This document shows, piece by piece, positions 1 to 64,000 of a DNA stretch of 64,000 nt. The notes beneath the pieces were generated by a model. The model ran no database searches. It was not told the DNA's origin and saw nothing but the letters and a program-made list of their open reading frames with translations. Both the position numbers and the translations under genes were made by a program. Within the stretch, counting starts at the first letter, position 1. The number at the start of each line of letters is the position of its first letter. The stretch is taken from contig CAWGHH010000002.1 of assembly GCA_963822405.1 (NCBI GenBank), positions 266,766-330,765 on the forward strand. The letters are read 5' to 3'. This DNA is from Candidatus Uhrbacteria bacterium (GTDB taxonomy: Bacteria > Patescibacteriota > Patescibacteriia > UBA9934).

Positions 1-488
1 AACAACATCTTTAGGGTCGTTTGATTGTCGTCGATAACGGCAACAACGGTCTGTCCATTCTCAGCAGTAGATTGTTTCTTTATGACAACTATATCTCCGT
101 CAAAAATTCCCTCATCCACCATACTATCGCCAACTACCCGAAGAGCGAAATGTTTTTTTGGATCTGGGATACTATTTCCAACTACCGATACAGTCTCGCT
201 ATGGTCAACGATCGCTTCAATAGGCTTACCGGCAGCGATCTTGCCAATGATAGGAATCTCAATGATGGAACTAGGTAGATTTTTCGGTGTAAGACTTCTA
301 GCTAGATTGTCATCTTTCGATAAATATCCCTTTTCTATAAGCGCATGAATATGCTCATGCACAGTGGAAACGGCTTTAAGACCAAATTTGTTCCGCGTTT
401 CTTCGATAGTAGGAGAGATTCCGTTATCATTGATATACAATTTAACAAAATCAAATATTTCCTTCTGTTTCTTGGTTAGGGACGGCAT
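1..488 (-). CDS. lexA: LexA repressor, partial (C-terminus cut by window start)
   Basis: Minus-strand translation from ATG at 486-488: MPSLTKKQKEIFDFVKLYINDNGISPTIEETRNKFGLKAVSTVHEHIHALIEKGYL... (winged-HTH). S24 peptidase motifs VVGDSMVDEGIFDGDIVVI (catalytic Ser) and QTTLKML (Lys). ORF is open at the window edge, so it is absent from the M-to-stop track. Confidence 0.8.
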   Translation of the reverse strand, partial: MPSLTKKQKEIFDFVKLYINDNGISPTIEETRNKFGLKAVSTVHEHIHALIEKGYLSKDDNLARSLTPKNLPSSIIEIPIIGKIAAGKPIEAIVDHSETVSVVGNSIPDPKKHFALRVVGDSMVDEGIFDGDIVVIKKQSTAENGQTVVAVIDDNQTTLKML

Positions 489-676
489 AGTTTATTGAAA
501 ATTCTATTTCGCTGCATTTGCAGTATACCCGAAAAGAAACCGAAACTTGCAGCTTTTCCACAGACGATACAACAGAACCCTTCCGCATGATGCGTTGAGG
601 CTTTGTTGTGATGACGATGGTTTAACGAGAACCGTGATCATGGTACGATAAATTTATAACTATCCATGAAGATAAT

Positions 677-838
677 ATGGCAATCTTTACGCACAAGCGA
701 TTGTTTTGGTTTTTCCTGGTTTTGGGAATGATCGGTTTATTGGAGAATGGCAGTGTGGGGCGTGTTATTCCGACGGTTGACAGCGGTATTGTTTCAATAA
801 TTATAGCTATGCCTTTCATGTATATTTTTGGTTCGTGA
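677..838 (+). CDS. Small hydrophobic protein, 53 aa
   Basis: ATG 677 to TGA 838, below track cutoff. MAIFTHKRLFWFFLVLGMIGLLENGSVGRVIPTVDSGIVSIIIAMPFMYIFGS has two predicted TM segments. Divergent from lexA, in an AT-rich stretch. Confidence 0.3.
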   Translation: MAIFTHKRLFWFFLVLGMIGLLENGSVGRVIPTVDSGIVSIIIAMPFMYIFGS

Positions 839-954
839 CATAGCCGCCACAATTGGTGTTTTGGTGAACATCCTTTTAAGCTTCTCGATTATTTGGTTGG
901 GTATAGCTTGGTATGAGTATTACCGGATGAAAAAACAGACCAAAACTTAGTACT

Positions 955-1203
955 ATGTCCAATTTTTGGGAAATATTAAAGAAACTCTGGTATAGACTTG
1001 GAGCTCTAGCTATCGCGTCCATGATTGTGGCTGGATTTTTAACATTCGGTGGATATGGCTGTGTATCAGATGACCCGATTTATGGTCAATCTAATTGCGA
1101 GGGTTACCACGAAGGGACGCCGCTTCAATTCCTAACACGGTCATTTGGTTTCTATGTATTCGGATATTTCTCATACCTCCTGCTTAATCAAAAGGACGAA
1201 TAA
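955..1203 (+). CDS. Small membrane protein with Cys/His motif, 82 aa
   Basis: Track ORF. TM segment LGALAIASMIVAGFLTFGG, then GYGCVSDDPIYGQSNCEGYHEG. Same-strand cluster with 4-31 nt gaps. Confidence 0.4.
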   Translation: MSNFWEILKKLWYRLGALAIASMIVAGFLTFGGYGCVSDDPIYGQSNCEGYHEGTPLQFLTRSFGFYVFGYFSYLLLNQKDE

Positions 1204-1214
1204 TATATTTAGGT

Positions 1215-1856
1215 ATGGCCATTTATACACCACGAGGCTTAAAAATTAGGATCAAAACTGATCATGCGTTTGCGTTGTTGGCGAGAATATATCCCCAAAC
1301 CTCCGCATTCCAGGTATTAAAAACAACGGAAGGAATTGAACTAATTCCGGCTTTCCTCGGTGTGGTAGCTGGTATCGTTAGTTTTGTATTCGGGGCATCA
1401 AATTTAGAAATTCTATTGTTGGCAAGTGCGGTTACAGTTATTGGTTCCGCAATGAATATGTTTGGGTTTTTCATCCCCGGAATTGTTTGGCTCACGACAA
1501 TTTATAGCTACCTTTCGGGTTATGGGATTTATTTTATTTCTATTGTCATCATCGGTTTAATCACGGTTGGATGGCAAGGAACCGCCTGTTATTTTCTAGG
1601 TAGACTGATAGGAATGGGATTAAGTCTATTGGTGGGCACTATAAACATGAAGCGCGTTTACAATAAGACAGGCATTGTACTTTCACAATCCGAAATAAAT
1701 TTCTTTAACGCCTATCGCATTTACGCTCGACGACAAAAAACCAGCGAAAACCAAACACCATCCGAAGAAGAGCTACAGATGAACAATTGGAGCCCATGTT
1801 TAGAGCATCTTGTGACGAATTGGCCTCAAGTAGTAGCGCGATTTACGGATGATTAA
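1215..1856 (+). CDS. Polytopic membrane protein, 213 aa, unknown function
   Basis: Track ORF with 4-5 hydrophobic helices (GVVAGIVSFVFGASNLEILLLASAVTVIGSAMNMFGFFIPGIVWLTTIY...). 11 nt after the previous gene. Confidence 0.5.
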   Translation: MAIYTPRGLKIRIKTDHAFALLARIYPQTSAFQVLKTTEGIELIPAFLGVVAGIVSFVFGASNLEILLLASAVTVIGSAMNMFGFFIPGIVWLTTIYSYLSGYGIYFISIVIIGLITVGWQGTACYFLGRLIGMGLSLLVGTINMKRVYNKTGIVLSQSEINFFNAYRIYARRQKTSENQTPSEEELQMNNWSPCLEHLVTNWPQVVARFTDD

Positions 1857-1862
1857 TCAATT

Positions 1863-2066
1863 TTGCTTCTTACTATGCAACTAACAAAGAGACGGCGGTA
1901 CGTACTACAGGCAATTGTTGGATTTCTGATATTGATCGTGGCAAACAGAATTGACAGCTTATTCGACGGCGATAATTTTGCAGTGTCTACAGTTGTGGCA
2001 TTATTAAACATCACCGGTATCATCTGTCTATTAATGGGAATCTCAAAAGGTGTCAGCAAGCAGTAA
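1863..2066 (+). CDS. Small membrane protein, 67 aa
   Basis: Track ORF with two hydrophobic segments (LQAIVGFLILIVA; VVALLNITGIICLLMGI). 6 nt after the previous gene. Confidence 0.4.
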   Translation: MLLTMQLTKRRRYVLQAIVGFLILIVANRIDSLFDGDNFAVSTVVALLNITGIICLLMGISKGVSKQ

Positions 2067-2096
2067 TACGCTCACTTTTACTATTCATTCATTTTT

Positions 2097-2336
2097 ATGA
2101 AAATACTTCTATCCATTCTCGGCCTGGTGCTTCTCACCGGATCAGGATGTCTTGCTGAGGAGGATTATTCTGGTGGCGAAGACTTCAACGGCTATCCTTG
2201 CACAGAAGATTGTAGTGGGCACGAGGCTGGATATTCGTGGGCGGAAGATAACGACATCGACGATATCGATAACTGCGAAGGAAAGTCAGATTCATTTATT
2301 GAGGGTTGTCAATCGTACGTTGAAGAAAATTACTAA
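2097..2336 (+). CDS. Secreted or lipid-anchored acidic Cys-rich small protein, 79 aa
   Basis: Signal peptide MKILLSILGLVLLTGSGC, then a D/E-rich mature part with 5 Cys (YPCTEDCSGHEAGY...DNCEGKSDSFIEGCQSY). Strong terminator follows. Confidence 0.5.
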   Translation: MKILLSILGLVLLTGSGCLAEEDYSGGEDFNGYPCTEDCSGHEAGYSWAEDNDIDDIDNCEGKSDSFIEGCQSYVEENY

Positions 2337-2342
2337 TTAAGA

Positions 2343-2379
2343 AGAGCCCCTTCGCATACTGCGTTGGGGCTCTTTTTGG
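2343..2379 (+). terminator. Rho-independent terminator
   Basis: agagcccc...ggggctct stem followed by TTTTTGG. Confidence 0.6.
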
Positions 2380-2389
2380 TGACGTGGAC

Positions 2390-2728
2390 TCACGGGGCGT
2401 TCTCACGGACCAGACGGGCGACGACCACGGCCGCTACTCGACGACAGGCATCAATGAACCGTTGGATAGAGCGTGGGAGAACATGGTCATAGTCCTCGCG
2501 CGGCAGAATGAGAGAACGCCGCTGGGAGGTAATTCTGTCCTCGACCAGCTGAACCACGAGTTGGTTAGCGTCGTTCATACCGTAGTAGATCAGCAGAGTC
2601 TGTTCTGCGTCTTCAAGGTCACCGGTGATGTCTACAACCTTGAGCGTCACGGCTTCACCGCCGTTCGCATCCTTCATGACTTCCTCATATTCCCCTGACC
2701 CAAGTACATCGGCCAAAACTCCCTCCAC
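2390..2728 (-). CDS. Hypothetical protein, 112 aa, GC-rich
   Basis: Track ORF MEGVLADVLGSGEYEEVMKDANGGEAVTLKVVDITGDLED.... Local GC is clearly above neighbours. No family recognised. Confidence 0.3.
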   Translation of the reverse strand: MEGVLADVLGSGEYEEVMKDANGGEAVTLKVVDITGDLEDAEQTLLIYYGMNDANQLVVQLVEDRITSQRRSLILPREDYDHVLPRSIQRFIDACRRVAAVVVARLVRENAP

Positions 2729-2869
2729 ACCCCCTCTAGTTGAGAAGGCCTACAATGAGGTTACAATAGGCGGACTAACTGGGCAACCCGGTGGCTCTAA
2801 ACGAAAAAGCCCCCAGTACGGACGTATCCGTACAAGGGCCTCTTTCATAGTGATGGTAGGATACCATAC

Positions 2870-2985
2870 AGTTTTGTCATTGCGAGGGATCTCCGTAGCT
2901 TCGAGCGAAGGAGATGCCCGAAGCAACCTCACGAGATTGCTTCGACTCAAACGATTACGTTTGGTCTCGCAAAGACTGAAATACT
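2870..2985 (+). repeat. Structured interspersed repeat, copy A (cloverleaf-like, about 110 nt)
   Basis: gtcattgcgagggatctccgtagcttcgagcgaaggagatgcccgaagcaacctcacgagattgcttcgac...tggtctcgcaaagac. Near-identical to 14676-14783 except the third hairpin. Terminal inverted repeat gtcattgcgag / ctcgcaaagac. Ends 17 nt before the uvrD start. Confidence 0.6.
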
Positions 2986-3001
2986 AATCACCAGCAATTG
3001 T

Positions 3002-5932
3002 ATGTCTGATCTTCTCGAAGGCCTGAACCCAGAACAACTCGCGGCCGTGACCCATGGCGAAGGTCCGCTCATGATTATTGCGGGGGCGGGAACGGGGAAG
3101 ACAAAGGTGGTGACCACGCGCATTGCGTGGTTGATTGACCAGAAACTCGCCGAGCCGAATGACATTCTCGCGCTGACGTTTACTGACAAGGCAGCGAATG
3201 AAATGGAGGAACGAGTCGACCGTCTTTTGCCGATGGGTTATCTCGATCTCAACATTTCCACCTTTCACTCTTTTTGCGAAAAGGTTTTGCGTGAACATGG
3301 AATTCATATTGGTATTCCGTCGGACTTCAAGTTGTATACCGAGGTTGATTGTTGGTTGCTCATGCGTCGCAACCTTGATAGATTCGAGCTCGACTATTTC
3401 AAACCGCGTGGTTCGCCAACAAAATTCTTGCGACAACTACTTTCTCATTTTTCGAAGTGTAAGGACGAGGGTATCTCCCCCGAGAAATATTCTATTGCAG
3501 TTGAAGAACTCGCAAAGGTTTTGTCGAAGGGTCCAGCAATGCTCGACGAGGACAAGCTCGAAATACAAAAATGGCAGGAACTATCCGGCGCTTACGCCAT
3601 GTACGAGACACTCTTATCCGAACAGCACGCTATCGATTTCGGCGGCTTGCTTCTATTAGCGCTTGAGTTATTCAGAACTCGACCAAATGTCCTAGCGGAA
3701 TATCTCGCGCGATTCAAGTACGTTATTGTCGACGAGTTTCAAGACACAAACAGCATTCAATATGCGCTCGTCAAATTGTTAACTGGTCCAAAGCGCAATG
3801 TTACGGTCGTGGGCGACGACGATCAAGCAATCTACAAGTTTCGTGGCGCCGCCCTCGCCAATATTTTAGAGTTTAGAACTGACTACCCGGATACAGCGCG
3901 TGTTGTGCTTACCAGAAACTATAGAAGTGGCGCGACAATTCTCGACGCTGCACATAAACTTATTCAGACGAATAATCCTCATCGTTTAGAAGCGAGCGAA
4001 GGTTTATCAAAAAAACTACAATCGCAAATTGAACATGCAGGTCTCGTCCATCACCTTCACTGCGCAACAGCTGTCGAGGAAGTCGAATCCGTCATCAACG
4101 AAATTATTGCTAAGCACGAAAACGGGGAAGGGGACTGGAACGATTTTGTAATTCTCGCACGCTCGAATGATGCAGCTGATCCGTTTCTCGAAGCCCTTGA
4201 GCGAGTTGGCGTTCCGTATCACTTCGTGGCCATGTCTGGTTTGTACACGAAACCGATTATCCTAGACTCGATGGCTTACATGCGCGTAGTGTACGAGCCG
4301 TATAACTCGCCAGCGATGTATCGAATCCTGAGTCATCCTCGTCTCGGCCTCACCGAGTCCGATCTTTCAGCGTTAATGCAATATGTGCGCAAGAAAAATG
4401 GCGCAGCAATTATTGACGGCATGCGTTCGCTCGGTCAGGAAGCTGGAGTGTCACTCGATGGGTCAACTCGACTAAACGAGATTGTTCGAATTATCGAAAA
4501 CCTACGGGACAAAGCAAAGCGTTTGCCAGTCACCGAGCTGTTCGTTTCGGTTCTCAAAGATACCGGTCTACTCGGCGACATGCGAATCATGCCTGAAGCT
4601 GATCAGCAGGAAGTATTCCGACACCTAGAAGGTTTCCTGGCTCGCCTGAAGCGCTACGTTGTCGCCAGTCCGGACAATAAGCTGTTACCCGGCTTCTTAG
4701 AGGAGTTCGACGCTGAACGCGAGGCAGGGGAGGCTGGTGGTTTGAAGGCTGACACCGAGGAGGGGCCCGATGTCGTCAATGTCATGACTATTCACGCCGC
4801 GAAGGGCCTCGAGTTCAAATATGTGTTTGTGGTGAACATGATCGAGCAACGTTTCCCCTCAGTTTCGCGCTCCGACCAACTTCCTCTCCCCCCAACGCTC
4901 GTCCGCAAAGTCGATGCCGCTCTGGACGATCACGTCGCCGAGGAACGTCGTCTGTTCTATGTGGCCATGACTCGCGCTAAGCAGGGTTTGTATTTATGTT
5001 CGGCGGAAGATTACGGCGGTACTCGTAAGCGAAAACCGTCGAGGTTCCTCGCCGAGTTAGGTTACGAAGTGCAACCGACCGAAAAGAAAAAGAAAATGAG
5101 CACGGACGATATTCTCGATGAACGAGGCAAGATTGTAACCAGTTCCGGCGAGGCCGATATCAAATTGCCGACAAAATTCTCTTTCTCTCAAGTCGCCGCT
5201 TTCGGTTCATGTCCTCTCCAGTACAAGTACGCTCATATTCTCAAAATCCCGACGTTTGGCCGTCATCAGTTCAGCTTCGGCCAAAGCATGCACTTAACCC
5301 TTGAAAAGTTCGTCAAAGAAATGCTCCCCGCAGAATCAACAACCCTTTCTAGCCCTTTATTGCCCTTTCGAACCTTTCCTTCACTCCGTCAGCTTCTCGA
5401 TATGTACGCTGCATCATTCATCGACGAATGGTACCCAGATTCGAAGACTCGTGAACAGTATCGTCAGCAGGGCGTCGATTCTCTCACAGAGTTCCATCGT
5501 AAAGTGGTCGAGAATCAACCTAAGCCGATTATCCTTGAGGCCGGCTTCACTCTAAAGATCGGCGACATCTTGATGAAAGGACGTATCGACAGAATCGACG
5601 CGGTCGAAGGTGGCGTTGAGATTATCGACTACAAGACCGGCCGGTTCAAAGAAAAGCTGGATTGGGATGACCGTCGCCAGCTGATCTTGTACGCTCTGGC
5701 CGCTGAGCAATGTTTCAATCCGCCCCTCGTCGTCAAAGCGCTAACGTACTATTATGTTGAGACAAACGAAACGATGAGTTTTGCCCCAACTGACAAGGAC
5801 AAGGAAAAACTACTAGACGAGATCAAAGAAACCGTCGGCGCAATTAGAACGAGTACGTTCGAGCCGAAACCGGGACCATTTACTTGTAAGTATTGTGACT
5901 TTAAGGACATTTGCCCGTTTTCGCAACAATAA
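3002..5932 (+). CDS. UvrD/PcrA-family helicase fused to a C-terminal PD-(D/E)XK (RecB/Cas4/AddB-like) Fe-S nuclease domain
   Basis: 976 aa. Walker A AGAGTGKT, VDEFQDTN, VGDDDQAIYKFRGA and TRNYRSG helicase motifs. C-terminal nuclease core DRIDAVEGGVEIIDYKTG plus Cys cluster GSCPLQY...CKYCDFKDICPF. Confidence 0.85.
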   Translation: MSDLLEGLNPEQLAAVTHGEGPLMIIAGAGTGKTKVVTTRIAWLIDQKLAEPNDILALTFTDKAANEMEERVDRLLPMGYLDLNISTFHSFCEKVLREHGIHIGIPSDFKLYTEVDCWLLMRRNLDRFELDYFKPRGSPTKFLRQLLSHFSKCKDEGISPEKYSIAVEELAKVLSKGPAMLDEDKLEIQKWQELSGAYAMYETLLSEQHAIDFGGLLLLALELFRTRPNVLAEYLARFKYVIVDEFQDTNSIQYALVKLLTGPKRNVTVVGDDDQAIYKFRGAALANILEFRTDYPDTARVVLTRNYRSGATILDAAHKLIQTNNPHRLEASEGLSKKLQSQIEHAGLVHHLHCATAVEEVESVINEIIAKHENGEGDWNDFVILARSNDAADPFLEALERVGVPYHFVAMSGLYTKPIILDSMAYMRVVYEPYNSPAMYRILSHPRLGLTESDLSALMQYVRKKNGAAIIDGMRSLGQEAGVSLDGSTRLNEIVRIIENLRDKAKRLPVTELFVSVLKDTGLLGDMRIMPEADQQEVFRHLEGFLARLKRYVVASPDNKLLPGFLEEFDAEREAGEAGGLKADTEEGPDVVNVMTIHAAKGLEFKYVFVVNMIEQRFPSVSRSDQLPLPPTLVRKVDAALDDHVAEERRLFYVAMTRAKQGLYLCSAEDYGGTRKRKPSRFLAELGYEVQPTEKKKKMSTDDILDERGKIVTSSGEADIKLPTKFSFSQVAAFGSCPLQYKYAHILKIPTFGRHQFSFGQSMHLTLEKFVKEMLPAESTTLSSPLLPFRTFPSLRQLLDMYAASFIDEWYPDSKTREQYRQQGVDSLTEFHRKVVENQPKPIILEAGFTLKIGDILMKGRIDRIDAVEGGVEIIDYKTGRFKEKLDWDDRRQLILYALAAEQCFNPPLVVKALTYYYVETNETMSFAPTDKDKEKLLDEIKETVGAIRTSTFEPKPGPFTCKYCDFKDICPFSQQ

Positions 5933-5934
5933 CT

Positions 5935-6246
5935 ATGCGCACCTTCGGCAGTCTCACAGACTCGGTTCTCGCTCGCCATGGAATTGGCAAGCAGGTTTTG
6001 GCTGCGCAAGTTGTGCGGAAGGGGAATGAGAAACTGCTCGCCCTTATCCCACAGGAAATTCAACGCGACATAAAGGTTCTAAGCTATAAGGACAACGAGT
6101 TAACTATCGCGTGCCAAAACCCAACCGCGCGTTACGAGGCCGACGCTGTCGCGCCTAAGCTCGCACGCGCACTAGAGGAAGACTTCCCGTCGCTTTCTCT
6201 GGTTTGTGTGGCTAAGCTTCGTCCCGAGGCGTTTATGGATATATAA
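5935..6246 (+). CDS. Possible DUF721/DciA-like small protein
   Basis: Internal Met start MRTFGSLTDSVLARHGIGKQVLAAQVVRK...ELTIACQNPTARYEADAVAPKLARALEEDFP. Pattern is reminiscent of DUF721, weak. The track ORF starts earlier at 5911 and overlaps the uvrD end. Confidence 0.35.
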   Translation: MRTFGSLTDSVLARHGIGKQVLAAQVVRKGNEKLLALIPQEIQRDIKVLSYKDNELTIACQNPTARYEADAVAPKLARALEEDFPSLSLVCVAKLRPEAFMDI

Positions 6247-6256
6247 TGCGGGTGCT

Positions 6257-6649
6257 ATGAACCTTCGACAGTACATCACCATCTTGGCTCTTGGCACCTT
6301 TGTCGCTCTAGCAGCGTGGGGTGTGACGTTAACGTCGATCGACCCATTCACCGCTGGCCCACTCGCGCTCGTCATCTTCTATGTCACACTCGGCAGCGGG
6401 CTTGTCGGCCTTCTCACGATTATCGGTACGGTTTTACGAGCAAGCCGTTTCCCCGAAGCCGGCGCAAGCGTGGCCGTTATTCGCTCATTCCGCCAGGGCG
6501 TATTTCTTAGTGGTTTAATTCTCGTTTCACTTGTTCTCATGAGCCTTGGGATGTTCTCGACGCCCGTCCTTCTTGTCATGATCGGTATCCTGGCGCTCCT
6601 TGAATTTTTCTTTCTCATTTTTCAAGACAGGAGAACGATTGAATCTTAG
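6257..6649 (+). CDS. Membrane protein, about 130 aa
   Basis: MNLRQYITILALGTFVALAAWGVTL... with 4 hydrophobic helices. Chosen start is internal to track ORF 6206. Confidence 0.45.
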   Translation: MNLRQYITILALGTFVALAAWGVTLTSIDPFTAGPLALVIFYVTLGSGLVGLLTIIGTVLRASRFPEAGASVAVIRSFRQGVFLSGLILVSLVLMSLGMFSTPVLLVMIGILALLEFFFLIFQDRRTIES

Positions 6650-6705
6650 CCACAGGCCTTCTTGTTCAGGATGCTAGGCCATGGTGAAATGCGAACGACC
6701 GAACT

Positions 6706-7746
6706 ATGTTTAGTCGAATTTTTGGGCGGTTTTCAAAGGATATTGCGATTGACCTGGGAACGTCTAATACCAGGGTTTTTGTGCGTGAGCGCGGCATCGT
6801 CATGCACGAGCCGTCGATTGTGGCGGTTAATACTCGAACAAATCACATTTTGGCGGTTGGGACATCGGCCAAAGACATGCTCGGCAAGACGCCACCGCAC
6901 ATTGTGACCACTCGACCACTTACAAAGGGTGTTATTTCGGACTTCGAGGTAACAGAAAAAATGTTGAAATATTTCGTCGACAAGGTTCACGAAGATACTT
7001 TTACTTTAGTACCTCGACCACGCATGGTGATGACCGTGCCACTTGAAATTACCGAAGTAGAACGCAAGGCGGTAGAAGATGCTGCTCTTTCGGCTGGCGC
7101 ACGTGAAGCATTTCTAGTCGAGGCACCACTCGCGGCCGCTATTGGTGCCGGCTTACCGGTCGAGGATTCCGTTGGCAGCATGATTGTGGACATTGGCGGG
7201 GGGACGACTGAAATCGCTGTTGTCGCGCTTGGCGGTATTGTCACATGGAAATCGCTAACGGTTGCTGGCGACGAGATGACGAAGAGTGTCACTCAATACG
7301 CCCGTGATGTTTTCAATTTATTAATTGGTGAACGAGTGGCGGAAGAAATTAAGTGGCGAATCGGCACAACGATGGATCTTGGTACGCCGATGGAAATGGA
7401 AATGCGTGGACGATATTTGATTAATGGATTGCCACGGCAAGTGATGGTCACCGACGCGCAAATTCGTGAGGCAATCTATCGCAATGTACAGATGATTGTT
7501 GAAAACATTAAAGCGACTATTGAGGTTACGCCTCCAGAAATTGTCGCCGATATTTATGAACGAGGCATCGTGCTTGCTGGTGGTGGGGCACTATTAAAAG
7601 GCATCGACAAAACCATCGCTAGAGAAACCGACATCCCAGTTCGGATTGCTGATGATCCATTGACTTGCACTGTTCGAGGTGCCGGCGCATTGCTTGATAG
7701 ACCTGAATTCTTGAAAGATATTTCTCTGCCCACTGCTAATAACTAG
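6706..7746 (+). CDS. mreB: Rod shape-determining protein MreB
   Basis: 346 aa. Actin-fold motifs IDLGTSNTRV, VDIGGGTTEIAV, LAGGGALLKGIDK. Confidence 0.95.
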   Translation: MFSRIFGRFSKDIAIDLGTSNTRVFVRERGIVMHEPSIVAVNTRTNHILAVGTSAKDMLGKTPPHIVTTRPLTKGVISDFEVTEKMLKYFVDKVHEDTFTLVPRPRMVMTVPLEITEVERKAVEDAALSAGAREAFLVEAPLAAAIGAGLPVEDSVGSMIVDIGGGTTEIAVVALGGIVTWKSLTVAGDEMTKSVTQYARDVFNLLIGERVAEEIKWRIGTTMDLGTPMEMEMRGRYLINGLPRQVMVTDAQIREAIYRNVQMIVENIKATIEVTPPEIVADIYERGIVLAGGGALLKGIDKTIARETDIPVRIADDPLTCTVRGAGALLDRPEFLKDISLPTANN

Positions 7747-7751
7747 CGCAT

Positions 7752-8555
7752 GTGATTGAGCAACCAACATTATGGTCTAGGTTGAAGCCTGTCGCCGTTT
7801 TCCTTGCGGCGATTTTGGTCTATTTTTTAGCTCAGCGTTTACCAGTAGTTGGCGGCGTACTTAGAGCAGGCGAGGGGACTTTGGCCAAAGCTGGGGCGGG
7901 AATAGCGAGAGCAGTTTCTAGATTCTTCGAATCTGAAAGCTCGCTCACAGTGAAACTCAAGGCGTGCACGGACGACAGAACCGCGCTCGCCCGCGATGCC
8001 GTTGAATTCGAAAAATTAAAAGATGAAAATGCTGAGCTACGAGAAGAACTTAAATACAAAGAGAGTGTTAGCGTGGGCGGAATGGCTGCTCGACTAATTG
8101 CCAGATCGTTACCAGAAGATCCAATGCGCGTAGTGATTGATAGGGGCAGCGCAGACGGCGTGAAAGATGGATCAATTGTAGTTGTAGGACAAGGTGTAGT
8201 ACTTGGTACTATTCATGACATTAATGAACACACTAGCGTAGTCACTCTTTTGACTGCGATTGATAGCAAAATCCCGGTAGCAATTATCGGGAAACAACGA
8301 ACCGTCGGTATTGCTGAAGGCAGAAACGGCGTAGTGATGACCATGAACTTCATTCCAAGAGATGCGGACGTTGCGCGGGGGGACATTGTTACCACAAGTG
8401 GGCTTGACGGACGCATTCCAGAGGGCTTATTGCTCGGCACCGTGACCGAAGTAATTGATTTACCAAGCGCCCCATTTAAGAGCGCTTTGCTCGAACCTTT
8501 TGCAGATCCGCTTGAATGGTCAGCTGTCCTTATTCTTCCGCCAGTTTCATCCTAA
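7752..8555 (+). CDS. mreC: Rod shape-determining protein MreC
   Basis: GTG start. N-terminal TM, coiled coil (KLKDENAELREELKYKE), C-terminal beta domain GDIVTTSGLDGRIPEGLLLGTV. Directly follows mreB. Confidence 0.85.
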   Translation: MIEQPTLWSRLKPVAVFLAAILVYFLAQRLPVVGGVLRAGEGTLAKAGAGIARAVSRFFESESSLTVKLKACTDDRTALARDAVEFEKLKDENAELREELKYKESVSVGGMAARLIARSLPEDPMRVVIDRGSADGVKDGSIVVVGQGVVLGTIHDINEHTSVVTLLTAIDSKIPVAIIGKQRTVGIAEGRNGVVMTMNFIPRDADVARGDIVTTSGLDGRIPEGLLLGTVTEVIDLPSAPFKSALLEPFADPLEWSAVLILPPVSS

Positions 8556-8558
8556 ATT

Positions 8559-9074
8559 ATGTTGGCCGGAATTCTTTCAGCCATAATCATGCTCGCCACC
8601 TTTCTGTTAGAAGAAACAGTGTTTGGTATTCTCCCCCTACCTTGGAGATTGATTCCGATAGCTCTCATCCTTGCGTTGTCGCTCATGCACCGCGTGTCTT
8701 TTGAAATGGGAGCAGTTTTTTTACTTGTTTCGACACTTGCTGGGGTATTTTCTGGACTTGCTCCAGTAGCCACCGTTGCTGTAGCTCTGGTTTGTATAGC
8801 CACTTCTTACGCCATGACTGCGCGAGTATTTGCCCGTCGATCACTGGTAGCTTTTGCTGGCTTGTCACTAGCCACTGGTTTAATCTATTTTCTCTTACGC
8901 TTTGGCGTAGTTTCTCCAGTGCCTGGATTTTTTCCGTGGATGTACTTATTTTCTGCTTTGCTAACGGCCTTACTTGCAATTATTTCTTCCTTGGCTCTCG
9001 AATGGATTCTGACCGGGTTTGGAAAAAGCTTTGTCACCAAAAATCAGACCTATGAAGTCCACTCGGAACGATAA
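8559..9074 (+). CDS. mreD: Rod shape-determining protein MreD (putative)
   Basis: 171 aa polytopic membrane protein in the mreBCD position, immediately upstream of PBP2. Confidence 0.6.
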   Translation: MLAGILSAIIMLATFLLEETVFGILPLPWRLIPIALILALSLMHRVSFEMGAVFLLVSTLAGVFSGLAPVATVAVALVCIATSYAMTARVFARRSLVAFAGLSLATGLIYFLLRFGVVSPVPGFFPWMYLFSALLTALLAIISSLALEWILTGFGKSFVTKNQTYEVHSER

Positions 9075-10968
9075 CGATCCAGGGATTTTTGGTCTGGGCG
9101 AAACGCCGGGCAACTGGGGCATTTCTGGTCCTGGAAATGTTGATGACGTCATGGCCGATCCGCAATCAGCGCTCTCTCGCTCAACTGTTGGTTCGCCAAT
9201 TGAGAGGCGTAGATTTCTTTGGGGTGTAGCGGCTTTTTGTCTGGTCTCAATATTATTCGTTGGTAAGAGCGCGTACCTCCAAATTTTGAACGGCGCTCAT
9301 TATCGCGCCCTAGCTGAGGCGAACAGGATTCGCACCTACACCATTCCTTCACATCGTGGGATTCTGACGGATCGTAACGACATCCCGTTGGCGGAAAATC
9401 TTCCGTCTTTTAGATTGGTTGGTTTTGCCTCTGCTTTGCCAAAAGATTCAATTGGTTGGAATTGGCCTTTCATCACTACTCGAAATGATATTTTTGTCGA
9501 AGCAGCTGAAACCTTCGGTCTTAAAGTTGAAGATATAGCAAAAGCCGCAAAAGATGCCGGTAATGTAGAAGAAATTTTGCTAGCCAAAGATTTGCCGTAT
9601 GAAAAAGTTTTAGCTTTCATGGGGTCAGGAAAAACGATTGCCGGTTTGTCCGTTGAGCTTGCTGAAGAACGAGGTTATCCAACGGACGCCATCCCTTCGC
9701 TTTCTCACGTTATTGGATACACTTCGGGAGTGAGTGAGAAAGAATACGCCGTGTTAAAAGATGAAGGTTATCGGTCTTTTGATACCGTAGGCAAGCAAGG
9801 AGTTGAGTCTTCCCATGAAGCAGATCTTCGAGGGACTTTTGGTGAAGACGTATTTGAGGTAAACGCTCAAGGCGCTCCTCTTAGAATTCTTTCGCATACA
9901 GATCCAGTTGACGGTAAAAATTTAAAACTAACTATTGACGCTCGGTTGCAGGCCTACACAGAACTTGTGCTGGCCGAGAAACTTAAAACTAGATCTGTAA
10001 AACGAGCCGCAGTAGTAGCTATTAATCCACAAAATGGGGAAGTGCTCGCTCTTGTTTCTTATCCATCTTTTGATGCAAACGATTTTTCAAAGGGAATTTC
10101 GCAGGACGAGTATGACAAGCTTGTCAATGATCCGAATGCCCCATTATTCCCCAGGGCAACCGCCGGCACGTATCCATCGGGCTCGACTATCAAACCATTT
10201 TTCGCTACGGCTGCCCTCACCGAAGGAATCATCACTCCGCAGACAACATTTTTGTCGACTGGTGGCCTGCAGCTTGGTGATCGCTTCTTCCCTGATTGGC
10301 GACCAGGCGGTCACGGTATTACGAATGTCTATCACGCAATTGCTGATTCAGTGAACACCTTCTTTTACATGATCGGTGGAGGCAACGAATCATTCAAGGG
10401 TCTTGGTATTGAAAAGCTGATGGACTGGGCTAGAAGGTTCGGGCTTGGTCGAAAAACAGGAATCGATCTACCCGGTGAAGCTGACGGTTTCTTGCCGAGT
10501 AAAGAATGGAAGCAGGAGGCGAAGGGCGAGCCATGGTATATCGGCGACACTTACAACGCTTCTATCGGCCAAGGCGATATTCTAGTTACTCCATTACAAA
10601 TGGCTCGAGCCACGGCTGTTGTTGCTAACGGCGGACTCTTGGTGAATCCTCATCTCGTTATTGGGGGCGATACTTCTTCAGTCAGAGTAGCTGACGAGAA
10701 AATCGAAACAGTTGTTCGGGATGCCATGCGCACCACGGTGACAAACGGTACGGCTAGCTCGCTCCAATCATTACCAGTGCCAGCAGCCGGTAAAACGGGT
10801 ACCGCCCAATGGAACTCAGCCAAGGTTCCGCACTCCTGGTTTACCGGTTTTGCCCCCTTTGATAACCCAACTATCGTTATTGCCGTAATCATTGAAGAAG
10901 GCGGGGATGCTACCCTGGCCACGCCGGTCGCCAGGGAAATACTTCAGTGGTACTTGACGCCTCGCTAA
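9019..10968 (+). CDS. mrdA: Penicillin-binding protein 2 (transpeptidase)
   Basis: TM anchor, dimerisation domain, transpeptidase motifs GSTIKPF (SxxK), SVN and GKTGTA. Start is uncertain; an alternative Met is at 9052. Confidence 0.9.
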   Translation: MEKALSPKIRPMKSTRNDNDPGIFGLGETPGNWGISGPGNVDDVMADPQSALSRSTVGSPIERRRFLWGVAAFCLVSILFVGKSAYLQILNGAHYRALAEANRIRTYTIPSHRGILTDRNDIPLAENLPSFRLVGFASALPKDSIGWNWPFITTRNDIFVEAAETFGLKVEDIAKAAKDAGNVEEILLAKDLPYEKVLAFMGSGKTIAGLSVELAEERGYPTDAIPSLSHVIGYTSGVSEKEYAVLKDEGYRSFDTVGKQGVESSHEADLRGTFGEDVFEVNAQGAPLRILSHTDPVDGKNLKLTIDARLQAYTELVLAEKLKTRSVKRAAVVAINPQNGEVLALVSYPSFDANDFSKGISQDEYDKLVNDPNAPLFPRATAGTYPSGSTIKPFFATAALTEGIITPQTTFLSTGGLQLGDRFFPDWRPGGHGITNVYHAIADSVNTFFYMIGGGNESFKGLGIEKLMDWARRFGLGRKTGIDLPGEADGFLPSKEWKQEAKGEPWYIGDTYNASIGQGDILVTPLQMARATAVVANGGLLVNPHLVIGGDTSSVRVADEKIETVVRDAMRTTVTNGTASSLQSLPVPAAGKTGTAQWNSAKVPHSWFTGFAPFDNPTIVIAVIIEEGGDATLATPVAREILQWYLTPR

Positions 10969-11045
10969 CCTGGGGCATAATGGTTCCATAACGCGAAACC
11001 ACTTGAGCCGACTCTGTTGGCGGTGGGCGCGTCTTTTCTTCATTT

Positions 11046-11507
11046 ATGGAAAACCACGCTACGTACATTTCTGCAACCGGGCTGGCTGATATCACTAAGG
11101 AACTGGCCCAGCGAATCAAAGTAACCAGACCAGAAATTGCCCAGCGTATTAGTGAGGCTAAAGAAATGGGCGATCTATCAGAAAACTTTGCGTATCATGA
11201 AGCCCGTGAACAGCAAGGTTTGAATGAAAGCCGAATTATTGAAATCACTGACATCCTGTCTACGGCTGTTGTAGTCGAAGAAAAGAAAGGCGGCAGTATT
11301 GGTCTTGGTTCATCCTTCAAGGTAAAGATCGATGGCAAAGAAAAGACATATGAGGTTGTTGGCGAAAATGAGGCCAACCCAATGGAGGGAAAAATCAGCA
11401 ATGTTTCACCGCTTGGTAGTGCTTTTCTTGGTAAGGGCGTAGGCGAGATCGTAGAAGCCAAAGTTCCTTCCGGCACCATGACGTACGAAATTATTTCTAT
11501 TGAATAA
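11046..11507 (+). CDS. greA: Transcription elongation factor GreA
   Basis: 153 aa. GDLSENFAYHEAREQQ coiled-coil finger and C-terminal FKBP-like domain. Confidence 0.9.
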   Translation: MENHATYISATGLADITKELAQRIKVTRPEIAQRISEAKEMGDLSENFAYHEAREQQGLNESRIIEITDILSTAVVVEEKKGGSIGLGSSFKVKIDGKEKTYEVVGENEANPMEGKISNVSPLGSAFLGKGVGEIVEAKVPSGTMTYEIISIE

Positions 11508-11511
11508 GTGT

Positions 11512-13002
11512 ATGACCCGCGAAGAACAAGACCGGCTTACTCGGTTACAGTCTCTTGCGACGAATAACGTGAACGCCTATCCGGATAACGCCGGACGAAC
11601 ACACTTAGTGGCTGACGCTCTAGCATCTTTCGAGTCACTCGAAAAATCCGAAGAGACCATTGTGGTCTGTGGTCGAGCCATGGCCATTCGGGATATCGGC
11701 GCGCTGTCATTTCTCAAATTACAGGACGACTCTGGCGTGATGCAGGTGGTTCTTCGTAAGGCTGACCTTGAGGCTGACTACAGTTTCTTTTTGTCACATG
11801 CTGACGTTGGTGACATTCTTGAAGCTAAGGGTCGGGCGTATGTGACGAAGACGGGCGAAAAGTCCGTCTTGGTAACTTCGATCAGAATTTTGTCCAAAGC
11901 TCTAAAACCGTTGCCAGAAAAGTGGCACGGTTTGTCTGACGTTGAAACCCGCTACCGCGAACGCGAGCTTGATCTAATCGTAAACCCGGCGGTTCGGGAA
12001 CGTTTCCGTATCCGCTCAAAGATCGTCTCTGGAATGCGCGCTTTCTTAGATACTAGAGGATTCCTGGAGGTTGAAACACCAATGTTGCAACCTATTCCTG
12101 GTGGCGCAAATGCTCGTCCGTTCGTTACGCATCACAACGCGCTCGGGGCAGATTTATTTCTACGCATCGCTCCTGAGCTCTACTTGAAGCGTTTGGTGGT
12201 TGGTGGCTTCGAAAAGATTTACGAAATCGGTCGTTGTTTCCGTAATGAAGGAATTGATTACTCGCACAATCCAGAATTCACCATGCTTGAGCTCTATTGG
12301 GCTTATGTCAATAAGGACGCATTCATTTCGTTCATGGAAGAATTGCTGGTGACAGTGATTGCCGAAAGTCTCGGCACATTAAAAGTCACGACGAGTGAAG
12401 AAGGAAGATCGATTGATTTCACTGGTCCGTGGCCACGTAAAACTTTTCGCGAAGCAATCTTGGAAGCTTGCGGAATTGATATTGACGAACTAGCTACGGT
12501 TGCCGATGTAAAGGCTGCAGTCAAAGCGAAGAAAGTTAAAGTAGATTTCGCAAAGTGCGTTGGCCTCGGTGAACACTTGGACGAGCTCTGGAAGAAAACT
12601 GCTCGACCAAAGATTACGAATCCAGTTTGGATTTTTGACTACCCGGTCGATCTCAAGCCACTCGCAAAAACTCATCCAGTCGACAAAACAAAAAGCTCAA
12701 CTGTTCAATTAGTAATTGAAGGCGCCGAAGTTATTAACGCGTATTATCACGAGCTTAATGATCCGATTGACCAACGTGCTCGGTTCGTCGCTCAGGAAAC
12801 TTTGCGTGAGCAGGGAAGTGAGGAGGCTCAACACTTGGACGAGGCATTCCTGTCGGCCCTTGAACACGCCATGCCACCAACGAGTGGTTTTGGCATCGGT
12901 ATTGATCGATTCATCGCTTTCTTGACCGGTGTGCCAAACTTAAAAGAAGTTATTCTGTTCCCAACTCTTAAACCGGACACCGGACAACGGAAACCGGAAT
13001 AA
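11512..13002 (+). CDS. lysS: Lysine--tRNA ligase (class II)
   Basis: OB-fold N-terminus. Class II motifs FLEVETPML, FRNEGIDYSHNPEFTMLELYWAY, GFGIGIDR. The track ORF begins at TTG 11500; ATG 11512 is preferred. Confidence 0.95.
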   Translation: MTREEQDRLTRLQSLATNNVNAYPDNAGRTHLVADALASFESLEKSEETIVVCGRAMAIRDIGALSFLKLQDDSGVMQVVLRKADLEADYSFFLSHADVGDILEAKGRAYVTKTGEKSVLVTSIRILSKALKPLPEKWHGLSDVETRYRERELDLIVNPAVRERFRIRSKIVSGMRAFLDTRGFLEVETPMLQPIPGGANARPFVTHHNALGADLFLRIAPELYLKRLVVGGFEKIYEIGRCFRNEGIDYSHNPEFTMLELYWAYVNKDAFISFMEELLVTVIAESLGTLKVTTSEEGRSIDFTGPWPRKTFREAILEACGIDIDELATVADVKAAVKAKKVKVDFAKCVGLGEHLDELWKKTARPKITNPVWIFDYPVDLKPLAKTHPVDKTKSSTVQLVIEGAEVINAYYHELNDPIDQRARFVAQETLREQGSEEAQHLDEAFLSALEHAMPPTSGFGIGIDRFIAFLTGVPNLKEVILFPTLKPDTGQRKPE

Positions 13003-13004
13003 AT

Positions 13005-13406
13005 ATGAAGACCGTCCTAATATTTGGTTCGTTTGACGGGATTCATCCCGGTCATGAGTTCATGATGAAACAGGCTAGACGGCACGGCGAACGGGTCGTC
13101 GCGGCTCTGGCGCCGGACAATGTTATCGAGCGCCTGAAGGGACGCATGCCAAAGTATTTATTCGAGGAACGCCGGGACTCGTTAGCCGTTAGTGGACTAG
13201 TCGACGAAATTACTACCAGTGATAAAGACGAGGGTTCGTACCGAGTAGTTGGCCGAGTTCAGCCAGATGTTGTCGCGTTCGGCTATGATCAAGACGCCCT
13301 CAAAGAAAGTTTTTTGAAGTTTCTTGAAAGAACAGGCAAACAGATAAAAGTTGTCACTCTTCCATCTTTTGAACCAGAGAAATACAAGTCATCAAAACTA
13401 GTATGA
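13005..13406 (+). CDS. Cytidylyltransferase-like (HxGH nucleotidyltransferase) protein, TagD/RibL-like
   Basis: 133 aa. VLIFGSFDGIHPGHEFMMKQAR has the H-x-G-H motif of the nucleotidyltransferase superfamily. Length and pattern resemble glycerol-3-phosphate cytidylyltransferase. Confidence 0.55.
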   Translation: MKTVLIFGSFDGIHPGHEFMMKQARRHGERVVAALAPDNVIERLKGRMPKYLFEERRDSLAVSGLVDEITTSDKDEGSYRVVGRVQPDVVAFGYDQDALKESFLKFLERTGKQIKVVTLPSFEPEKYKSSKLV

Positions 13407-14668
13407 TCGACATGAAATTGTTCCGTGAGAATCCAAACTCTTTCCGTGATGCCTCACGCGCTAAGAATATTGAAATCGATGTTGATCGAATTCTTGAACT
13501 CGATCGTCGCGTTCGCCTCTTGAAGACTGAACTTGAAGGTATCAGCGCTCAGAAGAACAATGTTTCAAAGCTCATTCCAAAGGCTTCGGCTGACGAGCGT
13601 AAACAGTTGATCGAAGAAATGCGCGGAGTCGACGGTCGAGCCGACAAGCTCGCCTCAGAACTCGCCCCAATCGAAACTGAACTCGAGGATTTGCTTTATC
13701 ACATCCCGAACCCTTCTCTCTCTGACGTTAAAATTGGTAAGAGCGAAGATGAAAATGAAGTCTTGCGCGAGGTCGGCGAAAAGCCGGTTTTCGATTTTCC
13801 GATTAAGGATCATCTTGAACTCGGCGAGGCGTTGGGCATTATCAACGTTGAGCAAGCTGCAAAGGTTAGTGCGTCTAGATTCAACTATTTTATCGGCGAC
13901 GGAGCCATGCTTGCGTATGCAATTCAGCAGTACGCTATGGGCGCCGCAATGAAGAAAGGCTTTGTGCCAGTTGTTGTTCCACACCTGGTGAACGCGCACA
14001 CCATGCGTGCAATGGGCTACCTCGAACATGGGGGACACGATGAGATTTACTACTTTCCGAAAGATAACTTGTATTTGATCGGCACAGCCGAACAGCCACT
14101 TGGCGGTTTGCACATGGATCAAATGCTGAGCGAAAAAGAATTACCACTTCGCTACGTTGGTCTCTCAACTGCGTTCCGTCGCGAAGCCGGTAGTTACGGT
14201 AAGGACACAAAGGGTATCATCCGCATGCACGAATTCCAGAAGGTCGAAATGTTCAGCTGGACCACTCCCGAAAACTCAGACGCAGAACACGAACTATTGT
14301 TGTCGATCGAGGAAGATCTAGTAAAGGGCCTTGGCGTGCCATACCGTGTTATCAAGCAATGTACCGGTGACCTTGGTCTCCCAGCTGCTCGAAAGTATGA
14401 CATCGAATCCTGGATGCCGACCCAGAATACGTATCGCGAGACGCATTCGACTAGCACCTGCACAGACTTCCAATCCCGTCGCTTGAACACCCGCTACAAG
14501 AATGGGGAAGGGGAGACAAAACTAGTCCATACGCTTAACGGCACCGCGTTCGCTATTGGCCGGATCATGGCCGTCATTCTAGAAAACTTCCAGAATGCAG
14601 ACGGATCAGTAACTATTCCTGAAGCCTTGAGACCATTTATGGGAGGGAAGTCGGTTCTAAAGAAATAG
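13403..14668 (+). CDS. serS: Serine--tRNA ligase
   Basis: 421 aa. N-terminal coiled-coil arm and class II core (FRREAGSYGKDTKGIIRMHEFQKVEMF, GTAFAIGR). Confidence 0.95.
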   Translation: MIDMKLFRENPNSFRDASRAKNIEIDVDRILELDRRVRLLKTELEGISAQKNNVSKLIPKASADERKQLIEEMRGVDGRADKLASELAPIETELEDLLYHIPNPSLSDVKIGKSEDENEVLREVGEKPVFDFPIKDHLELGEALGIINVEQAAKVSASRFNYFIGDGAMLAYAIQQYAMGAAMKKGFVPVVVPHLVNAHTMRAMGYLEHGGHDEIYYFPKDNLYLIGTAEQPLGGLHMDQMLSEKELPLRYVGLSTAFRREAGSYGKDTKGIIRMHEFQKVEMFSWTTPENSDAEHELLLSIEEDLVKGLGVPYRVIKQCTGDLGLPAARKYDIESWMPTQNTYRETHSTSTCTDFQSRRLNTRYKNGEGETKLVHTLNGTAFAIGRIMAVILENFQNADGSVTIPEALRPFMGGKSVLKK

Positions 14669-14675
14669 TATTGTC

Positions 14676-14783
14676 AGTCATTGCGAGGGATCTCCGTAGC
14701 TTTGAGCAAAGGAGATGCCCGAAGCAACCTCACGAGATTGCTTCGACCCAGCTGGATACAGCTGGTCTCGCAAAGACGGAAAA
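14676..14783 (+). repeat. Structured interspersed repeat, copy B
   Basis: gtcattgcgagggatctccgtagctttgagcaaaggagatgcccgaagcaacctcacgagattgcttcgacccagctggatacagctggtctcgcaaagac. Fills the serS-alr intergenic region and ends 4 nt before the alr ATG. Confidence 0.6.
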
Positions 14784-14787
14784 AATT

Positions 14788-15933
14788 ATGCATCACCGAA
14801 CTTGGGTTGAAATCAGTGGCCCGGCGCTTCAGCATAATGTTTCGGAGCTGAAACGAACGCTGAATCCCGGCGTTCGTTTTTGTGCGATCGTAAAAGCGAA
14901 CGCGTATGGGCATGGTTTGGCCGAGGTCATATCGATTCTCAAGAACGAAGAGGTCGAACTTTTCGGCGTCGATTCCGTTGACGAAGCACTAACCGTGCGT
15001 GCACTCTGCCCAGAAGCAACAATTTTTGTCATGGGCGCAACTATTCCCGAGCGGCTCGCCGACATTGTCAGAGGTCGAATGATCCAAATGGTTTCCGGTG
15101 TCGCCGAGCTCAAAGCAATCCGCGAGGTTGCGCGCGAGTTACATTTGCCAGCAATGATCACGCTTGAGATCGAAACCGGACTACATCGGCTGGGCACGGA
15201 AGGCAGGGAACTGGCCGCTATACTCGACGAACTGAAATTTTCGTGCGGACTCGTCTACGTCGTCAGCGTCGCCTCGCATCTCTCGAGCGCCGAGGATCAA
15301 TCGTTGGCTCGCATCACCACCGGTCAGTACGACAAGTTTTGGAAGGCCGTCAGCGACATAACCGCAAAAGGCCATCAGCCAGAGCATCTACACATTGCTT
15401 GCTCGGCCGCGGGCATCATGCATGAGCTCGACCATGGGACACATGTAAGATTCGGGATCAATATGTACGGCCTATGGCCTTCAAGCGACGTCAAACGAGC
15501 AGGAACACTCGGCAAACGCCATGCTGATGTTAAGCCGGTGCTTTCGTGGAAGACATCAATTGCTCAAGTCAAAGAAGTCCATCCCGGCGACGCCATTGGT
15601 TACGGTCCAACAGTTATTGTAAATCGGCTAACTCGCGTAGCCGTCCTGCCGGTCGGGTACTACGACGGTTTTGACCGAGGATTTTCGAATATTAGCGCTG
15701 TTGTTATTCACGGGGTTCGTTGTCCCGTACTTGGTCGCGTGTGCATGAACATGACCATGGTGGACGTGTCGGCAGTTCCTGGAGTTCTTTCCTCGCAAAC
15801 TCCCGTGACTCTCCTTGGTCGCGACGGCGTACAGACAATTACCGCTGACGAACTGGCCGAGAAAATTGGAACGATCAACTACGAGGTCGTCACGCGCATT
15901 AATCCACTTCTCCCACGGGTTATAGTAAGTTAA
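14788..15933 (+). CDS. alr: Alanine racemase
   Basis: MHHRTWVEISGPALQHN start. PLP-lysine motif AIVKANAYGHG. C-terminal beta domain. The track ORF begins at 14671, but its first 39 codons only translate the repeat. Confidence 0.9.
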   Translation: MHHRTWVEISGPALQHNVSELKRTLNPGVRFCAIVKANAYGHGLAEVISILKNEEVELFGVDSVDEALTVRALCPEATIFVMGATIPERLADIVRGRMIQMVSGVAELKAIREVARELHLPAMITLEIETGLHRLGTEGRELAAILDELKFSCGLVYVVSVASHLSSAEDQSLARITTGQYDKFWKAVSDITAKGHQPEHLHIACSAAGIMHELDHGTHVRFGINMYGLWPSSDVKRAGTLGKRHADVKPVLSWKTSIAQVKEVHPGDAIGYGPTVIVNRLTRVAVLPVGYYDGFDRGFSNISAVVIHGVRCPVLGRVCMNMTMVDVSAVPGVLSSQTPVTLLGRDGVQTITADELAEKIGTINYEVVTRINPLLPRVIVS

Positions 15934-15942
15934 AATTATTTC

Positions 15943-16812
15943 ATGCGTGATTTTTTTAGAGCCTCAATTGCGAAGGGGAGGGAAGAGCAGGGGAGAGCCA
16001 ATCCCCTATTCCCAACTCCTAAAATCCCGCGCTGGAAACGGTTACTTTTCGGCTCGGCAATAATTATTGTTCCTTTTGGTGGCGGATATTTTGGGGTTCG
16101 TGCTTTGTCACAGCCACAGTTCATCCTCTCGAACATTGAAATCTCGGGTAACGCCTGTCTTGATCAAAGCGTGGTCAAAAAAGAAATTGATTCTGCCCTT
16201 GCAGAGCGTGCAGGCCTATTTTTTACTCGAGCTAATACCCTACTCTTTAATTCTAAAGTTTTTGCCGATCGATTAATGAGCGCCCTCCCTATCGATCACA
16301 TTGAAACAACAGTCAGTGGCAATACACTTCATGTAGCTATTCAAGAAGAAGTTGTCATGGTTCTAATTCATTCGTCTGATAGTTGGCTTCTATCTGACCT
16401 CGACGGTCACATTCTGCGATCACTTTCGACCGATGAAATTGCCCTAATCGACTCGCCGACCGATGGCGTGTCACTACCCTTCGATAAAATTCCAAAAATT
16501 TTACTAAGCGAATCGCTACCTGCTGATTTCAAAGAGGTTGTTTATCCGGCAAATAGACTGAACGCTTTGGGCGAACTTGATAAAAGCTTGCGATTGCTTG
16601 GTCTGACGCCAGATCGATACATGCTCGAAAAACGTAAGGATACTTGGCTGACGGTCACTACAAAAGAAAAGCCATATCTCCTGTACTTTGACTTAGAAAA
16701 CCCTTTATCTTCGCAAATAAAGATCCTTTCATCTATTCTTAGTCAAAAAGAGGAAGTGCCCGGAGTATCATATATTGATCTGCGGTTTGGCAATCGCGTT
16801 TACATGAAGTAA
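15943..16812 (+). CDS. FtsQ/DivIB-like cell-division protein (POTRA domain), putative
   Basis: 289 aa. N-terminal TM (LLFGSAIIIVPFGGGYFGV), then POTRA-like ILSNIEISGNACLDQSVVKKEI. Architecture typical of FtsQ. Confidence 0.5.
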   Translation: MRDFFRASIAKGREEQGRANPLFPTPKIPRWKRLLFGSAIIIVPFGGGYFGVRALSQPQFILSNIEISGNACLDQSVVKKEIDSALAERAGLFFTRANTLLFNSKVFADRLMSALPIDHIETTVSGNTLHVAIQEEVVMVLIHSSDSWLLSDLDGHILRSLSTDEIALIDSPTDGVSLPFDKIPKILLSESLPADFKEVVYPANRLNALGELDKSLRLLGLTPDRYMLEKRKDTWLTVTTKEKPYLLYFDLENPLSSQIKILSSILSQKEEVPGVSYIDLRFGNRVYMK

Positions 16813-16823
16813 AGTAAAAAAGT

Positions 16824-17192
16824 ATGAACGAGTTTGTTCTTCTACCGGCCGGTTATTCTGAAGATCGTCCGTGGGGACAGTTTATTGTGTTAGAAGATAC
16901 GCCCAGCCATAAAGTGAAGCGGCTCATCCTTCATCCTGGCAAGCGCATCTCATATCAACGACACACGCAACGAACCGAACATTGGGTGGTCATTGCCGGC
17001 ATTGCGGATATCACGATAGACGACGTAACAAGCCGGCAAATTCCCGGCGACACAATTCTCATCGTCCAAGGCTCCAAGCACCGACTCGCAAATCCCGGCG
17101 ACGAGCCACTCATGGTGATCGAGGTACAGCGCGGTACGTATTTTGGCGAAGACGACATAGAAAGATTTGATGACGATTTTGGCAGAAAATAA
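16824..17192 (+). CDS. Cupin-domain protein (mannose-6-phosphate isomerase type II C-terminal-like)
   Basis: 122 aa. Cupin motifs ISYQRHTQRTEHWVVIAG and GSKHRLANPGDEPLMVIEV. Confidence 0.6.
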   Translation: MNEFVLLPAGYSEDRPWGQFIVLEDTPSHKVKRLILHPGKRISYQRHTQRTEHWVVIAGIADITIDDVTSRQIPGDTILIVQGSKHRLANPGDEPLMVIEVQRGTYFGEDDIERFDDDFGRK

Positions 17193-17228
17193 CGACCGAT
17201 TTAAATGCGCTAGGTTAAACCATAGGTA
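17193..17228 (+). repeat. 36-bp direct repeat, copy 1 (immediately upstream of bcp ATG)
   Basis: cgaccgatttaaatgcgctaggttaaaccataggta, versus copy 2 at 18161-18196 cgaccgatttaaatgcgctgtgttaaaccatgggta (33/36 identical). Confidence 0.7.
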
Positions 17229-17231
17229 CAT

Positions 17232-17705
17232 ATGCACCCCTTAGAACAAAACTCTGCACCAGCCTTTTCTCTGATCGACCAGGACGGCAAGACACACACC
17301 TTCGACATGTATAAAAATAAATGGATCGTCCTATATTTTTATCCAAAGGACATGACGCCTGGCTGTACGGTAGAAGCCTGTTCCTTCCGCGACACTTATG
17401 GAGACCTCACGGCACGTGGCGCAATAGTCCTAGGCGTATCCGGAGACGATCAATCCAGCCACGGAAAGTTTGCCTCAAAGCACAAGCTAAAATTTCCGTT
17501 ACTCGTTGACACTGATAATCTAGTTGCTAAAGCCTACGGTGCATATGGACAGAAGAAATTCATGGGCCGTAATTTTGAAGGTACTTACCGTAATACCTAT
17601 CTTATCGATCAGAAGGGAACGATTAAGAAAGTTTACCAAGGCGTAAAACCTGCTGAACATGTTCATGAAGTATTAGAAGACCTCAAGATGTTCCAAAGTG
17701 AATAA
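17232..17705 (+). CDS. bcp: Thiol peroxidase Bcp (peroxiredoxin, AhpC/TSA family)
   Basis: 157 aa. Peroxidatic Cys motif KDMTPGCTVEAC. Confidence 0.85.
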   Translation: MHPLEQNSAPAFSLIDQDGKTHTFDMYKNKWIVLYFYPKDMTPGCTVEACSFRDTYGDLTARGAIVLGVSGDDQSSHGKFASKHKLKFPLLVDTDNLVAKAYGAYGQKKFMGRNFEGTYRNTYLIDQKGTIKKVYQGVKPAEHVHEVLEDLKMFQSE

Positions 17706-17725
17706 ACTGGTAGGGGAGTGAAAAA

Positions 17726-17759
17726 CAAAAAACAGCGCCTTAACCGGTCGCTGTTTTTG
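17726..17759 (+). terminator. Rho-independent terminator after bcp
   Basis: acagcg-ccttaaccggt-cgctgt hairpin, then TTTTT. Confidence 0.6.
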
Positions 17760-18160
17760 GTATGAATACTGATCCGTAAACAATTCTCCGATCAAATGTA
17801 AAAACACGAAAAACATAGATAGCTCCAAACTGTCAGCGAACGCTCGTACGACAAAACTTCATATACATAGAGAGTGGGGGATTTGAGTTTGAACGGTAAC
17901 TCGGATCGCCACGGCTATATTGACCATGATTGACTATGTTGCGTGGCGTCGCACAATATATCTTCTACGACGCATGTGTGTTAAAACTATTGAATACACT
18001 CACTAGTCGTATCACAACATCCTTACCAACATATCAACCAAGCAACATTCCCTGTACACAGTAACTGCTCGACAAACGAATTACTTTACTCGTTATCTAT
18101 ACAGATCCGGGTCTTTTCGCGAAGCAATCATCAGTCGATATACATAACGACCAAAATACC

Positions 18161-18196
18161 CGACCGATTTAAATGCGCTGTGTTAAACCATGGGTA
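18161..18196 (+). repeat. 36-bp direct repeat, copy 2 (just downstream of the M23 peptidase stop)
   Basis: See copy 1. The copies bracket bcp plus a 450-bp ORF-free AT-rich segment. Confidence 0.7.
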
Positions 18197-18206
18197 TGAT
18201 ACACCT

Positions 18207-19409
18207 CTATTTCGGTAAAAATGGAAGAGGGTTTACTGGGATGCCTCCTTTGCGTACTTCGAAGTGTAAGTGAGGACCAGTTGAAAGCCCCGCGCCTTGT
18301 GCGCCAGGTTTACCACCGGACAATCCGATGATGTCGCCACGTCTAATTATTTGATCTTGCTTAACATTAAACTTAGATAAATGCGCGTACAAAGTTGCTA
18401 AACCATTTGTATGAATAATCATTACGTAGTTGCCGTAATCTTTTCCAGTTCGCGTCCAAGCAACTACACCAGGTGCAGCGGCTTCAATTGGTGTTCCAAC
18501 AGGTACTGCTATATCTAGACCCGGGTGTTCAAATAAGTACCTAAATGGATAGGTAGTGTCGTGAAATAATGTTGTAATAATTCCACGAGTAGGCCAAGTA
18601 ATGGCACTTGGATCAGGGTCATTAGCATCTATACTTGAGTCTACCGAGTTCTGTAACTCATTAATCCTATTTGTAATTGACTGCTGTTCCTGACGCAGGT
18701 CATTTACCAGTTCCCTATACTGGTCTTCGGAACTTGCAGTTTGTGCTGCCAACACCTCTTTGGCCATCTTCTTGTCTTCAAGCTGGCGAACCTGAACTTC
18801 CAATTTAACTCTCATCTCATCAAGGCCCTTAAGTTTATCTGTTTGGGTTACCAAGTCATCTTCCAGTGCGCCACGGGTAGTCTTAGTAGCGGCAACTGTT
18901 TTTCTAAGATCTCCGTTAACTGAATTCAAATCGGCCGCGGCCTTAAATACTTCGTCAAAGCTCTTAGCATTGATTAGAAGTTCCAGTGGGCTACCTTCGG
19001 CATCCTGCTTATGGATAGCAAGCAACATGCCGGCCAGCAAATCTCGTTCATGGGCTAGCTTGGCGTTTGTTTCATCAATATGACCATTGACGATTTGTAG
19101 CTCGAGTTGCGCGGTATCAATTTCCGTTTGAGTAGCGAGTACATCAAGTTGACCCATAGCTGAGTCATTTTCAATAAGCGCGATCTCATTCATTAGTGAC
19201 GATGATTTTTTTGCGTACTCGGAAATCTTCTTTTTATAGTCGCTAAGTTTTGAATTGATCGTCTGGATCTGCGCCTTACGATCCGCAATTTCTTTTTGGA
19301 GCTGAGTAGGATCAACTGCTGCGCCCTCCGCGTATAGCAAAGTCGGGCTTGCAAAGCTTGCAAGCAGGGCAGTCAGCATCATTGCCTCCCCTATCCCCCA
19401 TCGACGCAT
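18207..19409 (-). CDS. M23 family metallopeptidase with N-terminal coiled coil (EnvC/LytM-like)
   Basis: 400 aa. Signal anchor, about 250 aa coiled coil, C-terminal M23 motifs HPGLDIAVPVGTPI, YGNYVMIIH, GPHLHFEV. Confidence 0.85.
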   Translation of the reverse strand: MRRWGIGEAMMLTALLASFASPTLLYAEGAAVDPTQLQKEIADRKAQIQTINSKLSDYKKKISEYAKKSSSLMNEIALIENDSAMGQLDVLATQTEIDTAQLELQIVNGHIDETNAKLAHERDLLAGMLLAIHKQDAEGSPLELLINAKSFDEVFKAAADLNSVNGDLRKTVAATKTTRGALEDDLVTQTDKLKGLDEMRVKLEVQVRQLEDKKMAKEVLAAQTASSEDQYRELVNDLRQEQQSITNRINELQNSVDSSIDANDPDPSAITWPTRGIITTLFHDTTYPFRYLFEHPGLDIAVPVGTPIEAAAPGVVAWTRTGKDYGNYVMIIHTNGLATLYAHLSKFNVKQDQIIRRGDIIGLSGGKPGAQGAGLSTGPHLHFEVRKGGIPVNPLPFLPK

Positions 19410-19473
19410 ATGACCACTAGGTTACGGGTTGCTGGTTGCAGGCTACAATTCAACCAACAAGTGTCGCAAAACG

Positions 19474-20937
19474 TTAGTCGAGTCGCGCAATTGCCAGGTT
19501 AATTCGTCGTACTGCTTCTTCCTTGCCAAGTGCCCACAAGAGCTCAAACGGGCTAGCTGACTTTTCTGCGCCAGACAATGACACTCTAAGCGGCCACAAT
19601 ACATTTCCAGCCGAGAGTTCCTTGCCAGTAATATACTCTTTAATTGTCTTCTCGAGAACCGAAATATCCGCAAAGGTGATTTCGTTGAGTGTTTGTATAA
19701 ACTCACCAACGTCTGTCAGCTGTTTCTTTGCGTCGGCAACATCAGCTTTTTTCCAAACAAGTATGGTCGAATTGTACTCTGGCAAAGTAAGCCGACTCTT
19801 AGCAGCAAGTGCCAAATCGTCGAGCGTGTTCGAGCGTGGCTTCTCAATAATAACAGCGCGACGAGTTGTCTCGTCCGCAAGATCAAGAGCTGGCGCGAAT
19901 TTTGCCAATACACTAATCAACGCCACGTCGGTCATGGCATTCAGGTAGTGATGGTTCATCCAATCGAGCTTCTCATGATTAAGGACCGCGCCACTCTTGT
20001 TTACACGACTCACATCGAACAGCTCAATCAGCTCAGTTAGTGCGTATAATTCTTGATCAGATTTCGGGTTGAACCCAAGCGTTCCAACGAAGTTAATCAG
20101 CGTCTGTGGCAGATAGCCCTTGTTCAAATAGTCCTCAACAGCCACATCGCCCTGACGCTTAGAAAGCTTAGTCTTATCGGCGTTCAAGAGTAATGGCAAG
20201 TGACCAAACTCCGGCGCCTTCCAGCCGAACATATCGTAAAGCAAGGTCTGCTTTGGAGTTGACGGTAGCCATTCTTCACCACGCAAAACGTGAGTGATGT
20301 CCATCAGGTGATCGTCGACAACAACTGCTAGGTGATAGGTTGGAAAACCGTCTGTCTTCAAAATTACTTGGTCGTCAATTTCATTGTGACTAATGGTCAC
20401 GTCACCACGAACCAGATCGTGGAATGTGGTCGAGCCTTCTGGAATCTTCATGCGCAGTACGGAAGTTTCGCCAGCAGCCGTCTTAGCCTGCACTTCCTCC
20501 GGCGACAAACTCAAACACCGACGATCATACTTTGGCGTTTGCTTAGCAGCTGTTTGAGTAGCGCGCATTTCTTCGAGTCGCTCGGCCGTACAAAAACAAC
20601 GGTACGCGTGACCGGCGTCGAGCAATTGCATTGCGTGTCTCGTGTAGAGTTCGAGGCGCTGTGACTGCACATACGGACCGAACGCACCCTTCTCACTCAA
20701 GGTTCCGTCAGCTTGCAAAATTGGACCTTCGTCATGCGTCAGTCCCAAGCTAGCAAATGTCTTCAGGAAGCCCTCGACCGCACCCGGAACAAGCCTTTTT
20801 TGATCTGTGTCTTCAATACGAATCATGAACTCACCTCCGTACTTACGAGCATAAAAGTAATTGAAGAGCGCTGTGTGAAGCGTTCCAATGTGCATGTAAC
20901 CAGTAGGCGAAGGAGCAATACGGGTTCGGACGGACAT
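19474..20937 (-). CDS. gltX: Glutamate--tRNA ligase
   Basis: 487 aa. APSPTGYMHIGTLHTA (HIGH) and TKLSKRQG (KMSKS). Confidence 0.95.
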   Translation of the reverse strand: MSVRTRIAPSPTGYMHIGTLHTALFNYFYARKYGGEFMIRIEDTDQKRLVPGAVEGFLKTFASLGLTHDEGPILQADGTLSEKGAFGPYVQSQRLELYTRHAMQLLDAGHAYRCFCTAERLEEMRATQTAAKQTPKYDRRCLSLSPEEVQAKTAAGETSVLRMKIPEGSTTFHDLVRGDVTISHNEIDDQVILKTDGFPTYHLAVVVDDHLMDITHVLRGEEWLPSTPKQTLLYDMFGWKAPEFGHLPLLLNADKTKLSKRQGDVAVEDYLNKGYLPQTLINFVGTLGFNPKSDQELYALTELIELFDVSRVNKSGAVLNHEKLDWMNHHYLNAMTDVALISVLAKFAPALDLADETTRRAVIIEKPRSNTLDDLALAAKSRLTLPEYNSTILVWKKADVADAKKQLTDVGEFIQTLNEITFADISVLEKTIKEYITGKELSAGNVLWPLRVSLSGAEKSASPFELLWALGKEEAVRRINLAIARLD

Positions 20938-20969
20938 AGAGCAAGTTGAGGAGTTGTAAAGTTGTAAAG

Positions 20970-21809
20970 CTATCTGAAGAGTTCCTGAACGACTCGCCGC
21001 ACCGCGATGCCAAATCGTTTACGCATTAGCGCCTCCCAAGCGACGACGATCGGAAAAACAACTACTGCTCGACCGATTCGTTGCCAACGCCAGGGCTGCT
21101 TGATTAACCTCCATAACCATTCTACTCCGCGTTTGCGCCAAGCGGGAGGCGGGATCAGATTTGGATGAGACAACGTGTGGATGGCGCCGCCTACCCCAAT
21201 AAACAATCTAACCGAGGGAATTCTATCTTTCATCGCCATTATCACCTTTTCTTGCTTGCCTTGCCTACGTCCCCTCCCCTGTCCAAGAGCCACCGCGACG
21301 ACAACTGGTTCAAGCGAACCAACTCGCGCCAGACTTGCCTCAGATAATCTTGGTGTTACGTCGTCAACTATGCCGGGATCGAGCGGAACAACATCAAGGG
21401 TTGGAAATTTCTGTTTGAAGAGCGCGCCTACAGTTTCCGGTTCCTTACCAGAACCGCCGAGCAGTAGTAATCGTTTGCCTTCAAGCGAACAAAGTTCCGC
21501 TAAAAGCTCAAGTGTCGCAACTCCAGTATGACGAGATTGCAAAACTTCACCGTCCTCAAGAGCCGCGCTCGCAAACCGAAGTCCAGTGCCGTCAGGAATT
21601 GCCAAATCAGCATGATCAAGAATTGATCTGAACTCAGGATCCCCCATGGCTGACAATAACATCTCTGGATTTGGAGTCACTACTACTGCCGTTTGATCCC
21701 CTCGAATAATTGAAAGCAATTTCTCCCGTAATTCAACGCTCGTAAGATCGTCAATTTTGACGCCGAGAAGTTTGTGTTGATTAGCTGCCATAGTTGCGTC
21801 GTAAAACAC
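20970..21809 (-). CDS. WecB/TagA/CpsF-family glycosyltransferase
   Basis: 279 aa. LLGVKIDDLT..., VTPNPEML, LAIPDGTGL, RLFIGVGG..., C-terminal WRLIKQPWRWQR. Family-typical pattern. Confidence 0.75.
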   Translation of the reverse strand: MFYDATMAANQHKLLGVKIDDLTSVELREKLLSIIRGDQTAVVVTPNPEMLLSAMGDPEFRSILDHADLAIPDGTGLRFASAALEDGEVLQSRHTGVATLELLAELCSLEGKRLLLLGGSGKEPETVGALFKQKFPTLDVVPLDPGIVDDVTPRLSEASLARVGSLEPVVVAVALGQGRGRRQGKQEKVIMAMKDRIPSVRLFIGVGGAIHTLSHPNLIPPPAWRKRGVEWLWRLIKQPWRWQRIGRAVVVFPIVVAWEALMRKRFGIAVRRVVQELFR

Positions 21810-22240
21810 TAGTTCTTGCGTCTCAAAATAAGCGTTGAAATTATAACGAACGTTCCCGCGCCAAGTACATCCATCAGCAGGTCTTTCATGGTGTCAGCTA
21901 CTCCCGGCTGCATAGGAATAAACGAAACGAATTCTCTGGCGTGGAGTACATCAAGCAGAAACTCATGCCACTCCCAAGCGATTCCAATAAACGACGCAAA
22001 GCCAATCATGGCAATTGCTTTAATTAGTAACGGTATACTATCCATGACCTTCTTTTCATAAAGACCTAACCCCTTATCCCAAGCGACATAGGCCAACCAA
22101 GCAATAGTGACCCCGCCCAAAAAGTGCATCGGGATATCAAACCACTTCCAGACGCCATAAAGACCGCTCGTGACAGCCAAAAAATTTATTCCGTAGACTA
22201 ACGCCGCCGGACCAAAGAGCTTGAAAAGTGTTTTTATCAT
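21809..22240 (-). CDS. Membrane protein, 143 aa, unknown function
   Basis: Four hydrophobic helices. 1-nt overlap with the downstream gene. Confidence 0.45.
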   Translation of the reverse strand: MIKTLFKLFGPAALVYGINFLAVTSGLYGVWKWFDIPMHFLGGVTIAWLAYVAWDKGLGLYEKKVMDSIPLLIKAIAMIGFASFIGIAWEWHEFLLDVLHAREFVSFIPMQPGVADTMKDLLMDVLGAGTFVIISTLILRRKN

Positions 22241-22283
22241 AAAATGGCTTATCTATTGTACAAAAATGACGGGGAAAAACAAG

Positions 22284-22324
22284 TTGACATAGATTATTTA
22301 GCACTCTAAAATGATGAGTGCTAA
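22284..22324 (+). promoter_or_regulatory. sigma-A-type promoter overlapped by a perfect CIRCE (HrcA operator) upstream of clpB
   Basis: -35 TTGACA (22284-22289), 17-bp spacer, -10 TAAAAT (22307-22312). CIRCE TTAGCACTC-N9-GAGTGCTAA at 22298-22324 matches the consensus exactly. Confidence 0.85.
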
Positions 22325-22364
22325 CCCTCGGCTTTCGCCTACGGGCAAGCCCGCACCCCCACAT

Positions 22365-24995
22365 ATGACGCCCAACAATTTTACCAGCAAATCCCAAGAA
22401 GCAATCCAAAGCGCGCAAATGATTGCGAACGCTAACGGCCAGCAAGGCGTTGAGCCTATTCACCTTCTTACTTCTCTAGTTGCTCAAGAAGAAGGGTTTG
22501 TAGTTACAGTTCTTAAAAAAATGGAAGTTTCTATTCCGGCTCTCCGAGCTGATATTGGTCGAGTGCTTGAATCACTCCCAAAAGTCAGCACGCTTGAACG
22601 TGGTCCTAACGGCCAGGTCATGCTCACTCCCCCGCTTGCCCAAGCCCTTCAGGTAGCCACCCAAAAAGCTTCCGGCTTTGGCGACGATTACATCTCTACC
22701 GAGCATCTCTTCTTAGGTCTTATTGGCGATCGTCTACTTCATGATCTCCTCTCTGTGCACGCTATCACGGAAGACGCAGTACTCGCTGCTCTCAAGGAAC
22801 TACGCGGTAGCCAGAAAGTTGATTCAGCTGAACCGGAAACAAAGTTTCAAGCAATAGAGAAGTACAGCATGAACCTCACGGAACGTGCTCGTCATGGCAA
22901 GCTTGATCCAATTATTGGTCGAGACGAGGAGATTCGCCGCGTCATGCAGGTACTGTCTCGCCGCACAAAAAATAACCCCGTGCTTATTGGCGAGGCTGGC
23001 GTCGGCAAAACTTCTATTGTCGAGGGTTTGGCTCAGCGCATAGTTGCCGGCGACGTTCCCGAAACACTCAAAAACAAGGAGGTCGTCTCTCTGGATCTTG
23101 GAGCGTTGATCGCCGGCACAAAGTTCCGCGGCGAATTCGAAGAACGCCTCAAGGCCGTCATGCGCGAGATCCAACAGGCTTCCGGCAAGTACATTTTGTT
23201 TATCGACGAATTACACATGCTCGTCGGTGCCGGCAAAAGCGACGACTCCCCAATGGACGCAAGCAACCTACTCAAGCCCGCACTCTCCCGTGGTGAGCTG
23301 CGAGTGATTGGCGCGACGACTACGAAGGAATATCACAAACACATTGAAAAGGACCAAGCACTCGAACGTCGGTTCCAGCCGATTTTTGTACACGAGCCGA
23401 ACATTCCTGACGCCATTGCCATGTTGCGCGGTCTCAAAGAAAAGTATGAGCTTCATCACGGCGTGCGCATTTCCGATGGCGCCATTGTTTCAGCCGTCGA
23501 ACTTTCCGCTCGGTATATCTCTGATCGTCAGCTCCCTGACAAGGCAGTTGACTTGATCGACGAGGCTGCGAGTGCCCTCCGACTACAAATCGAATCAATG
23601 CCCGAAGAACTCGATAGATTCAAGCGCGAAGAAATGCGACTTGATATTGAGCGTCGCGCCCTACTCAAGGAAGAGGACGATGATTCAAAAACTCGCCTCA
23701 AAGATATCGAACGTTTACTAGCCGACGCCAAAGAAAAATCGGCATCTCTTGAAATTCGCTGGAAGGGCGAAAAAGACATTATTGGAAAGATTCGTGACGT
23801 GAAAGCAGAGATCGACAGATTGACGAGCGAGGCGGATTTCGAGGAGCGTCGAGGTAACTTGGAAATCGTCGCCGAGATTCGGTACGGCAACATTCCTGCG
23901 CAACGGGCAGAATTCGAAAAGCTAGAAAATGAACTCCGCAAGTTTCAAGCCGAACGCGGTCTCTTGAAAGAAGTCATCACCGAGGAAGACATTGCGCACG
24001 TTGTCGCTCGCTGGACGAATATTCCCGTCTCGAAAATGCTCGAAAGTGAAATGACGAAGCTCACGCGCATGGAAGATGAGCTGAAGCAACGAGTAGTTGG
24101 CCAAGCAGAGGCCATCACCGCCGTCTCAAACGCGCTCAGACGTTCCCGCGCCGGCATCAGTGAAGAGAAGCGACCTATCGGTTCCTTCATCTTCCTGGGA
24201 CCAACGGGCGTCGGCAAGACTGAACTTGCAAAAGCCCTCGCTAGCTTCATGTTCAATGACGAGAAGTCGCTCATCAGACTCGACATGAGCGAATACATGG
24301 AACGTCACAGCGTCAGCAAAATGATCGGCTCCCCTCCTGGCTACATTGGCTATGACGAGGGCGGTCAGCTGACGGACATGGTGCGTAGACATCCCTACGC
24401 CGTCGTACTGTTCGACGAGATCGAAAAAGCACATCCCGAAGTCTTTAACTTGCTCTTACAGATTCTTGAAGATGGTCGGTTAACGGACGCTAAAGGACGC
24501 GTGGTCAACTTCAAAAACACCATCGTCATCATGACGAGCAATCTTGGATCCGACGCGATTCTCTCTAATGGCAAACTCGATGGTATTGGGTTCGGTGAAT
24601 TGAAGACGGACAAAGTCGACATCACCAAGAACAAAATCATGGAGTTGCTCAAAGAACAGTTCCGTCCCGAGTTCTTGAACCGTATTGACGACATCATCGT
24701 CTTCCACGCGCTCAGCGCAGAAAATATCGAGGGTGTAGTCGAACTCCAACTGCAACTCATCGCCGACCGTCTCATGGAACAGCGTAAAATTTCGCTCAAG
24801 GTTACTGATCGAGCAAAAAAGTTGCTCGCAGAAAAAGGGTACGATCCGCATTATGGCGCTCGGCCTCTCAAGCGCGTCATTCAACACATGATCCTTGATC
24901 CTCTCGCCATGAAGATCGTCTCCGGCGAAGTAAAGGAGGATGGATCCGTAACGGTCGACGCAAAGAAAGACGAAATAGAAATCAAAACCAAGTAA
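22365..24995 (+). CDS. clpB: Chaperone ClpB (two AAA+ modules)
   Basis: Clp N-domain, Walker A GEAGVGKT and GPTGVGKT, middle coiled coil. Start set at [15 protein letters not shown] because the track start at 22311 lies inside the CIRCE operator. Confidence 0.95.
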
Positions 24996-25003
24996 ACAGA
25001 AAA

Positions 25004-25030
25004 GAGGCTCAGGGGAAGCCTCTTTTTCTT
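25004..25030. terminator. Hairpin terminator between convergent clpB and the 102-aa ORF
   Basis: gaggctc-agggga-agcctc then TTTTTCTT. Confidence 0.5.
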
Positions 25031-25337
25031 ATGTTGCTGGTTTGAAAACCAACCTGTGATCATTCGCGAACTTGTCGAGTCGTTCCTCAACAAATCCCTT
25101 AGAAGCCATCTGTGTGTCCATTTTCTTTTCGACACTGTCCAACTTATTCTCAACCCGACCCAATCGAACCTCCACGCTATCTATACGGCTGTGGATAAGA
25201 TCGAACTGAGGGATGAGATTGTGTTCCATGATACTCGAGAATTTCTCATCGAAGATCCTAGGTACATGTTCCTCAATAACCTCAACAATCACAGCTTTTA
25301 TCTCTAACAAATCCTGTTTATTCATACATTCAAACAT
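25029..25337 (-). CDS. Hypothetical coiled-coil protein, 102 aa
   Basis: Track ORF with heptad-like C-terminal part (RIDSVEVRLGRVENKLDSVEKKMD). No family recognised. Its stop overlaps the terminator hairpin. Confidence 0.3.
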   Translation of the reverse strand: MFECMNKQDLLEIKAVIVEVIEEHVPRIFDEKFSSIMEHNLIPQFDLIHSRIDSVEVRLGRVENKLDSVEKKMDTQMASKGFVEERLDKFANDHRLVFKPAT

Positions 25338-25371
25338 TAAGAATTAGATCTCACGTACTGGGGAGTTATTT

Positions 25372-26515
25372 CTATTTTATCACACCACTCCCAACCGCCT
25401 CTTTAACATTCCTGAACCCATCTCTTCGTAGTAGCTCAGCGAGTCCTTTATTAATTTCGCCGATTACCTGCGGAACCTTGGAAAATCATCCCAGTGATCA
25501 GCTGGACGAGTGAGGCGCCTCGACAAATCTTCGCGTAGGCGTCTTCGGCCGTGAAGATTCCGCCGGTGCCGATGATGACGAATCGGTTGCCGGTCGTTTT
25601 ATATAAATGCTCAATCAGGGCGAGGGACGCATCAGAAGTTGGCTTGCCGCTGATTCCGCCTTTAGTGATGCCGGCAATTTCTGTCTGATCGATTTCCGGA
25701 CGATCGCGCTTCTTAGTTAGGTTCGACAAAATGATTCCGTGTACGCGATGTCGTTTGCAGACGTCGACCAAACCGTCCAGCTCCCCCGTCAGCAAATCCA
25801 CCGGCATCTTGATGAAGATTGGTTTACTAGTAGCAATCTTGTCGAGTTCAGTCATTAACAGTTCGAGTCGTTCAGGAGTTGTGAAAGGCTCTCCCCCGCA
25901 CGTGTTCGGACAACTAATGTTGATCGTAAAAAATTGCCCGATGTCGACAAACGCTCTGAACGCCTTGGCGTAGTCGTTGATGCCGTCCTGCAGTTCAACG
26001 GTCGACGCGTCATTGGTCTTCGCTACACTTATCCCAATCGGCAGCGGGAAGGTCTTACCCTTAAGCCTCGACGAGATTGCTTCTGCTCCATCGTTCTTCA
26101 GTCCGTAGTAGACGACTAGCCCTTTACTCTTTGGTAACCGCCATAATCGAGGTCTCGGATTCCCCGCGCACGCCTCCCCCGTGATAGAGCCAACTTCCTC
26201 AAAGCCAAAACCTACCGCCGCCATCACGTTTGGCAACTGCGCGTTCTTATCGAACCCCGCCGACAAGCCAACTGGATTCGCAAAATGTATTCCAAGAATG
26301 TTCTGTTCAAGGATCGCGTCGTCATAACGGTAATTCAAGCGCGCGAGCCCTCGCAATGGTGCAACCGAGCCAATTACTCGACCAGCCAACGTAAACGCAT
26401 CATGGACATCTTCTGGGTCGCGTTTAAAAATAATCGGCTTTAATATATTTTGATAAGCCCAGGCCTGAAGTTTTGTGGCGAACATATTACAAACGACCGA
26501 GATCGAACTTTCCAT
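25372..26515 (-). pseudogene. pyrD: Dihydroorotate dehydrogenase (quinone, class 2) with apparent 1-nt frameshift near the 3' end
   Basis: Class 2 DHODH motifs GFGFEEVGSIT, NISCPNT, IGTGGI. The annotated frame ends prematurely (...ITGMIFQGSAGNRRN, stop at 25451). Shifting 1 nt at about 25472 restores a canonical C-terminus GPQVIGEINKGLAELLRRDGFRNVKEAVGSGVIK ending at 25372. Confidence 0.7.
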
Positions 26516-27227
26516 TCACTGTACACTTCTCTTTTATTTGTTTGGCAAGACTCTGAATATCGTCCTCAAACAAACTTGAATATTCTTCTTCCTCAAATAA
26601 CTTCATCACAATCCCAATCATTTCTTGGTAGAAATTCGCGTCACCTGTAAGTCTCTCCCAAAAATCCTGACCAACATAGATTGGAATATGTGGTTGTTGA
26701 CCGATTGTCTCGTCGTGAATCTTCTTGTAATGCCCGCTAATCTGGTCGAGTGTTCCGTACGTAATCCCAATTGCAAAAGTCGGGATAGTCGCCGCTCTAT
26801 TCTGAAGCAATAATCTATAGGCCGTCTTCATCTCATCCAATATCGGCTTCACATCACCTGCATTGATCGTATTTGGACCAGACTTCAGCTGCATGACTAT
26901 CCTTCCACCCTCTTTCTTGTTCTCAAATTCAATATCCATTCCAGCTGTGCTCGAAGCTTGCGCACCAAGCTGTTGAGTGCAGAGTCTCTGCATCATGTCC
27001 CCAAAAGTTGTGCTAACCGACGTCCCGAATACTCGAGGATACAAGAGAGCCTTCGCGACATTCTCTGGGGTGCACTCCCCCAAAATACCGCTAGACAACG
27101 CAGCTATAGCGAATGGATTTACGTTAAACTTTGATAGCTTGTGCCCACTTTCTAATTTTGCTCGAAGTACATCAGCGAATTCAATTTTGAAATACTCACG
27201 AATCACCTTTTCGGTTTGTTTATCCAT
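26487..27227 (-). CDS. Putative type II restriction endonuclease (PD-(D/E)XK-like), partner of the adjacent m5C methyltransferase
   Basis: 246 aa. Divergently arranged against an m5C MTase, sharing an 82-bp promoter region. Candidate nuclease motif GMDIEFEN...VMQLKSG (D...QxK). Family not recognised; the call rests on context. Confidence 0.45.
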   Translation of the reverse strand: MDKQTEKVIREYFKIEFADVLRAKLESGHKLSKFNVNPFAIAALSSGILGECTPENVAKALLYPRVFGTSVSTTFGDMMQRLCTQQLGAQASSTAGMDIEFENKKEGGRIVMQLKSGPNTINAGDVKPILDEMKTAYRLLLQNRAATIPTFAIGITYGTLDQISGHYKKIHDETIGQQPHIPIYVGQDFWERLTGDANFYQEMIGIVMKLFEEEEYSSLFEDDIQSLAKQIKEKCTVNGKFDLGRL

Positions 27228-27273
27228 AATGGAAAAGCATAGACCTTTGGTACATTTTTGTCACTTATGAACA

Positions 27274-27302
27274 AGTAACCACTGCATAAGGCAATGGTTA
27301 CT
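27274..27302. promoter_or_regulatory. Near-perfect 29-bp palindrome in the R/M divergent promoter, candidate operator for the MTase N-terminal HTH
   Basis: AGTAACCACTGC-ataag-GCAATGGTTACT (11/12 arm match). Sits directly upstream of TATACT and the methyltransferase ATG at 27310. Confidence 0.55.
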
Positions 27303-27309
27303 ATATACT

Positions 27310-28548
27310 ATGTCTGCTATGCCAAAACTTCTTTCGGTTATCGAAGCTTCACTCCGGATCGGCGTCTCCTCTGACACTATTCGTCGCTGGGACAAAAAAG
27401 GATTAATCAAAGCCCAACGCTCCCCGCTTAATCATCGTCTATTCGATTTCGATGAAATCATGCGTTTGCATAACAAAATATCAGGCACAAGTAGTGGAAA
27501 CAACTACAAAGTACTTAGAACAAACAAGAAATCGGGATATACGGCTATTGAACTATTCGCCGGAGCAGGCGGAACTGCCCTAGGATTCGACAACGCTGGG
27601 ATCGACCATACTCTCCTCACCGATTGGGACAAAGACTCGACCGACACGTTAAAATTCAACAAACCAAATTGGAACGTTGTTCGTGATGACGTGCGAAACA
27701 TCGACTTTTCAAAAAAAGACGCAGATATAGTAGAAGGCGGCTTCCCTTGTCAATCCTTCAGCTTCGCCGGCAAGAAACTCGGCTTCAGCGATATACGAGG
27801 AACAATGTTTTTCGAATTCGCACGTTGCCTTAAAGAAGTCCAACCAAAAATTGCCATGGGTGAAAATGTTCGTGGCCTCCTCGCGCACGAAGACGGACGA
27901 ACCCTCAAAACGATCATCGGCATCATGAAGGACTTAGGCTATAACGTCGCTTACAAAATTCTCCGCGCTCAATATCTCGATGTTCCGCAAAAACGCGAGC
28001 GCCTCATCATTATCGGCATTCGCAAGGATCTCGATCTCCCGATTCTCTTCCCGCGAGAAAGAGATTACACAATCTCAATGAAGGAAGCGTTGGCCGAATG
28101 TCCACTTTCAGACGGACAATCATATCCAGATAAAAAACGAGCGGTCATGGAATTGATACCAGCGGGTGGGTATTGGAAAGACTTGCCAGTACCGATGCAA
28201 AAAAAATACATGGGAGCTAGCTATTACATGGGCGGTGGAAAAACCGGCATGGCTCGTCGCCTCTCTTGGGATGAACCGAGCCTCACGCTTACCTGCGCGC
28301 CAGCACAAAAACAAACCGAGCGTTGTCATCCGAGCGAGACTCGACCCCTCACGGTTCGCGAGTACGCCCGTATTCAAACCTTTCCCGATTCTTGGGACTT
28401 CTCAGGCTCGACCACATCCCAATATAAGCAGATAGGAAATGCTGTCCCCGTAAACCTCGGATTCCATATCGGCACATGTCTAAAAGCATCCCTCAATGGC
28501 AATGCCGACGAGAAAACCATGGAACTTGCTGAACCAATCGAAAACTAA
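27310..28548 (+). CDS. DNA (cytosine-5)-methyltransferase with N-terminal MerR-type HTH domain
   Basis: 412 aa. N-terminal LLSVIEASLRIGVSSDTIRRWDKKGLIKAQR (MerR-like HTH). m5C motifs I ELFAGAGG, IV GFPCQSFSFAGK, VI ENVRGL, VIII QRRERLIIIG. Confidence 0.9.
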   Translation: MSAMPKLLSVIEASLRIGVSSDTIRRWDKKGLIKAQRSPLNHRLFDFDEIMRLHNKISGTSSGNNYKVLRTNKKSGYTAIELFAGAGGTALGFDNAGIDHTLLTDWDKDSTDTLKFNKPNWNVVRDDVRNIDFSKKDADIVEGGFPCQSFSFAGKKLGFSDIRGTMFFEFARCLKEVQPKIAMGENVRGLLAHEDGRTLKTIIGIMKDLGYNVAYKILRAQYLDVPQKRERLIIIGIRKDLDLPILFPRERDYTISMKEALAECPLSDGQSYPDKKRAVMELIPAGGYWKDLPVPMQKKYMGASYYMGGGKTGMARRLSWDEPSLTLTCAPAQKQTERCHPSETRPLTVREYARIQTFPDSWDFSGSTTSQYKQIGNAVPVNLGFHIGTCLKASLNGNADEKTMELAEPIEN

Positions 28549-28560
28549 TCAACACAAAAA

Positions 28561-28587
28561 CACGAGCCACTTAGACTCGTGTTTTAT
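28561..28587. terminator. Bidirectional hairpin terminator
   Basis: aaaaacacgag-ccacttaga-ctcgtgtttt, with T-runs on both strands, between the MTase (+) and the Cas2-like gene (-). Confidence 0.55.
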
Positions 28588-28685
28588 GTTACTAACATCC
28601 AATGTATATTTCATTTCTCATTGGTTTCGCATGGCTCAAACACGGTCTACGAATGTATGCCACGACCAACCAGAAGAAATTATTG

Positions 28686-28958
28686 CTATGTATTTCGCAA
28701 CCAGTTAACAACAGCTTCCGGCATTCTATATCCTGCCCAATCAGATGAAACTTCTGTCACGAATATTCGATCGTTAGAGTCTACAGCCGCAATCAAACGA
28801 TTAATAATCGCCACAGAAGAGTCGTCAGTTCTAATCAACCACAAAGATTCCATTGGCTTAGCCCAAAATCTATAACTTTTTATCAACTCAAACAACCTAG
28901 CGTAATCGAGACTTGTTTCTGGTCGAATCAAGTCGTAAGTAATTAAATATACTTTCAT
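28686..28958 (-). CDS. Small Cas2-like (ferredoxin-fold) protein, 90 aa
   Basis: MKVYLITYDLIRPETSLDYARLFELIKSYRFWAKPMESLWLIRTDDSSVAIINRLIAAVDSNDRIFVTEV. Beta1 hhLITYDh, ESLWLI and DSNDRIFV follow the Cas2 pattern (hhLVTYDV...NSVFEC...DSLRIY). Inferred from pattern only. Starts 2 nt after the PIN gene stop. Confidence 0.35.
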   Translation of the reverse strand: MKVYLITYDLIRPETSLDYARLFELIKSYRFWAKPMESLWLIRTDDSSVAIINRLIAAVDSNDRIFVTEVSSDWAGYRMPEAVVNWLRNT

Positions 28959-28960
28959 AA

Positions 28961-29944
28961 CTATGGATTTACTTCCTGCGCATCTTCATTTCGCATAGAT
29001 GAACTGGCGGAATGAGGCGTCTGTATATTCTCGGTCTCCTTTATCGCGGAACTCCCCGACGAAAGATCGGCGTCATTCTGCGAATCTTCGTTGGTAACAA
29101 TAGTGTCCGAATCTCGTCCCAACACCTTTATTTCTTCGATGGTGCCCTGACTTATGCTAGCACCGTTCTTCCCGGCCTCCACAAGAAAGCTTTCGAGCGT
29201 ATACATCACAAAATTCACATTTGCCTCCTTTTTGATTTCGCGTTTCAACTCAATTCGAGGACCAATCTTATAACCACCCAAACCAATTTCCCACCAATCA
29301 TCCTTACTATCATTTGTCACAAAGATAATTGGCTTATTAATACCCTTAGCGTACTCCATCATCTGTTTCCAACCAAGAAAATCACCTGGTCGTTTATCTC
29401 GAAATCCTGGTGGGGTCTGAATGCTCATGCGATACTTTCCCTCTTTCTTCTTGTCTTCCAGCTGTTCCGTACTATATGGACTCCCGACACGACCTTCAAA
29501 TAATACATCAAATTCAGTTCTAATGGGGTCGGCAATGTACCAATCGATTTCTTTCTCGGCCTCTTCTAATTCTTTAGTGGCGGAATCTAAAGCGGCCTTT
29601 AATTTCGTCAAAATACGATCTTGTTTTTCTGATGGAAGTCGCAACCGTTCGTTCTCAATATGTCGAACACTTTCGTGAATCCATCCCCATAGCTCTCTTC
29701 TTCTCACAAGTTGTTCTGTAATCACTTTTTGACGATTCTGTTGATACTCGAGTGCGAACTGATGAGGAATCCAAATTGATTCCTTACGATCAGAAAGAAA
29801 TTTAATGAACTCAGTTTTTGCTGTTAACGAATATCGATACACTTCCAATAAAATATTGGCATCAAAAACAAAGACTCCTTCAGACCACCATGACTTGAGA
29901 TCCGTCTCTGATATCGGATAATGGTCAGGAAAGATATCCTTCAT
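28961..29944 (-). CDS. PIN-like domain nuclease (DUF4935-like) with acidic disordered C-terminal tail
   Basis: 327 aa. PIN acidic motifs VFVFDANILLEVYRY, HQFALEYQQN, KPIIFVTNDSKDDWWE. C-terminal 60 aa is S/D/E-rich and low-complexity. Confidence 0.6.
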   Translation of the reverse strand: MKDIFPDHYPISETDLKSWWSEGVFVFDANILLEVYRYSLTAKTEFIKFLSDRKESIWIPHQFALEYQQNRQKVITEQLVRRRELWGWIHESVRHIENERLRLPSEKQDRILTKLKAALDSATKELEEAEKEIDWYIADPIRTEFDVLFEGRVGSPYSTEQLEDKKKEGKYRMSIQTPPGFRDKRPGDFLGWKQMMEYAKGINKPIIFVTNDSKDDWWEIGLGGYKIGPRIELKREIKKEANVNFVMYTLESFLVEAGKNGASISQGTIEEIKVLGRDSDTIVTNEDSQNDADLSSGSSAIKETENIQTPHSASSSMRNEDAQEVNP

Positions 29945-29952
29945 ACAAATTA

Positions 29953-30459
29953 CTACGCCTTAGCTCTCTCCATCCCTTCAACAATCAACTTCTTTGCAGC
30001 GGCTGCATCTTGCCAACCTTCTATCTTTGTCATCTTCTTCTCTAGGATCTTGTAGGACTCGAAGAAAAATGAAATCTCATCCTTCATGTGTTGTGACACG
30101 TCAGCGAGGTCATTAATGTGCTTGAAACGTGGGTCGTCCTTTGCAACGGCGAGAATCTTCTCGTCTTGTCCCTTGTCATCGCTCATGACGAGAACGCCAA
30201 TTGGGCGAACGTCGACAGCAACGCCTGGGAACAACGGGTTCGTCACAAGTACCAACACGTCGAGCGGATCGCCATCGCCTCCTAGGGTCTCTGGGAAGAA
30301 ACCATAATCAGCCGGATAGAACATTGGCGAAAAGAGAACGCGATCAAGCTTGATGATCCCCTGCTCTTTATCAAACTCGTACTTGTTCTGCGATCCCTTT
30401 GGAACCTCGATAATTGCCTGACAGACTTCTGGAGCCTTCGAACCGATAGAAAGTTGCAT
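29953..30459 (-). CDS. ppa: Inorganic pyrophosphatase (family I)
   Basis: 168 aa. DGDPLDVLVL and YPADYGFFPETLGGDGDP motifs. Confidence 0.9.
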   Translation of the reverse strand: MQLSIGSKAPEVCQAIIEVPKGSQNKYEFDKEQGIIKLDRVLFSPMFYPADYGFFPETLGGDGDPLDVLVLVTNPLFPGVAVDVRPIGVLVMSDDKGQDEKILAVAKDDPRFKHINDLADVSQHMKDEISFFFESYKILEKKMTKIEGWQDAAAAKKLIVEGMERAKA

Positions 30460-30468
30460 AAGATAAAT

Positions 30469-30897
30469 TTATTGTCCAAATACTACCTGAGTCGTCATTG
30501 ATTTGTCACGCGCCGGATCACCAGATGGATTGTCATTATGGAACACTAGTGAACCGATCGACCCAACCGGCTGGGTCGGGAACTCGATCGTCGCTGTAAA
30601 TGGCACAAAGTCTTCAGTCATCCAATCGCTATCTGCCCGTGCCTGACCTCCACCGATTTCTTGCCCGACAGAATTAAGTACCTTTACGGGAAAAACTGCC
30701 TCAAAATACCAAGGCCCTTTTGCTGCCCCATGGATAACGTACGGACTCGTAAATGGCTCAGAACTAAATGTCGCGTGAAAATCTTCTGAGCTAATAGTTG
30801 ACTGCGCGTCCGGCGACCGAGTCACGGGTGTCGACGCAACACAACCAGCACCGAAAAGAGCCAAGCTTAATGAAACAATAAGCATTTTCTTGAACAT
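30469..30897 (-). CDS. Lipoprotein with Gmad2/GerMN-like immunoglobulin-like domain
   Basis: Start MFKKMLIVSLSLALFGAGCV (lipobox). Mature domain about 120 aa. The track ORF extends to 30954, but the upstream Met lacks signal-peptide context. Confidence 0.5.
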   Translation of the reverse strand: MFKKMLIVSLSLALFGAGCVASTPVTRSPDAQSTISSEDFHATFSSEPFTSPYVIHGAAKGPWYFEAVFPVKVLNSVGQEIGGGQARADSDWMTEDFVPFTATIEFPTQPVGSIGSLVFHNDNPSGDPARDKSMTTQVVFGQ

Positions 30898-30945
30898 ATA
30901 GGTCAAAGTATACGGGAAACTACTAATTTTGTATACTGCGGTTAT

Positions 30946-32343
30946 ATGCAGCATTCAAAGATGTTCGCCTTTTTGTTAGCAGCTGGCTTCCTCTTCTCCC
31001 CCGCCGCAAAAGCTCTAGCTTTCGATCCAAACTACATCATCTCCGACGACGAGATGCGAGATTCGACTACAATGGATTTTCCACAGATTGTCGCGTTCTT
31101 ATCGCGTGGTTATTTGTCGACATATCGAACTGAAGACGTAAACGGACTCTACAGAAACGCAGCCCAGATTATTTACGCAACTAGCCAAACGTACGGCATC
31201 AATCCACAGGTTCTGCTCGTCCTTCTACAAAAAGAACAAAGCCTAGTTACAGATGACTCCCCCTCACGCGGACAACTAGACTGGGCCACTGGTTACGGCG
31301 TGTGTGACAGCTGTCATGTGGGCGATGGAACAATGGCGCGTTTTCAAGGCTTTGCCAAACAAGTAAACTCGGCCGCTTTGCAATTCATCGAAGGCTACAT
31401 GGCGGATATGGACTCACGCGGAGTGACGGCCGGTAAGTACGGCCCAGGTCTACCGGTGAATATCGACGGCACCGCAGTCACCCCAGCCAACGCGGCCACC
31501 GCTGCGCTCTACGCTTACACCCCGCACCTACACGGCAACCAAAACTTCGCCGCCCTGTGGAATGCTTGGTTTGGTCGAGATTATCCAGATGGCACGCTCA
31601 TGCAAGTCCCTGGTGAATCTGGTGTTTGGCTGATGCAAGACGGCTATCGCAGGCCAATCACTAGCCAATCCGCACTTCGCTCGCGCTTTAACACGAGCTT
31701 GATCGTTTCGATCTCGAAAACTACTCTCGAGCGTTTCGCAGTTGGCAAAGCAATCAGTCTGCCGAATTACACACTCGTCAAAGATGAATCCGGCAACATC
31801 TCGCTCTTAGTCGACGACTCGCTTAGAAAGATAGACAGCATGGCAACTTTTCACGCTATCGGTTTCTCGGAGGATGAGATAATCGACATTACAAACAACG
31901 ACGCCGCCAACTACGACACCGGCGAGGCCATCACCTCAACCGCACTCTACCCTCAAGGTCGCTTGCTCCAGCTGAAAACTAACGGCGCAGTTTTTTACAT
32001 TGAAAATGGAACTCGCCACGCCGTCCTGGACAAGAGCGTTCTCAAAGCCAGATTCCCAAATGACACATTGTTCCCAGCGGCGCCAATTGAAGTAGAACAG
32101 TACAAAGAAGGTAAAGCGGTTGGTCTAAATGATGGAACGCTGGTGAAGGTTGCGGACAATCCAACGGTCTATGTAATTTCTGATGGTTTGCGTCGCGCTA
32201 TTCCTACAGAATCTGTCTTCACGTCTTTTGGCTACAGCTGGAAAAATATTATTACCGTCACACAGAGCGTTTTAAACTTACACCCGCTCGGTGATCCATT
32301 GCAGTCAGCAACGGAAGATACGGTCAAAGCAGCGTCAAAATAA
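30946..32343 (+). CDS. Secreted protein with three about 50-aa C-terminal repeats
   Basis: 465 aa. Signal peptide MFAFLLAAGFLFSPAAKALA. Repeated module (GVWLMQDGYRRPITSQSAL / AVFYIENGTRHAVLDKSVL / TVYVISDGLRRAIPTESVF). Confidence 0.5.
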   Translation: MQHSKMFAFLLAAGFLFSPAAKALAFDPNYIISDDEMRDSTTMDFPQIVAFLSRGYLSTYRTEDVNGLYRNAAQIIYATSQTYGINPQVLLVLLQKEQSLVTDDSPSRGQLDWATGYGVCDSCHVGDGTMARFQGFAKQVNSAALQFIEGYMADMDSRGVTAGKYGPGLPVNIDGTAVTPANAATAALYAYTPHLHGNQNFAALWNAWFGRDYPDGTLMQVPGESGVWLMQDGYRRPITSQSALRSRFNTSLIVSISKTTLERFAVGKAISLPNYTLVKDESGNISLLVDDSLRKIDSMATFHAIGFSEDEIIDITNNDAANYDTGEAITSTALYPQGRLLQLKTNGAVFYIENGTRHAVLDKSVLKARFPNDTLFPAAPIEVEQYKEGKAVGLNDGTLVKVADNPTVYVISDGLRRAIPTESVFTSFGYSWKNIITVTQSVLNLHPLGDPLQSATEDTVKAASK

Positions 32344-32346
32344 TCT

Positions 32347-33105
32347 ATGCTAGTCTTTGCCGGCTTTGTTCCTAACTCCCCCTTGCTCATGCCAGGGATC
32401 AATACCTCGCGTTTGAGCGAGGCTGAAGAAACCGTGCATGCACTCCATGAACTAGGTGATGACCTGTATGCCGCGCATCCAGACACCATAATCCTCTTGT
32501 CACATGGCACGGCAGTGTACGAGGAAGCTTTTTCCGTAAATGTTGCTGATCCGTACACTACGGATCTTTCCGCGGTCGGCGACCTTGATTATCGCAAAGA
32601 ATATCACCCAGATTTTGGATTCATTGATGCTCTCCAGCGTTTCGCCCGCAAGAATTCTATTCCCATGTCTTTGTCGACAGATGAAAAACTCACTTTTCCG
32701 TCAGCCGTTCCGCTCCACTATCTAACTGCTCATCTAAAAAATGTTCGAGTTGTCCCAGTTGCTCCATGTTCACTTGATGGCAAGGCACACTTTTCTTTCG
32801 GTAACACGCTTCAACACATCATCATGCAAAGTGACAAGCGCGTGGCCATCATCGCTTCTGGAGACATGGGGCATGCAGAAAATGCCGGTGACTTTGACGA
32901 AAAATTACTGACCTTCTTCAAAGAACGAAACAGCTCTGGCCTTCTTCAAGTAGACCCAGACCTAATTACTCAAGCACAAGACACATCGTACCGACAGATT
33001 TGTATGCTTTTTGGCGCTCTAGACGGAATACATGTAACTCCAGAAATTCTTAACTACGCAAAACCTTTCGGCGTCGGCTACGCTGTAGTGAATTTTGTCC
33101 TGTGA
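32347..33105 (+). CDS. MEMO1 / AmmeMemoRadiSam system protein B family
   Basis: 252 aa. Pattern consistent with MEMO1/extradiol-dioxygenase-B-like fold (LLSHGTAVYEE..., IIASGDMGH). Confidence 0.55.
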   Translation: MLVFAGFVPNSPLLMPGINTSRLSEAEETVHALHELGDDLYAAHPDTIILLSHGTAVYEEAFSVNVADPYTTDLSAVGDLDYRKEYHPDFGFIDALQRFARKNSIPMSLSTDEKLTFPSAVPLHYLTAHLKNVRVVPVAPCSLDGKAHFSFGNTLQHIIMQSDKRVAIIASGDMGHAENAGDFDEKLLTFFKERNSSGLLQVDPDLITQAQDTSYRQICMLFGALDGIHVTPEILNYAKPFGVGYAVVNFVL

Positions 33106-34898
33106 TCGCTGAAGTGATTCCTAGCCTAAAACTCCCCCGCCGTTTTTCGTTTTTTGATTATCAAATTCCTGACTCAATGGAAGTTGGCATTGGCGACCTG
33201 GTCAATGTTCTGTTTCATGGTCGAGAAATTGTCGGCGTTGTCCGTGGTCTAAAACTAACGTCAGAGGCGCGGAAACTCGCGCCCGTCCGCTCCGTCGCCT
33301 TGCGCGAATGGTGTAGTCTTCGTGACGTCGAGCGGCTCGAAACAATTTCCTCGGCCATCGCCCAATCACCCTCAAGCCTACTACACACAATCGGTCCGTC
33401 AGGAATGGCTCCCCCTCCACGTAGTGGAGGGGGTAAGGGGGGCGGGCAAGGTCCGATCACCGTGAAACGCTCCGACGTCTCTCACGTCACCGAAATTCTC
33501 AAAGACACCGCTCCCGTCCAAGCCCTCATCGGCGACTTCGCATTAGGCGTGGTTCTCGTCCACGCTCTCGCAAAGTCAGCGACCGATCAAGTCCTCGTCC
33601 TCGTCCCAACTGAGCGCGACGTCGAACTCGTCGGTGCAGGAGTCATGTTACATGGGCACACAAAGCCACGAGAGAGAACATCGATTGCATCAGCCTGGCG
33701 AAAGGGCGAAATCAAACTCCTCGTCTCTACCCGTCTCGCATCCCTTCTCCCCGCTAAAAAAATCTCCGCTATCGTCGTCCTTGACTCCGGTAATGACGAA
33801 CACGCCAGCACCCGCCGTAACCCCCGTTTCGACGCCCGCGAAGCCGCAAAGCTTTTAGCCGCCCAACACAAAGCAAGGCTATTCTTCATTGACCCCTTGC
33901 CCCGACTAGAAGAACTGGTAGGGACGGATGACATACTCCCCCTTCTTACCAAAAAGGGGGCCGGGGGGAAGTCTGACGGCGGCCATCCGCCGCCTCAGCT
34001 CATCTCCCTCAAGCACCCTCTCGAACGCTCCGGCATCGATCTGGTTTCTACGTCTCTCCTCGACAGCATCGAACGCTCTTTACTTGAGCGTAAAAAAGTG
34101 CTACTTTTTTTGAACCGAAAAGGCGTTGCCAAGCGTCTACAGTGCGGTGCCTGCGGACATATTCCACTCTGTGGAACCTGTGGCAATGTGCCGAGCGTCC
34201 GCAAGGATGACTTAGTCTGCGCTAGCTGTGGCACGGAAATGTGGTTGCCTGAAACATGCCCGTCATGCGGTAAGGCCAAGATTCATTTTCGCGGTATCGG
34301 TGGCGCAAAGGTTGCCGATGACTTGCAAACAAAGTTTCCAAACGCAAAAGTCGGCGTTATTGAAAAAGGCAAAGTAACTAACAGCGACGCTGACATTCTC
34401 CTAGTCACTGAATACTTCTGGAGTTCTTTTCAAAAACCGTTTCTAAAGATGAACTTCGGCGTAGTGGCTGATTTAGCCGCAGATCTTGGTCTGCAAAGCG
34501 ATGATTTCCGAAGTGCGGAACATATTGCCAGAAAGCTATCTCGTCTTATACTATTTGCTAAGCGTGAAAACGCTGAGTGCATTCTCCAAACCTGGCTGCC
34601 AGATATCATCTCGCCAATGTTAGATCTGCCTAGGTTCATAGCGTCCGAACGCGAGCTCCGCGAACGCTACAAACTCCCGCCTTTCTCCTCCCGTTATATT
34701 CTCGAAGGCGCCACACTCGACGAACTACCAGAATCAATCAAACAGCTCGCTCGCCAACATGGCGATGCAATCGAAATCAGATTCCCCTCGGCGTACAGAC
34801 AAGGCGGCGCCTTGTCCCTACACCTACTTCCCGACTCCATCAAAATCACCCCCGACACTTCTTATGCCCCCAATGACTGTCCTCCACAATCCGAATAA
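33102..34898 (+). CDS. priA: Primosomal protein N' (PriA) homologue with degenerate Walker A
   Basis: 598 aa. N-terminal 3'BD-like strand (DLVNVLFHGREIVGVVRG). PriA Cys-rich zinc module CGACGHIPLCGTCGNVPS...CASCGTEM...CPSCGK. No GxxxxGK[ST] where the helicase Walker A is expected (ALIGDFALGVVLVHALAKSA). DEEH-like motif is NDEH. Confidence 0.8.
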   Translation: MIAEVIPSLKLPRRFSFFDYQIPDSMEVGIGDLVNVLFHGREIVGVVRGLKLTSEARKLAPVRSVALREWCSLRDVERLETISSAIAQSPSSLLHTIGPSGMAPPPRSGGGKGGGQGPITVKRSDVSHVTEILKDTAPVQALIGDFALGVVLVHALAKSATDQVLVLVPTERDVELVGAGVMLHGHTKPRERTSIASAWRKGEIKLLVSTRLASLLPAKKISAIVVLDSGNDEHASTRRNPRFDAREAAKLLAAQHKARLFFIDPLPRLEELVGTDDILPLLTKKGAGGKSDGGHPPPQLISLKHPLERSGIDLVSTSLLDSIERSLLERKKVLLFLNRKGVAKRLQCGACGHIPLCGTCGNVPSVRKDDLVCASCGTEMWLPETCPSCGKAKIHFRGIGGAKVADDLQTKFPNAKVGVIEKGKVTNSDADILLVTEYFWSSFQKPFLKMNFGVVADLAADLGLQSDDFRSAEHIARKLSRLILFAKRENAECILQTWLPDIISPMLDLPRFIASERELRERYKLPPFSSRYILEGATLDELPESIKQLARQHGDAIEIRFPSAYRQGGALSLHLLPDSIKITPDTSYAPNDCPPQSE

Positions 34899-35344
34899 AG
34901 AACTCCGCGTCGTTTCTGAAGCCGTGGATATTTCGCGTTTGGGTACCAAGGAATTCAAAAAACTTATCAGTGACCTAAAGATGACCATGGAGGAAGAAAA
35001 CGGCGTCGGCATCGCCGCTCCGCAGGTGGGCGTACATGACCGCGTGATCATTGCGGAGACAAAAGATCGGACCAACGGCCTTTATCAATCCAGAGATCAC
35101 TGAGCGGGCCTTTAAACTCATTGACGGAGAGGAAGGCTGTCTATCAGTGCCGGGCATTTGGGGCATTGTAAAGCGCCACCGATCAGTCACCGTCAAAGCA
35201 CTGCTAGATGACGGCAAGCAGGTCACAGTTAAGGCTACAGGATTACTCGCCATTATTTTCCAACATGAAATCGACCACCTTGACGGCATCCTTTTTATTG
35301 ACCGAGCCACAGAGTTGCGAAAGACCGGAAAAAGCCGGATCTAA
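34864..35344 (+). pseudogene. def: Peptide deformylase with apparent +1 frameshift
   Basis: Frame A: MPPMTVLHNPNKELR...GVGIAAPQVGVHDRVIIAETKD (motif 1), stop at 35103. Frame B from about 35071: PTAFINPEI...EGCLSVPGI (motif 2)...HEIDHLDG (motif 3), stop at 35344. Removing one base in cggaccaacgg restores ...ETKDRPTAFINPEI. Confidence 0.75.
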
Positions 35345-36209
35345 ACTCCGCGTCGCCTTCTTTGGCACGCCGGAATTCGCCTCACGGTTCCTCTCGGGTC
35401 TAATCGATGACTCGTATTTCAAGATTGTCGGCGTCGTTACTCAACCGGATGAACCAGTTGGCCGAAAAAAGATTTTGACTGCGCCTCCAGTAAAAACACT
35501 CGCGCTTGAGAAATGTATTCCCGTTTATCAGCCTTCTAAATTAAAAGACGAATTTTTCTTAAACGCAATTCAAGGACTTAAGGCCGATATTTTTGTTATT
35601 GTCGCTTATGGTCGAATCCTGCCACAGGCACTCCTCGACATGCCACGCTTGGGTTGTATAAATGTACATCCGTCAATGTTGCCGAAGTACCGCGGTCCGT
35701 CGCCTATGCAAGCCGCCATCGCAGCGGGTGACGAACAGACAGCCGTGACAATCATGAAAATCGACGCTCAGATGGACAGCGGTCCCATCCTCGCCCAAGA
35801 AACAATCGACCTCGTTAATGACGAAACCGTCGCCACACTCACCGAAAAAGTTGTAACTCTCGGAGATCCGCTTCTTCGAAACACTCTTAAGGCATTTCAC
35901 GAAGGCAACATCATCCCCCGCGAACAGGATCACTCAGCCGCCACTTTCTGCAAAATCCTCACGCGCGATGACGGCAGAATTGATTTGTCGAGCGACCCCA
36001 AGGTACTCGACCAAAAAATCCGCGCCTATAATCCCTGGCCAGGAACCTGGACAATGATTCAGCATGACGGCAAAGAATTGCGCGTTAAAATTTTGAAAGC
36101 AAAACTAGTCGAGGGGAAACTCGAAATCCTAGAAGTCCAGCCAGAAGGCGGAAAACCAATGACAACCGCAGATTTTACACGCGGATACGGAAAAGCATTG
36201 ACTTTCTAG
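35298..36209 (+). CDS. fmt: Methionyl-tRNA formyltransferase
   Basis: LRVAFFGTPEFA, NVHPSMLPKYRGPSPMQ, C-terminal domain. No ATG near the N-terminus; candidate TTG at 35298 overlaps the def end. Start is uncertain (the track ORF begins at 35208). Confidence 0.85.
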   Translation: MTEPQSCERPEKAGSKLRVAFFGTPEFASRFLSGLIDDSYFKIVGVVTQPDEPVGRKKILTAPPVKTLALEKCIPVYQPSKLKDEFFLNAIQGLKADIFVIVAYGRILPQALLDMPRLGCINVHPSMLPKYRGPSPMQAAIAAGDEQTAVTIMKIDAQMDSGPILAQETIDLVNDETVATLTEKVVTLGDPLLRNTLKAFHEGNIIPREQDHSAATFCKILTRDDGRIDLSSDPKVLDQKIRAYNPWPGTWTMIQHDGKELRVKILKAKLVEGKLEILEVQPEGGKPMTTADFTRGYGKALTF

Positions 36210-36259
36210 CGAAAGCGGGTATCATTTGAGCCCTGTTTCCCCGCCACTCAGCCCCAGAG

Positions 36260-36520
36260 GTGCCCGTGTTCCTCACTAGCCATCCAGCGTTCAATAACGC
36301 CCTCATCGTCCTCAGCGCTTTTGGATTCTTTGGAGTCGGACTCGTGGACTTTGCCGTCCAGGTTTCCTATTGCGCGGAAATCGCCAAAACGATTCAAGCC
36401 GCTGATCGCGAAAAAAAGATCGATTCTCTGAAAACCACGCGCCTGGTTCTCCAGATATTCTGTCTCATATGCGGTTACGCCCTCTTTTCCCTCATCATCA
36501 CCTCGTCCGGGGTGAAGTGA
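36260..36520 (+). CDS. Possible small membrane protein, 86 aa
   Basis: GTG-start track ORF with two hydrophobic segments. Weak support. Confidence 0.2.
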   Translation: MPVFLTSHPAFNNALIVLSAFGFFGVGLVDFAVQVSYCAEIAKTIQAADREKKIDSLKTTRLVLQIFCLICGYALFSLIITSSGVK

Positions 36521-38126
36521 CCAACTTGCCGAGCCCCGCCTGCCCAACACGAATCCCGGGTAGCACGTGCTCGGTTTTCGTTTTCTCGCGTTTTGATTCG
36601 TCGAAGGAGAGGAAGATCAGAGGAAGAAGTAACAACGAAATTCCCAGAGGGTGATTCAAGTAAGGCGTGAAGATGTGAACTGTTAGGACGAAAATCGACG
36701 AACAAAACAACCCGACCACTATCCAACTATCGTCGAGTCCTTTTCGTAAATGCGACAGAGTCGCGTTAGCAAAAGACAGGCCGATGAGAAGGACACCGAG
36801 TAACCCGAGAACGCCGGTTTTCAACCAAAGATCCTGATAGCCCCATTCAAAACGATAGGTCGTCCACTCGCCAGTGCCGTTAATGGCCCGGACTCGAGGG
36901 TCATCAGATATAAAAGTAACTTCTTTCCCAAATCCCGACCCAATAATCGGCGACTTCATTATCTCCGTCATCATTGGTGGCAAAAGATTCCAGCGGCTCG
37001 ACACAGCCAGGTTTCGATCCTGACCGGCGTCGGACTTATAAAACGCAGACTGCGTGAAGTCTGGTCGGAAAGGTAGAGGGAAGATAATTGTGAGCCAGAC
37101 GAACACTACGCTCGCGACGATGCCCACGAATAATACTGACTTCCTTCTAACCCGTTCCCAAAGTTGTTTAGGTTGCCAGAGAGAATACACGATAAGAATC
37201 GCCCCCGCTGGTAGCGCAGCAATCACGAAACTCCGCGACAAACCGGCAAGCAAGGCCGACAGACATAGCGCAAGAATAGCCGAACCAAGTAGTTTTTCTT
37301 TTAAGGTTGTTTGAACAGACACGACGCCGGATAGAAATAGAATAAAAAATGACGCAATGACGATCTGACTCTGACCGAATACTCGGAAATACCATGCCCC
37401 ATTCGGGAACAACACGGCCATTTTTGCCGGCGCGGTCAGCAAAGTGATCTCGAACAGTCGTGCATCGCGCACGAACGTGTACACGTGTGCGAGGACTTTC
37501 CCTGGCAAGTGCGTGAACGCGAACATGAGACCGAGGGTCGTCGCTGATACCCACACTGCTGACACCGCGAGTGTCATGAGCATGAGACGCTTCTTCTCAT
37601 TGTCCCATTTGATCGACAAAATCGGCAACGCGTAGAGAATCGGCAAATAAGAATTGAAATCGTCGAACGCGTTTCCTTTGTTGTTCTGCAAAAAGCCGAC
37701 CAAGCCACCTAGCAAAACGGCTAGTCCAAAAACCACCCACGGAATGTCCCGTCGCGGGCTCCATTGCCATGCAGTCATCCTGAGCCCGTTTGACGGGCGA
37801 AGGATCTGAATGGTAAAGGCAACCATCACTCCCAAAAAAATCGCAATACGAACAGACAACGGCACGCCAATCGACGACAGATCAAACAAGTGTCCGTGCC
37901 CGCCAACGAAGATCTCGAGAAACGCAAAGGCAATGCCCCACTCAAGTCGTTTCATCGACAAAACAAACGCCACGATCCCAGCTGCTGCAACTGGCACAAT
38001 CGACACCCACGAATGCTGCACCAACGCCGCCAAAATATGCGCGACGAGTAGTCCCGCGAGCACGTACCACGAATTTTTGTCGAAGAATTGTTTGATCATA
38101 AAATTACCAAGATCCTCCCCCACCAC
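36498..38126 (-). CDS. O-antigen ligase/polymerase-like (Wzy_C-type) polytopic membrane protein
   Basis: 542 aa with at least 10 TM helices and a large extracytoplasmic loop. Sits next to the glycosyltransferase/flippase locus. Contains an embedded palindromic repeat (see findings). Confidence 0.55.
   Translation of the reverse strand: MVGEDLGNFMIKQFFDKNSWYVLAGLLVAHILAALVQHSWVSIVPVAAAGIVAFVLSMKRLEWGIAFAFLEIFVGGHGHLFDLSSIGVPLSVRIAIFLGVMVAFTIQILRPSNGLRMTAWQWSPRRDIPWVVFGLAVLLGGLVGFLQNNKGNAFDDFNSYLPILYALPILSIKWDNEKKRLMLMTLAVSAVWVSATTLGLMFAFTHLPGKVLAHVYTFVRDARLFEITLLTAPAKMAVLFPNGAWYFRVFGQSQIVIASFFILFLSGVVSVQTTLKEKLLGSAILALCLSALLAGLSRSFVIAALPAGAILIVYSLWQPKQLWERVRRKSVLFVGIVASVVFVWLTIIFPLPFRPDFTQSAFYKSDAGQDRNLAVSSRWNLLPPMMTEIMKSPIIGSGFGKEVTFISDDPRVRAINGTGEWTTYRFEWGYQDLWLKTGVLGLLGVLLIGLSFANATLSHLRKGLDDSWIVVGLFCSSIFVLTVHIFTPYLNHPLGISLLLLPLIFLSFDESKREKTKTEHVLPGIRVGQAGLGKLVTSPRTR
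37774..37813. repeat. Short palindromic repeat embedded in-frame in the O-antigen-ligase-like gene
   Basis: gtcatcctgagc-ccgtttgacggg-cgaaggatctgaatgg. Shares gtcatcctgagc and gcgaaggatctga with 42451-42483 and the gtcat..gag / gcgaagga core with the 110-nt repeat family. Confidence 0.5.
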
Positions 38127-39807
38127 CGCCCGAACCTCCTCCCGATGATCCTCCTGACATTCCGCTTGAATGTGGAGTGGCGGCTGTCACAGCCTGGCTA
38201 AAAGCGCCATTAAACTGTTGGAGATTCGTAATTAATAATGTACTTGAAAATGCGTGATTCGACTGGTCTTCGTACCAACTGGGTGTAGATTGATACAGTC
38301 CTTCAAACTTCTTCGCCCACTGACTTTCTACGCCAAGTGCCATGGCGAATGGCAAGAATTTCTCGAACGTCTCTGGCTCTAACTTTGGTGCATTCAGCAA
38401 CTCGAGCTTATCCTTTTCGGTTAGCTGTAAGAATTCCTTGAATCCCGCAATATCCGCCTGTGCCTGCGTTCCTTTAGGAGTGAATTGCTTGGCCATCTTA
38501 GCTGCTCCGGCCATTCGAATGATGATATAAATGATCCCCGGGAAGGCTAGGACGACTCCAAGCCCACTAGTGATAATTGATAATGCGAACGCTCCAAAAA
38601 TAACAGCCACTAAGGCAATCGCTAATTTTGTGACAAGTTTATCAGCTGCCTCCTTTGAGGCCTTATCGTAATATCCCTGGTCTCGAAGATAATCATCAGT
38701 TTCTGTTTTCACCCGCTCAATCTCTTCATGAAAAGTATCTTTGTCCTCTAGTAACGCGCTCAACGAAACCGCCTTCCCTCCCCCAAAAAATAAATTCCAA
38801 ATAATTTTTTCCCCTGGATGCTTGAGCGCGGATCCATCCTTCAGCTGAACAAATTCAAAATCTTTTTTATCGGGCCAAAACTTAATTACTTGGACAGTGT
38901 ATTTAATCTTGATGTAACCGCGAACGGCTAAATCTAAAATAACTGAAGAAATATCTTTTGTATCAACTGATTGGTCGAGTATTGCCCCAACATCAAGCGG
39001 AGTCAGTCCCTTCGGTGGCTGATACTGTGTCACGACCGGTCCTCGGTAACCCTGCTTCTTAAATACTCTTGATAAAACAGTAACAATCATGGTGATGATG
39101 ATGACAACAAAGAACAACGGAACCAACAGAAACAACCAATCGCCTCCAGACAAGGTAACGTCAGACGAAGAGCCAGAATCAGCATTCGCAACTACCGTGT
39201 CATTAACAATACCAAGCGGAATGCTCGCTGCAATCGTCAAACCTTCGCCAACGTCTAGCGCCTTTGTCGTATGGTAACCGGCTCCCCCTAAGTTATAACC
39301 GAAAGTACAGTTCCGTTCTGTGCTCCCCTGCGCGCCGGTATAACAGTTCATGTCAATCTTCGTCTCTTGGCCGGGTACAATCACCATCGCTTCTGCTTTT
39401 TCGATCGGTACCTGCCAACCATTACCAGTCACGTTCCAGTACAACTCGTCATGATCTTCGAATGGTCGAATTACATTCGTAACCGTGTAATCGATAACAT
39501 AAGTGTGCAACCCACTGATAGTTTCGTTTGCATCCCCAATTTTAATGTCGAGGTTTCCATTGTTCGTAGACTCGACGTAATGATAGGCTCGACCATTCTC
39601 ATCCTTCACGCTATTAACGGTTATGCCGATGTCTGGACCGTCGACGGCAGAGAGCGGGATATCGCGAAAAATTCCGTGTCTTTGATTATCGCTAAAATTA
39701 TAATTGATTCTTTCGTTCACCCCAACCGAGCCATTCTCGTTCAAGGTAATAGTCGAGTAGAAACTATCAATCTTTTCAAGTGACATATTACTTTTCGAAA
39801 GAAACAT
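38104..39807 (-). CDS. DUF2207-family membrane protein (LemA partner) with C-terminal Gly/Ser tail
   Basis: 567 aa. N-terminal extracytoplasmic domain, TM helices, C-terminal GMSGGSSGGGSGGGGGGSW. Directly downstream of and overlapping lemA. Confidence 0.7.
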   Translation of the reverse strand: MFLSKSNMSLEKIDSFYSTITLNENGSVGVNERINYNFSDNQRHGIFRDIPLSAVDGPDIGITVNSVKDENGRAYHYVESTNNGNLDIKIGDANETISGLHTYVIDYTVTNVIRPFEDHDELYWNVTGNGWQVPIEKAEAMVIVPGQETKIDMNCYTGAQGSTERNCTFGYNLGGAGYHTTKALDVGEGLTIAASIPLGIVNDTVVANADSGSSSDVTLSGGDWLFLLVPLFFVVIIITMIVTVLSRVFKKQGYRGPVVTQYQPPKGLTPLDVGAILDQSVDTKDISSVILDLAVRGYIKIKYTVQVIKFWPDKKDFEFVQLKDGSALKHPGEKIIWNLFFGGGKAVSLSALLEDKDTFHEEIERVKTETDDYLRDQGYYDKASKEAADKLVTKLAIALVAVIFGAFALSIITSGLGVVLAFPGIIYIIIRMAGAAKMAKQFTPKGTQAQADIAGFKEFLQLTEKDKLELLNAPKLEPETFEKFLPFAMALGVESQWAKKFEGLYQSTPSWYEDQSNHAFSSTLLITNLQQFNGAFSQAVTAATPHSSGMSGGSSGGGSGGGGGGSW

Positions 39808-40396
39808 TTACTACTTCTTTTTCTTTCTCGTCTGCACCAAAAAACTCGAGCCTAGTGAAACCGAGCATCGGGGCAATAAGGTTCGACGGAAAGACTTGAA
39901 CCGCATTGTTCATCTCACGAACGGTCGCGTTGTAATAGCGTCGAGCAGATTGAATGTCATCTTCGAGCGTCACCAGTTGAGCTTGAAGTTGCTTAAAGTT
40001 TTCTGACGCCTTAAGCTCGGGATACGCCTCAGCCACCGCAAAGAAGCTCTTGAGAGCACCTGAAAGCGCCGTTTCTGCCACCGCTCGGGCAGCTACCCCG
40101 CCTCGCTCAACACTAATAGCCGCCATACGCGCCTTCGTCACCTCCTCAAGCACTGTCGCCTCATGTTGCTGGTATCCTTTCACAGTTTCGACAAGGTTCG
40201 GCACCAAATCATAACGTCTTTTTAACTGTACATCTATATCTGACAACGCATTCTTTGCTCGATTATTATTACTAACTAGTCCATTAAAAATGTACACAAC
40301 ACCGCCAATAACTCCAACGACGATCAGTAATATTAATAGAGGCATATATTGAGTGTTAATTTCGCTTAAGCCAAGCAGAAACGTAGGCGAGAACAA
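39788..40396 (-). CDS. lemA: LemA family protein
   Basis: 202 aa. N-terminal TM. LemA motifs LKRRYDLVPNLVETVKGYQQHE and ENFKQLQAQLVTLEDDIQSARRYYN. Confidence 0.85.
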   Translation of the reverse strand: MFSPTFLLGLSEINTQYMPLLILLIVVGVIGGVVYIFNGLVSNNNRAKNALSDIDVQLKRRYDLVPNLVETVKGYQQHEATVLEEVTKARMAAISVERGGVAARAVAETALSGALKSFFAVAEAYPELKASENFKQLQAQLVTLEDDIQSARRYYNATVREMNNAVQVFPSNLIAPMLGFTRLEFFGADEKEKEVVNVSFEK

Positions 40397-41222
40397 TAAA
40401 CTTTGGAGTACATGCCCAAAGTATAAGCCACGGAATAAGCCCGTGATGCTTTTTCATATACTTGCGTAAACTAGTGCGAATCCATTTCTGCTTTCTGATC
40501 GTCGCCACTTTATTAAAACTGTGGCCTTTGTGATGAATAACCTCGCAGTCACCATATGATCGAACTTTGAACCCAGCGTCGACCGTCATTTTGCAATAAT
40601 CTACCTCCTCAAACCAAATGAAATATCGCTCGTCGAGCAAGCCAATCTTATCCATGACTTCGCGACGAATAACCATAAACGCGCCCATGATGGAATCAAC
40701 ATCCTGCGTTTTCAACGGATCGACATCCCGCATCATGTATTTGTCGACGGCTTTCAAATGCTTGAACACGTGCGGCAACTTGAACAATATTTCGAGCTGA
40801 TCGACGAGCGTCGGGAAGCGACGAATACTCTCCTGGTGTGAACCATCGGGATAGCGAATAACACAACTACCAATGCCAACTTCTTTATCAGCATCGAGGT
40901 GATCAATCATGCGCTGCATAACCCCCGGCGGGACAATCGCATCCGGGTTCAAGAGCAGGGCGTAGCGACCGGTCGTCTGCTTGAGACCAACATTAACCGC
41001 AGCGGCAAACCCTCTATTCTGCTCGTTCACAATCACTTGCGCCTCGGGCAAAATTTCATGTACAAAACTTGGCATCTTCTTGTCGTTCGCGTTATCTACA
41101 ACTACTACATCAAAATTCACATCATGCGCTGCTGCCAAACTCATAAAACATGCCCGCAAAACTTCGGGGTCTGTCTTGTAGGTAACGATCACTATTGTTA
41201 CGTCTCTTAGTTCAGTGTTCAT
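40356..41222 (-). CDS. Glycosyltransferase family 2
   Basis: VTIVIVTYKTD..., VVVVDNANDK, NRGFAAAVN, DxD in LLNPDAIV. Confidence 0.8.
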   Translation of the reverse strand: MNTELRDVTIVIVTYKTDPEVLRACFMSLAAAHDVNFDVVVVDNANDKKMPSFVHEILPEAQVIVNEQNRGFAAAVNVGLKQTTGRYALLLNPDAIVPPGVMQRMIDHLDADKEVGIGSCVIRYPDGSHQESIRRFPTLVDQLEILFKLPHVFKHLKAVDKYMMRDVDPLKTQDVDSIMGAFMVIRREVMDKIGLLDERYFIWFEEVDYCKMTVDAGFKVRSYGDCEVIHHKGHSFNKVATIRKQKWIRTSLRKYMKKHHGLIPWLILWACTPKFIVLAYVSAWLKRN

Positions 41223-41926
41223 AGATGATGTTTCTCTGCAATTATCTCACGCGCTGCCTCATATTTCTTAATGCTCACCGGTTTCCATGGCGACAACCTC
41301 CACGGCAATTGATAGGCCAGTTTAGGCAACCAGGTCGAGCCGATTCTTGACTCCCCGTGAATACCAACGTGGAATAACACTTCTGGCACAAGGACGCCAA
41401 CCTTTCCACGCTCGAGCATCGTTAACCACACATCCCAATCTTGTAGTCGCTTAATGGCATTGTCGAATCCTGGAAAATCAGCTCGACGAACAAGCGAAGT
41501 AGTATGCACGAAGTTCATCTTCTTGAGTTTATCTACGTTAAACGTCGTACCCCAAAAAGTCTTCCAACCAAACGTAAAACCGGAATACGCATAGCTCGAT
41601 TCCGGATGCGCATCAAGTAACTTCGCCATCTTCTCAAGCATTTCTTTCTCCATGATCACATCCGCGTCGACGAAAATTACGAACTCCCCCTTCGCCTCCT
41701 TGAATCCCCTATTTCTCGCCGGGTTAGATCCTTGGTTCTCTTGCTTAATAGAAATTATCTTTCCCTCGTACTTCTTCAGAACCTCCTGCGTATTATCCGT
41801 CGAGCCATCATCAACCACGATCACCTCGATGGGGCTGTATGTCTGCGCAAAAACCGAATCCAAACAAGCCGAGATAGAATCGGCGTGTTGAAACGTAGGA
41901 ATGATAACGGAAATCATTGATTGCAT
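41219..41926 (-). CDS. Glycosyltransferase family 2
   Basis: ISVIIPTFQHADSI, VIVVDDGSTDNT, NPARNRGFKEAKGEFVIFVDADV. Confidence 0.8.
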   Translation of the reverse strand: MQSMISVIIPTFQHADSISACLDSVFAQTYSPIEVIVVDDGSTDNTQEVLKKYEGKIISIKQENQGSNPARNRGFKEAKGEFVIFVDADVIMEKEMLEKMAKLLDAHPESSYAYSGFTFGWKTFWGTTFNVDKLKKMNFVHTTSLVRRADFPGFDNAIKRLQDWDVWLTMLERGKVGVLVPEVLFHVGIHGESRIGSTWLPKLAYQLPWRLSPWKPVSIKKYEAAREIIAEKHHL

Positions 41927-43026
41927 ATTTCCTTTAGTTTTCCCATCTGCTCTTCTCTCGTAAACTGCTCAAGCACTCGCACTCTCCCCCGCGAACCCAT
42001 GGAGGCGCGCAGTTCAGGGCTGTCAATGAGTATCTGCAAGCCCTTCACAAGGTCATCGGTAGTGTCATCGACGAGCACGCCCGTCTTGCCGTCTACTATC
42101 GCTTCAGCCACTCCCCCGGTGCGTGTACCAACGACAGGGAGGCCGAACAGATTCGCTTCGAGGTACACGATACCAAACCCTTCACGATCAATACTCGATT
42201 GCGTGGTCGGCATGACAAAAATATCTGCGTCAGCGTAAATTTCAGGCAAGGTTAAGTCATCAGCATCCGTAATCATCGTTACGCGCTCTCCGAGTCCAAG
42301 CTCAATGATCTTCGCCTTAATCTTCTCTTTCATTGGCCCGTCACCTACGATCGTGTATTTCGTATTCGACAGCTTAGTCATCGCGTCGAGCACCTTCAAA
42401 TGCCCCTTACGCTCTACAAGCCGGGCGACGGTCAATAACGTTACGTGTTTGTCATCCTGAGCAGAGCGAAGGATCTGATTGGTTGGCACAGGGAGGCCAA
42501 TCGCCCCAGCCGCCAGTTTCGCCAAATCCCTCAAATCAGTCCATCCTTTTCCCTTCCTCACTCCCTTTGACGCCTCAACTAACGCATCCGCCACCGGCGG
42601 ATATATGCATAGTACGGGCCGACTTCTATGTCGGCCCTCTCTCAGGCTCTCGACCTCACTTTTCAATGCCTCCGAATTTACTACAACCGCCTCCGCTCCC
42701 CTCAGGATTCTCCCGGTCAACCACCTCTTCCACGCATTTCTCCTCGCCAAATCAAAATCCATGCCGTGCAAAAATATCACGTAAGGCTTTGATCCCATCA
42801 TCTTTGCTAACCACGCCACAGTTCCTACTGGCAAAATCTCATGTATAAAATACAGATCTGTCACTTGATTACTCTGCCAAAAAATCGGAAAAATTAATTC
42901 ATAACTTGGTCGAGCAATCCGTTCAATAGCAACAGACGGATAAGTCAAAACAATCGCGTCAATATACCGCGCAATACCGCCACGAGCACCCTCTTTTTGA
43001 AGTGTTGGAATAGCTACTCGTTTCAT
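41914..43026 (-). CDS. Glycosyltransferase family 4 (GT-B)
   Basis: 370 aa. C-terminal EGFGIVYLEANLFGLPVVGTRTGG (E-x7-E motif region). A repeat-derived QILRSAQDDK segment lies between the two Rossmann halves. Confidence 0.85.
   Translation of the reverse strand: MKRVAIPTLQKEGARGGIARYIDAIVLTYPSVAIERIARPSYELIFPIFWQSNQVTDLYFIHEILPVGTVAWLAKMMGSKPYVIFLHGMDFDLARRNAWKRWLTGRILRGAEAVVVNSEALKSEVESLREGRHRSRPVLCIYPPVADALVEASKGVRKGKGWTDLRDLAKLAAGAIGLPVPTNQILRSAQDDKHVTLLTVARLVERKGHLKVLDAMTKLSNTKYTIVGDGPMKEKIKAKIIELGLGERVTMITDADDLTLPEIYADADIFVMPTTQSSIDREGFGIVYLEANLFGLPVVGTRTGGVAEAIVDGKTGVLVDDTTDDLVKGLQILIDSPELRASMGSRGRVRVLEQFTREEQMGKLKEICNQ
42451..42483. repeat. Short palindromic repeat embedded in-frame in the GT4 glycosyltransferase gene
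   Basis: gtcatcctgagcagagcgaaggatctgattgg. Encodes QILRSAQDDK in the inter-domain linker on the minus strand. Confidence 0.5.
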
Positions 43027-44486
43027 ACGGAAGAAACTTCTTCGGCAATCCCATTTTGTCTAAAACGAGGGACAATTGCCCAGAGCGCGCGCAGATGTTC
43101 AACCGTCAGTGACTTCGTGGAAAACGCAACAATGAAGAAGACTACTGCGCCAAGCGGAATAGTCAAAATCCAAGGAATAAACGCTTTAGAAATCATCACT
43201 ACTCCGGCCATCACCGCTCCACTCGCCAGCGAGCCACCAATGAATGGAATGAGATCAAAGAACGGAACTTTGATTACGCGCTGAAGCATGATGTACCCAA
43301 CCGTGAACATAAATGAAAAACTAATAAACGCCGCTACGCCAGCACCTTCTATTCCAAGTCGTGGAACTAGAATTAAATTAGATACGATGTTAATCACCAT
43401 GGTCGCGCCCATAATTGCTGTTTTAGTAGACTGTCGACCAGTGGCATTGAGGAGCGAACCAACTGGATAGTCAAGAAAAATAAATAACAACGCGAACACG
43501 AGAATCTGCAGCGTCGGCGCAGCTTCTGCAAATTTAGAAGTATAAATGAAATTAATAAAGTCTGGAGCCAGGGCGAACAAGCCAAAAACAACTGGAGCCG
43601 CTAACAAAGCCATGTACCACTCAGCATTCAAAAAAGTATTTTTTAGCTTGTCTGGTTCGTTCGCCTGTGCACTCATGGTCGGATACAGCGCACCGATGAA
43701 CGCCAATGGAAGGAACTGGAACGCGTACGTGAGCTTGTACGCCACCGCGTATACGCCCACTGCCGCCTGTCCGTAGACCATGTTAATAGTGAACGAATCG
43801 ACGTACGAATATATTTTCACGAAGACTGCCGCCAAGAAAAACATAAAAGACATCTTGAGTGGCTTCAGTCCCTCGGAGAACTCCGGAACTATCGCCTTCC
43901 AACCTAATCGACGAACAACCTGGCTCACCGAAAAAATTGCGTTCCAAGCACTACCAGCAATAAGCGCAACAATCAGTAGTGTCAGATCCGTCGAATTGGT
44001 CAAAAGAACCGTCGCCCCGATAATCGTAGTGATAGTCTGGCCGACGAATATTCCGATCGACTCGTACTTCAAGTTCTGAAACCCTCGCAAAACACCAAAG
44101 TACGCCAGCGAAACGGTGTCGAGTAACATGATAGCAATTGCAATATGCGTCAGCCTCGCTGCCTCTGCATCAAATCCTAATAATGGTGGCAAAACTATCG
44201 CCAGCACAATCGTCACCGGAATTGTCAGCAACTTATTCGCGAGTACATTCCTCACATGCTTCAACGCACGATCATTCTCACGCGCCACCTCTCGTATCAG
44301 CACCGAGGTAAGACCGACGTCGCCAAAAACACCAATAGTCGTAGTTAGTCCCAAGGCCAAAAAGTAAGAGCCGAGTGCTGCGTCCCCAATTGTTCTAGCA
44401 ACCACCGCAAAGTACAGAAACGCAATCGCCTTCTGCCCGACAGACGCCACCGTTAAAAGGAACGTATTCCTTGCAAGTTGGGACAT
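43023..44486 (-). CDS. Polysaccharide flippase (Wzx / MOP superfamily)
   Basis: 487 aa, 12-14 TM helices, typical Wzx N-terminal pattern. Confidence 0.8.
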   Translation of the reverse strand: MSQLARNTFLLTVASVGQKAIAFLYFAVVARTIGDAALGSYFLALGLTTTIGVFGDVGLTSVLIREVARENDRALKHVRNVLANKLLTIPVTIVLAIVLPPLLGFDAEAARLTHIAIAIMLLDTVSLAYFGVLRGFQNLKYESIGIFVGQTITTIIGATVLLTNSTDLTLLIVALIAGSAWNAIFSVSQVVRRLGWKAIVPEFSEGLKPLKMSFMFFLAAVFVKIYSYVDSFTINMVYGQAAVGVYAVAYKLTYAFQFLPLAFIGALYPTMSAQANEPDKLKNTFLNAEWYMALLAAPVVFGLFALAPDFINFIYTSKFAEAAPTLQILVFALLFIFLDYPVGSLLNATGRQSTKTAIMGATMVINIVSNLILVPRLGIEGAGVAAFISFSFMFTVGYIMLQRVIKVPFFDLIPFIGGSLASGAVMAGVVMISKAFIPWILTIPLGAVVFFIVAFSTKSLTVEHLRALWAIVPRFRQNGIAEEVSSV

Positions 44487-44587
44487 ATTTACCCCACATC
44501 ATACGCTAAATGCCCCTAAAAAACAAAGAGCGCGCCCAACCGGTGGCAGCGTGTCAGACGACACTCTCTGTTCCACTCGGGGACGCG

Positions 44588-45064
44588 CTACGACTTAACG
44601 AACTTCACGTAATCCTTTGCGGAATCACGCTCGATCTCGATCATCTCCTCAAAGGTGCCGATCGTGATGTAGATGTTGAGCTCCAGCCCCCCGTTCTCAA
44701 GCAACAGGTGGCACCGATCCATGATCGCGGTGGCCACCGCCTGCGGATCGAAGATCGACACATCCGATCCAGGCTCCCCCTCACCGGTCAGGAATTCGAT
44801 GATGTCGCTTTGTCGATCCTGGTAGATCTCCGATAGACCAACGAGCATCCCCACTTCATAGTGATCATGGGACTTTTCCTTCGGGTTCCAAATGAGGAGC
44901 GAAAAATCCACCATGTCGTTAACCTCATTGATCTGCACTCGAAAGTGCACACCTTCTTTCACTTTCACCTTACGTATCACCACGTTCGTGATGAACTTAC
45001 CCTCATCAGAAAGCATTTCCGACTGCTCTGGAATCTTCATGACACCCTCCGTCCAAGTGGACAA
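44588..45064 (-). CDS. Hypothetical cytoplasmic protein, 158 aa
   Basis: Track ORF. Own transcription unit between rpsI and the flippase gene, with a terminator-like hairpin and T-run downstream at about 44500-44560. No family recognised. Confidence 0.4.
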   Translation of the reverse strand: MSTWTEGVMKIPEQSEMLSDEGKFITNVVIRKVKVKEGVHFRVQINEVNDMVDFSLLIWNPKEKSHDHYEVGMLVGLSEIYQDRQSDIIEFLTGEGEPGSDVSIFDPQAVATAIMDRCHLLLENGGLELNIYITIGTFEEMIEIERDSAKDYVKFVKS

Positions 45065-45143
45065 ATGATCCTAACACCCCAAAACATTCTCGTCAAAACA
45101 AAAACCCCCCGATTGCTCGAGGAGTTCTTGGTTTGATAGTTGA

Positions 45144-45548
45144 TTAACGCTTTCTCCACTGTGGGGAACGGCGGGCACCGCGCTTACCTGGTTTCTTGCG
45201 TTCCTTCTTGCGAGGATCGCGAGTGAGCAAGTGAGCTGCTTTGAGCGCTGGGCGCAAAGCGATTTCAAGGATGATCAAGGCGCGAGCAATGGCCAAACGC
45301 GCAGCGTCTGACTGGCCAATGATACCGCCACCGGAAGTCTTCAAAGAGACATCCACTTTTTCAGTCATACCAACCTCTTTGAGAGGGCGCATAACCATAC
45401 CGCGGAGAGCTTCCGTGGTGAAAAACTCTTCAAACTTTTTGCCGTTTACAGTGATGATGCCGGAACCGCCTGGAGTGAGGCGAGCCTGACAGACCGATGT
45501 CTTACGACGACCAAGTGCTTGGAAATATTTTTCGGCCATATTATTCAA
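45144..45548 (-). CDS. rpsI: 30S ribosomal protein S9
   Basis: GRRKTSVCQARL...GGGIIGQSDAARLAIARAL, basic C-terminus. Confidence 0.9.
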   Translation of the reverse strand: MNNMAEKYFQALGRRKTSVCQARLTPGGSGIITVNGKKFEEFFTTEALRGMVMRPLKEVGMTEKVDVSLKTSGGGIIGQSDAARLAIARALIILEIALRPALKAAHLLTRDPRKKERKKPGKRGARRSPQWRKR

Positions 45549-45897
45549 CAGTCAAGCGAATCATCCGTGGTGTCCGGTGCTTGTTCTTAGGAAGCATTCT
45601 GGAAACTGCCATACGGAGAACTTCCGTTGGATCTTTCTTCCACATGTCCTTCAAGGACTTTGTGCGAAGACCACCTGGATGAGCGGTGTGGTGATGATAA
45701 ACCTTCTGTTCCATCTTTTTACCGGTCCACTTCATCTTGCCGGCGTTTTTGACGATGACAAAATCTCCAGCGTCAACGTTCGGCTGGTAAGCAACAGAAG
45801 TCTTACCCATGAGGGCACGAGCAATCTGCGAAGCCAAGCGGCCTGGAATCTTATCCGTAGCATCGAAGCTAACGGTTTTTCGGGTAATGGTCGTCAT
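45541..45897 (-). CDS. rplM: 50S ribosomal protein L13
   Basis: MTTITRKTVSFDATDKIPGRLASQIARALMGK. Start moved to the internal Met; the track ORF extends to 45951 and would overlap rplQ. Confidence 0.9.
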   Translation of the reverse strand: MTTITRKTVSFDATDKIPGRLASQIARALMGKTSVAYQPNVDAGDFVIVKNAGKMKWTGKKMEQKVYHHHTAHPGGLRTKSLKDMWKKDPTEVLRMAVSRMLPKNKHRTPRMIRLTVE

Positions 45898-45898
45898 A

Positions 45899-46249
45899 TT
45901 AGACAAGTTCAATGAGAGCTGTTTCCGCGCGATCGCCCTGGCGAGTGCCAAGCTTCGTCAAACGGACATAACCACCAGTGCGGGTCATGAAACGAGGACC
46001 AATAACTTCCAAGAGCTTCTTCACCGGCTGTTCCGTTGTGAAAAAACCAAGAAGGTAACGGCGGGAAGCTAGATCATTGCGTTTAGCAACGGTGATTAGC
46101 TTTTCAATGAGCGGGCGGGCAACTTTAGCACGGCCAAGGGATGTTTCGATCCGCTCGTACGTAATTAAAGCAGTCGCAAGATCCCTAAGAAGGGCTTTGC
46201 GGGCTGGTGACTTCCGGCTCAATTTCTTATTCTTATCTCGATGGCGCAT
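45899..46249 (-). CDS. rplQ: 50S ribosomal protein L17
   Basis: MRHRDKNKKLSRKSPARKALLRDLATALITYERIETS. Confidence 0.9.
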   Translation of the reverse strand: MRHRDKNKKLSRKSPARKALLRDLATALITYERIETSLGRAKVARPLIEKLITVAKRNDLASRRYLLGFFTTEQPVKKLLEVIGPRFMTRTGGYVRLTKLGTRQGDRAETALIELV

Positions 46250-46251
46250 AC

Positions 46252-47001
46252 TTACTCTTCCTTAGGCGCTTCCTCCGATGCGCGGTTGATTTGTTCGGTT
46301 AATTCGGAGTTGTTCAACTGGCTCTGGATCCATGTGAAGTGGTTCAACATGATCTTCGTGGCCTGCTCAACAGCTTCCTGTGGCGTGATGGAACCGTCTG
46401 TCTCAATAGTCATGAGCAACTTATCGTAGTTCGTGATTTCTCCAACGCGAGTGTTCTCTACTTTGAGACCCACCGTGCGAACTGGGGAAAACATGGCATC
46501 GATAGCAATTACTCCAATTTCTGTAGGAGCCTCTTCACGCTCTTCTGTTGGGAGATACCCACGGCCTTTGGAAACCGTAATTTCCATGTCCAGAGTGACT
46601 TTCTCATCCGTCAGAGTAGCAATGACTAGGTCAGTATTAACAATTTCTACGTCTGCATTGGCCGTGATGTCAGCAGCAGTGACTGGACCTTCGCCCTTCT
46701 TCTGCAACTTGAGAACCACTGGCTCATCAGAGTGGACACGCATGCGGAGCTTTTTCAAGTTCAGCATGATGTCTAACACATCTTCCTTAACGCCAGACAC
46801 CGCAGAAAACTCGTGCTGTGCGCCTTTTACCTTCATGGCCGTAACGGCTGCACCCGGGAGTGATGAGAGCAGGACGCGACGGAGCGCGTTACCTACTGTT
46901 GTTCCGTACCCGTGGTGAAGCGGTTCTATAGTGAGTACAGCCTCTGACACCGTGGTGCCTGGAGTGAAGTACATCTTTGAAGGGAGGAAAATGGTCTCCA
47001 T
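46252..47001 (-). CDS. rpoA: DNA-directed RNA polymerase alpha subunit, N-terminal domain only (no alpha-CTD)
   Basis: 249 aa. Alpha-NTD motifs EPLHHGYGTTVGNALRRVLLSSLPGAAVT. Ends ...NRASEEAPKEE 3 nt before rplQ. No HhH C-terminal domain is encoded. Confidence 0.85.
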   Translation of the reverse strand: METIFLPSKMYFTPGTTVSEAVLTIEPLHHGYGTTVGNALRRVLLSSLPGAAVTAMKVKGAQHEFSAVSGVKEDVLDIMLNLKKLRMRVHSDEPVVLKLQKKGEGPVTAADITANADVEIVNTDLVIATLTDEKVTLDMEITVSKGRGYLPTEEREEAPTEIGVIAIDAMFSPVRTVGLKVENTRVGEITNYDKLLMTIETDGSITPQEAVEQATKIMLNHFTWIQSQLNNSELTEQINRASEEAPKEE

Positions 47002-47031
47002 ACATCGTATATAAGCGGTAAGCTTTAAGGC

Positions 47032-47655
47032 TTAGCGCATTGAATAAAATTCGACGACGAGTTTCGGGTCATACGCTTCCTTGAGGTCCTCTCCTGCTGG
47101 AATGCTGACTACCTTTCCCTTCATAGCTTCCTCACGGCTGAGCCAACCCGGAACGTTATGTGTCTTCTGGCGTTCAGCAAGATCGGCAAAGAGCTTCTTA
47201 GCCTGCTTGGTTGGACGGATTTCCACAATATCACCAACGCTGACCTGGTAAGAAGGGATATTCACCTTTCCACCGTTAACGCTAATCATACAATGGCTAA
47301 CCATCTGACGAGCCTGAGGACGAGTCTTCGCAATTCCCATGCGGAAGACAACGTTATCAAGACGCAACTCCAAGAAACGCGCCAAGAATTCTCCGGTGTT
47401 ACCGGTGAGTTTCTTAGATTTCTCAAAGTAGTTACGGAACTGGCGTTCCATAATACCGTAAAGACGCTTAGCCTTCTGCTTTTCGCGAAGCTGAGTGCCG
47501 TATGCGCTCACCTTAGGTGGTCGCATGCCTGGCTTACCGTGCACACCTGGTGAGTACGGTCGCTTCTGCATCACTTTGAGGATGCTAGAGCTCGTAGAAA
47601 GCGGAACGCCTTCCCGACGGCTCATTTTGCCCATTGGTTTAAGAGTTTTTCCCAT
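47032..47655 (-). CDS. rpsD: 30S ribosomal protein S4
   Basis: 207 aa. RLDNVVFRMGIAKTRPQARQMVSH and S4 domain. Confidence 0.95.
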   Translation of the reverse strand: MGKTLKPMGKMSRREGVPLSTSSSILKVMQKRPYSPGVHGKPGMRPPKVSAYGTQLREKQKAKRLYGIMERQFRNYFEKSKKLTGNTGEFLARFLELRLDNVVFRMGIAKTRPQARQMVSHCMISVNGGKVNIPSYQVSVGDIVEIRPTKQAKKLFADLAERQKTHNVPGWLSREEAMKGKVVSIPAGEDLKEAYDPKLVVEFYSMR

Positions 47656-47664
47656 AGGTAGTAA

Positions 47665-48135
47665 TTACACGCGGCGAGCCCGACGTGGGCGGCAGCCGTT
47701 ATGCGCAACTGGAGTCAAGTCTTTGATTGAAAGCACATTGAAACCGCTGCCGTTCAAGGCGCGCAAAGCACCGTCACGACCATTCCCGATACCCGTCACA
47801 AAGACATGAATGTCCTTGAGGCCGAATAAGTTAGCTTTATCAGAAGCCTTCTTAACCACCACCGAGGCAGCATAAGGAGTAGCTTTCTTAGGACCCTTGA
47901 ATCCGCAGTTTCCAGCGGATGCCCAGGCGATAAGATTACCGTTCGGATCCGTGAGGGACACGATGGTGTTGTTAAAGCTAGCATGAATGTAAGCGCGACC
48001 AGCTGGGATTGGGCGCAAAGTGCGCTTCTTACCCTTAGCTGTCATCATCTTATCTGACTTTGGCTTAGCGCTAGTAACGACGGCTTCTCCAGCGCCATCT
48101 AATACGGGAGCGTCGATTTTTTCTTCTTCAGTCAT
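47665..48135 (-). CDS. rpsK: 30S ribosomal protein S11 (with about 29-aa N-terminal extension, or start at 48048)
   Basis: AYIHASFNNTIVSLTD...GFKGPKKATPYAA...VTGIGNGRDGALRAL. An alternative internal Met start is at 48048. Confidence 0.9.
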   Translation of the reverse strand: MTEEEKIDAPVLDGAGEAVVTSAKPKSDKMMTAKGKKRTLRPIPAGRAYIHASFNNTIVSLTDPNGNLIAWASAGNCGFKGPKKATPYAASVVVKKASDKANLFGLKDIHVFVTGIGNGRDGALRALNGSGFNVLSIKDLTPVAHNGCRPRRARRV

Positions 48136-48141
48136 AGGAGA

Positions 48142-48528
48142 TTAGGTCTTTGCTAGAACACGACGACCGCTACCGGCTGTCTTTCTGACGTTACCACGCG
48201 TAGTGCGGGAATTGGACTTTGTGCGCTGGCCACGAACCGGGAGGTTCTTTGAGTGGCGGATACCGCGACGAGCACCAATATCCTTTAGACGCTTAATGTT
48301 TGAAAGCTTTTCGCGGCGAAGTTCACCTTCTACGCGGAAATCTTTTTCAACGATAACGCGGATAGCGTTCTCTTGATCAAGAGTCAAGTCCTTAGCGCGG
48401 GTCTCTTCTGAGACACCTGCTTTCTTCAAAACGTCATGGGCGCGTGTCTGACCAACTCCATAAATGTATTGGAGTCCAATGACAATGCGCTTCTGAGCTG
48501 GGATTGTGACACCGGCGATTCTAGCCAT
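48142..48528 (-). CDS. rpsM: 30S ribosomal protein S13
   Basis: MARIAGVTIPAQKRIVIGLQYIYGVG. Confidence 0.95.
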   Translation of the reverse strand: MARIAGVTIPAQKRIVIGLQYIYGVGQTRAHDVLKKAGVSEETRAKDLTLDQENAIRVIVEKDFRVEGELRREKLSNIKRLKDIGARRGIRHSKNLPVRGQRTKSNSRTTRGNVRKTAGSGRRVLAKT

Positions 48529-48530
48529 AG

Positions 48531-48644
48531 TTAGCCTTGGCGCTGCTTATGCTTAGGAATTTTGCAAACTACGCGAACGCGGCCTTCCCGACGGATGACC
48601 TTGCAATCGCGACAGATTTTCTTAACAGATGAACGTACTTTCAT
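48531..48644 (-). CDS. rpmJ: 50S ribosomal protein L36
   Basis: Hand-translated: [37 protein letters not shown] (37 aa). Below the track cutoff. Confidence 0.85.
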
Positions 48645-48721
48645 AAAATTTCCCTTTATGTTACGCAAAATCATCCGGAAAACTCCAAGGATGATTCTGT
48701 AGAAGCTAGAGATGCCGTTCG

Positions 48722-48937
48722 CTAGAAGCGGAACGTTATTCGAGCCTTGGTGAGATCATAGGGGCTGATCTCACACTTGACGTCATCACCGGGCATTACC
48801 CGGATGCGGTTCTTACGGAGTTTGCCCGCAAGGTGACCAATGACTTCCATGTCTGTTTCGAGTTTGATGCGGAAAGCTCCACCAGGAAGCGATTCCAACA
48901 CCTCACCACGCATTTCTAGAAAATCTTTTTCGGCCAT
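48722..48937 (-). CDS. infA: Translation initiation factor IF-1
   Basis: [71 protein letters not shown] (72 aa). The track ORF is extended upstream. Confidence 0.9.
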
Positions 48938-49028
48938 AGCCGTATTAATATACCAGAGTGCGCTTGGATTAAACAAGAAACCTCTACACAGAAATGCGGG
49001 GGAAGTGTACTCGTCCACCGCGGGAGTG

Positions 49029-50006
49029 TCAAGAAACACGGTGGATAGCGAATTCAACGATCTTCTTGGCTACGTCTAGCCCCGTTACCCGTTCTAGCTC
49101 CTTAAACCCAGGATTTGCGTTCACCTCCATTATTAGCGGTCCACGATTTGATCGAAGTATATCAACGCCGGCAATATCAAGTTTCATCGCCTGCGTTGCC
49201 TGAAGCGCAAGCTTGCGCTCTTCGTCGGTAAGTTCCGCTTGCTGTTCGGTCCCGTCTGGACTGCCGTTACTTCTAACCTCGCCAGACGCGGCATCGAACC
49301 GAATAGCTGCAACCACATCTTCGCCCACCACAAATGCTCGAACCGTCGATCTATTCGCTTCGTTAATGAACTCCTCGACCAGCACCGGATTACCGTCTCT
49401 AACTGCAAGATAATCTGCTATAGGAAAAAGAGTCTCTTTATTTTCAACGTAAAAAACTCCCGTACCCTTTGCTCCAAAAGCTACCTTCAACATGACAGGA
49501 TAGCCAATTACGTTCGCGGCCTCCACACAAGCCTTATAACCAAAAGCTATAGACCAATGAGGAATTGAAATGTTTGCAACGTGCAAGACGGCTCGCTGTA
49601 GAAGTTTATTCTTTGTTCTCAATATCCCTTCCCCACCATTCACCAGTTTGTATCCGGCCGTTTTTAATAAATCGTAAACAGCCTGATGCTGAGAGGGCTC
49701 CTCAATAAAATTCGCTCGAACAATAATCACATCAATCTCACCTAACGCAACCCCATCATTAAAAACAGCCACTGTGCCTTTTTGCTCTTCAAATCTTAAA
49801 TGTCCCTCTAACAATCTTACAGATTCATGCCCTAGCCCCAAAATAGCCTCTTCTAATCTTAAGGTCGAACTCAAAGCCCCAGTCGTCTCAACAGAATTCA
49901 AAATCCCGACGCGCATATGGTCTAACCGTAGCGCATCGGGATACTGTTTGGCAATAAGTGAGTTACTCGAGTTCAGGACATTGGAATTCTGGAACCTTGC
50001 CTCCAC
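49029..50006 (-). CDS. rimK: RimK-family ATP-grasp alpha-L-glutamate ligase
   Basis: C-terminal half closely follows E. coli RimK ([14 protein letters not shown]..., [22 protein letters not shown]). Overlaps the upstream gene by 44 nt. Confidence 0.8.
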
Positions 50007-50598
50007 TCGGAGTAGCCGATTTCACACCAACATCCTTCGTGCCGGCGTTGAAAATATACGAGTAAGGTCGCACAGCTTCTGTGAAGGCCGAATGATCGAT
50101 ATCCGTGCCCAACGCTGCATACTTCTGCAAAACAGCCGAAAGACCATGCGCTGCATTCACCGTAAGGAGATAAGGCTCGCTTAATTTGTCATCTTCCAAA
50201 AGAGCAATAAGTTGATTGAACTTTGTGTCCTGTTTCTTGATGAACGCGTAGTCCTCAGCAAATGTTGGTGCACTCTCCGCATCTCCTCTCATGAAAAAAC
50301 CATTAAACATGCCCTCGATATCGACAATCAAACACATCGCATCATTACTCACGAAGGCTGATGGATATGCATAATTTGAAGTGTCAGCCTGATTGTTCTT
50401 TGCGATTCCAGCATTAAGCGCTGCGATGACGGATGCGGAAAGTGGCTTGTTAGATCCCAACTCACGAGCAATGTCTGCACTCGTAACAGCATGCGGAATC
50501 TGACTCGCCACAAGTAATGACCCGAAGGCTAGACCAACAACCGAACCAAGCAACATGCCCGGAATAAAGTGGGCGAGGAAATGAGATTTTGATTCCAT
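49963..50598 (-). CDS. Signal-anchored extracytoplasmic protein, 211 aa (paralogous N-terminus with next gene)
   Basis: MESKSHFLAHFIPGMLLGSVVGLAFGSLLVASQIPH, then a non-repetitive domain. N-terminal 36 aa is near-identical to that of 50600-51412. Confidence 0.5.
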   Translation of the reverse strand: MESKSHFLAHFIPGMLLGSVVGLAFGSLLVASQIPHAVTSADIARELGSNKPLSASVIAALNAGIAKNNQADTSNYAYPSAFVSNDAMCLIVDIEGMFNGFFMRGDAESAPTFAEDYAFIKKQDTKFNQLIALLEDDKLSEPYLLTVNAAHGLSAVLQKYAALGTDIDHSAFTEAVRPYSYIFNAGTKDVGVKSATPSGGKVPEFQCPELE

Positions 50599-50599
50599 A

Positions 50600-51412
50600 T
50601 TAATTCATCATGCTAGCCTCAACGTCCACGGTCTCATTGTCCGTCCAACCGTTCATCATCCAGGCCTCGCCAAAAGAAGTGTGAATAGGGCCGTCGCCTT
50701 TATAGCCACCAAATGTCCTGGTCTTCATGTCGAAGATCCACAAAATACCTCGTTCTGACATGGCGTTACCAAGAGCAGCTACAACGGCGATCTTAGAACC
50801 GTCAGGTGAGAACTTAGCGTCGAACTGCGTGTAATGCTGATCCGGGAGAGCGTATGTTTGAACATCGTTCGCGTCATCAATCGCTCGAATCTGCAACGAG
50901 ATCGTCGGTCCGATATCTTGGAAAAACTGTGCCAAGTATTTTTCGTCCGGGGAAATGTCGAGCCCCTGGCGAATACCCCCCTGTCCGAAAGTCGGATCAA
51001 GCAGTCGATCAACCTTACCAGTACAAGTATTCACTCGAATCATGTCATATGTCACTGGATACAAAATGTAACCGCCAAGGCCATCTGGATTAAAATCAAG
51101 ATAGGCATTTATAGAAGCAGAATTAACTTGATAAAAGTTCCCAGCATTAAAGAGACCGTTCGGAAAATCTACTTCAGAAATTTTCTTGTCCTTCAAATAT
51201 ATACCAAAGTTGTGTTCGTCGAGAGCCTTCCAGGAAAGATCCTTAAACGAACCAACACAATCACTCGTCACAGCACCACCTTGCGCCAACTGCTTGGTTG
51301 CAGAATGTGGAATCTGACTCGCTACAAGCAACGAACCAAACGCGAGACCAACAACTGAACCGAGAAGAATGCCGGGAATAAAGTGAACGAGAAAATGGGA
51401 TTTGGATTGCAT
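50600..51412 (-). CDS. Signal-anchored protein with WD40-like (TolB-type) beta-propeller repeats
   Basis: MQSKSHFLVHFIPGILLGSVVGLAFGSLLVASQIPH anchor. Repeats DISPDEKYLAQFF and FSPDGSKIAVVAALG typical of TolB-like propellers. Confidence 0.55.
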   Translation of the reverse strand: MQSKSHFLVHFIPGILLGSVVGLAFGSLLVASQIPHSATKQLAQGGAVTSDCVGSFKDLSWKALDEHNFGIYLKDKKISEVDFPNGLFNAGNFYQVNSASINAYLDFNPDGLGGYILYPVTYDMIRVNTCTGKVDRLLDPTFGQGGIRQGLDISPDEKYLAQFFQDIGPTISLQIRAIDDANDVQTYALPDQHYTQFDAKFSPDGSKIAVVAALGNAMSERGILWIFDMKTRTFGGYKGDGPIHTSFGEAWMMNGWTDNETVDVEASMMN

Positions 51413-51500
51413 ATACTAGGAAGTATACACGATCCAATATCCCATTTTTAGGCCTTTCGCCTACGCTCAAGGACTTTATGTGCACCATCTCATTCAAATA

Positions 51501-53277
51501 CTATCCGAGTATCGCCTTAATCCGTCTCACGCCCGAAGACACCGCCTCTTCTTTTTGGATCTTGAATCCGCCAAGCTCGCCGGTATGAGTGACGTGCGGG
51601 CCGCCGCAGATTTCTTTAGAATAGTCGCCGACAGAATAGACGTTGATCTTGCCACCTATGTTCGCATACTTATCTTCGAACAAACCAATTGCCCCGCTGG
51701 CTTTCGCTTCCTCAACGGTTAGTTGCTCGGCTTTCACTGGCATGTCTTTCTTGATCTGTTCGTTCACTATGGCCTCGACCTTCGCAATTTCTTCCGGCGT
51801 CATCTTGGTGTTATGCGAAAAATCGAAACGCAAACGTTCGGCAGTGATGTTACTGCCCTTTTGTTCAACATGAGGGCCGAGGACGTCGCGAAGTGCTTGA
51901 TGCAAAATATGCGTCGCGGTGTGTAGGCGAGTAGTTTCAACAGAGTGATCAGCGAGTCCGCCGGCAAATTTCTTTTCAGCGCCTTGTCGAGATAGATCCT
52001 GGTGCTTCTTGAATTCAGCGGCGAATGCCTCGCGGTCGACTTCTTGGCCCTGCTCATGTGCGAGCTCGTGAGTTACTTCGAGCGGGAAACCGTAAGATTG
52101 ATAAAGATTAAACGCGTCTTCACCAGAAATAGCTTTGTTCTTTTCAAACATCTTCTGGAATTCTCGAAGGCCCTGCGCAAGTGTCTTCTCGAATTTCATT
52201 GCCTCGGTGCTCAGACCGGAAACGATCAGCTCGCGCTTCTCGACCAACATTGGATACGCCTCGCCGAGTGAAGCGACGATCTCGTCGACAACTGGACCGA
52301 TCAATTTCTGCGTGTCGATTCCGAGTTTCTTGGCGTGACGGATTGCTCGACGGATTAATCGACGGAGAATATATCCCTGGTCTTTATTAGAAGGTTCGAC
52401 GCCATCCATGAACATGATAGACGCGGCGCGAAGATGGTCAGCAATAATGCGCATTGACTTCATAGTCTCTGGCGCAGCCGCATATTCGAAACCGGATAAT
52501 TCCTCAAGCTTCTTCAAAATGTTCGTGAACAGCTCAGTCTCATACACGTTCGCGCGATGCTGGAGAGCGACGATCGTACGCTCCATGCCCATGCCAGTAT
52601 CCACGCTACCATGTTCAAGCGGCATCAAAGTGCCATCTTCTTGTTTATTGAATTGCATGAACACGTTATTCCAAATTTCCATCCAACGCTTGTCCTTTGG
52701 ATCATAAATAGCCGGTGGCTCCTCAGAACTCGTCCAATAAAAAATTTCCGTGTCTGGTCCGCACTGGTCCAGTCTTCCCCGCCGGTCCCCACCAGTTGTC
52801 TTCTTTTCCGAGCCTCGCGATCCGGTCGGCCGACACACCAAGACGAATCCAATGATCGTATGCTTCTTGATCGAACGGTGTATTCGCGTCTCCCTCGAAC
52901 ACCGTGAACGACAAATGTGTAAGAGGAATATTCAACCAATCTTTACTCGTCAAAAATTCAAAAGACCATTCTATAGATTCTTTCTTAAAATAATCGCCAA
53001 GGGACCAGTTACCCAACATGGTAAAAAATGTGAGGTGCGTGTTGTCGCCCACGTCATCAATGTCGCCGGTTCTAATGCAGCGTTGATAATCGACTAGTCG
53101 CTTCCCCGCTGGATGCGGCTCGCCCAAAAGATACGGCACAAGCGGATGCATACCCGCGGTCGTAAACAGAACAGTCGGATCATTTACCGGCACAACGGAA
53201 GCCGATGGAATTTCGACATGATTCTTTGATTTGAAGAACTCGACGTATTTCTTTCGGAGGTCGTTGGCGGTTATCAT
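51501..53277 (-). pseudogene. alaS: Alanine--tRNA ligase, split into two ORFs by an apparent 1-nt frameshift
   Basis: N-terminal ORF from [15 protein letters not shown], ...[26 protein letters not shown]...[12 protein letters not shown]-terminal ORF 51501-52841 resumes GPDTEIFYW...editing domain (HTATHILH, CGGPHV). Removing a g at about 52763 gives the canonical [11 protein letters not shown]. Confidence 0.8.
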
Positions 53278-53362
53278 AGATGGGAAAATGGTAACGTATT
53301 TGAGAAACTTTCGCAATAAAACATAAGCCGCCGGGGAATACCCGACGGCACATACGAAGTGC

Positions 53363-53548
53363 TCACCATCCGAACCGCTCGACGACCTTTCCAACCAACC
53401 AAGATCCCAACAGGGCGACACCAATGATGATCGGAAAAGCCACACACATGACACCGATGTCAGTCCAAGTAGTTGGACCAGAAGCGTCCTCGCCCCGACC
53501 AATGAGGTCAGGAAATGCATTCGCAACCGAGACTAAAAAGAACAACAT
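53363..53548 (-). CDS. Small membrane protein, 61 aa
   Basis: Track ORF with two hydrophobic segments. SD-like GGAGGTG 3 nt upstream of the ATG on the minus strand. Confidence 0.35.
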
Positions 53549-53584
53549 TCACACCTCCGCGCCAGAGGGTAACAGAATACAAAA

Positions 53585-55207
53585 TTATGTACCAGCTGGA
53601 CCCATGTCCCCAACTTCGGCCGGCTGGGCGGCTTTGAGGAATTTTCTTTGTAAGCCAGCCGTGATGCTTCGTAGCTCGGGGCTCTTCAAGAAATAGGCCG
53701 CTAACAAGTAGACGCCTCCACCAACCAAACTCGCCACTGAAAATTGCAAAAAGACATTCGCAAAAGTATCAAGCGTGATGTAACGCACAATCGCGTACTT
53801 TGCACCTTGAGTAGCAAAGGCTGAAAGAATACCGGAGAGCGAAAAGACAAAAACAGAATAGAGAATCTTCTTTTCATCAAGTCCGCCAATTTTGTGATGA
53901 AGAAATACCCAGAGAAAAGCCGTCTGGATCATAGCCGCACCAGTGAAAGCAATGGCCAGACCGAATAACCCGTAAGCGTGCGAAAGTGGAAAAGCAACTG
54001 CCACCGCTAACGCTCCACCAAATAGTGCAATGATAAACGGCGTCAAAGTGTCTTCAAGCGCGTAATACATTCTGACCAGAATAAAATTTGCCGCTTGTGC
54101 AAAAAAACTGATCGCAAAAATGGCGAGCGTATCTGCAATTAACACCGTCGACGTCCAATCCAAACCATCTGCGCCGTAGACCACACGCACTAACTGCGCT
54201 CGCAAAAGCAAAAATAGTACAGTTGCTGGAATCATGTAAAACATTACCTGGCGCATGGTGAGAGAAAATGAAGCGCGCATACCGGCTATGTCATTAACTG
54301 CGGCGCGTTCACAAAAAGTTGGATAGGCGGCAATAGCGTAAGAAACTGCCACAATACCAATCGGGACAAAGTTCAAAGTGTAAGCAAGATTAAAATCTCG
54401 AACAGCGCCATCGGCAATAGTTGTGGCAATCACGCTCATGAGCAAGAACTCGACCTGATTCACCGCCAAACCAAGAACCCGCGGAACCGTCTGTTTGGCC
54501 GTCAGCACCAAATCTGGATCTCGAAGTTTCAAGTATGGCTGGTAACGGTAACCAACTGAAATTGCGCCAACAAGCTGGACGAGCATGTGTAAAAATGAAC
54601 CAAGCACTACGCCCCAAGCCAAACCAATCGGACCAGTGATTGGCACAATGAACAAGGCACCGAGAATGATACCGGCGTTATAAACAATTGGCGCAAAGGC
54701 CGGAAGAAAAAACCTTTTAGTTCCTTGAAGAATCGAACCAAAAACAATCGACGCTGCAAAAAACAATTGACCCAAGAAAATAATTCGCGTCATCTGCGCC
54801 ACCGCCGCCTGTTTTTCAGGTGACCAAGTTGGGGCGAGAGCCGGCGCAATCCACGGAGCGAACGCAATAACAAAACCAGAAATGACAATGAAAATTAATA
54901 GAACCAAGTGAAGAACATTATTCGTATACTTCCAAGCACGCGCCTTATCATCACTAGCCCAAGCCTTAGTGAACACCGGAATGAAACTTGCAGAAATTGC
55001 CCCGACAACTAGCAGCTGAAACAGCAAATCTGGCAAGCGAAAAGACTGATAATAAACGTCTAGCACATTGGCCGATTGCCCGTTGAATGCCCCGATCAGC
55101 ACACGATCGCGAATAAGACCCGCCACGCGAGACAACAGAGACATTGCTCCTACAATAAAAGCAGCGGAAGCTACAGTAGATGACGCACTAAACAATTTCC
55201 TGATCAT
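53585..55207 (-). CDS. murJ: Lipid II flippase MurJ (MviN)
   Basis: 540 aa, 14 TM. MOP-family pattern with conserved Arg/Asp in TM1-2 region ([11 protein letters not shown]). Confidence 0.85.
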
Positions 55208-56490
55208 ACCTCTTGTAGGCGACGAAGGCGGTAGATGTAGATAAGAAGAGCAAGCAAGAGCAAGACAAGCAGAGAAAGCACTAGATCAACGAGCGGGTTA
55301 CCAAGATGAAAGAACGAAATGTTAATCATCTGCGAATCAGTAAACATTTTACCGCCATCCGTAGCCACCGCCAGAGTCACTTTGTAATCACCAGAACGTG
55401 GGAATACATGAGTCACTTTGCTTTCAACACTAGTCGAACCATCACCAAAGTCCCAGCCGAATGCCCCAGCCACCTCGCCTTGTGGCTTAGCGTTAAACTC
55501 ATAAGTTCGCCAATCTATCTGTCTATAACTAAATCGAGCGTCTGGAGAAAGTTTGAGATTTCCCAAGGTAATTGGAGTGGCAGCGTCTTCAGTGGCGGAG
55601 TTAGGCGACACCAAATCCGTACCTAACACACCCGAAGAAATATCAGCCACTGCCAGATCAGTTCCGCCGTTATCCGGTGTGCTCGATTCAACCGGGTCAG
55701 CGCCTCCCTGCTCGTCAGTGATTCCGGCAACTACTGGAACAGGATTCTTTGCGGGAGTCGTCACGTGAGTTGGAGTTGGCCCGCCGGTCGAACTTCCACT
55801 AGACGATCCGTTCGAGCTTCCACCAGGAGCCACTGCCACAACAACCGGCGGCGGGTTAGTTGAACGTGTTGAATCAAGCGGAAAAGCATCGCTTCCGTCA
55901 GGTGAACCGTCACCATCAGTATCCGGATTAGTTGGCGAAGTTCCGTTCGCAATTTCAGTTGTATCAGGGGTGCCATCGTTGTCATCATCACTGTCACAAG
56001 CATTGCCGGCACCGTCATGATCAGTATCAAGCTGATCAGCGTTAGAAATATTTGGGCAATTATCTGTGTCATCAGCTATCCCGTCATGATCGCCATCAAT
56101 AATTGGCGTATAGAGCGGAGTCATAGCCTCATCATTAGCAGCTACTACATCCGCCGGATCTTGTCCCTGAATTCTCGCAAGAATATTAAACGGACTTTGC
56201 GGAACAATATAGTCCACAAAAACATCGTCACCGTTACCACCGGCCACAACCGAAACTATCTGGCTAGTGCCAACTAATTGACTACCTTGATAAAAAAATA
56301 CCTGAGCTGTCATGTCTACCTCGCCCTCATTTTTAATAGTGGCGTAGATACGGATGTGATCTCCGGCGTACAAAGTACTCTTTGAGAAGTGAATGCTCGA
56401 GGCCTTGATTGAAAGGTCAGGTGACGCAGCTAAAGCCGAAAACGGCAGAAGCGTCAGACACATGACGACAAGCGAAAGAAAATATCGCAT
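55204..56490 (-). CDS. Cell-surface protein: CARDB-like N-domain, thrombospondin type-3 Ca-binding repeats, PKD domain, C-terminal TM anchor
   Basis: Signal peptide. TSP3 repeats [41 protein letters not shown] motif WDFGDGSTS...[15 protein letters not shown]-terminal [18 protein letters not shown]. Confidence 0.7.
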
Positions 56491-56518
56491 AGTTGTATAT
56501 TTCCTTTATTGTAGCACG

Positions 56519-57238
56519 TTATGCCTCATTTTGCTTCTTGTAGCCAAACTCGTATTTAAACCAATTATGACGAATGGGACCAAGGAAAAGGATGTGAAGT
56601 TCAGCAATGAGATACTTTGCCACCGTCGTCAATCCCCCATCGCGAGTCAATCTACGATTCGTCACGCCAATTTTCACGCCATTAATTACTCCGAACGGCA
56701 TAATTTTGTTCGCTCGCTTCCCGTAATCATTATCTTCGCAAAATAAAACCGACGGATCAAATCCGTTAACCGCCTCGTGCACACTTCGACGCACTAAAAT
56801 ACATCCGCCCATCACGTGCGAGTTACGTGCGCCCCACATACGTACATACGCGTTGTAAACTTTGTGACCAAAGTGTTCCAAGAACGAACCGTGAACTAGT
56901 TGCAGGTCGAATGTCCCGACCCCTAACTGTCGCTTTTCAAAATCTGCAATTGCAATTTCGAAAAACTTTGGATCAGGCAAAACTATGTCTGCGTCAATAA
57001 AAAATATCAAATCGCTCTTCGTTACTTGCGCCCCAGCATTTCTTCCTGGCCCGGGTAAACCACCTTCAACAACCCGCATCCCCGCCGCCTCCGCAATCTG
57101 CGTAGTTCGGTCTGTGGAGCCCGCGTCCGCGAGCACGATCTCACTTGGCTGCAAAGTCTGCAGTTTCAATGACTCAATCAAATCTGGCAAATACTCTTCC
57201 TCGTTCTTAGTTGGAATCACGACGACGAATGTTGGCAT
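56519..57238 (-). CDS. Glycosyltransferase family 2
   Basis: FVVVIPTKNEEEYL, EIVLADAGSTDRT, DADIVLP. Confidence 0.75.
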   Translation of the reverse strand: MPTFVVVIPTKNEEEYLPDLIESLKLQTLQPSEIVLADAGSTDRTTQIAEAAGMRVVEGGLPGPGRNAGAQVTKSDLIFFIDADIVLPDPKFFEIAIADFEKRQLGVGTFDLQLVHGSFLEHFGHKVYNAYVRMWGARNSHVMGGCILVRRSVHEAVNGFDPSVLFCEDNDYGKRANKIMPFGVINGVKIGVTNRRLTRDGGLTTVAKYLIAELHILFLGPIRHNWFKYEFGYKKQNEA

Positions 57239-57257
57239 AGAATGGTTTTAAACTTTC

Positions 57258-57334
57258 TGGTGCGCTCAGGACGATTCGAACGTCCGACCCCTTCCTTCGG
57301 AGGGAAGTACTCTATCCAGCTGAGCTATGAGCGC
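57258..57334 (-). tRNA. tRNA-Arg (anticodon CCG), CCA encoded
   Basis: Minus-strand GCGCTCATAGCTCAGCTGGATAGAGTACTTCCCTCCGAAGGAAGGGGTCGGACGTTCGAATCGTCCTGAGCGCACCA. Cloverleaf with anticodon loop CTCCGAA. Close to E. coli tRNA-Arg(CCG). Confidence 0.9.
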
Positions 57335-57753
57335 GTCATTATGTACATTGCCACACCTGAAGCGACCGATACATTGAGCGATTGTTTCTTCGCCATGGGA
57401 ATCGTCACGAGTCCGTCGAGCAGTCCTCGAGCCACCTCGTCTATTCCCTCAACTTCGTTTCCAAGCACAAGAGCAATCTTCTGTGCCGTCGTGTTTTCGA
57501 TCGGCCGGCCACCCGTTTCCAAACCAAGAACAGAATAACCCGCTTCCTTGAGTTTCGCAATAATGTCGGTCAGCTCCCCCGTCTCCCAACTTACCAACTG
57601 TTCAGCGCCAAGCGCTACTTTTGCTATCTCTTTTCTGGGCGGAGTTGCCGTAAAACCAGTTAAGTACAGTTTCTCAATACCAAAGGCTGCAGCGTTTCTA
57701 AAGATTGATCCAATATTATGCAGGCTTCTAATGTTATGCGCGATGATAATCAT
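57325..57753 (-). CDS. SpoU/TrmH-family RNA 2'-O-methyltransferase
   Basis: 142 aa. IIIAHNIRSLHNIGSIFRNAAAFG, LVLGNEVEGI, SLNVSVASGVAMY (SPOUT knot motifs). Last 10 nt overlap the tRNA 5' end. Confidence 0.7.
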   Translation of the reverse strand: MIIIAHNIRSLHNIGSIFRNAAAFGIEKLYLTGFTATPPRKEIAKVALGAEQLVSWETGELTDIIAKLKEAGYSVLGLETGGRPIENTTAQKIALVLGNEVEGIDEVARGLLDGLVTIPMAKKQSLNVSVASGVAMYIMTRS

Positions 57754-57790
57754 ATTTTTTGTTATATTGAGTTTTTCACACTTTTATCTT

Positions 57791-58174
57791 ATGCTCAAGG
57801 TGGCTCAGCAAAGGAGGGCCACCATGGATGGGTCACCAACGCCCGCTCCGCCGGTTTCTCCGGTAGACATGGAAGAGCTGAAGAGCATCTGCTCCCTGAT
57901 CCAGGCAGGACGAATTACCTGGGATGACATTGTCGCGCTCCACGAGCTCGGACTGGTGAAGAGGCACGCAGCCTTCATACCCGCCGCAGCCCGTTCAAAG
58001 GACGAACAGGAACTCGCCCTAAAAGTGCACGACGTCCTCATGGCTAAACACGGCCAAGAGATTCAATTCCCGAGCGTCATGGACACGCTCATCACCCTTC
58101 TCTTCGATCGCCCGATCGGCCGACTCCCGAATCTCTTCAAGAAATTCGTCGAAGAAGCCAAAAAAGCGGCGTAG
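57791..58174 (+). CDS. Hypothetical protein, about 127 aa, GC-rich
   Basis: Internal start MLKVAQQRRATMDGSPTPAPP... of track ORF 57548. The upstream part of that ORF looks non-coding. No family recognised. Confidence 0.35.
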   Translation: MLKVAQQRRATMDGSPTPAPPVSPVDMEELKSICSLIQAGRITWDDIVALHELGLVKRHAAFIPAAARSKDEQELALKVHDVLMAKHGQEIQFPSVMDTLITLLFDRPIGRLPNLFKKFVEEAKKAA

Positions 58175-58287
58175 GAGACATGCCTAGGCATGCAACCGTC
58201 ACCACGCGTCCGCGCGGCTATAGGCCCCGCGGACGCTTCCCTTTTAGATTGACTTTCCCAAAAAAATTAGCTATCCTCAGCAAATCT

Positions 58288-59439
58288 ATGAAATGTCCTA
58301 ATCCCGAACGTTGCGGCTCTTGTGGCTGGTCTCATATCTCCTACGAGAAACAGCTCAAGCAAAAGCTCTCTGATATCAACGGTTCTTTTGCCATTAAAAA
58401 ATTAGATTTGAAGGTCGAGGAAATCGCCGCCTCTCCTATCACCCATCACTACCGTAATCGAATGGATTTTGTAATTGATTGGCAGGGCAACGTCGGCCTG
58501 CGTGAAAAGGGCAAGTGGTGGAGCGTGATCGACAATCATCCTTGTTTCATTGCTGACCAAAAAATCGAAGACGCGTTTTTCATCACCCGCGACTGGGCAA
58601 AGAAATGTGGTCTATCGTTCTGCGACCGAAAAGCTAACACTGGGTTCTTGCGCTACGCCGTCATTCGTTCAACGACTCTCGGCGAAACCATGATCATCAT
58701 CGTCACCAGCGCACCAAAGGATGCGGACGAAGAAGCAGCCGCCAAAAAAGCGCTCGAGGAATTAACTGTCTTATCGAAAGCAACCACGGTGGTCTGGTCA
58801 ATCAACCACACCATTAGCGATGTATCGTTCGGCGACGAACTTAGAACCATCTCTGGTCCTGGTGTTATCGAGGAAACAATTGCCGGTTATCGCTACAAGA
58901 TCTCTCCAAACGCGTTCTTCCAAACCAACCCACACGGTGCGGCGCAATTATTGGATACTGTTCGCGAATACGCGACCAGTGGGTCGACAGAGACGTCGAC
59001 CCCTACATCGGAACAAACGTTATTGGATCTCTACTGCGGAACTGGGTTCTTCGCTGTTGCCCTGGCCGCCTCATTCAAGAAAACAATCGGCGTAGAAATG
59101 GTCAAGGAAGCGATCGTGGACGCTAAAGTCAACGCAGAATTGAACAATGCAATGGTCGAGTTTCACGACGTAAAAACCGAAGACTTCGACTGGATGAAAA
59201 TTGGTGCTGACGTTGTCATCCTTGATCCACCACGTGGTGGCATGGTGGACAAAGCCCTCCAGGATATAATTGCCGCCAAGCCCGAAACCATTGTCTACGT
59301 CTCCTGTAACTACAAAAACTTCGCCCGCGAAATGGTGATCCTGCAAAAGTACTACGACGTCGAAGCCATGCGAGCTATAGACATGTTCCCCCACACGCCA
59401 CATGTGGAGCTGGTAACTAAGCTTGTGCGTAAGGTCTAG
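58288..59439 (+). CDS. 23S rRNA (uracil-5)-methyltransferase RlmD/RumA family
   Basis: Start MKCPNPERCGSCGW (Fe-S Cys cluster). SAM motifs LLDLYCGTGFF and ILDPPRGG. Contains a repeat-derived SGSTETSTPTSEQ insert. Confidence 0.8.
   Translation: MKCPNPERCGSCGWSHISYEKQLKQKLSDINGSFAIKKLDLKVEEIAASPITHHYRNRMDFVIDWQGNVGLREKGKWWSVIDNHPCFIADQKIEDAFFITRDWAKKCGLSFCDRKANTGFLRYAVIRSTTLGETMIIIVTSAPKDADEEAAAKKALEELTVLSKATTVVWSINHTISDVSFGDELRTISGPGVIEETIAGYRYKISPNAFFQTNPHGAAQLLDTVREYATSGSTETSTPTSEQTLLDLYCGTGFFAVALAASFKKTIGVEMVKEAIVDAKVNAELNNAMVEFHDVKTEDFDWMKIGADVVILDPPRGGMVDKALQDIIAAKPETIVYVSCNYKNFAREMVILQKYYDVEAMRAIDMFPHTPHVELVTKLVRKV
58980..59011. repeat. GGGTCGAC-hairpin repeat, copy inside rlmD coding sequence
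   Basis: tgggtcgacagagacgtcgacccctacatcgg, versus tgggtcgacagaggcgtcgacccctactctg at 61040-61070 (28/31 identical). Internal 8-bp palindrome GGGTCGAC/GTCGACCC. Confidence 0.6.
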
Positions 59440-59450
59440 CCTCTCGGCGT

Positions 59451-59581
59451 AAGGGTTTGGCTCGCCCGTAGGGCTACGCCCGAGGGCGCCGCCAAACCCT
59501 TAACACCAAAACCCCGGAGTAAAATCCGGGGTTTTGGTTTGTAAATAGAAAAACCCCCCTCGGCGTATGCTCAGAGGGGGG
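59451..59581. terminator. Cluster of three strong hairpins (terminators for convergent rlmD and uppS)
   Basis: 11-bp stem aagggtttggc/gccaaaccctt enclosing two GC hairpins. aaaaccccgga-gtaaaa-tccggggtttt. cccccctc-ggcgtatgctca-gagggggg. Confidence 0.6.
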
Positions 59582-60213
59582 TTGAGGTATTCTTGCCTGT
59601 TGTTCGTGCCTTTCGTCGGCCATGGTCAGGTGACCAACCTCCGTCAGTGGAGGCTTTCTCGAATTGTTTTCGCATCGCATGATGCTCAATGACTTTCGTC
59701 AGAACTTCACGCGATCGAAGGGTGAGAATAGACGGCCCCCGTAGAGGCTCAACCCGCATAGTTGGTGCATTGGCCTCCAACCTTTATGCGCACGTCTTCT
59801 TGAGACGGCGGGGACTGGCGCTGTCCATTAGGACCAACGTTCCGCGAACTAATTTGACCCGGCAGAGTTATTCATGAAGTGATAGTTCGTCGGGTTTTGG
59901 ACCCGAGAATCGCTGCTAGCAGCCGAACCATCGCTCTTCTGCTGACTCGATCTCGAACTCGACTCTCGAGCTCGGACACGCGCCCTGGCACAGCCCTGGC
60001 GGCGCATTCTGTCTTCGACGTTCTTGAACGCAGGCCTTGATCACGAGGTATTGCTCCCCGCACAAATAGGCAATACTGCGCTTTGCTCAAGTCCGCTTTA
60101 TGGTCGTTCCACGCCACGGACAAAAAGTAGCATACACCAAAATAGCACTTTTGTCAAATAAATACAGTATAAATAGCCAAAGAAAGTTGAAAAAGTTAAA
60201 AAGGTTAAAAACG

Positions 60214-60996
60214 TTATTTCCCGAATCGGCGCTGTCTCGCTTGGAACGATCGAAGCGCTCGAAGAAAATCTATTCGTCTAAAAGCTGGCCAGTTTACGTC
60301 GAGGAAATAGTATTCGGAGTAGGCGGCTTGCCAAAGGAGGAAACCGGAAAGCCGAACCTCGCCGCTCGTGCGAATAATAAAGTCAGGATCGGGCACGTTG
60401 CCGCTGTATAGATGCGTCGAAAGTGATTCCTCGGTCAGTCCGTCGATCGCGTTGCGTAATGACTCCCCCGCTTTTTCAGCCGTCGACAAATACGCCTTAG
60501 CCGCGTCGACAATCTCCTCGCGTCCACCGTAACCGAGAGCCAGCTGAACGAGCATGCCCTTGCGGTTGGCGGTTGTTTGTTCGAGCTTCGCTAACGCCTC
60601 ACGTACTTCGGTCGGCATTAAATCAATTCGACCGATAGCTCTCACTCGAATATCGTTCTTTATAAAATCTTCATCCACCATCATCGCCTTAGCTTGCTCG
60701 ATAATAAGATCCATCAGTCCTTTTACTTCTGCTGGTTCTCGCGAAAAATTTTGCGTGCTAAATCCCCAAACTGTGACGACGGGAATCTTAAATTCAATAC
60801 ACCAAGAAAATAGTTGTTTCACTTTCTTCGCCCCATACTTATGTCCTTCGGCTACCGGTAGACCGAGCGACTTGGCGTAGCGTCGGTTACCGTCAAGAAT
60901 AACTCCAAGATGCTTCGGCGCTGGACCGAGCAGAAGTTTCTTGGCGAGACGTTTCTCGTAAACTAGGTAGAGAATGTACTTGAGTATTTGTTTCAT
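60214..60996 (-). CDS. uppS: Undecaprenyl-diphosphate synthase (isoprenyl transferase)
   Basis: HLGVILDGNRRYAKS, VTVWGFSTQNFSR, RTSGEVRLSGFLLWQAAYSE. Start set at MKQ; the track ORF begins at TTG 61038. Confidence 0.9.
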   Translation of the reverse strand: MKQILKYILYLVYEKRLAKKLLLGPAPKHLGVILDGNRRYAKSLGLPVAEGHKYGAKKVKQLFSWCIEFKIPVVTVWGFSTQNFSREPAEVKGLMDLIIEQAKAMMVDEDFIKNDIRVRAIGRIDLMPTEVREALAKLEQTTANRKGMLVQLALGYGGREEIVDAAKAYLSTAEKAGESLRNAIDGLTEESLSTHLYSGNVPDPDFIIRTSGEVRLSGFLLWQAAYSEYYFLDVNWPAFRRIDFLRALRSFQARQRRFGK

Positions 60997-61039
60997 AGAA
61001 GAAGGCCCGGCAGGTTTCCCCACCAGGCCCTTCATCAAA

Positions 61040-61070
61040 TGGGTCGACAGAGGCGTCGACCCCTACTCTG
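61040..61070. repeat. GGGTCGAC-hairpin repeat, copy in the uppS 5' leader
   Basis: See 58980-59011. Lies 1-2 nt upstream of the uppS track start. Confidence 0.6.
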
Positions 61071-61074
61071 AAAA

Positions 61075-61938
61075 CTAGGAATTCATCGCAGCTTCCATCG
61101 CGCTTGCGCGGGAGACGGACAACTTGCGGTAGGCCAAAGCGTAAGATAGGAAACCACCAATAGATACAAGAACCATCCAACAGAACAAGGCAACTCCAAG
61201 AATCAAACCTACAAGACCCATGAGAATTACACCAATTGTAGCCATCTTCATCAAAGCGAGAACGCCCATGAGCATGACGACGACACCGAAAATTTCGTAG
61301 GCTGGCAAAATTGCAATGTAAGCAATGAGTGCAATAGCTGCAGAAAGAAGAGCGATGCTCAAGAGATCGCCGTTCGTTAGAGCCCAGCTAGCCTTAAGAG
61401 CTTGCACTGGGCCAACGTCTTTTCTGTCCACGATGGTGAAGAGAGCAAAAGTACAGCCAAGACCAATCATGATGCCTGGGATAACAAGGACTACGAGACC
61501 AACGGCTACCGCTACGAGATACAAAACGTAAGTCAAAATAGCCACGCCAATCAACTTACCGTCAAAAGCAAAAATCTCATTGATCGAGAGCTTCTTACCG
61601 TCTACTACGGCTAGAGACAAACGAATCGCGCCAACACCAACCGCCAAAGAGAATAAAACCAGCAACACGAATGACAACATGCTAACGAGCCATCCCGGAA
61701 GAATTGCTCCGAGGATAGCTGAAACGATCACGATTGCCAGGAAACCAGCACAAGTTACAATAACGAATTTTACGAACTGACCCCATGTCTTAACCGCTAG
61801 CTCAACACCCTGAGTTGCGAGCTGTCCCGGTGAAAGTGTCTCGGCCTGTTTCCAGGTAAAATTCATGTTCATAGAAATCATTAAAGATTTGCTATAGTTT
61901 ACTACAGATTCTGGTGAGTCGCAACCAAAGTTGTACAA
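61075..61938 (-). CDS. Polytopic membrane protein, unknown function
   Basis: 287 aa, about 6 TM helices. Confidence 0.45.
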   Translation of the reverse strand: MYNFGCDSPESVVNYSKSLMISMNMNFTWKQAETLSPGQLATQGVELAVKTWGQFVKFVIVTCAGFLAIVIVSAILGAILPGWLVSMLSFVLLVLFSLAVGVGAIRLSLAVVDGKKLSINEIFAFDGKLIGVAILTYVLYLVAVAVGLVVLVIPGIMIGLGCTFALFTIVDRKDVGPVQALKASWALTNGDLLSIALLSAAIALIAYIAILPAYEIFGVVVMLMGVLALMKMATIGVILMGLVGLILGVALFCWMVLVSIGGFLSYALAYRKLSVSRASAMEAAMNS

Positions 61939-61970
61939 AACTCAAATCTTCTGTATCATCTAGCCCTTAT

Positions 61971-62822
61971 ATGAAATCTGGATTCGTCGCTATCATTGGC
62001 CGTTCTAACGTGGGTAAATCCACGCTTCTTAACGCGCTCGTAGGTTCTAAGGTGGCCATCACTACCCCAAAGCCTCAAACTACCCGTCAGCCTATTCAAG
62101 GCGTTATCTCTTCCCCTCGTGGTCAGGCTGTTATGGTTGATACCCCAGGTATCATGCAGAAAGCTCGTGACCAGCTAACCAAACGTCTTCTCCAGTACGC
62201 TAAAGATTCGCTAAAAGAAGTAGATGCGATCTTGTACGTTGTGGATCCAACTCGTGCGGTAGGCGACGAAGAAAAACAAGCTTTCAAATTAATTGAACAC
62301 GCTACCCAACCAAAACTTTTAGTCATTAACAAAGTTGATGACAAGGACGCTCGTAGATATATTGACTACTATCGTGACTTAGCAAAACAGTTTGACGCTT
62401 ACGCTGAAGTTTCAGCCAAAGCTGGAACGGACATGGACATGGTGAAGAACTGGATCTTTGATCAGCTCCCAGAAGGCGAATACATGTACCCTGAGTTCCA
62501 AGTAACAAACCAAAGCAATGAAACCTGGATGGCCGAGCTCATCCGCGAAAAATTGTTCTTGCGTCTGCGTGAAGAAGTTCCATACTCTACTCACGTAGAA
62601 GTCAACGAAATCACAACTCGCAAAGATGGCACTGTTTATGTGAACGCCACCATCTTTACCAGCGCTGAACGCTATAAGCCGATGATCATTGGTGCCGGTG
62701 GACGTGGCATTAAAGAAATTGGCCAATCAACTCGCCGGGAACTTGAGGCCGTAGGCAACAAGAAGTATTTCCTGGACCTACATGTAGAAGTTGATCCGCA
62801 GTGGTTTGATAAGATCACGTAG
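61971..62822 (+). CDS. era: GTPase Era
   Basis: MKSGFVAIIGRSNVGKSTLLN (G1), DTPG (G3), NKVD (G4), C-terminal KH domain. The track ORF starts upstream at 61914. Confidence 0.9.
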   Translation: MKSGFVAIIGRSNVGKSTLLNALVGSKVAITTPKPQTTRQPIQGVISSPRGQAVMVDTPGIMQKARDQLTKRLLQYAKDSLKEVDAILYVVDPTRAVGDEEKQAFKLIEHATQPKLLVINKVDDKDARRYIDYYRDLAKQFDAYAEVSAKAGTDMDMVKNWIFDQLPEGEYMYPEFQVTNQSNETWMAELIREKLFLRLREEVPYSTHVEVNEITTRKDGTVYVNATIFTSAERYKPMIIGAGGRGIKEIGQSTRRELEAVGNKKYFLDLHVEVDPQWFDKIT

Positions 62823-62823
62823 C

Positions 62824-62906
62824 AAAACAAAACAGTCAGTACTGCTTCGGAAATGGAGTCGGATTACCTCCTGGCATTTCCTCAGCAGTACTGACTGTTT
62901 TGTTTT
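62824..62906. terminator. 22-bp perfect inverted repeat (bidirectional terminator) between era and a convergent lipoprotein gene
   Basis: aaaacaaaacagtcagtactgc ... gcagtactgactgttttgtttt, with a 39-nt loop containing a nested ggaaatg/catttcc pair. A/T runs on both sides. Confidence 0.7.
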
Positions 62907-62909
62907 ACC

Positions 62910-63824
62910 TTATTCCACGAGTTCATTCGGCCGTTGCATTGTGACGCTCGTGATTGAATAACCAAGATCATTTTTAAGCTCGGATAGTGACGTGAACATC
63001 CCTGGACCAAGTGCCCATGGCAATAACGCAACCTTTAAGATAATCGGATTATCAGAGTTAGCTAGAATCGTATAGTTCGCGAAAGCGTTCGAAGCCTCGA
63101 TCGTTTTAACTTGAACGTCTACCCTATTTATTTTTAAATCATAACTCCCCCAATCGCCCTTAGCCGTTAATTTTGTAAAATCTTTATTAGTTGTTGGCGA
63201 GTCTGCAATCTTCCCCTGGAGTTTATCAAGTGCTGACTTGGCCGAGTCAGTGAAATCTAGCGCGTCCTTCAGTGTAGAGTCGAACAGCCCTAATTGGACG
63301 TGAGACGAACGAGTTGCGACCAACTCATCATACTGAGCCTTTGACAACCAAATTATACTGTCACTGGTTTGAGATACATCGTACTCATCTTCCGGCCAGT
63401 ATGATGGCAACAACAGACGTTCTGCGTTGCCGAGCGCATCGGTTCGAACCACTCCCTTGAGCGTCACTTGTTCATATACTGGCTCAGGAATTTTTGTCGC
63501 CTCACCCACTGGTGAATGAGTCATGGCGTATTCTCTGGCCGTTTTGCTGGCAGAAGTTTCTCGTTTCACATCCATCATCCAAGAAAGAACCGCAAAAACT
63601 CCAGCTTGGTGTTCTTCAACAGTAACATTCTTGACGGACGGCGCGTCACCAAGACCAAAAGAAAATGCGCTCTGAGAAATAGCGAATGAGTCGCCAACCA
63701 TTAAATCCAGCTTCTCAGCATCAAACTCTGGTAACTTTTCACCAAACGGCAAAGATACACATCCAGCGCCTAGGAAAAGCGGGGTTAACAACCCCGCCAT
63801 AGCGAGAATGAGTCGAGATCGCAT
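62910..63824 (-). CDS. Lipoprotein, unknown function
   Basis: Start MRSRLILAMAGLLTPLFLGAGCVS (lipobox). The track ORF extends upstream to 63926 across the preceding stop context. Confidence 0.5.
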   Translation of the reverse strand: MRSRLILAMAGLLTPLFLGAGCVSLPFGEKLPEFDAEKLDLMVGDSFAISQSAFSFGLGDAPSVKNVTVEEHQAGVFAVLSWMMDVKRETSASKTAREYAMTHSPVGEATKIPEPVYEQVTLKGVVRTDALGNAERLLLPSYWPEDEYDVSQTSDSIIWLSKAQYDELVATRSSHVQLGLFDSTLKDALDFTDSAKSALDKLQGKIADSPTTNKDFTKLTAKGDWGSYDLKINRVDVQVKTIEASNAFANYTILANSDNPIILKVALLPWALGPGMFTSLSELKNDLGYSITSVTMQRPNELVE

Positions 63825-63825
63825 A

Positions 63826-64000
63826 TTATTTCTTGCCGCTAGCCCATTCCATGATTTTTTCTTTGTTCGCTGATCCGCAGATGAATGCGTCTGTTTCCGT
63901 ATTGTGAAAAAATGGAACCCCGCCACATCTACCCTCGTCTACTGCTTCTAGCTTTTTCAAGTTATCCGCGTTATTCCAAACCTCGAGCTTTTCGATCTTC
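63826..64000 (-). CDS. Thioredoxin/glutaredoxin-like small protein, partial (N-terminus beyond window)
   Basis: Minus-strand ...KIEKLEVWNNADNLKKLEAVDEGRCGGVPFFHNTETDAFICGSANKEKIMEWASGKK-stop. GGVPxF...G pattern resembles the glutaredoxin C-terminal half. Confidence 0.3.
   Translation of the reverse strand, partial: KIEKLEVWNNADNLKKLEAVDEGRCGGVPFFHNTETDAFICGSANKEKIMEWASGKK

Follow-up and report, generated by a model that had tools for sequence, protein, structure and literature searches.

In prophages, the lysogeny module can carry 'morons' whose products act at the cell envelope, for example RexB of lambda and the exclusion lipoproteins of the Ltp/Sie type. An integron gene cassette is a promoterless single ORF with its attC site, and such cassettes also occur in sedentary chromosomal integrons. 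In HTH-methyltransferases, such as those of the M.SsoII and M.EcoRII types, an N-terminal HTH autoregulates the restriction-modification (R-M) system.

The locus described here lies at one end of a stretch of 64,000 nucleotides, which we call the window. As with the envelope-acting morons, its genes for a predicted four-helix membrane protein (213 aa) and a small lipoprotein-like protein (79 aa) stand beside the gene of an S24-type repressor. Further, a homologue of the 213-aa protein is encoded in a prophage lysogeny module on a viral contig, with a CI-like HTH+S24 repressor on one side and an integrase on the other, and the domain of the 79-aa protein occurs on 22 viral contigs, often beside repressor-like HTH genes. 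The locus differs from the morons in that its products resemble neither RexB nor Ltp nor any solved structure in sequence or fold, and in that the window contains no visible phage structural or integrase gene. Taking the region as a whole, we consider it best explained, and probably correctly so, as a horizontally acquired, strain-specific accessory islet that sits beside a LexA-type repressor module, on its variable flank (Table 1).

Table 1. Positions of the features in the window, with the basis of each assignment
Feature	Position	Strand	Basis or remark
LexA-type gene, 5' part (residues 1-162), winged HTH and S24 autoprotease	1..488	-	runs off window edge
Palindrome CTGCATTTGCAG in lexA 5' leader	512..523	.	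present; weak hairpin
lexA promoter -10 element, TATACT on lexA strand	522..527	-	alignment of related loci
Putative LexA operator, direct repeat TTCGGTTTCTTTTCGG (TTCGG-N6-TTCGG)	529..544	-	comparison of lexA upstream regions
DnaA-box-like TTTTCCACA, last conserved element of lexA module	554..562	+	one mismatch to TTATCCACA
AT-rich strain-specific islet as a whole	564..2380	+	about 1.8 kb, beside LexA-type repressor gene
Left copy of 34-nt imperfect direct repeat (family D1)	574..607	+	hairpin, -15.4 kcal/mol, z -3.5
53-aa hydrophobic ORF	677..838	+	ORF list; coding status unsupported
40-aa hydrophobic ORF, TTG start, absent from original prediction	828..950	+	ORF list; coding status unsupported
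82-aa protein, two hydrophobic segments, loop with partial copy of 79-aa domain	955..1203	+	hydropathy, motif test
213-aa membrane protein, unannotated mobile family	1215..1856	+	family HMM E 4.6e-91, positions 1-214
67-aa hydrophobic ORF (alternative ATG at 1875)	1863..2066	+	ORF list; coding status unsupported
79-aa lipoprotein-like secreted protein, conserved four-Cys acidic domain	2097..2336	+	family HMM E 1.2e-35
Bidirectional intrinsic terminator, including right repeat copy (2343-2376)	2339..2381	.	stem-loop with T-runs on both sides

The LexA module and its relatives

The product of the lexA fragment matches the Pfam families LexA_DNA_bind (59.5 bits) and Peptidase_S24 (70.2 bits) and is 35% identical to E. 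coli LexA, whose cleavage site (A84-G85), catalytic Ser (S119) and Lys (K156) are aligned with A86-G87, S122 and K159, respectively. The fragment has the winged HTH, S24 domain, Ala-Gly site and catalytic Ser and Lys of a canonical LexA repressor.

Comparing the regions upstream of lexA in 31 related loci, we observed an exact TTCGG-N6-TTCGG repeat in 17 of them, alike in position and orientation, compared with 0.0002 per sequence after shuffling. The window copy is the only exact one in the 64 kb and the only site with two or fewer mismatches between 489 and 700. It is situated between the -35 and -10 elements of lexA's own promoter, and in about 20 related loci TATAAT, with which the -10 element of the window aligns, follows directly after the box; the putative operator occupies the standard position for autoregulation of lexA. 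The original prediction, that the intergenic region lacks an SOS box of the E. coli or Cheo type, is right but overlooked this lineage-specific box. The palindrome, the two TTGCAG copies and the GAAAAG/CTTTTC arms that it described are all there. The palindrome is probably no operator, since it reads CCGCATCTCAAT in the closest relative (locus L012) and its hairpin is weak (z -1.5). In 17 of the 31 related loci, an exact DnaA box is found no more than 200 nt upstream of lexA.

We also observed that most close relatives of the window lexA form in-frame fusions with DNA methyltransferases of R-M systems. Among the ten best-matching lexA loci (L012-L018 and L020-L022), nine encode proteins of 519-624 aa or run off the contig end into a methyltransferase, and the tenth (L016) extends past the LexA part to an early stop at 356 aa. 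Stand-alone LexA forms of about 200 aa (L019, L030, L031) are more distant from the window lexA, at 47-54%. The fusion partners among the relatives belong to at least three unrelated methyltransferase classes, a Bsp6I-type nuclease is present in the closest relatives, and none of the LexA relatives was found on a viral contig. As in the M.SsoII and M.EcoRII types, a DNA-binding module is joined to a methyltransferase and would bind a repeat in its own promoter; in contrast to them, the fused module of these relatives is a complete LexA, with both winged HTH and self-cleaving S24 domain, and has been joined to methyltransferases of more than one kind. No description of LexA-methyltransferase fusions was found in the literature searched. 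We infer that the window lexA, which is cut off at residue 162, may likewise be the front end of such a fusion in an R-M island.

Extent and gene content of the islet

The low GC content claimed for the region is borne out: it is 0.407 over 677-2336, compared with a mean of 0.481 (sd 0.026, minimum 0.419) for the 34 large ORFs of the window, and rises to 0.52-0.56 beyond about 2380. Because the GC content is just as low in the lexA fragment (0.403) and in the spacer (0.388), the AT-rich tract runs past the left window edge, and the compositional island may be larger than the islet and have other bounds. The left limit of the islet is given by homology: the blastn match to the lexA module of L012 ends at base 563, none of the islet ORFs is present in any of 54 lexA loci from related genomes, and tblastx reveals no remnants of the islet in the lexA loci. 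The cassette is accordingly accessory and strain-specific, as had been proposed. Its two conserved genes, encoding the 213-aa and 79-aa proteins, belong to families that move between phyla. Searches of Pfam, NCBIfam, PADLOC and PHROGs yielded no significant match for any islet ORF, Rfam gave nothing in the whole window, and neither attC nor an integrase or transposase was found within it.

The islet is bracketed by a 34-nt hairpin repeat, the two copies of which are 76% identical. With only these two copies in 64 kb (0.01 expected), we reject a dispersed REP-like element. The right copy forms part of the terminator, which was predicted as strong and is so on both strands (-29.3 kcal/mol, z -6.6 on the plus strand; -21.7 kcal/mol, z -5.6 on the minus strand): none of 200 shuffles of the plus strand was as stable, the stem is followed by UUUUU, and the element separates the convergent genes for the 79-aa protein and a 112-aa protein. 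The islet genes would form a single transcription unit, read rightward from a weak promoter 3' of the left hairpin; this promoter is a weak consensus match read by eye, at a place where a promoter scan found none.

The 213-aa protein has 166 homologues, nearly all of 214 aa, in Acidobacteria, Poribacteria, Smithellaceae, Chloroflexi and Niastella. The window protein has all 23 invariant columns of the family, including the hallmark N-terminus MAIYTPRGLK and C-terminal SE.NF.NAYR...W...P..V.RF. Its AlphaFold2 model (pLDDT 93, pTM 0.87) is that of a four-helix membrane protein, with the conserved N- and C-terminal segments predicted to be cytoplasmic, and it has no fold match in the PDB. Genes of the family recur in different contexts with only about 21 nt of shared sequence upstream and about 64 nt downstream; none was found on a plasmid, and no conserved partner gene was found in 87 loci. 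Their 149 neighbours comprise 91 Pfam families, none seen more than three times, and include Cap15/mCpol, zeta toxin, type III R-M, HicB and PIN, so that the association with defence is anecdotal.

The 79-aa protein has, as described earlier, a signal-peptide-like hydrophobic N-terminus (ending LTGSGC), five Cys and a strongly acidic composition (19 D+E, 2 K+R). We identified 242 homologues, which share the motif F.GY.CT.DCSGHEAGY.WA...C.G.S.SFIEGC and its four conserved Cys. The window protein keeps all 14 invariant columns, C39, G41, H42, C60 and C71 being among the invariant residues, and its model has pLDDT above 90 for residues 30-79. Against the lipobox pattern tested ([LVI][ASTVI][GAS]C), the window sequence is LLTGSG|C, with Gly at -3. 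The homologues bear canonical lipoboxes or signal peptides (LLGAGC, MLAGC and LFLAGC are examples from ten that were aligned) before the strongly acidic domain. The protein is predicted from its sequence to be an extracytoplasmic, lipoprotein-like carrier of the four-Cys domain. The family occurs in unrelated contexts without the other cassette genes, and never together with the 213-aa family outside the window.

The Cys/His motif said to be shared by the 82-aa and 79-aa products proved to be real. The loop of the 82-aa protein reads F.GY.C..D ... C.G.HE.G, and the joint pattern, F.GY.C..D with C.G.{0,1}HE.{0,1}G, matches only these two products in a six-frame translation of the window and nothing in 2.3 M residues of other loci. 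By general searches the resemblance is faint: pairwise BLASTP gives only E 0.007, and the 79-aa family HMM misses the 82-aa protein. Searched exhaustively with HMMER against 1.84 billion representatives, the latter returned only itself and a spurious repeat protein.

Three of the six islet ORFs, those of 53, 40 and 67 aa, may be non-genes. The original prediction listed same-strand ORFs of 53, 82, 213, 67 and 79 aa, all of which are present, with gaps of 4-31 nt; the gap between the first two, however, is 116 nt, and shrinks only if the 40-aa ORF is counted as a sixth. Of the five proteins that it counted, those of 53 and 67 aa have no support as genes. We considered whether the 53-aa ORF is a decayed paralogue of the 213-aa gene, since both begin MAI[FY]T, and discarded the idea because the family HMM rejects it.

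One may go further and regard the islet as mostly non-functional sequence, in which the genes for the 213-aa and 79-aa proteins would be the only real ones and the other hydrophobic ORFs are by-products of T-richness or decayed genes. The plus strand indeed has a strong excess of T (AT skew -0.24 at 601-900), and the 53-, 40- and 67-aa ORFs are without homologues: a search with the 67-aa ORF found none, and the public protein collection lacks both the 53-aa ORF and the ATG-start form of the 67-aa ORF. Of the three unsupported ORFs, only that of 67 aa lies wholly on an identical Logan contig of 2,094 bp, where the gene callers left it uncalled. However, the ORFs are tightly packed on one strand, with no long gap save 838-955, and orphan status need not mean that an ORF is non-coding, because the orphan 82-aa ORF carries the specific motif of the 79-aa family. 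The absence of Shine-Dalgarno sites is uninformative, since the core genes of the organism lack them as well. We therefore judge this explanation unlikely, and prefer an acquired accessory islet.

Origin and regulation of the cassette

According to one report (bioRxiv 10.1101/2024.07.02.601686), anti-phage systems are encoded by many integron cassettes. The relatives of the 213-aa gene are textbook integron cassettes: lone genes in arrays that also hold toxin-antitoxin (TA) and R-M cassettes, with a G|TTRRRY boundary on the 5' side (GTTCGCT, GTTAGAT or GTTAAAC, 15-30 nt before the ATG) and, in at least 24 of the 87 loci, an attC immediately behind the stop codon. An attC covariance model (R1) located 35 sites in these relatives, all co-oriented; an array in locus L091 comprises at least 12 of them. 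The islet might then be a fossil array, a CALIN-like remnant whose genes were captured one by one and whose attC sites later eroded, leaving the flanking hairpins as their remains; that the ORFs are small, on the same strand and for the most part orphan, like those of cassettes in general, and that the hairpin repeat brackets the block, would fit such an origin. The window copy of the gene, however, lacks attC, cassette boundary and array alike. Neither a heuristic scan nor the covariance model found attC in the window, where the best hit with filters off scored 11.4 bits (E 1.8) and none fell in 1-3000. The sequence before the 213-aa gene is ...GACGAATAATATATTTAGGT-ATG, with no G|TTRRRY boundary. 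This gene lies 6-11 nt from its neighbours in a terminator-bounded unit, with 6 nt from its stop codon to the next ORF and no attC directly downstream, and the spacers of 4-30 nt in the block are too short for attC sites. The flanking hairpins are 34 nt long and lack AAC...GTT ends, the right one being a plain terminator. No integron integrase or attI was found within the 64-kb window, and the host is probably a Patescibacterium, in whose related loci no attC was found (0 in 35 Patescibacteria loci examined). We consider it improbable that the islet is a decayed integron array, rather than a strain-specific insertion beside lexA.

The function originally suggested, an SOS-induced bacteriocin or small toxin with its immunity proteins, held in check by LexA through the intergenic region shared with lexA, like the colicin operons of Enterobacteria, is very improbable. 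The likeness consists in a small secreted Cys-rich product and several small membrane proteins, encoded divergently from lexA and near what appears to be a genuine LexA operator. Divergent co-regulation is possible in the lineage, since the closest relative has a divergent gene, vsr, whose start is no more than about 45 nt away from the box. In the window, however, the operator is part of lexA's own promoter, and 133 nt and a hairpin separate it from the first cassette ORF at 677. There is no second LexA box (489-700, up to two mismatches), and the operator overlapping the promoter that would be expected of a LexA regulon member is not seen at the cassette. Divergent LexA control of the cassette is not supported, and nothing points to it. 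The idea of a bacteriocin fares no better: the 79-aa family is large, acidic, lipobox-bearing and widespread, is present without the other cassette genes and is never found with the 213-aa family elsewhere, and no bacteriocin, leader, processing, transporter, lysis or immunity family was detected among the islet ORFs (Pfam, NCBIfam, PADLOC, PHROGs).

Possible roles and wider meaning

Our best guess is that the products of the acquired islet would serve, at the cell envelope, in conflicts such as the exclusion of phages or defence, and would not be a bacteriocin. It is also conceivable, albeit doubtful, that the islet is the cargo arm of an R-M island in which a complete LexA, able to cleave itself, is joined to the methyltransferase. 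If that were true, the 213-aa protein, for whose fold the PDB has no counterpart, would be a new membrane factor that excludes phages or defends against them, encoded by a single, widely mobile gene; the 82-aa and 79-aa proteins would be partners in a surface module based on a new four-Cys domain; and the LexA-methyltransferase fusion would wire the R-M system, and possibly the islet, to the DNA-damage signal.

In itself the cassette is of an ordinary kind, a small islet of accessory genes for envelope proteins that are uncharacterised. Among the 'lexA' genes of Patescibacteria, many are fused to R-M methyltransferases, which, if not already described, suggests a direct link from DNA damage to the control of R-M. 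The TTCGG-N6-TTCGG box, obtained from comparison alone, makes the SOS regulons of Patescibacteria predictable. A second family, large and unnamed, has an extracytoplasmic four-Cys domain. Finally, the 213-aa family, which is unannotated, confidently modelled and found across phyla both as an integron cassette and as a prophage gene, is a concrete candidate to include when defence genes on cassettes are screened for function.

Layout and boundaries of the islet

The AT-rich block of small ORFs to the right of lexA (564-2380) is a small islet of accessory DNA that carries mobile genes. All of its ORFs lie on one strand, as the original prediction had it, but the 4-31-nt gaps given there hold (as spacers of 4-30 nt) only if a 40-aa ORF is counted, without which the 53- and 82-aa ORFs are 116 nt apart.

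Features of the islet and of other window segments discussed in the text
Feature	Position	Strand	Basis or remark
LexA-type ORF, residues 1-162	1-488	-	cut at window edge
lexA -10 TATACT	522-527	-	comes after LexA box
Predicted LexA operator TTCGG-N6-TTCGG	529-544	-	comparison of lexA upstream regions
DnaA-box-like TTTTCCACA	554-562	+	
34-nt repeat, left copy	574-607		folds as hairpin
Candidate weak cassette promoter	621-649		by eye
53-aa ORF	677-838	+	ORF list
40-aa ORF, TTG start	828-950	+	ORF list; absent from original prediction
82-aa ORF	955-1203	+	ORF list
213-aa ORF	1215-1856	+	ORF list
67-aa ORF	1863-2066	+	ORF list
79-aa ORF	2097-2336	+	ORF list
Terminator hairpin	2339-2381		folding
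34-nt repeat, right copy	2343-2376		folds as hairpin
112-aa gene	2390-2728	-	convergent
UvrD/PcrA-type helicase fusion	3002-5932	+	
MerR-HTH fused to C5 DNA methylase	27310-28548	+	second low-GC patch
PIN_8 protein	28961-29944	-	second low-GC patch

The GC content of the islet ORFs is 0.407, against 0.481 +/- 0.026 over 34 large ORFs in the window, which bears out the low GC reported earlier, but the lexA fragment is AT-rich to the same degree (0.403). The remaining window is ordinary chromosome (mreBC, PBP2, aminoacyl-tRNA synthetases, murJ and others). The strong terminator proposed at the end of the cluster is recovered by folding as a hairpin followed by a U-run (-29.3 kcal/mol, z -6.6); it is stable on the opposite strand as well, and would thus also serve the convergent 112-aa gene. 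The latter is acidic and unusually GC-rich (0.563), and has no family match and no relative in any of the 54 lexA loci considered below. No Shine-Dalgarno sequence was recognisable 5' of the start codons of the core genes inspected in this genome, so that its lack at the cassette is uninformative.

Scanning the LexA fragment against one genome per species yielded 54 loci, with the best matches in Patescibacteria ('Patescibacteria group bacterium', 85% identity; a Nomurabacteria MAG, 69%; and others). The expectation that the cassette is accessory is sustained: no cassette ORF has a relative encoded in these loci, tblastx finds no islet remnants in them, and the DNA match to the lexA locus of the closest relative (L012) runs at 77% identity from base 6 to base 563 and ends there, which delimits the lineage-specific segment as 564-2380. 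The longest direct repeat of the region, 34 nt and 76% identical, brackets the islet and occurs just twice in the 64 kb (0.01 expected). An identical 2,094-bp Logan contig from a separate sequencing run matches 844-2937; the arrangement is therefore not an assembly artefact.

For the 53-, 40- and 67-aa ORFs we found no homologues and no family matches. The public protein collection contains neither the 53-aa ORF nor the ATG-start version of the 67-aa ORF, and the 67-aa ORF, although wholly contained in the identical contig, is not called as a gene there. The three could encode genuine small membrane proteins or simply reflect the T-richness of the DNA. We consider it unlikely that most of the islet beyond two or three genes is non-coding, a reading that overlaps our main account.

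The 213-, 79- and 82-aa proteins

The 213-aa protein has 166 homologues, almost all exactly 214 aa long and 40-51% identical, from Acidobacteria, Poribacteria, Smithellaceae, Chloroflexi and Niastella, and the family shares 23 invariant positions, the extreme N-terminus among them. Its AlphaFold2 model (pLDDT 93, pTM 0.87) begins with a short strand and two helices, continues into a hydrophobic helical core (residues 44-152) and ends in a helical C-terminal part; from the model and the hydropathy profile we read the core as four putative membrane helices.

Metagenomes supplied 97 additional loci, 80 of which were retained. The same gene recurs in differing contexts, with shared DNA reaching just ~21 nt beyond its 5' end and ~64 nt beyond its 3' end. 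In the relatives the 5' boundary is a G/TTRRRY core site, with the complementary RYYYAAC after the stop codon, and a canonical attC hairpin (integron recombination site) lies directly 3' of the gene in at least 24 of 87 loci. A covariance model built from 15 of these sites, with compensatory changes in 10 of 13 predicted stem pairs, recovers 35 sites in the 213-aa loci; every one points the same way as the gene, and some come from outside the training set. From the core sites, the 3' attC and the limited extent of shared DNA, we infer that the family is a typical integron gene cassette. The window copy lacks every such hallmark: neither a heuristic scan nor the covariance model with filters off finds an attC in the window, and the gene has no cassette core site. 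We give little credence to the possibility that the islet is itself a fossil integron array.

No conserved partner of the 213-aa family emerged from 149 neighbouring proteins, whose 91 Pfam families each occur at most three times. In Niastella the gene is accompanied by Cap15/mCpol, a zeta toxin and an integrase, in Smithellaceae by a type III restriction-modification cassette, and in an Acidobacterium by HicB and PIN modules; on one viral contig it lies between a CI-like repressor (HTH+S24) and a tyrosine integrase, and in the nearest relatives (50-51% identity) it is immediately preceded by an XRE-type HTH gene. Three loci deserve separate mention. An 8.8-kb metagenome contig (L091:1-8779) is a dense array of at least 12 co-oriented attC, with a PIN/antitoxin pair and a 213-aa homologue. 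On a Smithellaceae contig (L003:6652-12254), a complete type III pair of N6_N4 methylase and ResIII (~5.5 kb) is flanked by attC at 6652-6708 and 12194-12254, and so is in its own right a very large integron cassette adjoining the 213-aa homologue. In an Acidobacteria MAG (L006:5311-7435), the homologue together with HicB-like and PIN genes separates the carboxyltransferase gene from the biotin carboxylase gene, alongside a 48-aa Biotin_carb_N fragment; the layout suggests an insertion with duplication of the gene start.

The 79-aa family numbers at least 242 proteins that share 50-86% identity across ~50 residues; its conserved domain is F.GY.CTEDCSGHEAGY.WAE.N.I.D.DDC.GNS.SFIEGC.SY.EE and includes four conserved cysteines. 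Homologues bear canonical lipoboxes or signal peptides, and the signal sequence of the window protein ends in an atypical LTGSG/C. Many have a second, degenerate half-domain: those of 125-139 aa (L008:8001-8408, L009:8001-8396 and others) are two-module lipoproteins in which a degenerate second-half copy, GYEWAE.NDIDNFDDCQ.EFG...EDGCN.YV, precedes the full domain. The domain model, which shows a beta-hairpin and a pair of helices, reaches pLDDT >90 across residues 30-79 and has no match in the PDB. The domain is found on Rhizobium, Cupriavidus and Methylobacter megaplasmids, labelled 'hypothetical protein', and on 22 viral contigs, where it often forms the C-terminus of a secreted protein encoded next to a repressor-like gene. 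In one Patescibacteria MAG its gene adjoins an integrative element and precedes several genes for small membrane proteins.

An exhaustive homologue search leaves the 82-aa protein an orphan. Between its two hydrophobic segments lies the loop FGGYGCVSD-(8 aa)-CEGYHEG, and the Cys/His motif said to be shared with the 79-aa protein holds up well: across the six-frame translated window, F.GY.C..D and C.G.{0,1}HE.{0,1}G occur together solely in these two proteins, and unrelated loci totalling 2.3 M residues never show the pair. Overall similarity is weak (BLASTP E 0.007; the family HMM is likewise weak). We read the shared motif as support for the 82-aa ORF being a true gene with a functional tie to the 79-aa one.

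The LexA operator and LexA-methyltransferase fusions

The LexA-type ORF matches Pfam LexA_DNA_bind and Peptidase_S24 and shares 35% identity with E. coli LexA; the Ala-Gly cleavage site and both catalytic residues, Ser and Lys, line up in the alignment. Aligning the 130-150 nt 5' of lexA from 31 Patescibacteria loci (L012-L042) revealed a lineage-specific LexA operator, the direct repeat TTCGG-N6-TTCGG, flanked by a -35 resembling TTGAC and a TATAAT -10. Exact copies, constant in orientation and position, occur in 17 of the 31 (0.0002 per sequence in shuffles); a few loci (L025, L029) have an inverted version downstream of the -10. The window's sole exact copy occupies what is, by its placement, the classical autoregulatory position of lexA. 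Sites with up to two mismatches are found neither elsewhere in 489-700 nor upstream of the uvrD-like gene, which encodes a 976-aa UvrD/PcrA-type helicase fused to a C-terminal PD-(D/E)XK (Cas4-like) nuclease.

Control of the cassette by the SOS response, as originally suggested, is unsupported, though conceivable, because the box belongs to the lexA promoter and lies 133 nt from the first cassette ATG with the left hairpin intervening. A weak candidate promoter (TTTAAC, 17 nt, TGgTACGAT) might drive the cassette, but a promoter scan did not report it. The bacteriocin reading is likewise wrong, or at least unsupported, and we regard a bacteriocin or SOS-controlled cassette as very improbable. 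The GAAAAG and CTTTTC arms noted earlier are portions of the LexA box and of the DnaA-box-like TTTTCCACA, respectively, and the palindrome CTGCATTTGCAG is not kept in L012. The exact DnaA-box consensus TTATCCACA, of which TTTTCCACA is the window version, lies within 200 nt 5' of lexA in 17 of the 31 loci (L014, L018-L022, L024, L028, L030-L033, L035, L038-L040, L042; shuffles mean 0.09 loci, background 0.018 per 200 nt).

In about 24 of the 31 loci (within L012-L040) the LexA frame runs on for 439-888 aa, a complete LexA (LexA_DNA_bind and Peptidase_S24) being fused in frame to one of three unrelated methyltransferase classes by Pfam: C5 methylase, N6_N4 methylase or Eco57I/N6_Mtase/TaqI_C methylase (examples are L012:8001-9578, L013:6339-7916, L028:7039-8394 and L032:8001-10667). 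We found no description of such fusions in the literature searched. Upstream neighbours are not conserved (Vsr, large serine recombinases, ParB-methyltransferase, Cas4-like nuclease) and have the character of mobile or defence DNA; L012 has vsr upstream and, convergent on the downstream side, a gene for a Bsp6I-type restriction endonuclease. In the ten best lexA matches (L012-L018, L020-L022; 53-85% identity) the frame extends beyond LexA, nine reaching 519-624 aa or running off the contig end into methyltransferase and L016 ending early at 356 aa; stand-alone forms of ~200 aa are more distant (47-54% identity). The TTCGG-N6-TTCGG box is common to both forms. The window lexA, seen to residue 162, is thus very probably a methyltransferase fusion, in which case the AT-rich tract would be a restriction-modification island and the islet its variable flank. 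A second low-GC patch (0.42-0.43; 27310-29944) holds another regulator-methyltransferase fusion, of MerR-HTH and C5 methylase, and a PIN_8 protein.

Origin and possible role of the islet

The islet is a compositionally foreign, strain-specific block with a hairpin repeat at its borders and a strong terminator at its end, carrying two genes of horizontally mobile families and a relative of one of them. It may form a single transcription unit whose products lie in or on the membrane. We favour this structural and evolutionary account with some confidence, and the original observation was largely correct. The products could serve in conflict between genomes, as phage exclusion or defence factors, judging by analogy from the places where their families reside: integron arrays, defence and toxin-antitoxin neighbourhoods and prophage lysogeny modules; many integron cassettes have been reported to encode anti-phage systems (bioRxiv 10.1101/2024.07.02.601686). 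Such a defence or exclusion function is tentative. The interest of the islet lies chiefly in its two uncharacterised families and in the adjacent LexA-methyltransferase fusions.

Follow-up and report, generated by a model that had tools for sequence, protein, structure and literature searches.

Two insertions of a paired-hairpin repeat in a Patescibacteria genome and the relation of its family to GIY-YIG nuclease genes

The window, that is, the whole 64-kb stretch of Patescibacteria DNA that was analysed, contains two copies of a 101-nt element, both on the plus strand, at 2876-2976 and 14677-14777. The window is part of a 352,527-bp contig, and homologues of its SerS and helicase assign it to Patescibacteria, near genomes labelled Uhrbacteria. 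Copy 1 lies within a 273-nt gap that extends from a divergent 112-aa ORF to the gene of a UvrD-type helicase that also carries a nuclease domain of the PD-(D/E)XK type, and copy 2 has the SerS gene upstream and alr, coding for alanine racemase, downstream. A first-pass annotation had reported the two copies at 2870-2985 and 14676-14783; the copies are real, but these limits are slightly loose. It had also stated, correctly, that both are found on the plus strand ahead of an ATG and that the two downstream genes are unrelated; measured from the exact limits, the spacing is 25 nt (ATG 3002) and 10 nt (ATG 14788). The 19-mer at the head of the element occurs twice in the window versus an expectation of 0.01, and no further copy is present elsewhere in the 64 kb. 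Each copy is a head-to-head pair of two hairpin units, whose parts and surroundings are the following:

2792..3010, plus strand: insertion of about 220 nt behind codon 5 of the ancestral helicase gene, missing in three syntenic relatives
2876..2976, plus strand: copy 1, the whole element of 101 nt, consisting of two hairpin units joined head to head
2876..2886, plus strand: head of the left unit of copy 1, GTCATTGCGAG, preceded by T (TGTC tag); 5' arm of the closing stem
2887..2918, plus strand: variable apical hairpin of the left unit of copy 1, the hairpin 1 of the first-pass annotation
2919..2927, plus strand: tail of the left unit of copy 1, CGAAGCAAC; the family consensus is CGAAGCAAT-C
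2928..2935, plus strand: 8-nt centre of copy 1, CTCACGAG; site of the GIY-YIG gene in gene-bearing relatives
2936..2944, minus strand: tail of the right unit of copy 1, ATTGCTTCG on the plus strand and CGAAGCAAT on the minus strand
2945..2965, minus strand: variable apical hairpin of the right unit of copy 1 (hairpin 3), caaacg-atta-cgtttg
2966..2976, minus strand: head of the right unit of copy 1, CTCGCAAAGAC on the plus strand and GTCTTTGCGAG on the minus strand
14669..14787, plus strand: serS-alr spacer of 119 nt, 101 nt of which are the element
14677..14777, plus strand: copy 2, complete 101-nt element with the layout of copy 1 shifted by +11801
Left parts of copy 2: head 14677-14687, hairpin 14688-14719, tail 14720-14728, centre 14729-14736
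Right parts of copy 2: tail 14737-14745, swapped hairpin 14746-14766, head 14767-14777

Near-identity of the two copies over their first 70 nt or so, as initially described, corresponds to 69/71 identical positions between 1 and 71, and the last 14 positions are also the same in both (14/14). The only differences in the first 71 positions are C27T and G32A, which are the two sides of one base pair; they represent a compensatory change at the tip of hairpin 1 (cttcg/cgaag to ctttg/caaag) that is absent from the first-pass annotation. Its other structural observations are confirmed: hairpin 3 is swapped as a whole, from caaacg-atta-cgtttg in copy 1 to ccagctg-gata-cagctgg in copy 2, both being perfect stems with 4-nt loops, and the closing stem between GTCATTGCGAG and CTCGCAAAGAC has 10 of 11 pairs, with a single A.A mismatch. 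The sequences that flank the two copies do not align; a segmental duplication including the flanks, raised from the start as a possible objection, is rejected, since these flanks are unrelated. The units read tGTC-ATTGC...GCAAC-C and, on the minus strand, GTC-TTTGC...GCAAT-C; the tag is TGTC at the left end of copy 1 and CGTC at the right end of copy 2, while the other two ends have A before GTC. The variant GTCTTTGCGAG of the right head is common elsewhere in the unit family.

The minimum-free-energy fold of both copies is a four-way junction, on either strand. The stable fold anticipated for the two copies is indeed obtained, with RNA values of -45.2 and -49.5 kcal/mol (z -5.7 and -6.7), and DNA parameters give z values of -6.2 and -7.5. 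When one unit is folded separately with DNA parameters, GTCA is left unpaired and is followed by a TTGC/GCAA stem, which leads through a purine-rich internal loop to the apical hairpin; a unit's own stem amounts to 4-5 bp plus the internal loop, and the stable fold requires both units. The cloverleaf seen in the first description is the natural fold of two inverted units, each with its own apical hairpin: with the units inverted 8 nt apart, the heads pair together and the tails do the same.

Both copies are insertions that postdate the split from syntenic relatives (78-88% protein identity), because relatives without the element are found for both sites. SerS ends with a stop codon at 14668 and Alr begins with an ATG at 14788, and the 119 nt between them compare with junctions of 1-3 nt in three relatives, L242, L243/244 and L245/246, whose SerS is 88%, 83% and 78% identical, respectively. 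At the other site, the helicase of L247, L248 and L249 (81-87% identical) starts with MDANPLLEG or MPANPLLED, about 12 nt past a conserved promoter-like site, TTGAGA-16-TACAAT. In the window this promoter-like site is preserved, about 235 nt upstream of the new ATG, and the old start survives as a frameshifted remnant, AACTGGGCAACCCG (2777-2790), beyond which about 220 extra nucleotides precede a new helicase start at 3002 (MSDLLEG); besides copy 1 and the new start codon itself, the inserted block holds two further hairpins, small and perfect, at 2816-2833 and 2853-2867. One insertion has remodelled the 5' end of a repair-helicase gene, and an effect on the expression of serS-alr or of the helicase, if any, would be a by-product of the landing site. 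No target-site duplication is found at either window copy. The window offers two clean comparisons between filled and empty sites, which bear on whether such repeats are mobile.

The units belong to a family that is very large and spread over many bacterial groups. Their consensus is composed of (Y)GTC, ATTGC, GAG, a variable self-complementary hairpin, (C)GAA, GCAAT and C, and paired elements share one plan, with the head GTCATTGCGAG, a variable module, the tail (C)GAAGCAAT-C with a few variable complementary bases, a variable centre and then the mirror image. A scan of one genome per species with the pattern GTCATTGCGAG-N65-95-CTCGCAAWGAC returned at least 120 stretches, and at least 120 were also obtained from metagenomes with a half-element pattern. 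Record titles among the genome matches listed indicate Alphaproteobacteria, Gammaproteobacteria, Bacteroidota, Chloroflexota, Planctomycetota, Desulfobacterota and Clostridia, besides Patescibacteria, Zixibacteria and a Rickettsiales endosymbiont; names such as Bradyrhizobium, Mucilaginibacter, Anaerolineae, Desulfobacterales and Tisiphia occur in titles among the genome and metagenome matches listed, and 71 viral contigs carry the element. The first 240 loci among the matches listed contain 699 heads, 474 of them in head-to-head pairs; neighbouring heads form 237 head-to-head pairs versus 54 tail-to-tail and 75 tandem ones. A number of contigs are saturated with heads, which reach 31 in 14.7 kb.

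The units are composed of modules that can be swapped. The 272 distinct hairpin modules of these first 240 loci, from 4 to 65 nt long, are nearly all self-complementary, with loops that are typically GAA, GTA or GCA, and those of at least 10 nt fold with -0.24 kcal/mol per nt versus -0.10 for shuffled sequences. Per-module statistics were used in place of a covariance model, because what is informative resides in modules of variable length, which do not align. Two different unit types are joined in 183/193 pairs, and in 36% of pairs at least three further bases, variable but complementary, lengthen the tail stem, while by our own estimate about 1.6% would be expected at random. In a single genome the same few unit types recur and recombine, and variants of one type often differ by compensated changes, as in CACCTGAAAGGTGC and CACCCGCAGGGTGC. 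The swap of hairpin 3 is therefore normal behaviour for the family, the right-hand unit carrying a different module in each copy. The earlier proposal that structure rather than sequence is under selection holds for the variable apical hairpins only; it fails for the closing stem and for hairpin 2, the sequences of both being found again in genomes labelled as many different bacterial groups.

Among the first 241 loci, blastn revealed no close relatives of the window's sub-type save a partial contig of the same organism. No direct repeats flank the element in 125 family members, and a palindromic target site was discarded, the complementarity of the flanks past the first 1-2 bases being barely above the control (12/192 versus 5/190). 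Stop-free translations of the element matched no family in Pfam or NCBIfam, which excludes the named Rickettsia palindromic-element domains of these collections. Literature searches by sequence words and by encoded peptide strings retrieved nothing relevant, and nothing specific was found on REPs in combination with Patescibacteria.

The unit family is linked to a GIY-YIG nuclease that is homologous to a Neisseria gene flanked by NTS repeats. Clustering of 2078 ORFs from the loci, carried out without prior bias, identified, in six loci, a GIY-YIG protein of 95-109 aa with a single domain (PF01541). Five of the loci have the gene within about 60 nt of unit-family heads; in L129, the remaining one, the gene has the related GTCATTCTGGAG variant on its flanks and the nearest unit-family heads are about 130 nt away. 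A sister variant, GTCATTCTGAG...GAAGAATC, flanks GIY-YIG homologues both in L129 and on a Planktothrix plasmid. The gene, coding for 95-100 aa where the units enclose it, is found inside a unit pair in L160, L184, L321, L322 and L323/324. The last three were look-ups that started from the protein, and all three have the order GTCATTGCGAG-X-GAAGCAAT-[gene]-ATTGCCAC-X'-CTCGCAATGAC, in full GTCATTGCGAG-gcacgatagtgcc-GAAGCAATctctggtaca-[ATG...TGA]-gATTGCCAC-gccccgacaagtcgggg-CTCGCAATGAC. The gene occupies exactly the position of the 8-nt centre of the window element. Beside the gene-bearing copies there are rows of gene-less pairs of 74-97 nt, whose left and right units are of the types that enclose the gene. 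The protein is 47% identical to an ORF of N. gonorrhoeae (tblastn E 1e-22) that has nine canonical NTS repeats within 3.3 kb; Pfam assigns only PF01541 to it, and its best relatives in the PDB are UPF0213 proteins (E 5e-5). There are more than 120 homologue clusters at 81% identity or above, most of them located on short contigs. In the 64-kb window the gene is not detectable (tblastn E > 4), and the examples with a gene derive from a small number of metagenome lineages, possibly related to each other and none of them labelled Patescibacteria.

The biochemistry of this type of protein is known from SsnA, a 94-aa single-domain GIY-YIG protein that binds the NTS hairpin CGTCATTCCCGCGMAVGCGGGAATCYRG only as single-stranded DNA, not as double-stranded DNA or RNA, and cuts a few bases upstream of the hairpin (Chenal et al. 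2025, Nat Commun, PMC11893778). Cleavage depends on the three nucleotides that precede the palindrome, and for binding the C that follows it matters most, while the identity of the loop is dispensable and loop extensions are tolerated; the same study accepts SsnA homologues at tblastn E < 1e-10 and observes that the NTS-ssnA-NTS arrangement resembles an insertion sequence (PMC11893778). The unit family has several of these features, namely a 5' (C/T)GTC-AT head with GTC upstream of the stem, a stem of the type ATT...AAT and a C directly after it (consensus YGTC-ATTGC...GCAAT-C), hundreds of copies in some genomes, an apical part that is free to vary, and a GIY-YIG gene for a single domain of about 95 aa with a repeat on either side. 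Judged at the sequence level, the family conserves the positions that are important to SsnA (GTC, ATT...AAT and the next C) and varies where SsnA is indifferent.

The differences are also clear. The stem of the unit family is interrupted (ATTGC-GAG ... GAA-GCAAT), whereas NTS is a perfect 8-bp palindrome, and a variable hairpin of 4-65 nt replaces the 4-nt loop of NTS; the units are mostly arranged as tight head-to-head pairs that form a four-way junction, and the element described here resides in a Patescibacteria genome with no ssn gene within the 64-kb window. The published SRM pattern, HGTCWYN(0-2)YYVSBRHN(0-5)WNVSBRGN(0-2)RNCYNB (PMC11893778), matches the NTS and NTSvar controls, but only 1/237 pairs of the unit family; in the window it recognises neither unit and has no site anywhere. 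The published Ssn-target motif misses a very widespread class of repeats with an interrupted stem and a swappable apical hairpin, and therefore the reach of Ssn-type systems is probably underestimated.

A second group of relatives are the CGTC-tagged REPs. In Di Nocera et al. 2013 (BMC Genomics, PMC3733652), NTS/dRS3 is classed as a "CGTC-1" REP, a group that includes Neisseria dRS3 and Rickettsia RPE-6, and CGTC repeats are described as head-to-head dimers for which no transposase was found and which are often located in repair genes, among them those of UvrD-type helicases. The unit family has the same unpaired terminal CGTC/TGTC tag, with C or T before GTC in 179/192 parsed pairs, a stem starting with AT, a short CC(A)/CTC tail, and insertions near or in DNA-repair genes, UvrD-type helicases included; it also consists mostly of head-to-head dimers, heterodimers being common, and has no match to a Y1 tyrosine transposase in the flanking DNA of 320 loci. 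The four CGTC families, however, have perfect 8-9-bp stems with 4-5-nt loops, whereas the stem of the unit family begins with ATT but runs for 4-5 bp to a GAG/GAA internal loop, and its loop is the module of 4-65 nt. The kind of element is known, but the unit family and its presence in a genome of the candidate phyla radiation appear to be undescribed. The family does not appear to be one of those described: the SRM pattern misses nearly all of its pairs, its stem is interrupted and its peptides (VIARS..DEAI, LLRFARND) are absent from the CGTC part of the list of intragenic repeats in PMC3733652.

The reading that we consider likely is that each window copy consists of two Ssn/NTS-type hairpin units, joined head to head and with no gene between them, with a cognate nuclease that acts on single-stranded DNA and a MITE-like mode of spread. 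By analogy with SsnA, the cognate GIY-YIG nuclease would bind the unit only as single-stranded DNA, a state that may arise in replication, transformation or repair; it would read the GTC tag, the base of the stem and the C after it, and would nick a few bases 5' of the unit. The apical hairpin, not being read by the nuclease, could drift or be swapped freely as long as it is still a hairpin. The short form would hypothetically spread in a MITE-like fashion, depending on the gene-carrying form. Like MITEs, the element is a short non-coding derivative that retains both inverted ends of a gene-carrying parent, and gene-less pairs are found beside a gene-bearing copy; unlike MITEs, flanking direct repeats are absent both from the window and from the 125 family members, the parent encodes a nuclease and no known transposase, and mobility is putative. 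The mobile, REP/MITE-like origin listed among the options of the first-pass annotation is the one that is supported, given that both copies are insertions with respect to syntenic relatives and that the dispersed family is very large. A repeat that many annotators have met only as spurious small ORFs (peptides LLRFARND and RHCEE..RRSNP) is linked in this way to a real protein partner and to a published biochemical mechanism, and Ssn-type systems appear to extend to bacteria of the candidate phyla radiation.

A bolder version of this reading is doubtful, though far from negligible. According to it, the pairs of about 100 nt would be non-autonomous derivatives of a new class of mobile elements, whose sole gene codes for a GIY-YIG single-stranded DNA nuclease (unit-gene-unit) and which would have been mobilised in trans via single-stranded hairpin intermediates, with recent activity in a reduced Patescibacteria genome. 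We know of no Ssn/NTS element for which transposition has been demonstrated. Were this version correct, the enzyme that moves the long-orphaned CGTC-type repeats would be at hand, and the question whether NTS-ssn-NTS is a transposon would become a testable case with two dated insertion events.

Among the alternatives to an Ssn-type pair, the one that survives best, although improbable, is a classical REP/REPIN moved by a RAYT (an IS200/IS605-type Y1 enzyme) or a MITE whose parent was an ordinary insertion sequence with inverted repeats at its ends. The element is a palindromic, intergenic and non-coding head-to-head dimer and lacks a target-site duplication, as is the case for IS200/IS605; moreover, REP/REPIN-RAYT systems and BIMEs also have short hairpin units arranged as inverted pairs and mosaic clusters, a single repeat-flanked gene and recognition of single-stranded DNA hairpins. 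The resemblance to the CGTC-tagged REPs points in the same direction, but Di Nocera et al. found no transposase for these, either (PMC3733652). The GTAG tag and the HUH/Y1 transposase that characterise REP/REPIN-RAYT systems are both missing: GTAG is absent from the unit family, and tblastn with ten RAYT/TIRYT sequences taken from Di Nocera et al. and an IS200 TnpA gave no match in 2.17 Mb of flanking DNA from 320 loci, a run that included the window being negative as well. Conversely, the only protein that is repeatedly enclosed by the units is the GIY-YIG nuclease.

The first-pass annotation had leaned towards an RNA, and a cis-regulatory leader or intercistronic structure (riboswitch-like, an attenuator or an mRNA stabiliser) that controls the downstream gene is a very improbable explanation. 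Both copies are in the sense strand just before a start codon, so that they would be transcribed, and the RNA fold is very stable; furthermore, REP-type elements are known to stabilise upstream mRNA (PMC3733652). However, the two downstream genes are unrelated and relatives express them in the absence of the element; the leader option is unsupported. The pattern of conservation is not that of an RNA either. Structured RNAs do not show conserved stems with varying loops but the reverse, whereas in the unit family it is the stem sequences that are conserved, and the loops, the linkers at the junctions and the side hairpins that vary. Reverse complementation leaves the architecture unchanged, and both strands fold equally well. 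In 74 elements located between co-directional genes the better-folding strand is the sense one in 35 and the antisense one in 39, without a sense-strand bias, and in the window the reverse strand reaches -48.2 and -52.7 kcal/mol, surpassing the sense strand by about 3 kcal/mol in each copy. The associated protein, in addition, is homologous to a nuclease reported to act on single-stranded DNA and not on RNA or double-stranded DNA (PMC11893778).

No relevant Rfam model matched the surroundings of either copy at E values up to 10, and none matched four family loci at values up to 0.1; at gathering thresholds nothing was found in the whole window or in 12 family loci, but the verdict relies on the local permissive runs, since the whole-window run missed a tRNA that scores 63.8 bits locally. 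A small RNA is likewise unsupported. A tRNA-like element was rejected, ARAGORN being negative at both sites and its sole call being a tRNA-Arg at 57258-57334, and so was a terminator, as the element has no T-run and thus no U-tract. The element is most likely a DNA-level repeat, either selfish or a nuclease target, and not a regulatory RNA.

Inert debris, that is, hairpins kept perfect by replication template-switching in quasi-palindromes and copied by chance recombination, is the least probable explanation, as it accounts neither for the 11-nt head and 9-nt tail common to genomes labelled as many bacterial groups, nor for the repeated enclosure of one nuclease gene, nor for two independent insertions in one lineage. 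Template switching is nevertheless said, in the Ripley model and by Monttinen and Loytynoja, to make compensatory-looking double changes in one event, and the single compensatory pair together with the wholesale hairpin swap fits one-step events better than stepwise evolution.

The insertions are also in line with an independent assembly of the same organism, in which two contigs end 27 nt and about 62 nt inside the element; assemblers typically break at repeats.

The block inserted at 2792-3010 (+), which holds the first copy of the element and is absent from three syntenic relatives, has remodelled the beginning of the UvrD-type helicase gene. All that is left of the ancestral helicase start (MDANP...), at 2777-2790, is frameshifted, and the start codon in use now has to be the one at 3002 (MSDLLEG). 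The frame is open from 2800 to 3002, across the whole element; these 67 codons contain no stop, and no start codon is found among them. In the part of the block upstream of the element (2792-2875), two additional small perfect hairpins are present, neither of which has a second occurrence anywhere in the window:

2816-2833, hairpin GTACGGA-CGTA-TCCGTAC, 7 bp with a 4-nt loop
2853-2867, hairpin ATGGTA-GGA-TACCAT, 6 bp with a 3-nt loop

In other loci, a sister repeat family, GTCATTCTGAG...GAAGAATC, is found on both sides of a homologue of the GIY-YIG nuclease (65% identity to the query from L160, where the nuclease gene is enclosed by units of the element family). These loci are L129 and L326, the latter at 18.8-19.2 kb of the Planktothrix agardhii plasmid NZ_LR882964.1; the repeats include three bare heads in tandem, and in the plasmid an MmeI-type restriction-modification gene and the DISARM gene drmA lie on either side of the homologue. 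In L184 (1865-1955), bare heads consisting of GTCGTTGCGAG followed by about 15 pyrimidine-rich nucleotides form a tandem run with a spacing of 24-27 nt; such runs stand directly 5' of complete units, with similar ones in L321, L322 and L323.

Of the 71 element-bearing viral contigs, 10-13 (L304, L292, L320, L310, L270 and L286, among others) have several unannotated ORF clusters in common; therefore, one related viral group carries the element repeats, and it could help to spread them.

The window also contains a second hairpin repeat, unrelated to the element and bearing a GTAG tag, GTAGGGGTCGAC-N6-GTCGACCC, with two exact-pattern copies where chance would give 0. This repeat appears to be a classical GTAG-type REP residing in the same genome as the element. 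Its copies and the other features of the window are:

42612-42637 (+), GTAG-tagged hairpin repeat, weaker copy
58981-59006 (-), GTAG-tagged hairpin repeat, exact pattern
61041-61066 (-), GTAG-tagged hairpin repeat, exact pattern
57258-57334 (-), tRNA-Arg(CCG), ARAGORN
50487-50600 and 51301-51414, 114-nt direct repeat, 82% identity, copies 814 nt apart
62824-62906, inverted repeat, 32-nt arms, 94% complementary, 19-nt spacer

The whole-window Rfam search at gathering thresholds gave zero matches, missing even the tRNA-Arg(CCG), which scored 63.8 bits in a local Rfam run; negatives from large gathering-threshold runs call for caution. ORFs 61914-62822 (+) and 62910-63926 (-) converge on the inverted repeat, which probably serves as a terminator in both directions.

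Follow-up and report, generated by a model that had tools for sequence, protein, structure and literature searches.

In the locus considered here, from a Candidatus Uhrbacteria bacterium, a restriction endonuclease gene (R) and an m5C methyltransferase gene (M) lie back to back around a short region holding a palindrome, and the question raised is whether the methyltransferase, through an HTH domain fused to its N-terminus, uses that palindrome as the operator of its own gene. The answer proposed, to which we assign a probability of roughly 0.8, is that the locus encodes a type IIP R-M system of probable GGNCC-like specificity, the methyltransferase of which represses its own synthesis by way of a MerR-type HTH acting on the palindrome. 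The whole stretch of DNA that was analysed, 64,000 nucleotides in length, is referred to as the window.

The R-M pair and its neighbours

26487..27227, minus strand: R gene, type II restriction endonuclease of 246 aa, EcoO109I/PmeII (PD-(D/E)XK) family
27319..28548 (409 aa) or 27310..28548 (412 aa), plus strand: M gene, m5C methyltransferase
28557..28585, no strand assigned: hairpin AAAACACGAGcCACTTAGaCTCGTGTTTT, from the terminator scan and the inverted-repeat list, with A and T runs on either side

R was matched to the Pfam family RE_EcoO109I (PF14511) with an E-value of 2.3e-24 and 86.7 bits against a cut-off of 22.5, and several of its 376 homologues carry the name “PmeII family type II restriction endonuclease”. 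The original prediction had recognised a plausible PD-(D/E)XK signature in the 246-aa ORF but could name no family; the signature stands, whereas a family can now be assigned, and it is one of nucleases. No match to R was obtained in NCBIfam or PADLOC, nor in a single-sequence search of the PDB, where EcoO109I was reached by the family profile alone (structure 1wtd, E 6e-8), with K115 of R aligned to K126 of EcoO109I. All 31 sequences compared, the R of the window among them, have D98, E100, Q113 and K115, and these residues, as far as sequence can tell, constitute an intact PD-(D/E)XK-type catalytic set, R itself being by the same measure an intact type II endonuclease of the EcoO109I/PmeII family.

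M matched DNA_methylase (PF00145) nearly over its full length (model positions 2-321 of 324; residues 78-390, 27541-28479; E 4e-79), scored 250 bits against TIGR00675 (dcm), and retrieved HhaI (E 1e-42) and HaeIII (E 3e-36) from the PDB. The full m5C motif set claimed for it is readable in the translation as FxGxG, PCQ, ENV, QxRxR and GNAV, with motifs I, IV (PCQ), VI (ENV), VIII and X complete, and the motifs are invariant in the methyltransferase alignment A2. In a plasmid tblastn search the matches were annotated generically as “dcm”, and no named REBASE enzyme was among them. An orthologous methyltransferase adjoins R in 151 of 161 related loci, and in the window M adjoins R and is no orphan; the match of R to a nuclease family, together with the adjoining m5C methyltransferase, bears out the divergent type II R-M pair first proposed.

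The translation start of M is probably the second ATG (27319, 409 aa), at which the public gene calls for M begin; in the closest relative (L081) an in-frame TGA stands where the window has the first M ATG. The divergent region described earlier does measure 82 bp with the first ATG (27310) but spans 82-91 bp across both starts, of which the second is the probable one.

Like R, pyrD (longest ORF 25451-26515) lies on the minus strand, and it is its 5' start, not its 3' end as originally stated, that the 3' end of R overlaps; with the alternative pyrD ATG at 26485 the overlap is gone. Beyond M, the hairpin begins 9 nt past the stop codon and is likely a bidirectional terminator common to M and the convergent gene of a 90-aa protein. 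The further suggestion that the R-M pair and a PIN/Cas2-like pair make up a defence islet is weakly supported: the PIN protein near the R-M pair has a clear PIN_8 Pfam match, but the similarity of the 90-aa protein to Cas2 is weak and at family level, and the defence-system models run on the locus matched nothing except for one weak DUF3780 match on the PIN protein. The GC content of the R-M cassette is below that of its flanks, and the genomic contexts of the cassette vary among relatives.

The HTH domain of M and the palindrome

27328..27483 (residues ~7-58 of M), plus strand: MerR-type winged HTH, from Pfam, profile and fold matches
27274..27302, no strand assigned: candidate operator palindrome AGTAACCACTGC-ATAAG-GCAATGGTTACT, an inverted repeat with the conserved core TAACCnnTGC-N5-GCAnnGGTTA at 27276-27300

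The assignment of the HTH to the MerR type, part of the original prediction, was corroborated by several searches. MerR (PF00376) was matched over residues 12-45 with 35.5 bits (cut-off 28.2) and MerR_1 (PF13411) above its cut-off, over model positions 4-47 of 69; an N-domain profile retrieved MerR-family regulators, GlnR/TnrA, RacA, BldC and CueR from the PDB, and Foldseek with the AF2 model of the N-domain (pLDDT 83) retrieved MerR-family DNA-binding domains. In the AF2 models the N-domain adopts the topology b-H-H-b-b-H and is connected to the methyltransferase domain through a linker modelled with low confidence. This linker comes directly after helix 47-58, the C-terminal antiparallel coiled-coil dimerisation helix and the effector region of MerR being absent from M. 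BldC, RacA, GlnR/TnrA and HiNmlR, the best structural or profile matches, are free-standing, whereas the M N-domain is fused to an enzyme and without the MerR dimerisation helix. GlnR/TnrA and RacA act as dimers on inverted repeats, while BldC binds direct repeats and not inverted ones. Searches of the open-access literature yielded no described MerR-type methyltransferase fusion and no study of regulation by one.

HTH fusion is the norm in this R-M family, since nearly all of its methyltransferases carry an HTH of either the MerR type or the Xre type. A first census had looked for the HTH type of the window alone. The notion that fusion is confined to the divergent order was rejected when the supposedly “HTH-less” methyltransferases were found to carry diverged MerR-type or Xre-type HTHs; upon re-inspection of the related loci, HTH class was seen to correlate with gene order.

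The arms of the palindrome, AGTAACCACTGC (27274-27285) and GCAATGGTTACT (27291-27302), are complementary at 11 of 12 positions about a 5-nt centre, and on the 3' side come an A, TATACT (27304-27309) and the ATG; the coordinates and setting first given for it were thus reproduced by the inverted-repeat scan. Sites with 12-nt arms and at most one mismatch number about 9 in the window, mostly terminator hairpins, against 1.7 in Markov-1 simulations, so that the palindrome by itself is mildly unusual. Its expectation within the 82-bp spacer is about 0.002, and the family-wide motif TAACCNNTGCNNNNNGCANNGGTTA was matched once in the window at up to two mismatches and in none of 100 shuffles.

Among a comparison set of about 175 related loci, TAACCnnTGC-N5-GCAnnGGTTA was found just upstream of M in all 22 non-identical regions with an HTH identity of at least 46%. 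In these 22 sites neither arm varies at T4, A5, C7, C8, T11 or C13, and the arms covary symmetrically at position 3 (AA in 14, GG in 7, mixed in 1), position 6 (AA in 19, CC in 2, mixed in 1) and position 9 (AA in 11, CC in 7, mixed in 4). The loci carrying the operator share a near-invariant HTH helix, DTIRRW-KKGLIK, and it is because the recognition helix is invariant that no specificity code emerged when covariation of HTH residues with operator variants (TAACC vs TACCC) was sought. The site stays with M where R belongs to the Eco47II or TdeIII family in R>M order, and the pairing of HTH-methyltransferase and operator extends to three gene orders and at least three nuclease families (EcoO109I/PmeII, Eco47II and TdeIII). 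In more distant relatives, with HTHs 27-44% identical, the site is shorter and its spacing differs (TAACC-N8-GGTTR), and the operator model is therefore not transferable to them unchanged. The palindrome is thus a credible candidate for the operator of M, its operator-like character having been upheld by conservation, symmetric arm changes and its position on the predicted M promoter in all close relatives. GGNCC is absent within 27274-27302, and a CfrBI-like control by operator methylation was rejected on that ground.

Promoters and the mode of control

27236..27264, minus strand: predicted R promoter, -35 GTGACA (27264-27259), 17-nt spacer, -10 TATGCT (27241-27236), from a consensus scan
27282..27309, plus strand: predicted M promoter embedded in the candidate operator, -35-like CTGCAT (27282-27287), 16-nt spacer, -10 TATACT (27304-27309), read from the sequence

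The -35-like hexamer of M, CTGCAT in the window, is weak and reads TTGCAT or TTGCCT in relatives, most of which have TATAAT or TATACT 3-5 nt past the right arm of the operator, with spacers of 16-18 nt; in the closest relatives 6-9 nt separate the -10 from the M ATG. The overlap of operator and M promoter accordingly involves predicted hexamers, in CPR bacteria for which promoter rules are not established. On the R side, the ATG lies 8 nt past the predicted -10 TATGCT, and the R mRNA would be leaderless or nearly so. Transcription is predicted to start at about 27227-27229 for R and at about 27317-27319 for M. The same -35/-10 layout recurs in L081 and in three other loci (L161, L163 and L164), and in 13 of 15 divergent relatives the R ATG is preceded by a TAnnnT hexamer that begins 10-15 nt ahead of it. 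The predicted R promoter lies about 11 bp past the operator, the centre of which is at about -61 from the R start, and in 12 of the 15 divergent relatives the operator occupies positions of about -73 to -49 relative to the R ATG, even with the intervening sequence diverged.

Since the operator overlaps the conserved -35/-10 elements of M, autorepression is the likely mode of control. We infer that two copies of the M HTH would sit on TAACCnnTGC-N5-GCAnnGGTTA, one on each 10-bp half-site. With the palindrome covering the predicted -35 and the entire 16-nt spacer, bound M should exclude RNA polymerase from its own promoter, and by repressing its own synthesis would hold the methyltransferase at a steady level; more speculatively, operator occupancy may also aid or time the expression of R. 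HTH-methyltransferases are known to bind inverted repeats at their own promoters and thereby to repress them (PMC2760811, PMC6100179, PMC3874152). Counting against this model are the lack of the MerR coiled coil in the N-domain and the binding of BldC, one of its best fold matches, to direct and not inverted repeats.

The domain being of MerR type and the dyad overlapping the -35/-10 interval, M might instead act in the manner of MerR, twisting the DNA between the two hexamers and switching the M promoter on. Activation of this type corrects suboptimal spacers of 19-20 nt, whereas spacers of 16-18 nt are predicted for M, both in the window and in its relatives; in addition, M is devoid of the coiled-coil and effector domains required for the allosteric switch, and the -35 hexamer itself lies under the left arm of the operator. 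Nor do the papers on HTH-methyltransferases cited above (PMC2760811, PMC6100179, PMC3874152) offer a precedent for a methyltransferase that activates its own gene, and we regard this reading as improbable. A dual switch, in which bound M represses its own promoter and directly activates the leaderless R promoter from about -61 in a class-I-like fashion, delaying R until M has accumulated, is possible, if rather unlikely. The constant placement of the operator relative to the R ATG despite the diverged sequence between is in its favour, as is the rise in R expression upon binding of M.SsoII or M.Ecl18kI, though that effect is indirect (PMC2760811, PMC6100179). Such spacing may nonetheless just reflect two compact promoters placed back to back, the transcription starts are predictions, and the same operator and HTH occur in R>M and convergent arrangements that have no adjoining R promoter.

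The remaining two readings, both very improbable in our estimation, deny the palindrome or the HTH a part in transcription control by M. The palindrome does fold, at -9 kcal/mol with a z-score of -4.9, as would a hairpin serving as terminator, attenuator or RNA element; it is, all the same, AT-rich, lacks a T-tract, was not called by the terminator scan and is placed upstream of the starts of transcription predicted for R and M. With six positions invariant in each arm, conservation extends to the sequence beyond mere pairing, the arm mismatches are of the C/A type and not wobbles, and the palindrome always accompanies the HTH domain. An RNA element at this position was rejected, with no Rfam match found. 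Weak matches of the N-domain to excisionase/HTH_17 and IS607, the presence of Xis structures among the Foldseek matches, the varied genomic contexts and the low GC of the cassette would suit an excisionase- or recombination-directionality-like domain serving cassette mobility, or one that tethers the methyltransferase to DNA in general; against both stand the absence of any adjoining integrase or transposase, in the window or in relatives, and the position of the one conserved site, which is found on the M promoter in every case and never at the cassette ends.

Autorepression of M through the MerR-type HTH remains the preferred reading. A wider proposal, which we consider doubtful, is that HTH, methyltransferase and operator form a portable autoregulated cassette, combined with at least three nuclease families and three gene orders, which in its divergent form also activates, from about -61 and in a class-I-like manner, the transcription of a leaderless R mRNA. 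Were it true, the timing switch would be mechanistically unlike the promoter competition of SsoII/Ecl18kI, and would be built on MerR-like domains pairing on DNA without their usual coiled coil.

Target specificity and comparison with known systems

For the R-M pair, GGNCC or some subset of it is the most likely target. Eco47II, Sau96I and TdeIII all have GGNCC sites, and the methyltransferases that accompany the EcoO109I/PmeII, Eco47II and TdeIII nuclease families are nearly invariant in their target-recognition region. GGNCC is moderately depleted, with 83 sites observed against 127 expected (0.65) over the mere 64 kb of the window; the corresponding ratios are 0.71 for GGWCC, 0.59 for GGSCC and 0.99 for CCNGG. 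PmeII has been reported to cut GGWCC (bioRxiv 10.1101/2021.02.10.430591), and EcoO109I and AvaII to cut RGGNCCY and GGWCC, respectively (PMC7337904).

The locus of the window is, on well-supported grounds, an ordinary bacterial R-M pair, probably under a kind of regulation already known, and current understanding is not overturned by it. What it offers is a precisely defined and testable operator consensus, TAACCnnTGC-N5-GCAnnGGTTA, together with an operator/promoter prediction that provides a rare handle on CPR promoter architecture and on possible leaderless transcription. Very common in Patescibacteria, the MerR-HTH methyltransferase architecture is present in other phyla and on plasmids too; the likely GGNCC methylation matters for attempts at transforming such organisms.

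Among the nucleases, EcoO109I (RG^GNCCY; 1wtd/1wte) shares its Pfam family with R at remote sequence similarity, and both have an m5C partner; EcoO109I is controlled by a separate protein, C.EcoO109I (PMC4824078), whereas here the HTH is fused to the methyltransferase. PmeII, the name given to R homologues, and AvaII (G^GWCC) have the GGNCC core in common with the probable target, and methyltransferases 67-74% identical to M, with the same HTH and operator, are paired with nucleases of the Eco47II and TdeIII families.

The nearest functional parallel is SsoII/Ecl18kI, in which an HTH-fused m5C methyltransferase acts on an inverted-repeat operator over the M promoter and its self-repression tunes R (PMC2760811, PMC6100179, PMC3978073). 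In both cases an N-terminal HTH is joined to an m5C methyltransferase by a linker (flexible in SsoII/Ecl18kI), R and M are divergent, and an inverted-repeat operator lies between them over the M promoter, the operator of the window being a candidate one and its overlap depending on predicted hexamers. The likeness to M.SsoII originally drawn is therefore sound as a functional analogy but does not extend to homology of the HTH: the SsoII-like N-domain is of the Xre/phage-434 type (Pfam HTH_3 in the pCE10C methyltransferase), that of M is MerR-type, and in a BLASTP comparison of M with the SsoII-like pCE10C enzyme the N-domains do not align, while the methyltransferase domains are 32% identical. 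The SsoII-like operator is also shorter (15 bp, of the AGGACAAATTGTCCT type, against 25-29 bp in the window), SsoII recognises CCNGG as opposed to the probable GGNCC, and the nuclease families differ. A known principle of autoregulation has thus likely been built here from a different class of DNA-binding domain, and the balance between methyltransferase and nuclease would have found a second, evolutionarily independent answer, with a MerR-type in place of an Xre-type HTH fused to the enzyme.

The restriction-modification genes and their surroundings

The two divergent open reading frames of the original prediction were recovered with exactly the same positions and lengths, R being the type II restriction endonuclease gene and M that of its partner m5C methyltransferase. 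The region is laid out as follows.

25451-26515 (-): pyrD, longest ORF, starting 29 nt inside R; the start used by public gene calls
26487-27227 (-): R, 246 aa
27274-27302: inverted repeat AGTAACCACTGC-ATAAG-GCAATGGTTACT between R and M; arms complementary at 11 of 12 positions; A, TATACT and ATG follow
27310-28548 (+): M, 412 aa from the first ATG
28557-28585: hairpin, a likely terminator, 3' of M (terminator scan)
28686-28958 (-): gene of a 90-aa protein, directly downstream of the PIN_8 gene
28961-29944 (-): PIN_8 protein (Pfam PF18476), 327 aa

The suspected nuclease nature of the 246-aa protein was borne out by its Pfam match to RE_EcoO109I (E 2e-24), and several of its 376 homologues are named "PmeII family type II restriction endonuclease". 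D98, E100, Q113 and K115 are invariant in an alignment of 31 sequences (motif GMDIEF...QLKxGPN). The EcoO109I crystal structure was missed in the PDB search when the single R sequence was the query, but was matched by the R family profile (E 6e-8), which pairs K115 with K126.

M matches PF00145 (E 4e-79), TIGR00675 and the HhaI and HaeIII structures (1e-42 and 3e-36), by which it is identified as the complete m5C methyltransferase expected behind an N-terminal helix-turn-helix (HTH). The MerR type of this HTH was likewise upheld: PF00376 and PF13411 exceed their curated cut-offs, the N-domain profile finds MerR-family regulators, GlnR/TnrA, RacA, BldC and CueR in the PDB, and the top Foldseek ranks are BldC, RacA, CarH, HiNmlR, SoxR and GlnR. 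AlphaFold models (pLDDT 80 for full-length M, 83 for the N-domain alone) give a strand, helices 10-17 and 21-29, a beta hairpin 35-46 and helix 47-58; the MerR coiled coil and effector domain are absent from them, a low-confidence linker running directly into the methyltransferase.

The predicted 29-nt overlap with pyrD is real, but it is the 5' start of the longest pyrD ORF, not its 3' end, that the R stop overlaps. An alternative in-frame ATG at 26485, two bases past the R stop, avoids the overlap and would place R and pyrD in tight coupling, which raises the possibility that R shares a transcript with a housekeeping gene. As for the proposed defence islet with a PIN/Cas2-like pair, the PIN_8 protein stands, while the Cas2 likeness is weak and belongs to the family level: the 90-aa protein itself has no Pfam match, and 15 of 32 members of its large family (~90-aa proteins, 1326 representatives) match Cas2 (CRISPR_Cas2) weakly, at best with E 1e-5. 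The two genes are possibly a toxin-antitoxin or defence pair; no PADLOC model fits them, and the methyltransferase and a single weak DUF3780 match on the PIN protein were all that the defence-system model scan returned. GC content is 0.39-0.47 over 26.5-30 kb and 0.48-0.54 on either side, and relatives of the R-M pair occupy unrelated genomic contexts; both observations would fit horizontal acquisition.

Elsewhere in the window, an identical 26-nt hairpin, CGAAGCAACCTCACGAGATTGCTTCG, occurs at 2919-2944 and 14720-14745, 11.8 kb apart, and may be a repeat element, a terminator present in duplicate or part of an RNA gene; strong GC-rich hairpins, probably terminators, cluster at 59505-59590 and 58206-58236 (e.g. 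ACCAAAACCCCGGAGTAAAATCCGGGGTTTTGGT).

Conservation of the palindrome and predicted regulation

The palindrome predicted between the divergent genes was found at 27274-27302, next to TATACT and ATG. Taken alone it is only mildly unusual, with about nine comparable sites in 64 kb, mostly terminators, against 1.7 in Markov-1 simulations. Its weight derives from the comparison with relatives and from its being the sole match to the family-wide motif within the window (0 matches in 100 shuffles).

Across 160 loci coding for R relatives, from genomes and metagenomes, and 15 loci around close methyltransferase homologues, TA[AC]CC-NN-TGC-N4-6-GCA-NN-GG[TG]TA lies upstream of M in all 22 non-identical regions with HTH identity of at least 46%. 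Six positions per arm are invariant among these 22 distinct operators, and the variable ones change jointly on both arms: position 3 (AA 14, GG 7, mixed 1), position 6 (AA 19, CC 2, mixed 1) and position 9 (AA 11, CC 7, mixed 4). Such paired changes point to a site bound symmetrically by a protein dimer; an RNA stem would keep pairing rather than sequence, and here the arm sequence itself is kept. Across the operator-bearing loci the HTH helix DTIRRW-KKGLIK hardly varies. The site goes with M and not with R: where a methyltransferase 67-74% identical and carrying the same HTH has an Eco47II-family (PF09553) or TdeIII-family (PF09520) nuclease as its partner, in R>M order, this palindrome again lies between R stop and M start. 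Conservation, symmetric changes and travel with the methyltransferase together make the palindrome, already called operator-like, a candidate operator whose conservation is convincing, within an R-M module that is itself intact and well supported.

Distant relatives keep the TAACC half-site at shorter spacing (TAACC-N8-GGTTR). This ATAACCATGTATAAcGTTGA-type site, with a TATAA box inside, replaces the 25-bp operator upstream of M in gammaproteobacterial and other distant relatives (L012, L017, L022, L025, L027, L041, L067, L134 and others).

In most relatives there is a TATAAT/TATACT box 3-5 nt beyond the right arm, and the inner left arm holds a -35-like hexamer (TTGCAT/TTGCCT; CTGCAT in the window), so the operator would cover the -35 and spacer of the predicted M promoter, P_M. 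MerR-style activation of P_M does not fit, since it requires spacers of 19-20 bp and those predicted are of 16-18 nt. The position of the operator predicts instead that bound M would sterically repress P_M, as has been demonstrated experimentally for the own promoters of M.Ecl18kI and M.SsoII (PMC2760811, PMC6100179, PMC3874152). For R, the predicted promoter GTGACA-17-TATGCT ends 8 nt before the ATG, a layout recurring in relatives; in 12 of 15 divergent loci the operator occupies roughly -73 to -49 relative to the R ATG, and from a position of about -61 it may act on R as well.

As the M ATG lies 6-9 nt past the -10 box in the closest relatives and L081, one of the collected loci, has TGA at the position of the window's first M ATG, M probably starts at 27319 on a leaderless mRNA. 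Both R and M appear to start 6-9 nt past a -10 box (27228-27241; 27304-27319), as also in L081 and L161-L165, and no Shine-Dalgarno sequence precedes either gene in the window or these close relatives, a hint that these CPR genomes may use leaderless mRNAs.

HTH classes, specificity and known systems

The notion that many methyltransferases of the PmeII-type R-M family are HTH-less was rejected: almost every one carries an N-terminal HTH of MerR or Xre class, and the fusion is the norm. HTH class tracks gene order, Xre being mostly convergent and MerR mostly divergent or R>M.

HTH class of the methyltransferase by order of the R and M genes
Divergent: MerR-type 43, Xre-type 3
R>M codirectional: MerR-type 17, Xre-type 0
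Convergent: MerR-type 7, Xre-type 72 (1 without extension, 7 unclear or truncated)
M>R codirectional: MerR-type 0, Xre-type 1

Orthologous methyltransferases 52-60% identical bear either an Xre/Cro-type or a MerR-type HTH (L005-L160; e.g. L008:2077-3396, L007:2287-3690, L043:4659-5882), which implies independent domain recruitment or swapping.

The best guess is that M methylates GGNCC. Few palindromes in the window are as strongly depleted as GGNCC (83 observed, 127 expected), GGWCC (0.71) and GGSCC (0.59) both being low and CCNGG at 0.99, and the target-recognition region is nearly invariant in methyltransferases paired with all three nuclease families. PmeII recognises GGWCC (bioRxiv 10.1101/2021.02.10.430591), EcoO109I RG^GNCCY, and AvaII, whose catalytic core is related to that of EcoO109I, G^GWCC (PMC7337904).

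Autoregulation through an inverted repeat by a methyltransferase with an N-terminal HTH is an established principle; the MerR-type fusion with its operator appears to be undescribed in the open-access literature searched. EcoO109I is controlled by a separate C protein (PMC4824078). The original prediction had likened the MerR-type architecture to M.SsoII, a parallel of function only, the M.SsoII N-domain being Xre/434-type. The SsoII-like methyltransferase of plasmid pCE10C combines HTH_3 with DNA_methylase and is 32% identical to M in the methyltransferase domain, whereas its N-domain gives no alignment with the MerR-type one of M; judged on these domains, the two fusions are therefore best regarded as analogous, not homologous.

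Follow-up and report, generated by a model that had tools for sequence, protein, structure and literature searches.

The Rickettsia palindromic elements (RPEs; Ogata et al. 2000/2002), in the summary given in PMC10969869, are palindromic sequences that lie in frame within unrelated genes, at positions compatible with the protein fold, and are translated with them. They are about 100-150 bp long, specific to Rickettsia and mostly intragenic, and are reported to have a CGTC end (PMC3733652, Di Nocera 2013). The REP and REPIN elements are GTAG- or CGTC-tagged stem-loops associated with RAYT transposases (PMC3733652, PMC3116915), and bacterial MITEs such as Correia, ERIC and the Coxiella QMITE include examples that fuse in frame with genes (PMC10969869, PMC5896051). 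The sequence GCGNAGC forms a very stable DNA mini-hairpin, one that origins of phage replication and priming also contain (PMC13037366).

We have analysed two copies of a short repeat unit that lie within two cell-envelope genes in a 64-kb window (the whole stretch of DNA studied here). They probably represent a REP/MITE-like element that is tolerated in permissive loops and behaves like an RPE without being one. In-gene repeats as such are already known, but the family has no Rfam match and no description that we could find. The two copies and the genes that carry them are as follows.

36498-38126, minus strand: host gene 1, a polytopic membrane protein resembling O-antigen ligase (WaaL/Wzy_C), from its homologues and an AlphaFold fold match
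37774-37813, plus strand: repeat unit copy 1, CCT type, 40 nt, with a self-complementary 11-nt centre, CCGTTTGACGG, and lineage extension TCTGAATGG
41914-43026, minus strand: host gene 2, a GT4-family glycosyltransferase of GT-B fold with two Rossmann-like halves, from Pfam, homologues and AlphaFold
42451-42483, plus strand: repeat unit copy 2, CCT type, 33 nt, with a 3-nt centre, AGA, and extension TCTGATTGG

The motif GTCATCCTGAGC–centre–GCGAAGGATCTGA(A/T)TGG occurs exactly twice in the window, copy 1 reading GTCATCCTGAGC ccgtttgacgg GCGAAGGATCTGAATGG and copy 2 GTCATCCTGAGC aga GCGAAGGATCTGATTGG, which confirms the sequences and positions reported for the two ORFs in a preliminary description of this DNA. 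The exact 12-mer and the exact 13-mer of the motif are each found only at these two places. Either half alone, with two mismatches allowed, is no commoner in the window than in shuffled sequence; the 12 plus 16/17 bases that the two copies share in the same order and on the same strand are far beyond chance, and we estimate that about 1e-6 such pairs would be expected. Both copies are in frame within open minus-strand ORFs of one glycan operon, and the open frames and peptides first reported (...RPSNGLRMTAW... and QILRSAQDDK) are correct. Copy 1 is translated as TIQILRPSNGLRMTAW (aa 105-118; unit peptide TIQILRPSNGLRMT) and copy 2 as TNQILRSAQDDKHV (aa 182-193; unit peptide TNQILRSAQDDK, aa 182-192/193). 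The left halves share a reading frame and give QILR in both proteins, whereas the right halves are read in different frames (LRMT versus AQDD) because the centres differ by 8 nt in length; the third reading frame of the right half would hold TGA. Copy 1 folds into a significant hairpin (−15.3 kcal/mol, z −4.3, 0/200 shuffles), but copy 2 forms only a 5-bp ATCCT/AGGAT stem that is no better than shuffled sequence (z −0.5), and the term palindromic, at first applied to both, thus fits only the former. Neither has the canonical GNA centre of the family described below, and both are solitary arms of a modular hairpin repeat.

The general form of the unit is (T)GTCAT-N3-GAGC–centre–GCGA-N3'-ATC(T), in which the triplets N3 and N3' pair and co-vary around a constant core; most centres are GNA triloops or form short hairpins themselves. 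The commonest arrangement, GAGC-GNA-GCGA, accounts for 75 of the 94 three-nucleotide centres and amounts to a GCGNAGC motif flanked by tandem G·A. The N3/N3' triplets pair completely in 74 of the 85 units with a stem other than the one searched for, compared with a mean of 37 and a maximum of 45 in 500-1000 partner shuffles; the types include TCT/AGA, TCC/GGA, CCC/GGG, GCT/AGC, CTC/GAG and others. Units are sharply bounded: T stands at −1 in 80% and at +1 in 82%, and the sequence further out is random. Of 285 units, 80% have T and 16% have C immediately before GTC, the two window copies reading aGTC and tGTC. Solitary arms are the commonest form of the family; an inverted partner lies within 150 nt of 116 of 303 units (38%), and such pairs make 70-100-nt hairpins bounded by GTCAT...ATGAC, with a median full length of 83 nt.

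The motif recurs widely outside the window. Exact units are present in 110 viral stretches, at least 120 genome stretches and 28 metagenome stretches (the last representing the longer arm), with hosts among the Chloroflexota, Acidobacteriota, CPR, Bacillota, Bacteroidota, Planctomycetota, Cyanobacteria, Proteobacteria and others. Every major bacterial phylum that was sampled has exact copies, as do viral contigs; most copies are intergenic, about 8% of units lying deep within long ORFs (in low-GC loci). Unrelated metagenome copies also contain CCGTYYGACGG, the centre type of copy 1, and the in-gene units are the same in independent assemblies (JGI, NCBI, ENA and Logan). Rfam at the gathering level gave nothing in the window, and at E≤1 or E≤10, in searches of the window, the 110-nt element and eight full-element loci, the only matches were generic hairpin or miRNA-like ones on full elements. 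In the literature that was searchable we found no name or description for the family, and nothing relevant on CPR and palindromic repeats. Literature matches to the DNA strings of the unit were primer or vector coincidences, such as GTCATTCTGAG in bla/pUC sequences, and a likeness to the hammerhead ribozyme (CUGA...GAA) was discarded on inspection, since core positions G8/A9 are missing.

Two full elements are also present in the window.

2876-2976, plus strand: full TGC-type element, an inverted unit pair; intergenic, 25 nt upstream of the ATG at 3002; repeat D1
14677-14777, plus strand: second full TGC-type element, between the stop at 14668 and the ATG at 14789; repeat D1, 87%

The first forms three hairpins closed by GTCATTGCGAG/CTCGCAAAGAC (−28.8 kcal/mol, z −6.1), and the second is similarly stable (−31.2 kcal/mol, z −7.0), its third hairpin differing in sequence yet self-complementary. 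Together with the in-gene units they make a total of only 2 + 2 copies in 64 kb. The short units and a 110-nt repeat had been proposed to be one family, and this is supported: the latter is an inverted TGC-type pair, laid out as GTCAT-TGC-GAGG ... CGAAGCAAyCTC followed by the reverse complement of the second unit, and GTCATTGCGAG is about 25-fold enriched in loci fetched solely for carrying a CCT-type unit. Related genomes have full elements of 70-85 nt in spacers of the glycan operon, where the window has none: a GTCAT...ATGAC element lies between the GT2 stop and the LemA start in L001, L002 and L004, a site that is empty in the window and in L006 and L007. Full elements have MITE-type terminal inverted repeats, with GTCAT...ATGAC ends and inverted arms of 25-35 nt. 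No target-site duplication is visible when filled and empty GT2–LemA sites are compared, and no excision footprint was seen.

Comparison with orthologues gives a different picture for each of the two host genes. The ligase ORF itself has no Pfam match; its homologues carry PF04932 or bear the name O-antigen ligase, and the sole significant PDB match to its AlphaFold model is WaaL (7tpg, E 1.9e-4), bearing out its initial identification. Translation of this gene may in fact start a few codons after the beginning of the mechanical ORF. The segment QILRPS[ND]GLRMT spans the end of helix 91-108 in the model and the loop that comes after it (block pLDDT 61). It adds a net 5 aa and, among 24 aligned orthologues, is found only in P0121, P0122, P0124 and P0125, in agreement with the lineage-specific insertion postulated earlier; the other 19 aligned orthologues, including all of the distant ones, are without it. 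One of these, P0123, is nested in the carrier clade (in an NJ tree without support values) and has exactly the ancestral length, so that precise loss, recombination or several independent gains are needed. The segment is kept in frame across about 35% protein divergence in the ligase clade, and L001, L004 and L005 have the copy-1 unit at the same ligase codon position as the window. Nucleotide identity between orthologues is 87-95% within the unit versus 63-66% in the rest of the gene, and 64-91% of synonymous codons are identical within it versus 41-46% outside. The inner stem contains a compensated pair, CGC..GGG in the window and L004 versus CGT..GGA in L001 and L005.

The GT4 ORF matches Glyco_trans_4 at 57-128 and Glycos_transf_1 at 189-348 in Pfam, and its segment falls where the AlphaFold model has an interdomain coil of pLDDT<50 (residues 177-191); both the family assignment and the placement of the unit between the two Rossmann halves, in what is predicted to be a disordered linker, thus hold. 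At this position the closest GT4 orthologues have a stretch of equal length but unrelated sequence, and the segment adds zero net length relative to these nearest relatives. Two 58%-identical orthologues (L004 and L007) nevertheless carry the same unit at the same place, as a compensated stem variant in which ATCCT/AGGAT of the window is replaced by ATCTC/GAGAT; these four compensating substitutions alter residues (L to S, Q to R). Counted by hand, the unit is identical at 31/36 positions between the window and L004 and at 29/36 between the window and L007, and for the ligase and GT4 units together the identity is 81-95%, the orthologues being 61-66% identical elsewhere. In GT4 the unit thus occupies a hypervariable linker either of old or recurrently, since the nearest orthologues differ at equal length and yet two 58%-identical ones carry it; the lineage-specific insertion suggested in the preliminary description is less clear-cut for this gene than for the ligase. 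Other palindromes occupy the linker in other lineages, P0119 and P0029 have unit-type peptides in it, and P0095/L238 has a full element of about 98 nt inside the GT4 N-terminal domain. The insertions are also not confined to surface-glycan enzymes, the setting remarked on in the preliminary description: in L261 an element lies in an ATP-citrate-lyase-like gene (606-aa protein), at the boundary between the CoA-ligase and citrate-synthase domains. Judged from these alignments, it is the nucleic-acid hairpin that appears to be conserved and not the peptide, because compensatory changes keep the pairing even where amino acids alter.

Searches for a mobilising gene gave no enriched neighbour, transposase or other, across 237 loci. 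The idea that units flank a cassette gene (a four-helix-bundle/23S-IVS protein or a transposase) was rejected, as clustering of 1469 neighbour ORFs from these loci revealed no common family and only phage structural-gene clusters from related contigs. A single Y1_Tnp gene (L238, E 1.2e-9) adjoins a GT4 homologue; it is flanked by a different hairpin, containing GTAG, and no homologue was found by tblastn in the other fetched DNA or the window. The fetched loci, about 1.9 Mb in all, revealed no parent insertion sequence with matching ends.

Under the reading that we favour, the family would act as a non-autonomous REP/MITE-type element that is gained and lost in spacers of the cell-envelope glycan operon of a Patescibacteria clade, and that twice may have been turned into coding sequence. 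In-gene copies would persist only where the frame stays open, the TGA-bearing frame is avoided and the site is structurally permissive, such as the disordered linker of the GT4 halves and the loop after the ligase transmembrane helix, and would be translated as short hydrophilic filler peptides. The family would most likely spread either as single-stranded hairpin DNA handled in trans by a HUH/Y1-transposase-like activity, a route with which the absent target duplication is consistent, or by template switching or gene conversion between copies. Gene conversion would also explain two events that replace sequence instead of merely adding length.

A purely selfish repeat would not usually be so nearly identical across phyla, or better conserved in nucleotides than the genes around it, and these features suit a functional structure at least as well. 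It is conceivable, if on present evidence a minority view, that the unit is a cis-acting structure and not selfish DNA, selected even within ORFs and compatible with a mobile origin; it could be an RNA hairpin in a polycistronic mRNA (for segmental stability or processing, or a translation pause at domain boundaries) or a ssDNA hairpin signal. The invariant core with a stem that co-varies across phyla would fit such a role, as would compensatory changes that override the amino-acid sequence, units better conserved than the synonymous sites of their host gene, and a commonest centre, GC-GNA-GC, that is the very stable mini-hairpin of phage replication and priming origins (PMC13037366). Its position is also suggestive: in all relatives the elements separate co-directional genes of a single operon, and in-gene copies lie at domain boundaries. 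However, orthologous sites are freely empty or filled in close relatives with an otherwise unchanged operon, no common neighbour gene or position rule emerged from the 237 loci, wobble pairs have no strand preference (in a small sample, by inspection), Rfam yields only generic hairpins even at relaxed thresholds, and the window copies are without the canonical GNA centre, copy 2 barely folding at all. It is a rather doubtful extension that the unit is a near-universal bacterial structured module (GAGC-GNA-GCGA core, tandem G·A, co-varying 5-bp stem and (T)GTC tag) and that a broadly conserved factor of the host or of phages recognises it. If true, selection would keep paired within ORFs a module absent from Rfam and, as far as we found, from the literature, possibly serving as an mRNA processing or stability signal or a ssDNA priming or recombination signal.

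Explanations at the protein level or without any repeat fare less well. The retention of the frame over about 35% divergence in the ligase clade and the QILR start common to both proteins would be expected of domesticated peptide modules, QILRSAQDDK and QILRPSNGLRMT serving enzyme function or localisation, but this is improbable: the right halves are in different frames, GT4 orthologues change residues while keeping base pairs, the closest of them are unrelated at a position predicted to be disordered, and the segment is missing from all distant ligase orthologues and from one that is nested among the carriers. Chance similarity, ancestral coding sequence and assembly artefact are effectively refuted. 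Each half alone, with two mismatches allowed, is indeed no rarer in shuffled sequence, and the GT4 copy is common to 58%-identical orthologues; against this, 29 shared bases stand in the same order at only two sites, the unit is present in hundreds of unrelated contigs, the ligase insert is missing from the other 19 aligned orthologues, and the in-gene units recur in independent assemblies.

Gene-borne small hairpin repeats, known from Rickettsia and a handful of other bacteria, are here extended to the Patescibacteria (CPR), whose genomes are reduced. The data also show different palindromes repeatedly occupying and reoccupying the interdomain linkers and membrane-protein loops of envelope-glycan enzymes, a cheap source of variation in protein length and sequence. 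Conservation across phyla could be due to mobilising machinery held in common, to frequent horizontal transfer or to a genuine function. In annotation, the units yield spurious 'hypothetical proteins' (…LRMT…, …AQDD…, …ARND…) and can mislead calls of domain boundaries and orthology.

Among described systems, the family resembles REP/REPIN elements in its 20-40-nt imperfect palindrome with a short unpaired end tag and mismatches internal to the stem, its frequent inverted doublets, its mostly extragenic and occasionally genic location, and its lack of target duplication. It differs in its (T)GTC tag (versus GTAG or CGTC) and in a unit that is the same letter for letter across phyla, REP families normally being species- or genus-specific; no flanking RAYT was found, the 237 loci yielding no enriched neighbour family. 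As in MITEs, the elements are small and non-autonomous with inverted ends, vary in presence between strains, occupy operon spacers and occasionally fuse in frame with ORFs; unlike MITEs, they show no target-site duplication and occur most often as solitary arms, and the fetched loci held no parent IS whose ends match. Cyanobacterial small dispersed repeats, reportedly described by Elhai et al. in 2008, are said to be very short hairpins that seem to replace host sequence of equal length, including in genes. The equal-length replacement in the GT4 linker, and partly in the ligase, recalls this reported behaviour, although the consensus differs and those repeats are said to be specific to cyanobacteria. 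The commonest centre contains exactly the GCGNAGC mini-hairpin; that, however, is a structural motif and not a repeat family, and the window centres are AGA and an 11-nt hairpin. The comparison with RPEs, drawn in the preliminary description, stands for behaviour, the units being in frame in unrelated genes at fold-compatible, permissive sites, with the same family also found intergenically. It does not extend to membership, since the two are set apart by description: the host, going by the names of its closest homologues, is Patescibacteria/Uhrbacteria-like and the family spans many phyla, the copies are mostly intergenic with a (T)GTC end tag, the in-gene pieces are single arms of 33-40 nt, and the full elements measure about 70-100 nt compared with about 100-150 bp for RPEs.

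Both in-gene units lie where the preliminary description had placed them, in genes of a common minus-strand operon (in the direction of transcription: flippase, GT4, GT2, GT2, LemA, DUF2207, ligase), and both host ORFs are open, as it had claimed. The host, judged by the names given to the closest homologues, is an Uhrbacteria-like member of the Patescibacteria (CPR), and the window comes from a contig of 352,527 bp.

Units and full elements in the window (types are named by the N3 stem triplet)
37774-37813, minus-strand ligase-like ORF: copy 1, GTCATCCTGAGC-ccgtttgacgg-GCGAAGGATCTGAATGG, encoding TIQILRPSNGLRMTAW, aa 105-118
42451-42483, minus-strand GT4 ORF: copy 2, GTCATCCTGAGC-aga-GCGAAGGATCTGATTGG, encoding TNQILRSAQDDKHV, aa 182-193
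2876-2976 and 14677-14777: the '110-nt repeat', two TGC-type units in inverted arrangement, with GTCATTGCGAG/CTCGCAAAGAC closing the element

Exact search found no further occurrence of the halves of copies 1 and 2 in the 64-kb window. Their left halves are read in a common frame. Because the centres differ in length by 8 nt, the right halves are read differently, as LRMT and AQDD, the two frames without a stop; the third frame would contain TGA. Folding gives a significant hairpin for copy 1 (z -4.3) and not for copy 2 (z -0.5), so that the term palindromic is only partly apt. Both share the extension TCTGA(A/T)TGG with the full elements of relatives, and are therefore single 3' arms of such elements in the sense orientation. 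Among syntenic loci recovered from six related genomes, a 70-85 nt GTCAT...ATGAC element (-35 to -43 kcal/mol) separates the GT2 stop from the LemA start in L001, L002, and L004; the site is empty in the window, L006, and L007, and comparison of filled and empty loci reveals no visible target duplication. The GT2|GT2 spacers of relatives contain more related elements, and the centre of the full spacer elements reads ...GGATCTGAATGG-loop-CCAATCAGATCC....

The proposal that in-gene copies and the 110-nt repeat form one family is borne out by the inverted TGC-type units of the latter. These two elements fold with z of -6 to -7 and are 87% identical, but the third, inner hairpin is wholly different (CAAACGATTACGTTTG versus CAGCTGGATACAGCTG, each self-complementary), which suggests exchange of centre modules or their re-formation as hairpins. 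The 17-mer CTTTTCGCGAAGCAATC, which includes the TGC-type 3' half CGAAGCAATC, is common to 12443-12459 (within ORF 11500-13002) and 18113-18129 (intergenic); these may be solitary remnants, although one shared 17-mer per 64 kb is near chance (an estimated ~0.5 expected). A separate palindromic repeat, TGGGTCGACAGAG(A/G)CGTCGACCCCTAC, occurs at 58980-59006 and 61040-61066 (96% identical). Long local inverted repeats at 62824-62906 (32-nt arms, 94% complementary, between convergent ORFs 61914-62822(+) and 62910-63926(-)) and 59450-59502 (25-nt arms) resemble terminators or hairpin elements of some other kind. The adjacent ORFs 49963-50598 and 50600-51412, probably tandem paralogous genes, share a 114-nt direct repeat (50487-50600 and 51301-51414, 82% identical).

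The ligase segment behaves as an insertion, as the preliminary description had suspected: it adds a net five residues and is limited to four of 24 aligned orthologues, QILRPS[ND]GLRMT being found only in the window protein, P0122 (88% identical), P0124 (69%), and P0125 (65%), with a shorter loop of constant length in every other. P0123 (75%) lacks the segment yet is nested among carriers in a neighbour-joining tree, implying loss, recombination or repeated gain. Between orthologues the unit is 87-95% identical in nucleotides and the remaining gene 63-66%, synonymous codons are identical far more often within the unit than outside, and the inner stem contains a compensated pair change (CGC..GGG versus CGT..GGA). 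In the AlphaFold model (mean pLDDT 83; best PDB match WaaL, 7tpg) the segment lies at the end of helix 91-108 and in the next loop, with a block pLDDT of 61.

The linker that contains the GT4 unit is hypervariable among family members, both in length and in sequence, and the interdomain position originally assigned to the unit agrees with the AlphaFold model (mean pLDDT 87), in which the only long low-confidence coil, residues 177-191, joins the last N-domain helix to the first C-domain strand. Lineage-specific insertion fits this gene only in part: the nearest orthologues (70-75% identical) have a linker of equal length and different sequence, but the 58%-identical GT4 proteins of L004 and L007 carry the unit, identically placed and with its rare AGA centre. 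In these two the stem reads ATCTC/GAGAT and differs from that of the window by four mutually compensating substitutions, which alter two residues (L to S, Q to R); by hand count the unit is 81-86% identical and the rest of the gene 61-62%. Taken together, the compensated stems and conserved units of both genes therefore indicate that a constraint or homogenising process acts on base pairing, not on the peptide. The L002 linker (gene 2309-3424) contains at the unit position a perfect unrelated palindrome, CCCCCTCC-TTCGAAA-GGAGGGGG, encoding PPPSKGGG, and thus a second palindrome family uses this linker too; L001 and L006 have an apparently decayed version. The L004 linker has an 18-nt tandem expansion, (RDDRMG)n; at 3218-3300 (gene 2657-3853, 398 aa) the unit end CGAGATGACAGAATGGGT is repeated about three times, and the unit therefore seeded a microsatellite-like expansion.

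Elsewhere in the GT4 family, P0119 and P0029 contain peptides of unit type in this linker, and P0095, encoded at L238, carries a full ~98-nt element, in frame, in its N-terminal domain. Adjoining the latter gene is a 168-aa IS200-like Y1 transposase (2743-3249, minus strand; PF01797, E 1.2e-9; HVH and YYE motifs), whose flanks (2400-2740) contain a 14-bp-stem hairpin with GTAG, ACGTCTCACCACGTC tandem repeats, and an assembly gap. In a 606-aa ATP-citrate-lyase-like protein (L261, 10503-12323, minus strand), the boundary between the CoA-ligase (169-311) and citrate-synthase (339-597) domains is the exact site of an in-frame element, …GQSDPSPVKQAQDD….

An exact-pattern scan matched the unit in 110 viral-contig stretches and, among the matches listed, in more than 120 stretches of species-representative genomes, including Chloroflexota, Acidobacteriota, Saccharibacteria and Komeilibacteria (CPR), Bacillota, Bacteroidota (with cultured Hymenobacter), Planctomycetota, Omnitrophota, Gemmatimonadota, Nitrospirota, Cyanobacteria, and Alpha-, Gamma- and Deltaproteobacteria. 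The commonest centre is 3 nt (94/144), and 75 of these 94 are GNA, so that GAGC-GNA-GCGA forms the GCGNAGC mini-hairpin, a motif described previously (PMC13037366), with flanking tandem G·A within an ATCCT/AGGAT stem. Unit edges are sharp (T at -1 in 80% and at +1 in 82%, with random sequence further out), and an inverted partner lies within 150 nt of 38% of them, giving full elements of median 83 nt. With the relaxed pattern GTCAT-N3-GAG[CG]...[GC]CGA-N3'-AT, the triplets are fully complementary in 74 of 85 units not picked by the search pattern (shuffled partners: mean 37, maximum 45); the unit is therefore modular, a hairpin in which the core is invariant and the stem co-varies. No Rfam family matched. 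The arm extended by TCTGA(A/T)TGG recurs in 28 metagenome stretches; these vary in GC content, and several also contain the CCGTYYGACGG centre of the ligase copy. Only ~8% of units in low-GC loci lie deep inside ORFs of at least 200 aa, and intragenic copies are thus the exception. One viral contig (L059, 8595-8969) ends in five full elements in head-to-tail tandem at a period of 87 nt, each pairing a CCT-type arm with an inverted TCT-type one. Four others (L031, L060, L073, and L074) each contain a pair of direct units with a spacing of exactly 2037 nt, adjoining TAGTCCC heptamer repeats of cyanobacterial style, with a common ORF just inside the pair; the interval could be a unit-bounded cassette.

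The best-supported reading treats the unit as a non-autonomous hairpin repeat of REP/MITE-like character, with selection sparing in-gene copies only where the loop is permissive. It would spread as single-stranded hairpins handled in trans (HUH-type), or alternatively by template switching or gene conversion among copies; either route fits because there is no target duplication, the ends are sharp, single-arm copies occur, and two events replaced rather than added sequence. No mobilising gene was found among neighbours of units, and the Y1 transposase at L238 has no further copy in the loci recovered. As the chief alternative, the unit could be a functional structure, RNA or DNA, that selection maintains. 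The invariance across phyla and the stem compensation inside ORFs favour this reading; it is weakened in that presence and absence vary freely among relatives and no positional rule was found.

The likeness to Rickettsia palindromic elements drawn in the preliminary description is one of behaviour, since RPE and REPs also occur within genes (PMC10969869, PMC3733652), and not of membership: host, size and tag all differ from RPE. Nor does the unit belong to REP/REPIN, from which it differs in tag and in that no RAYT was found, and it departs from MITEs in having no target duplication. The in-frame copies are an instructive yet unsurprising consequence, and more intriguing is the unnamed family itself, which is both cross-phylum and structurally constrained.
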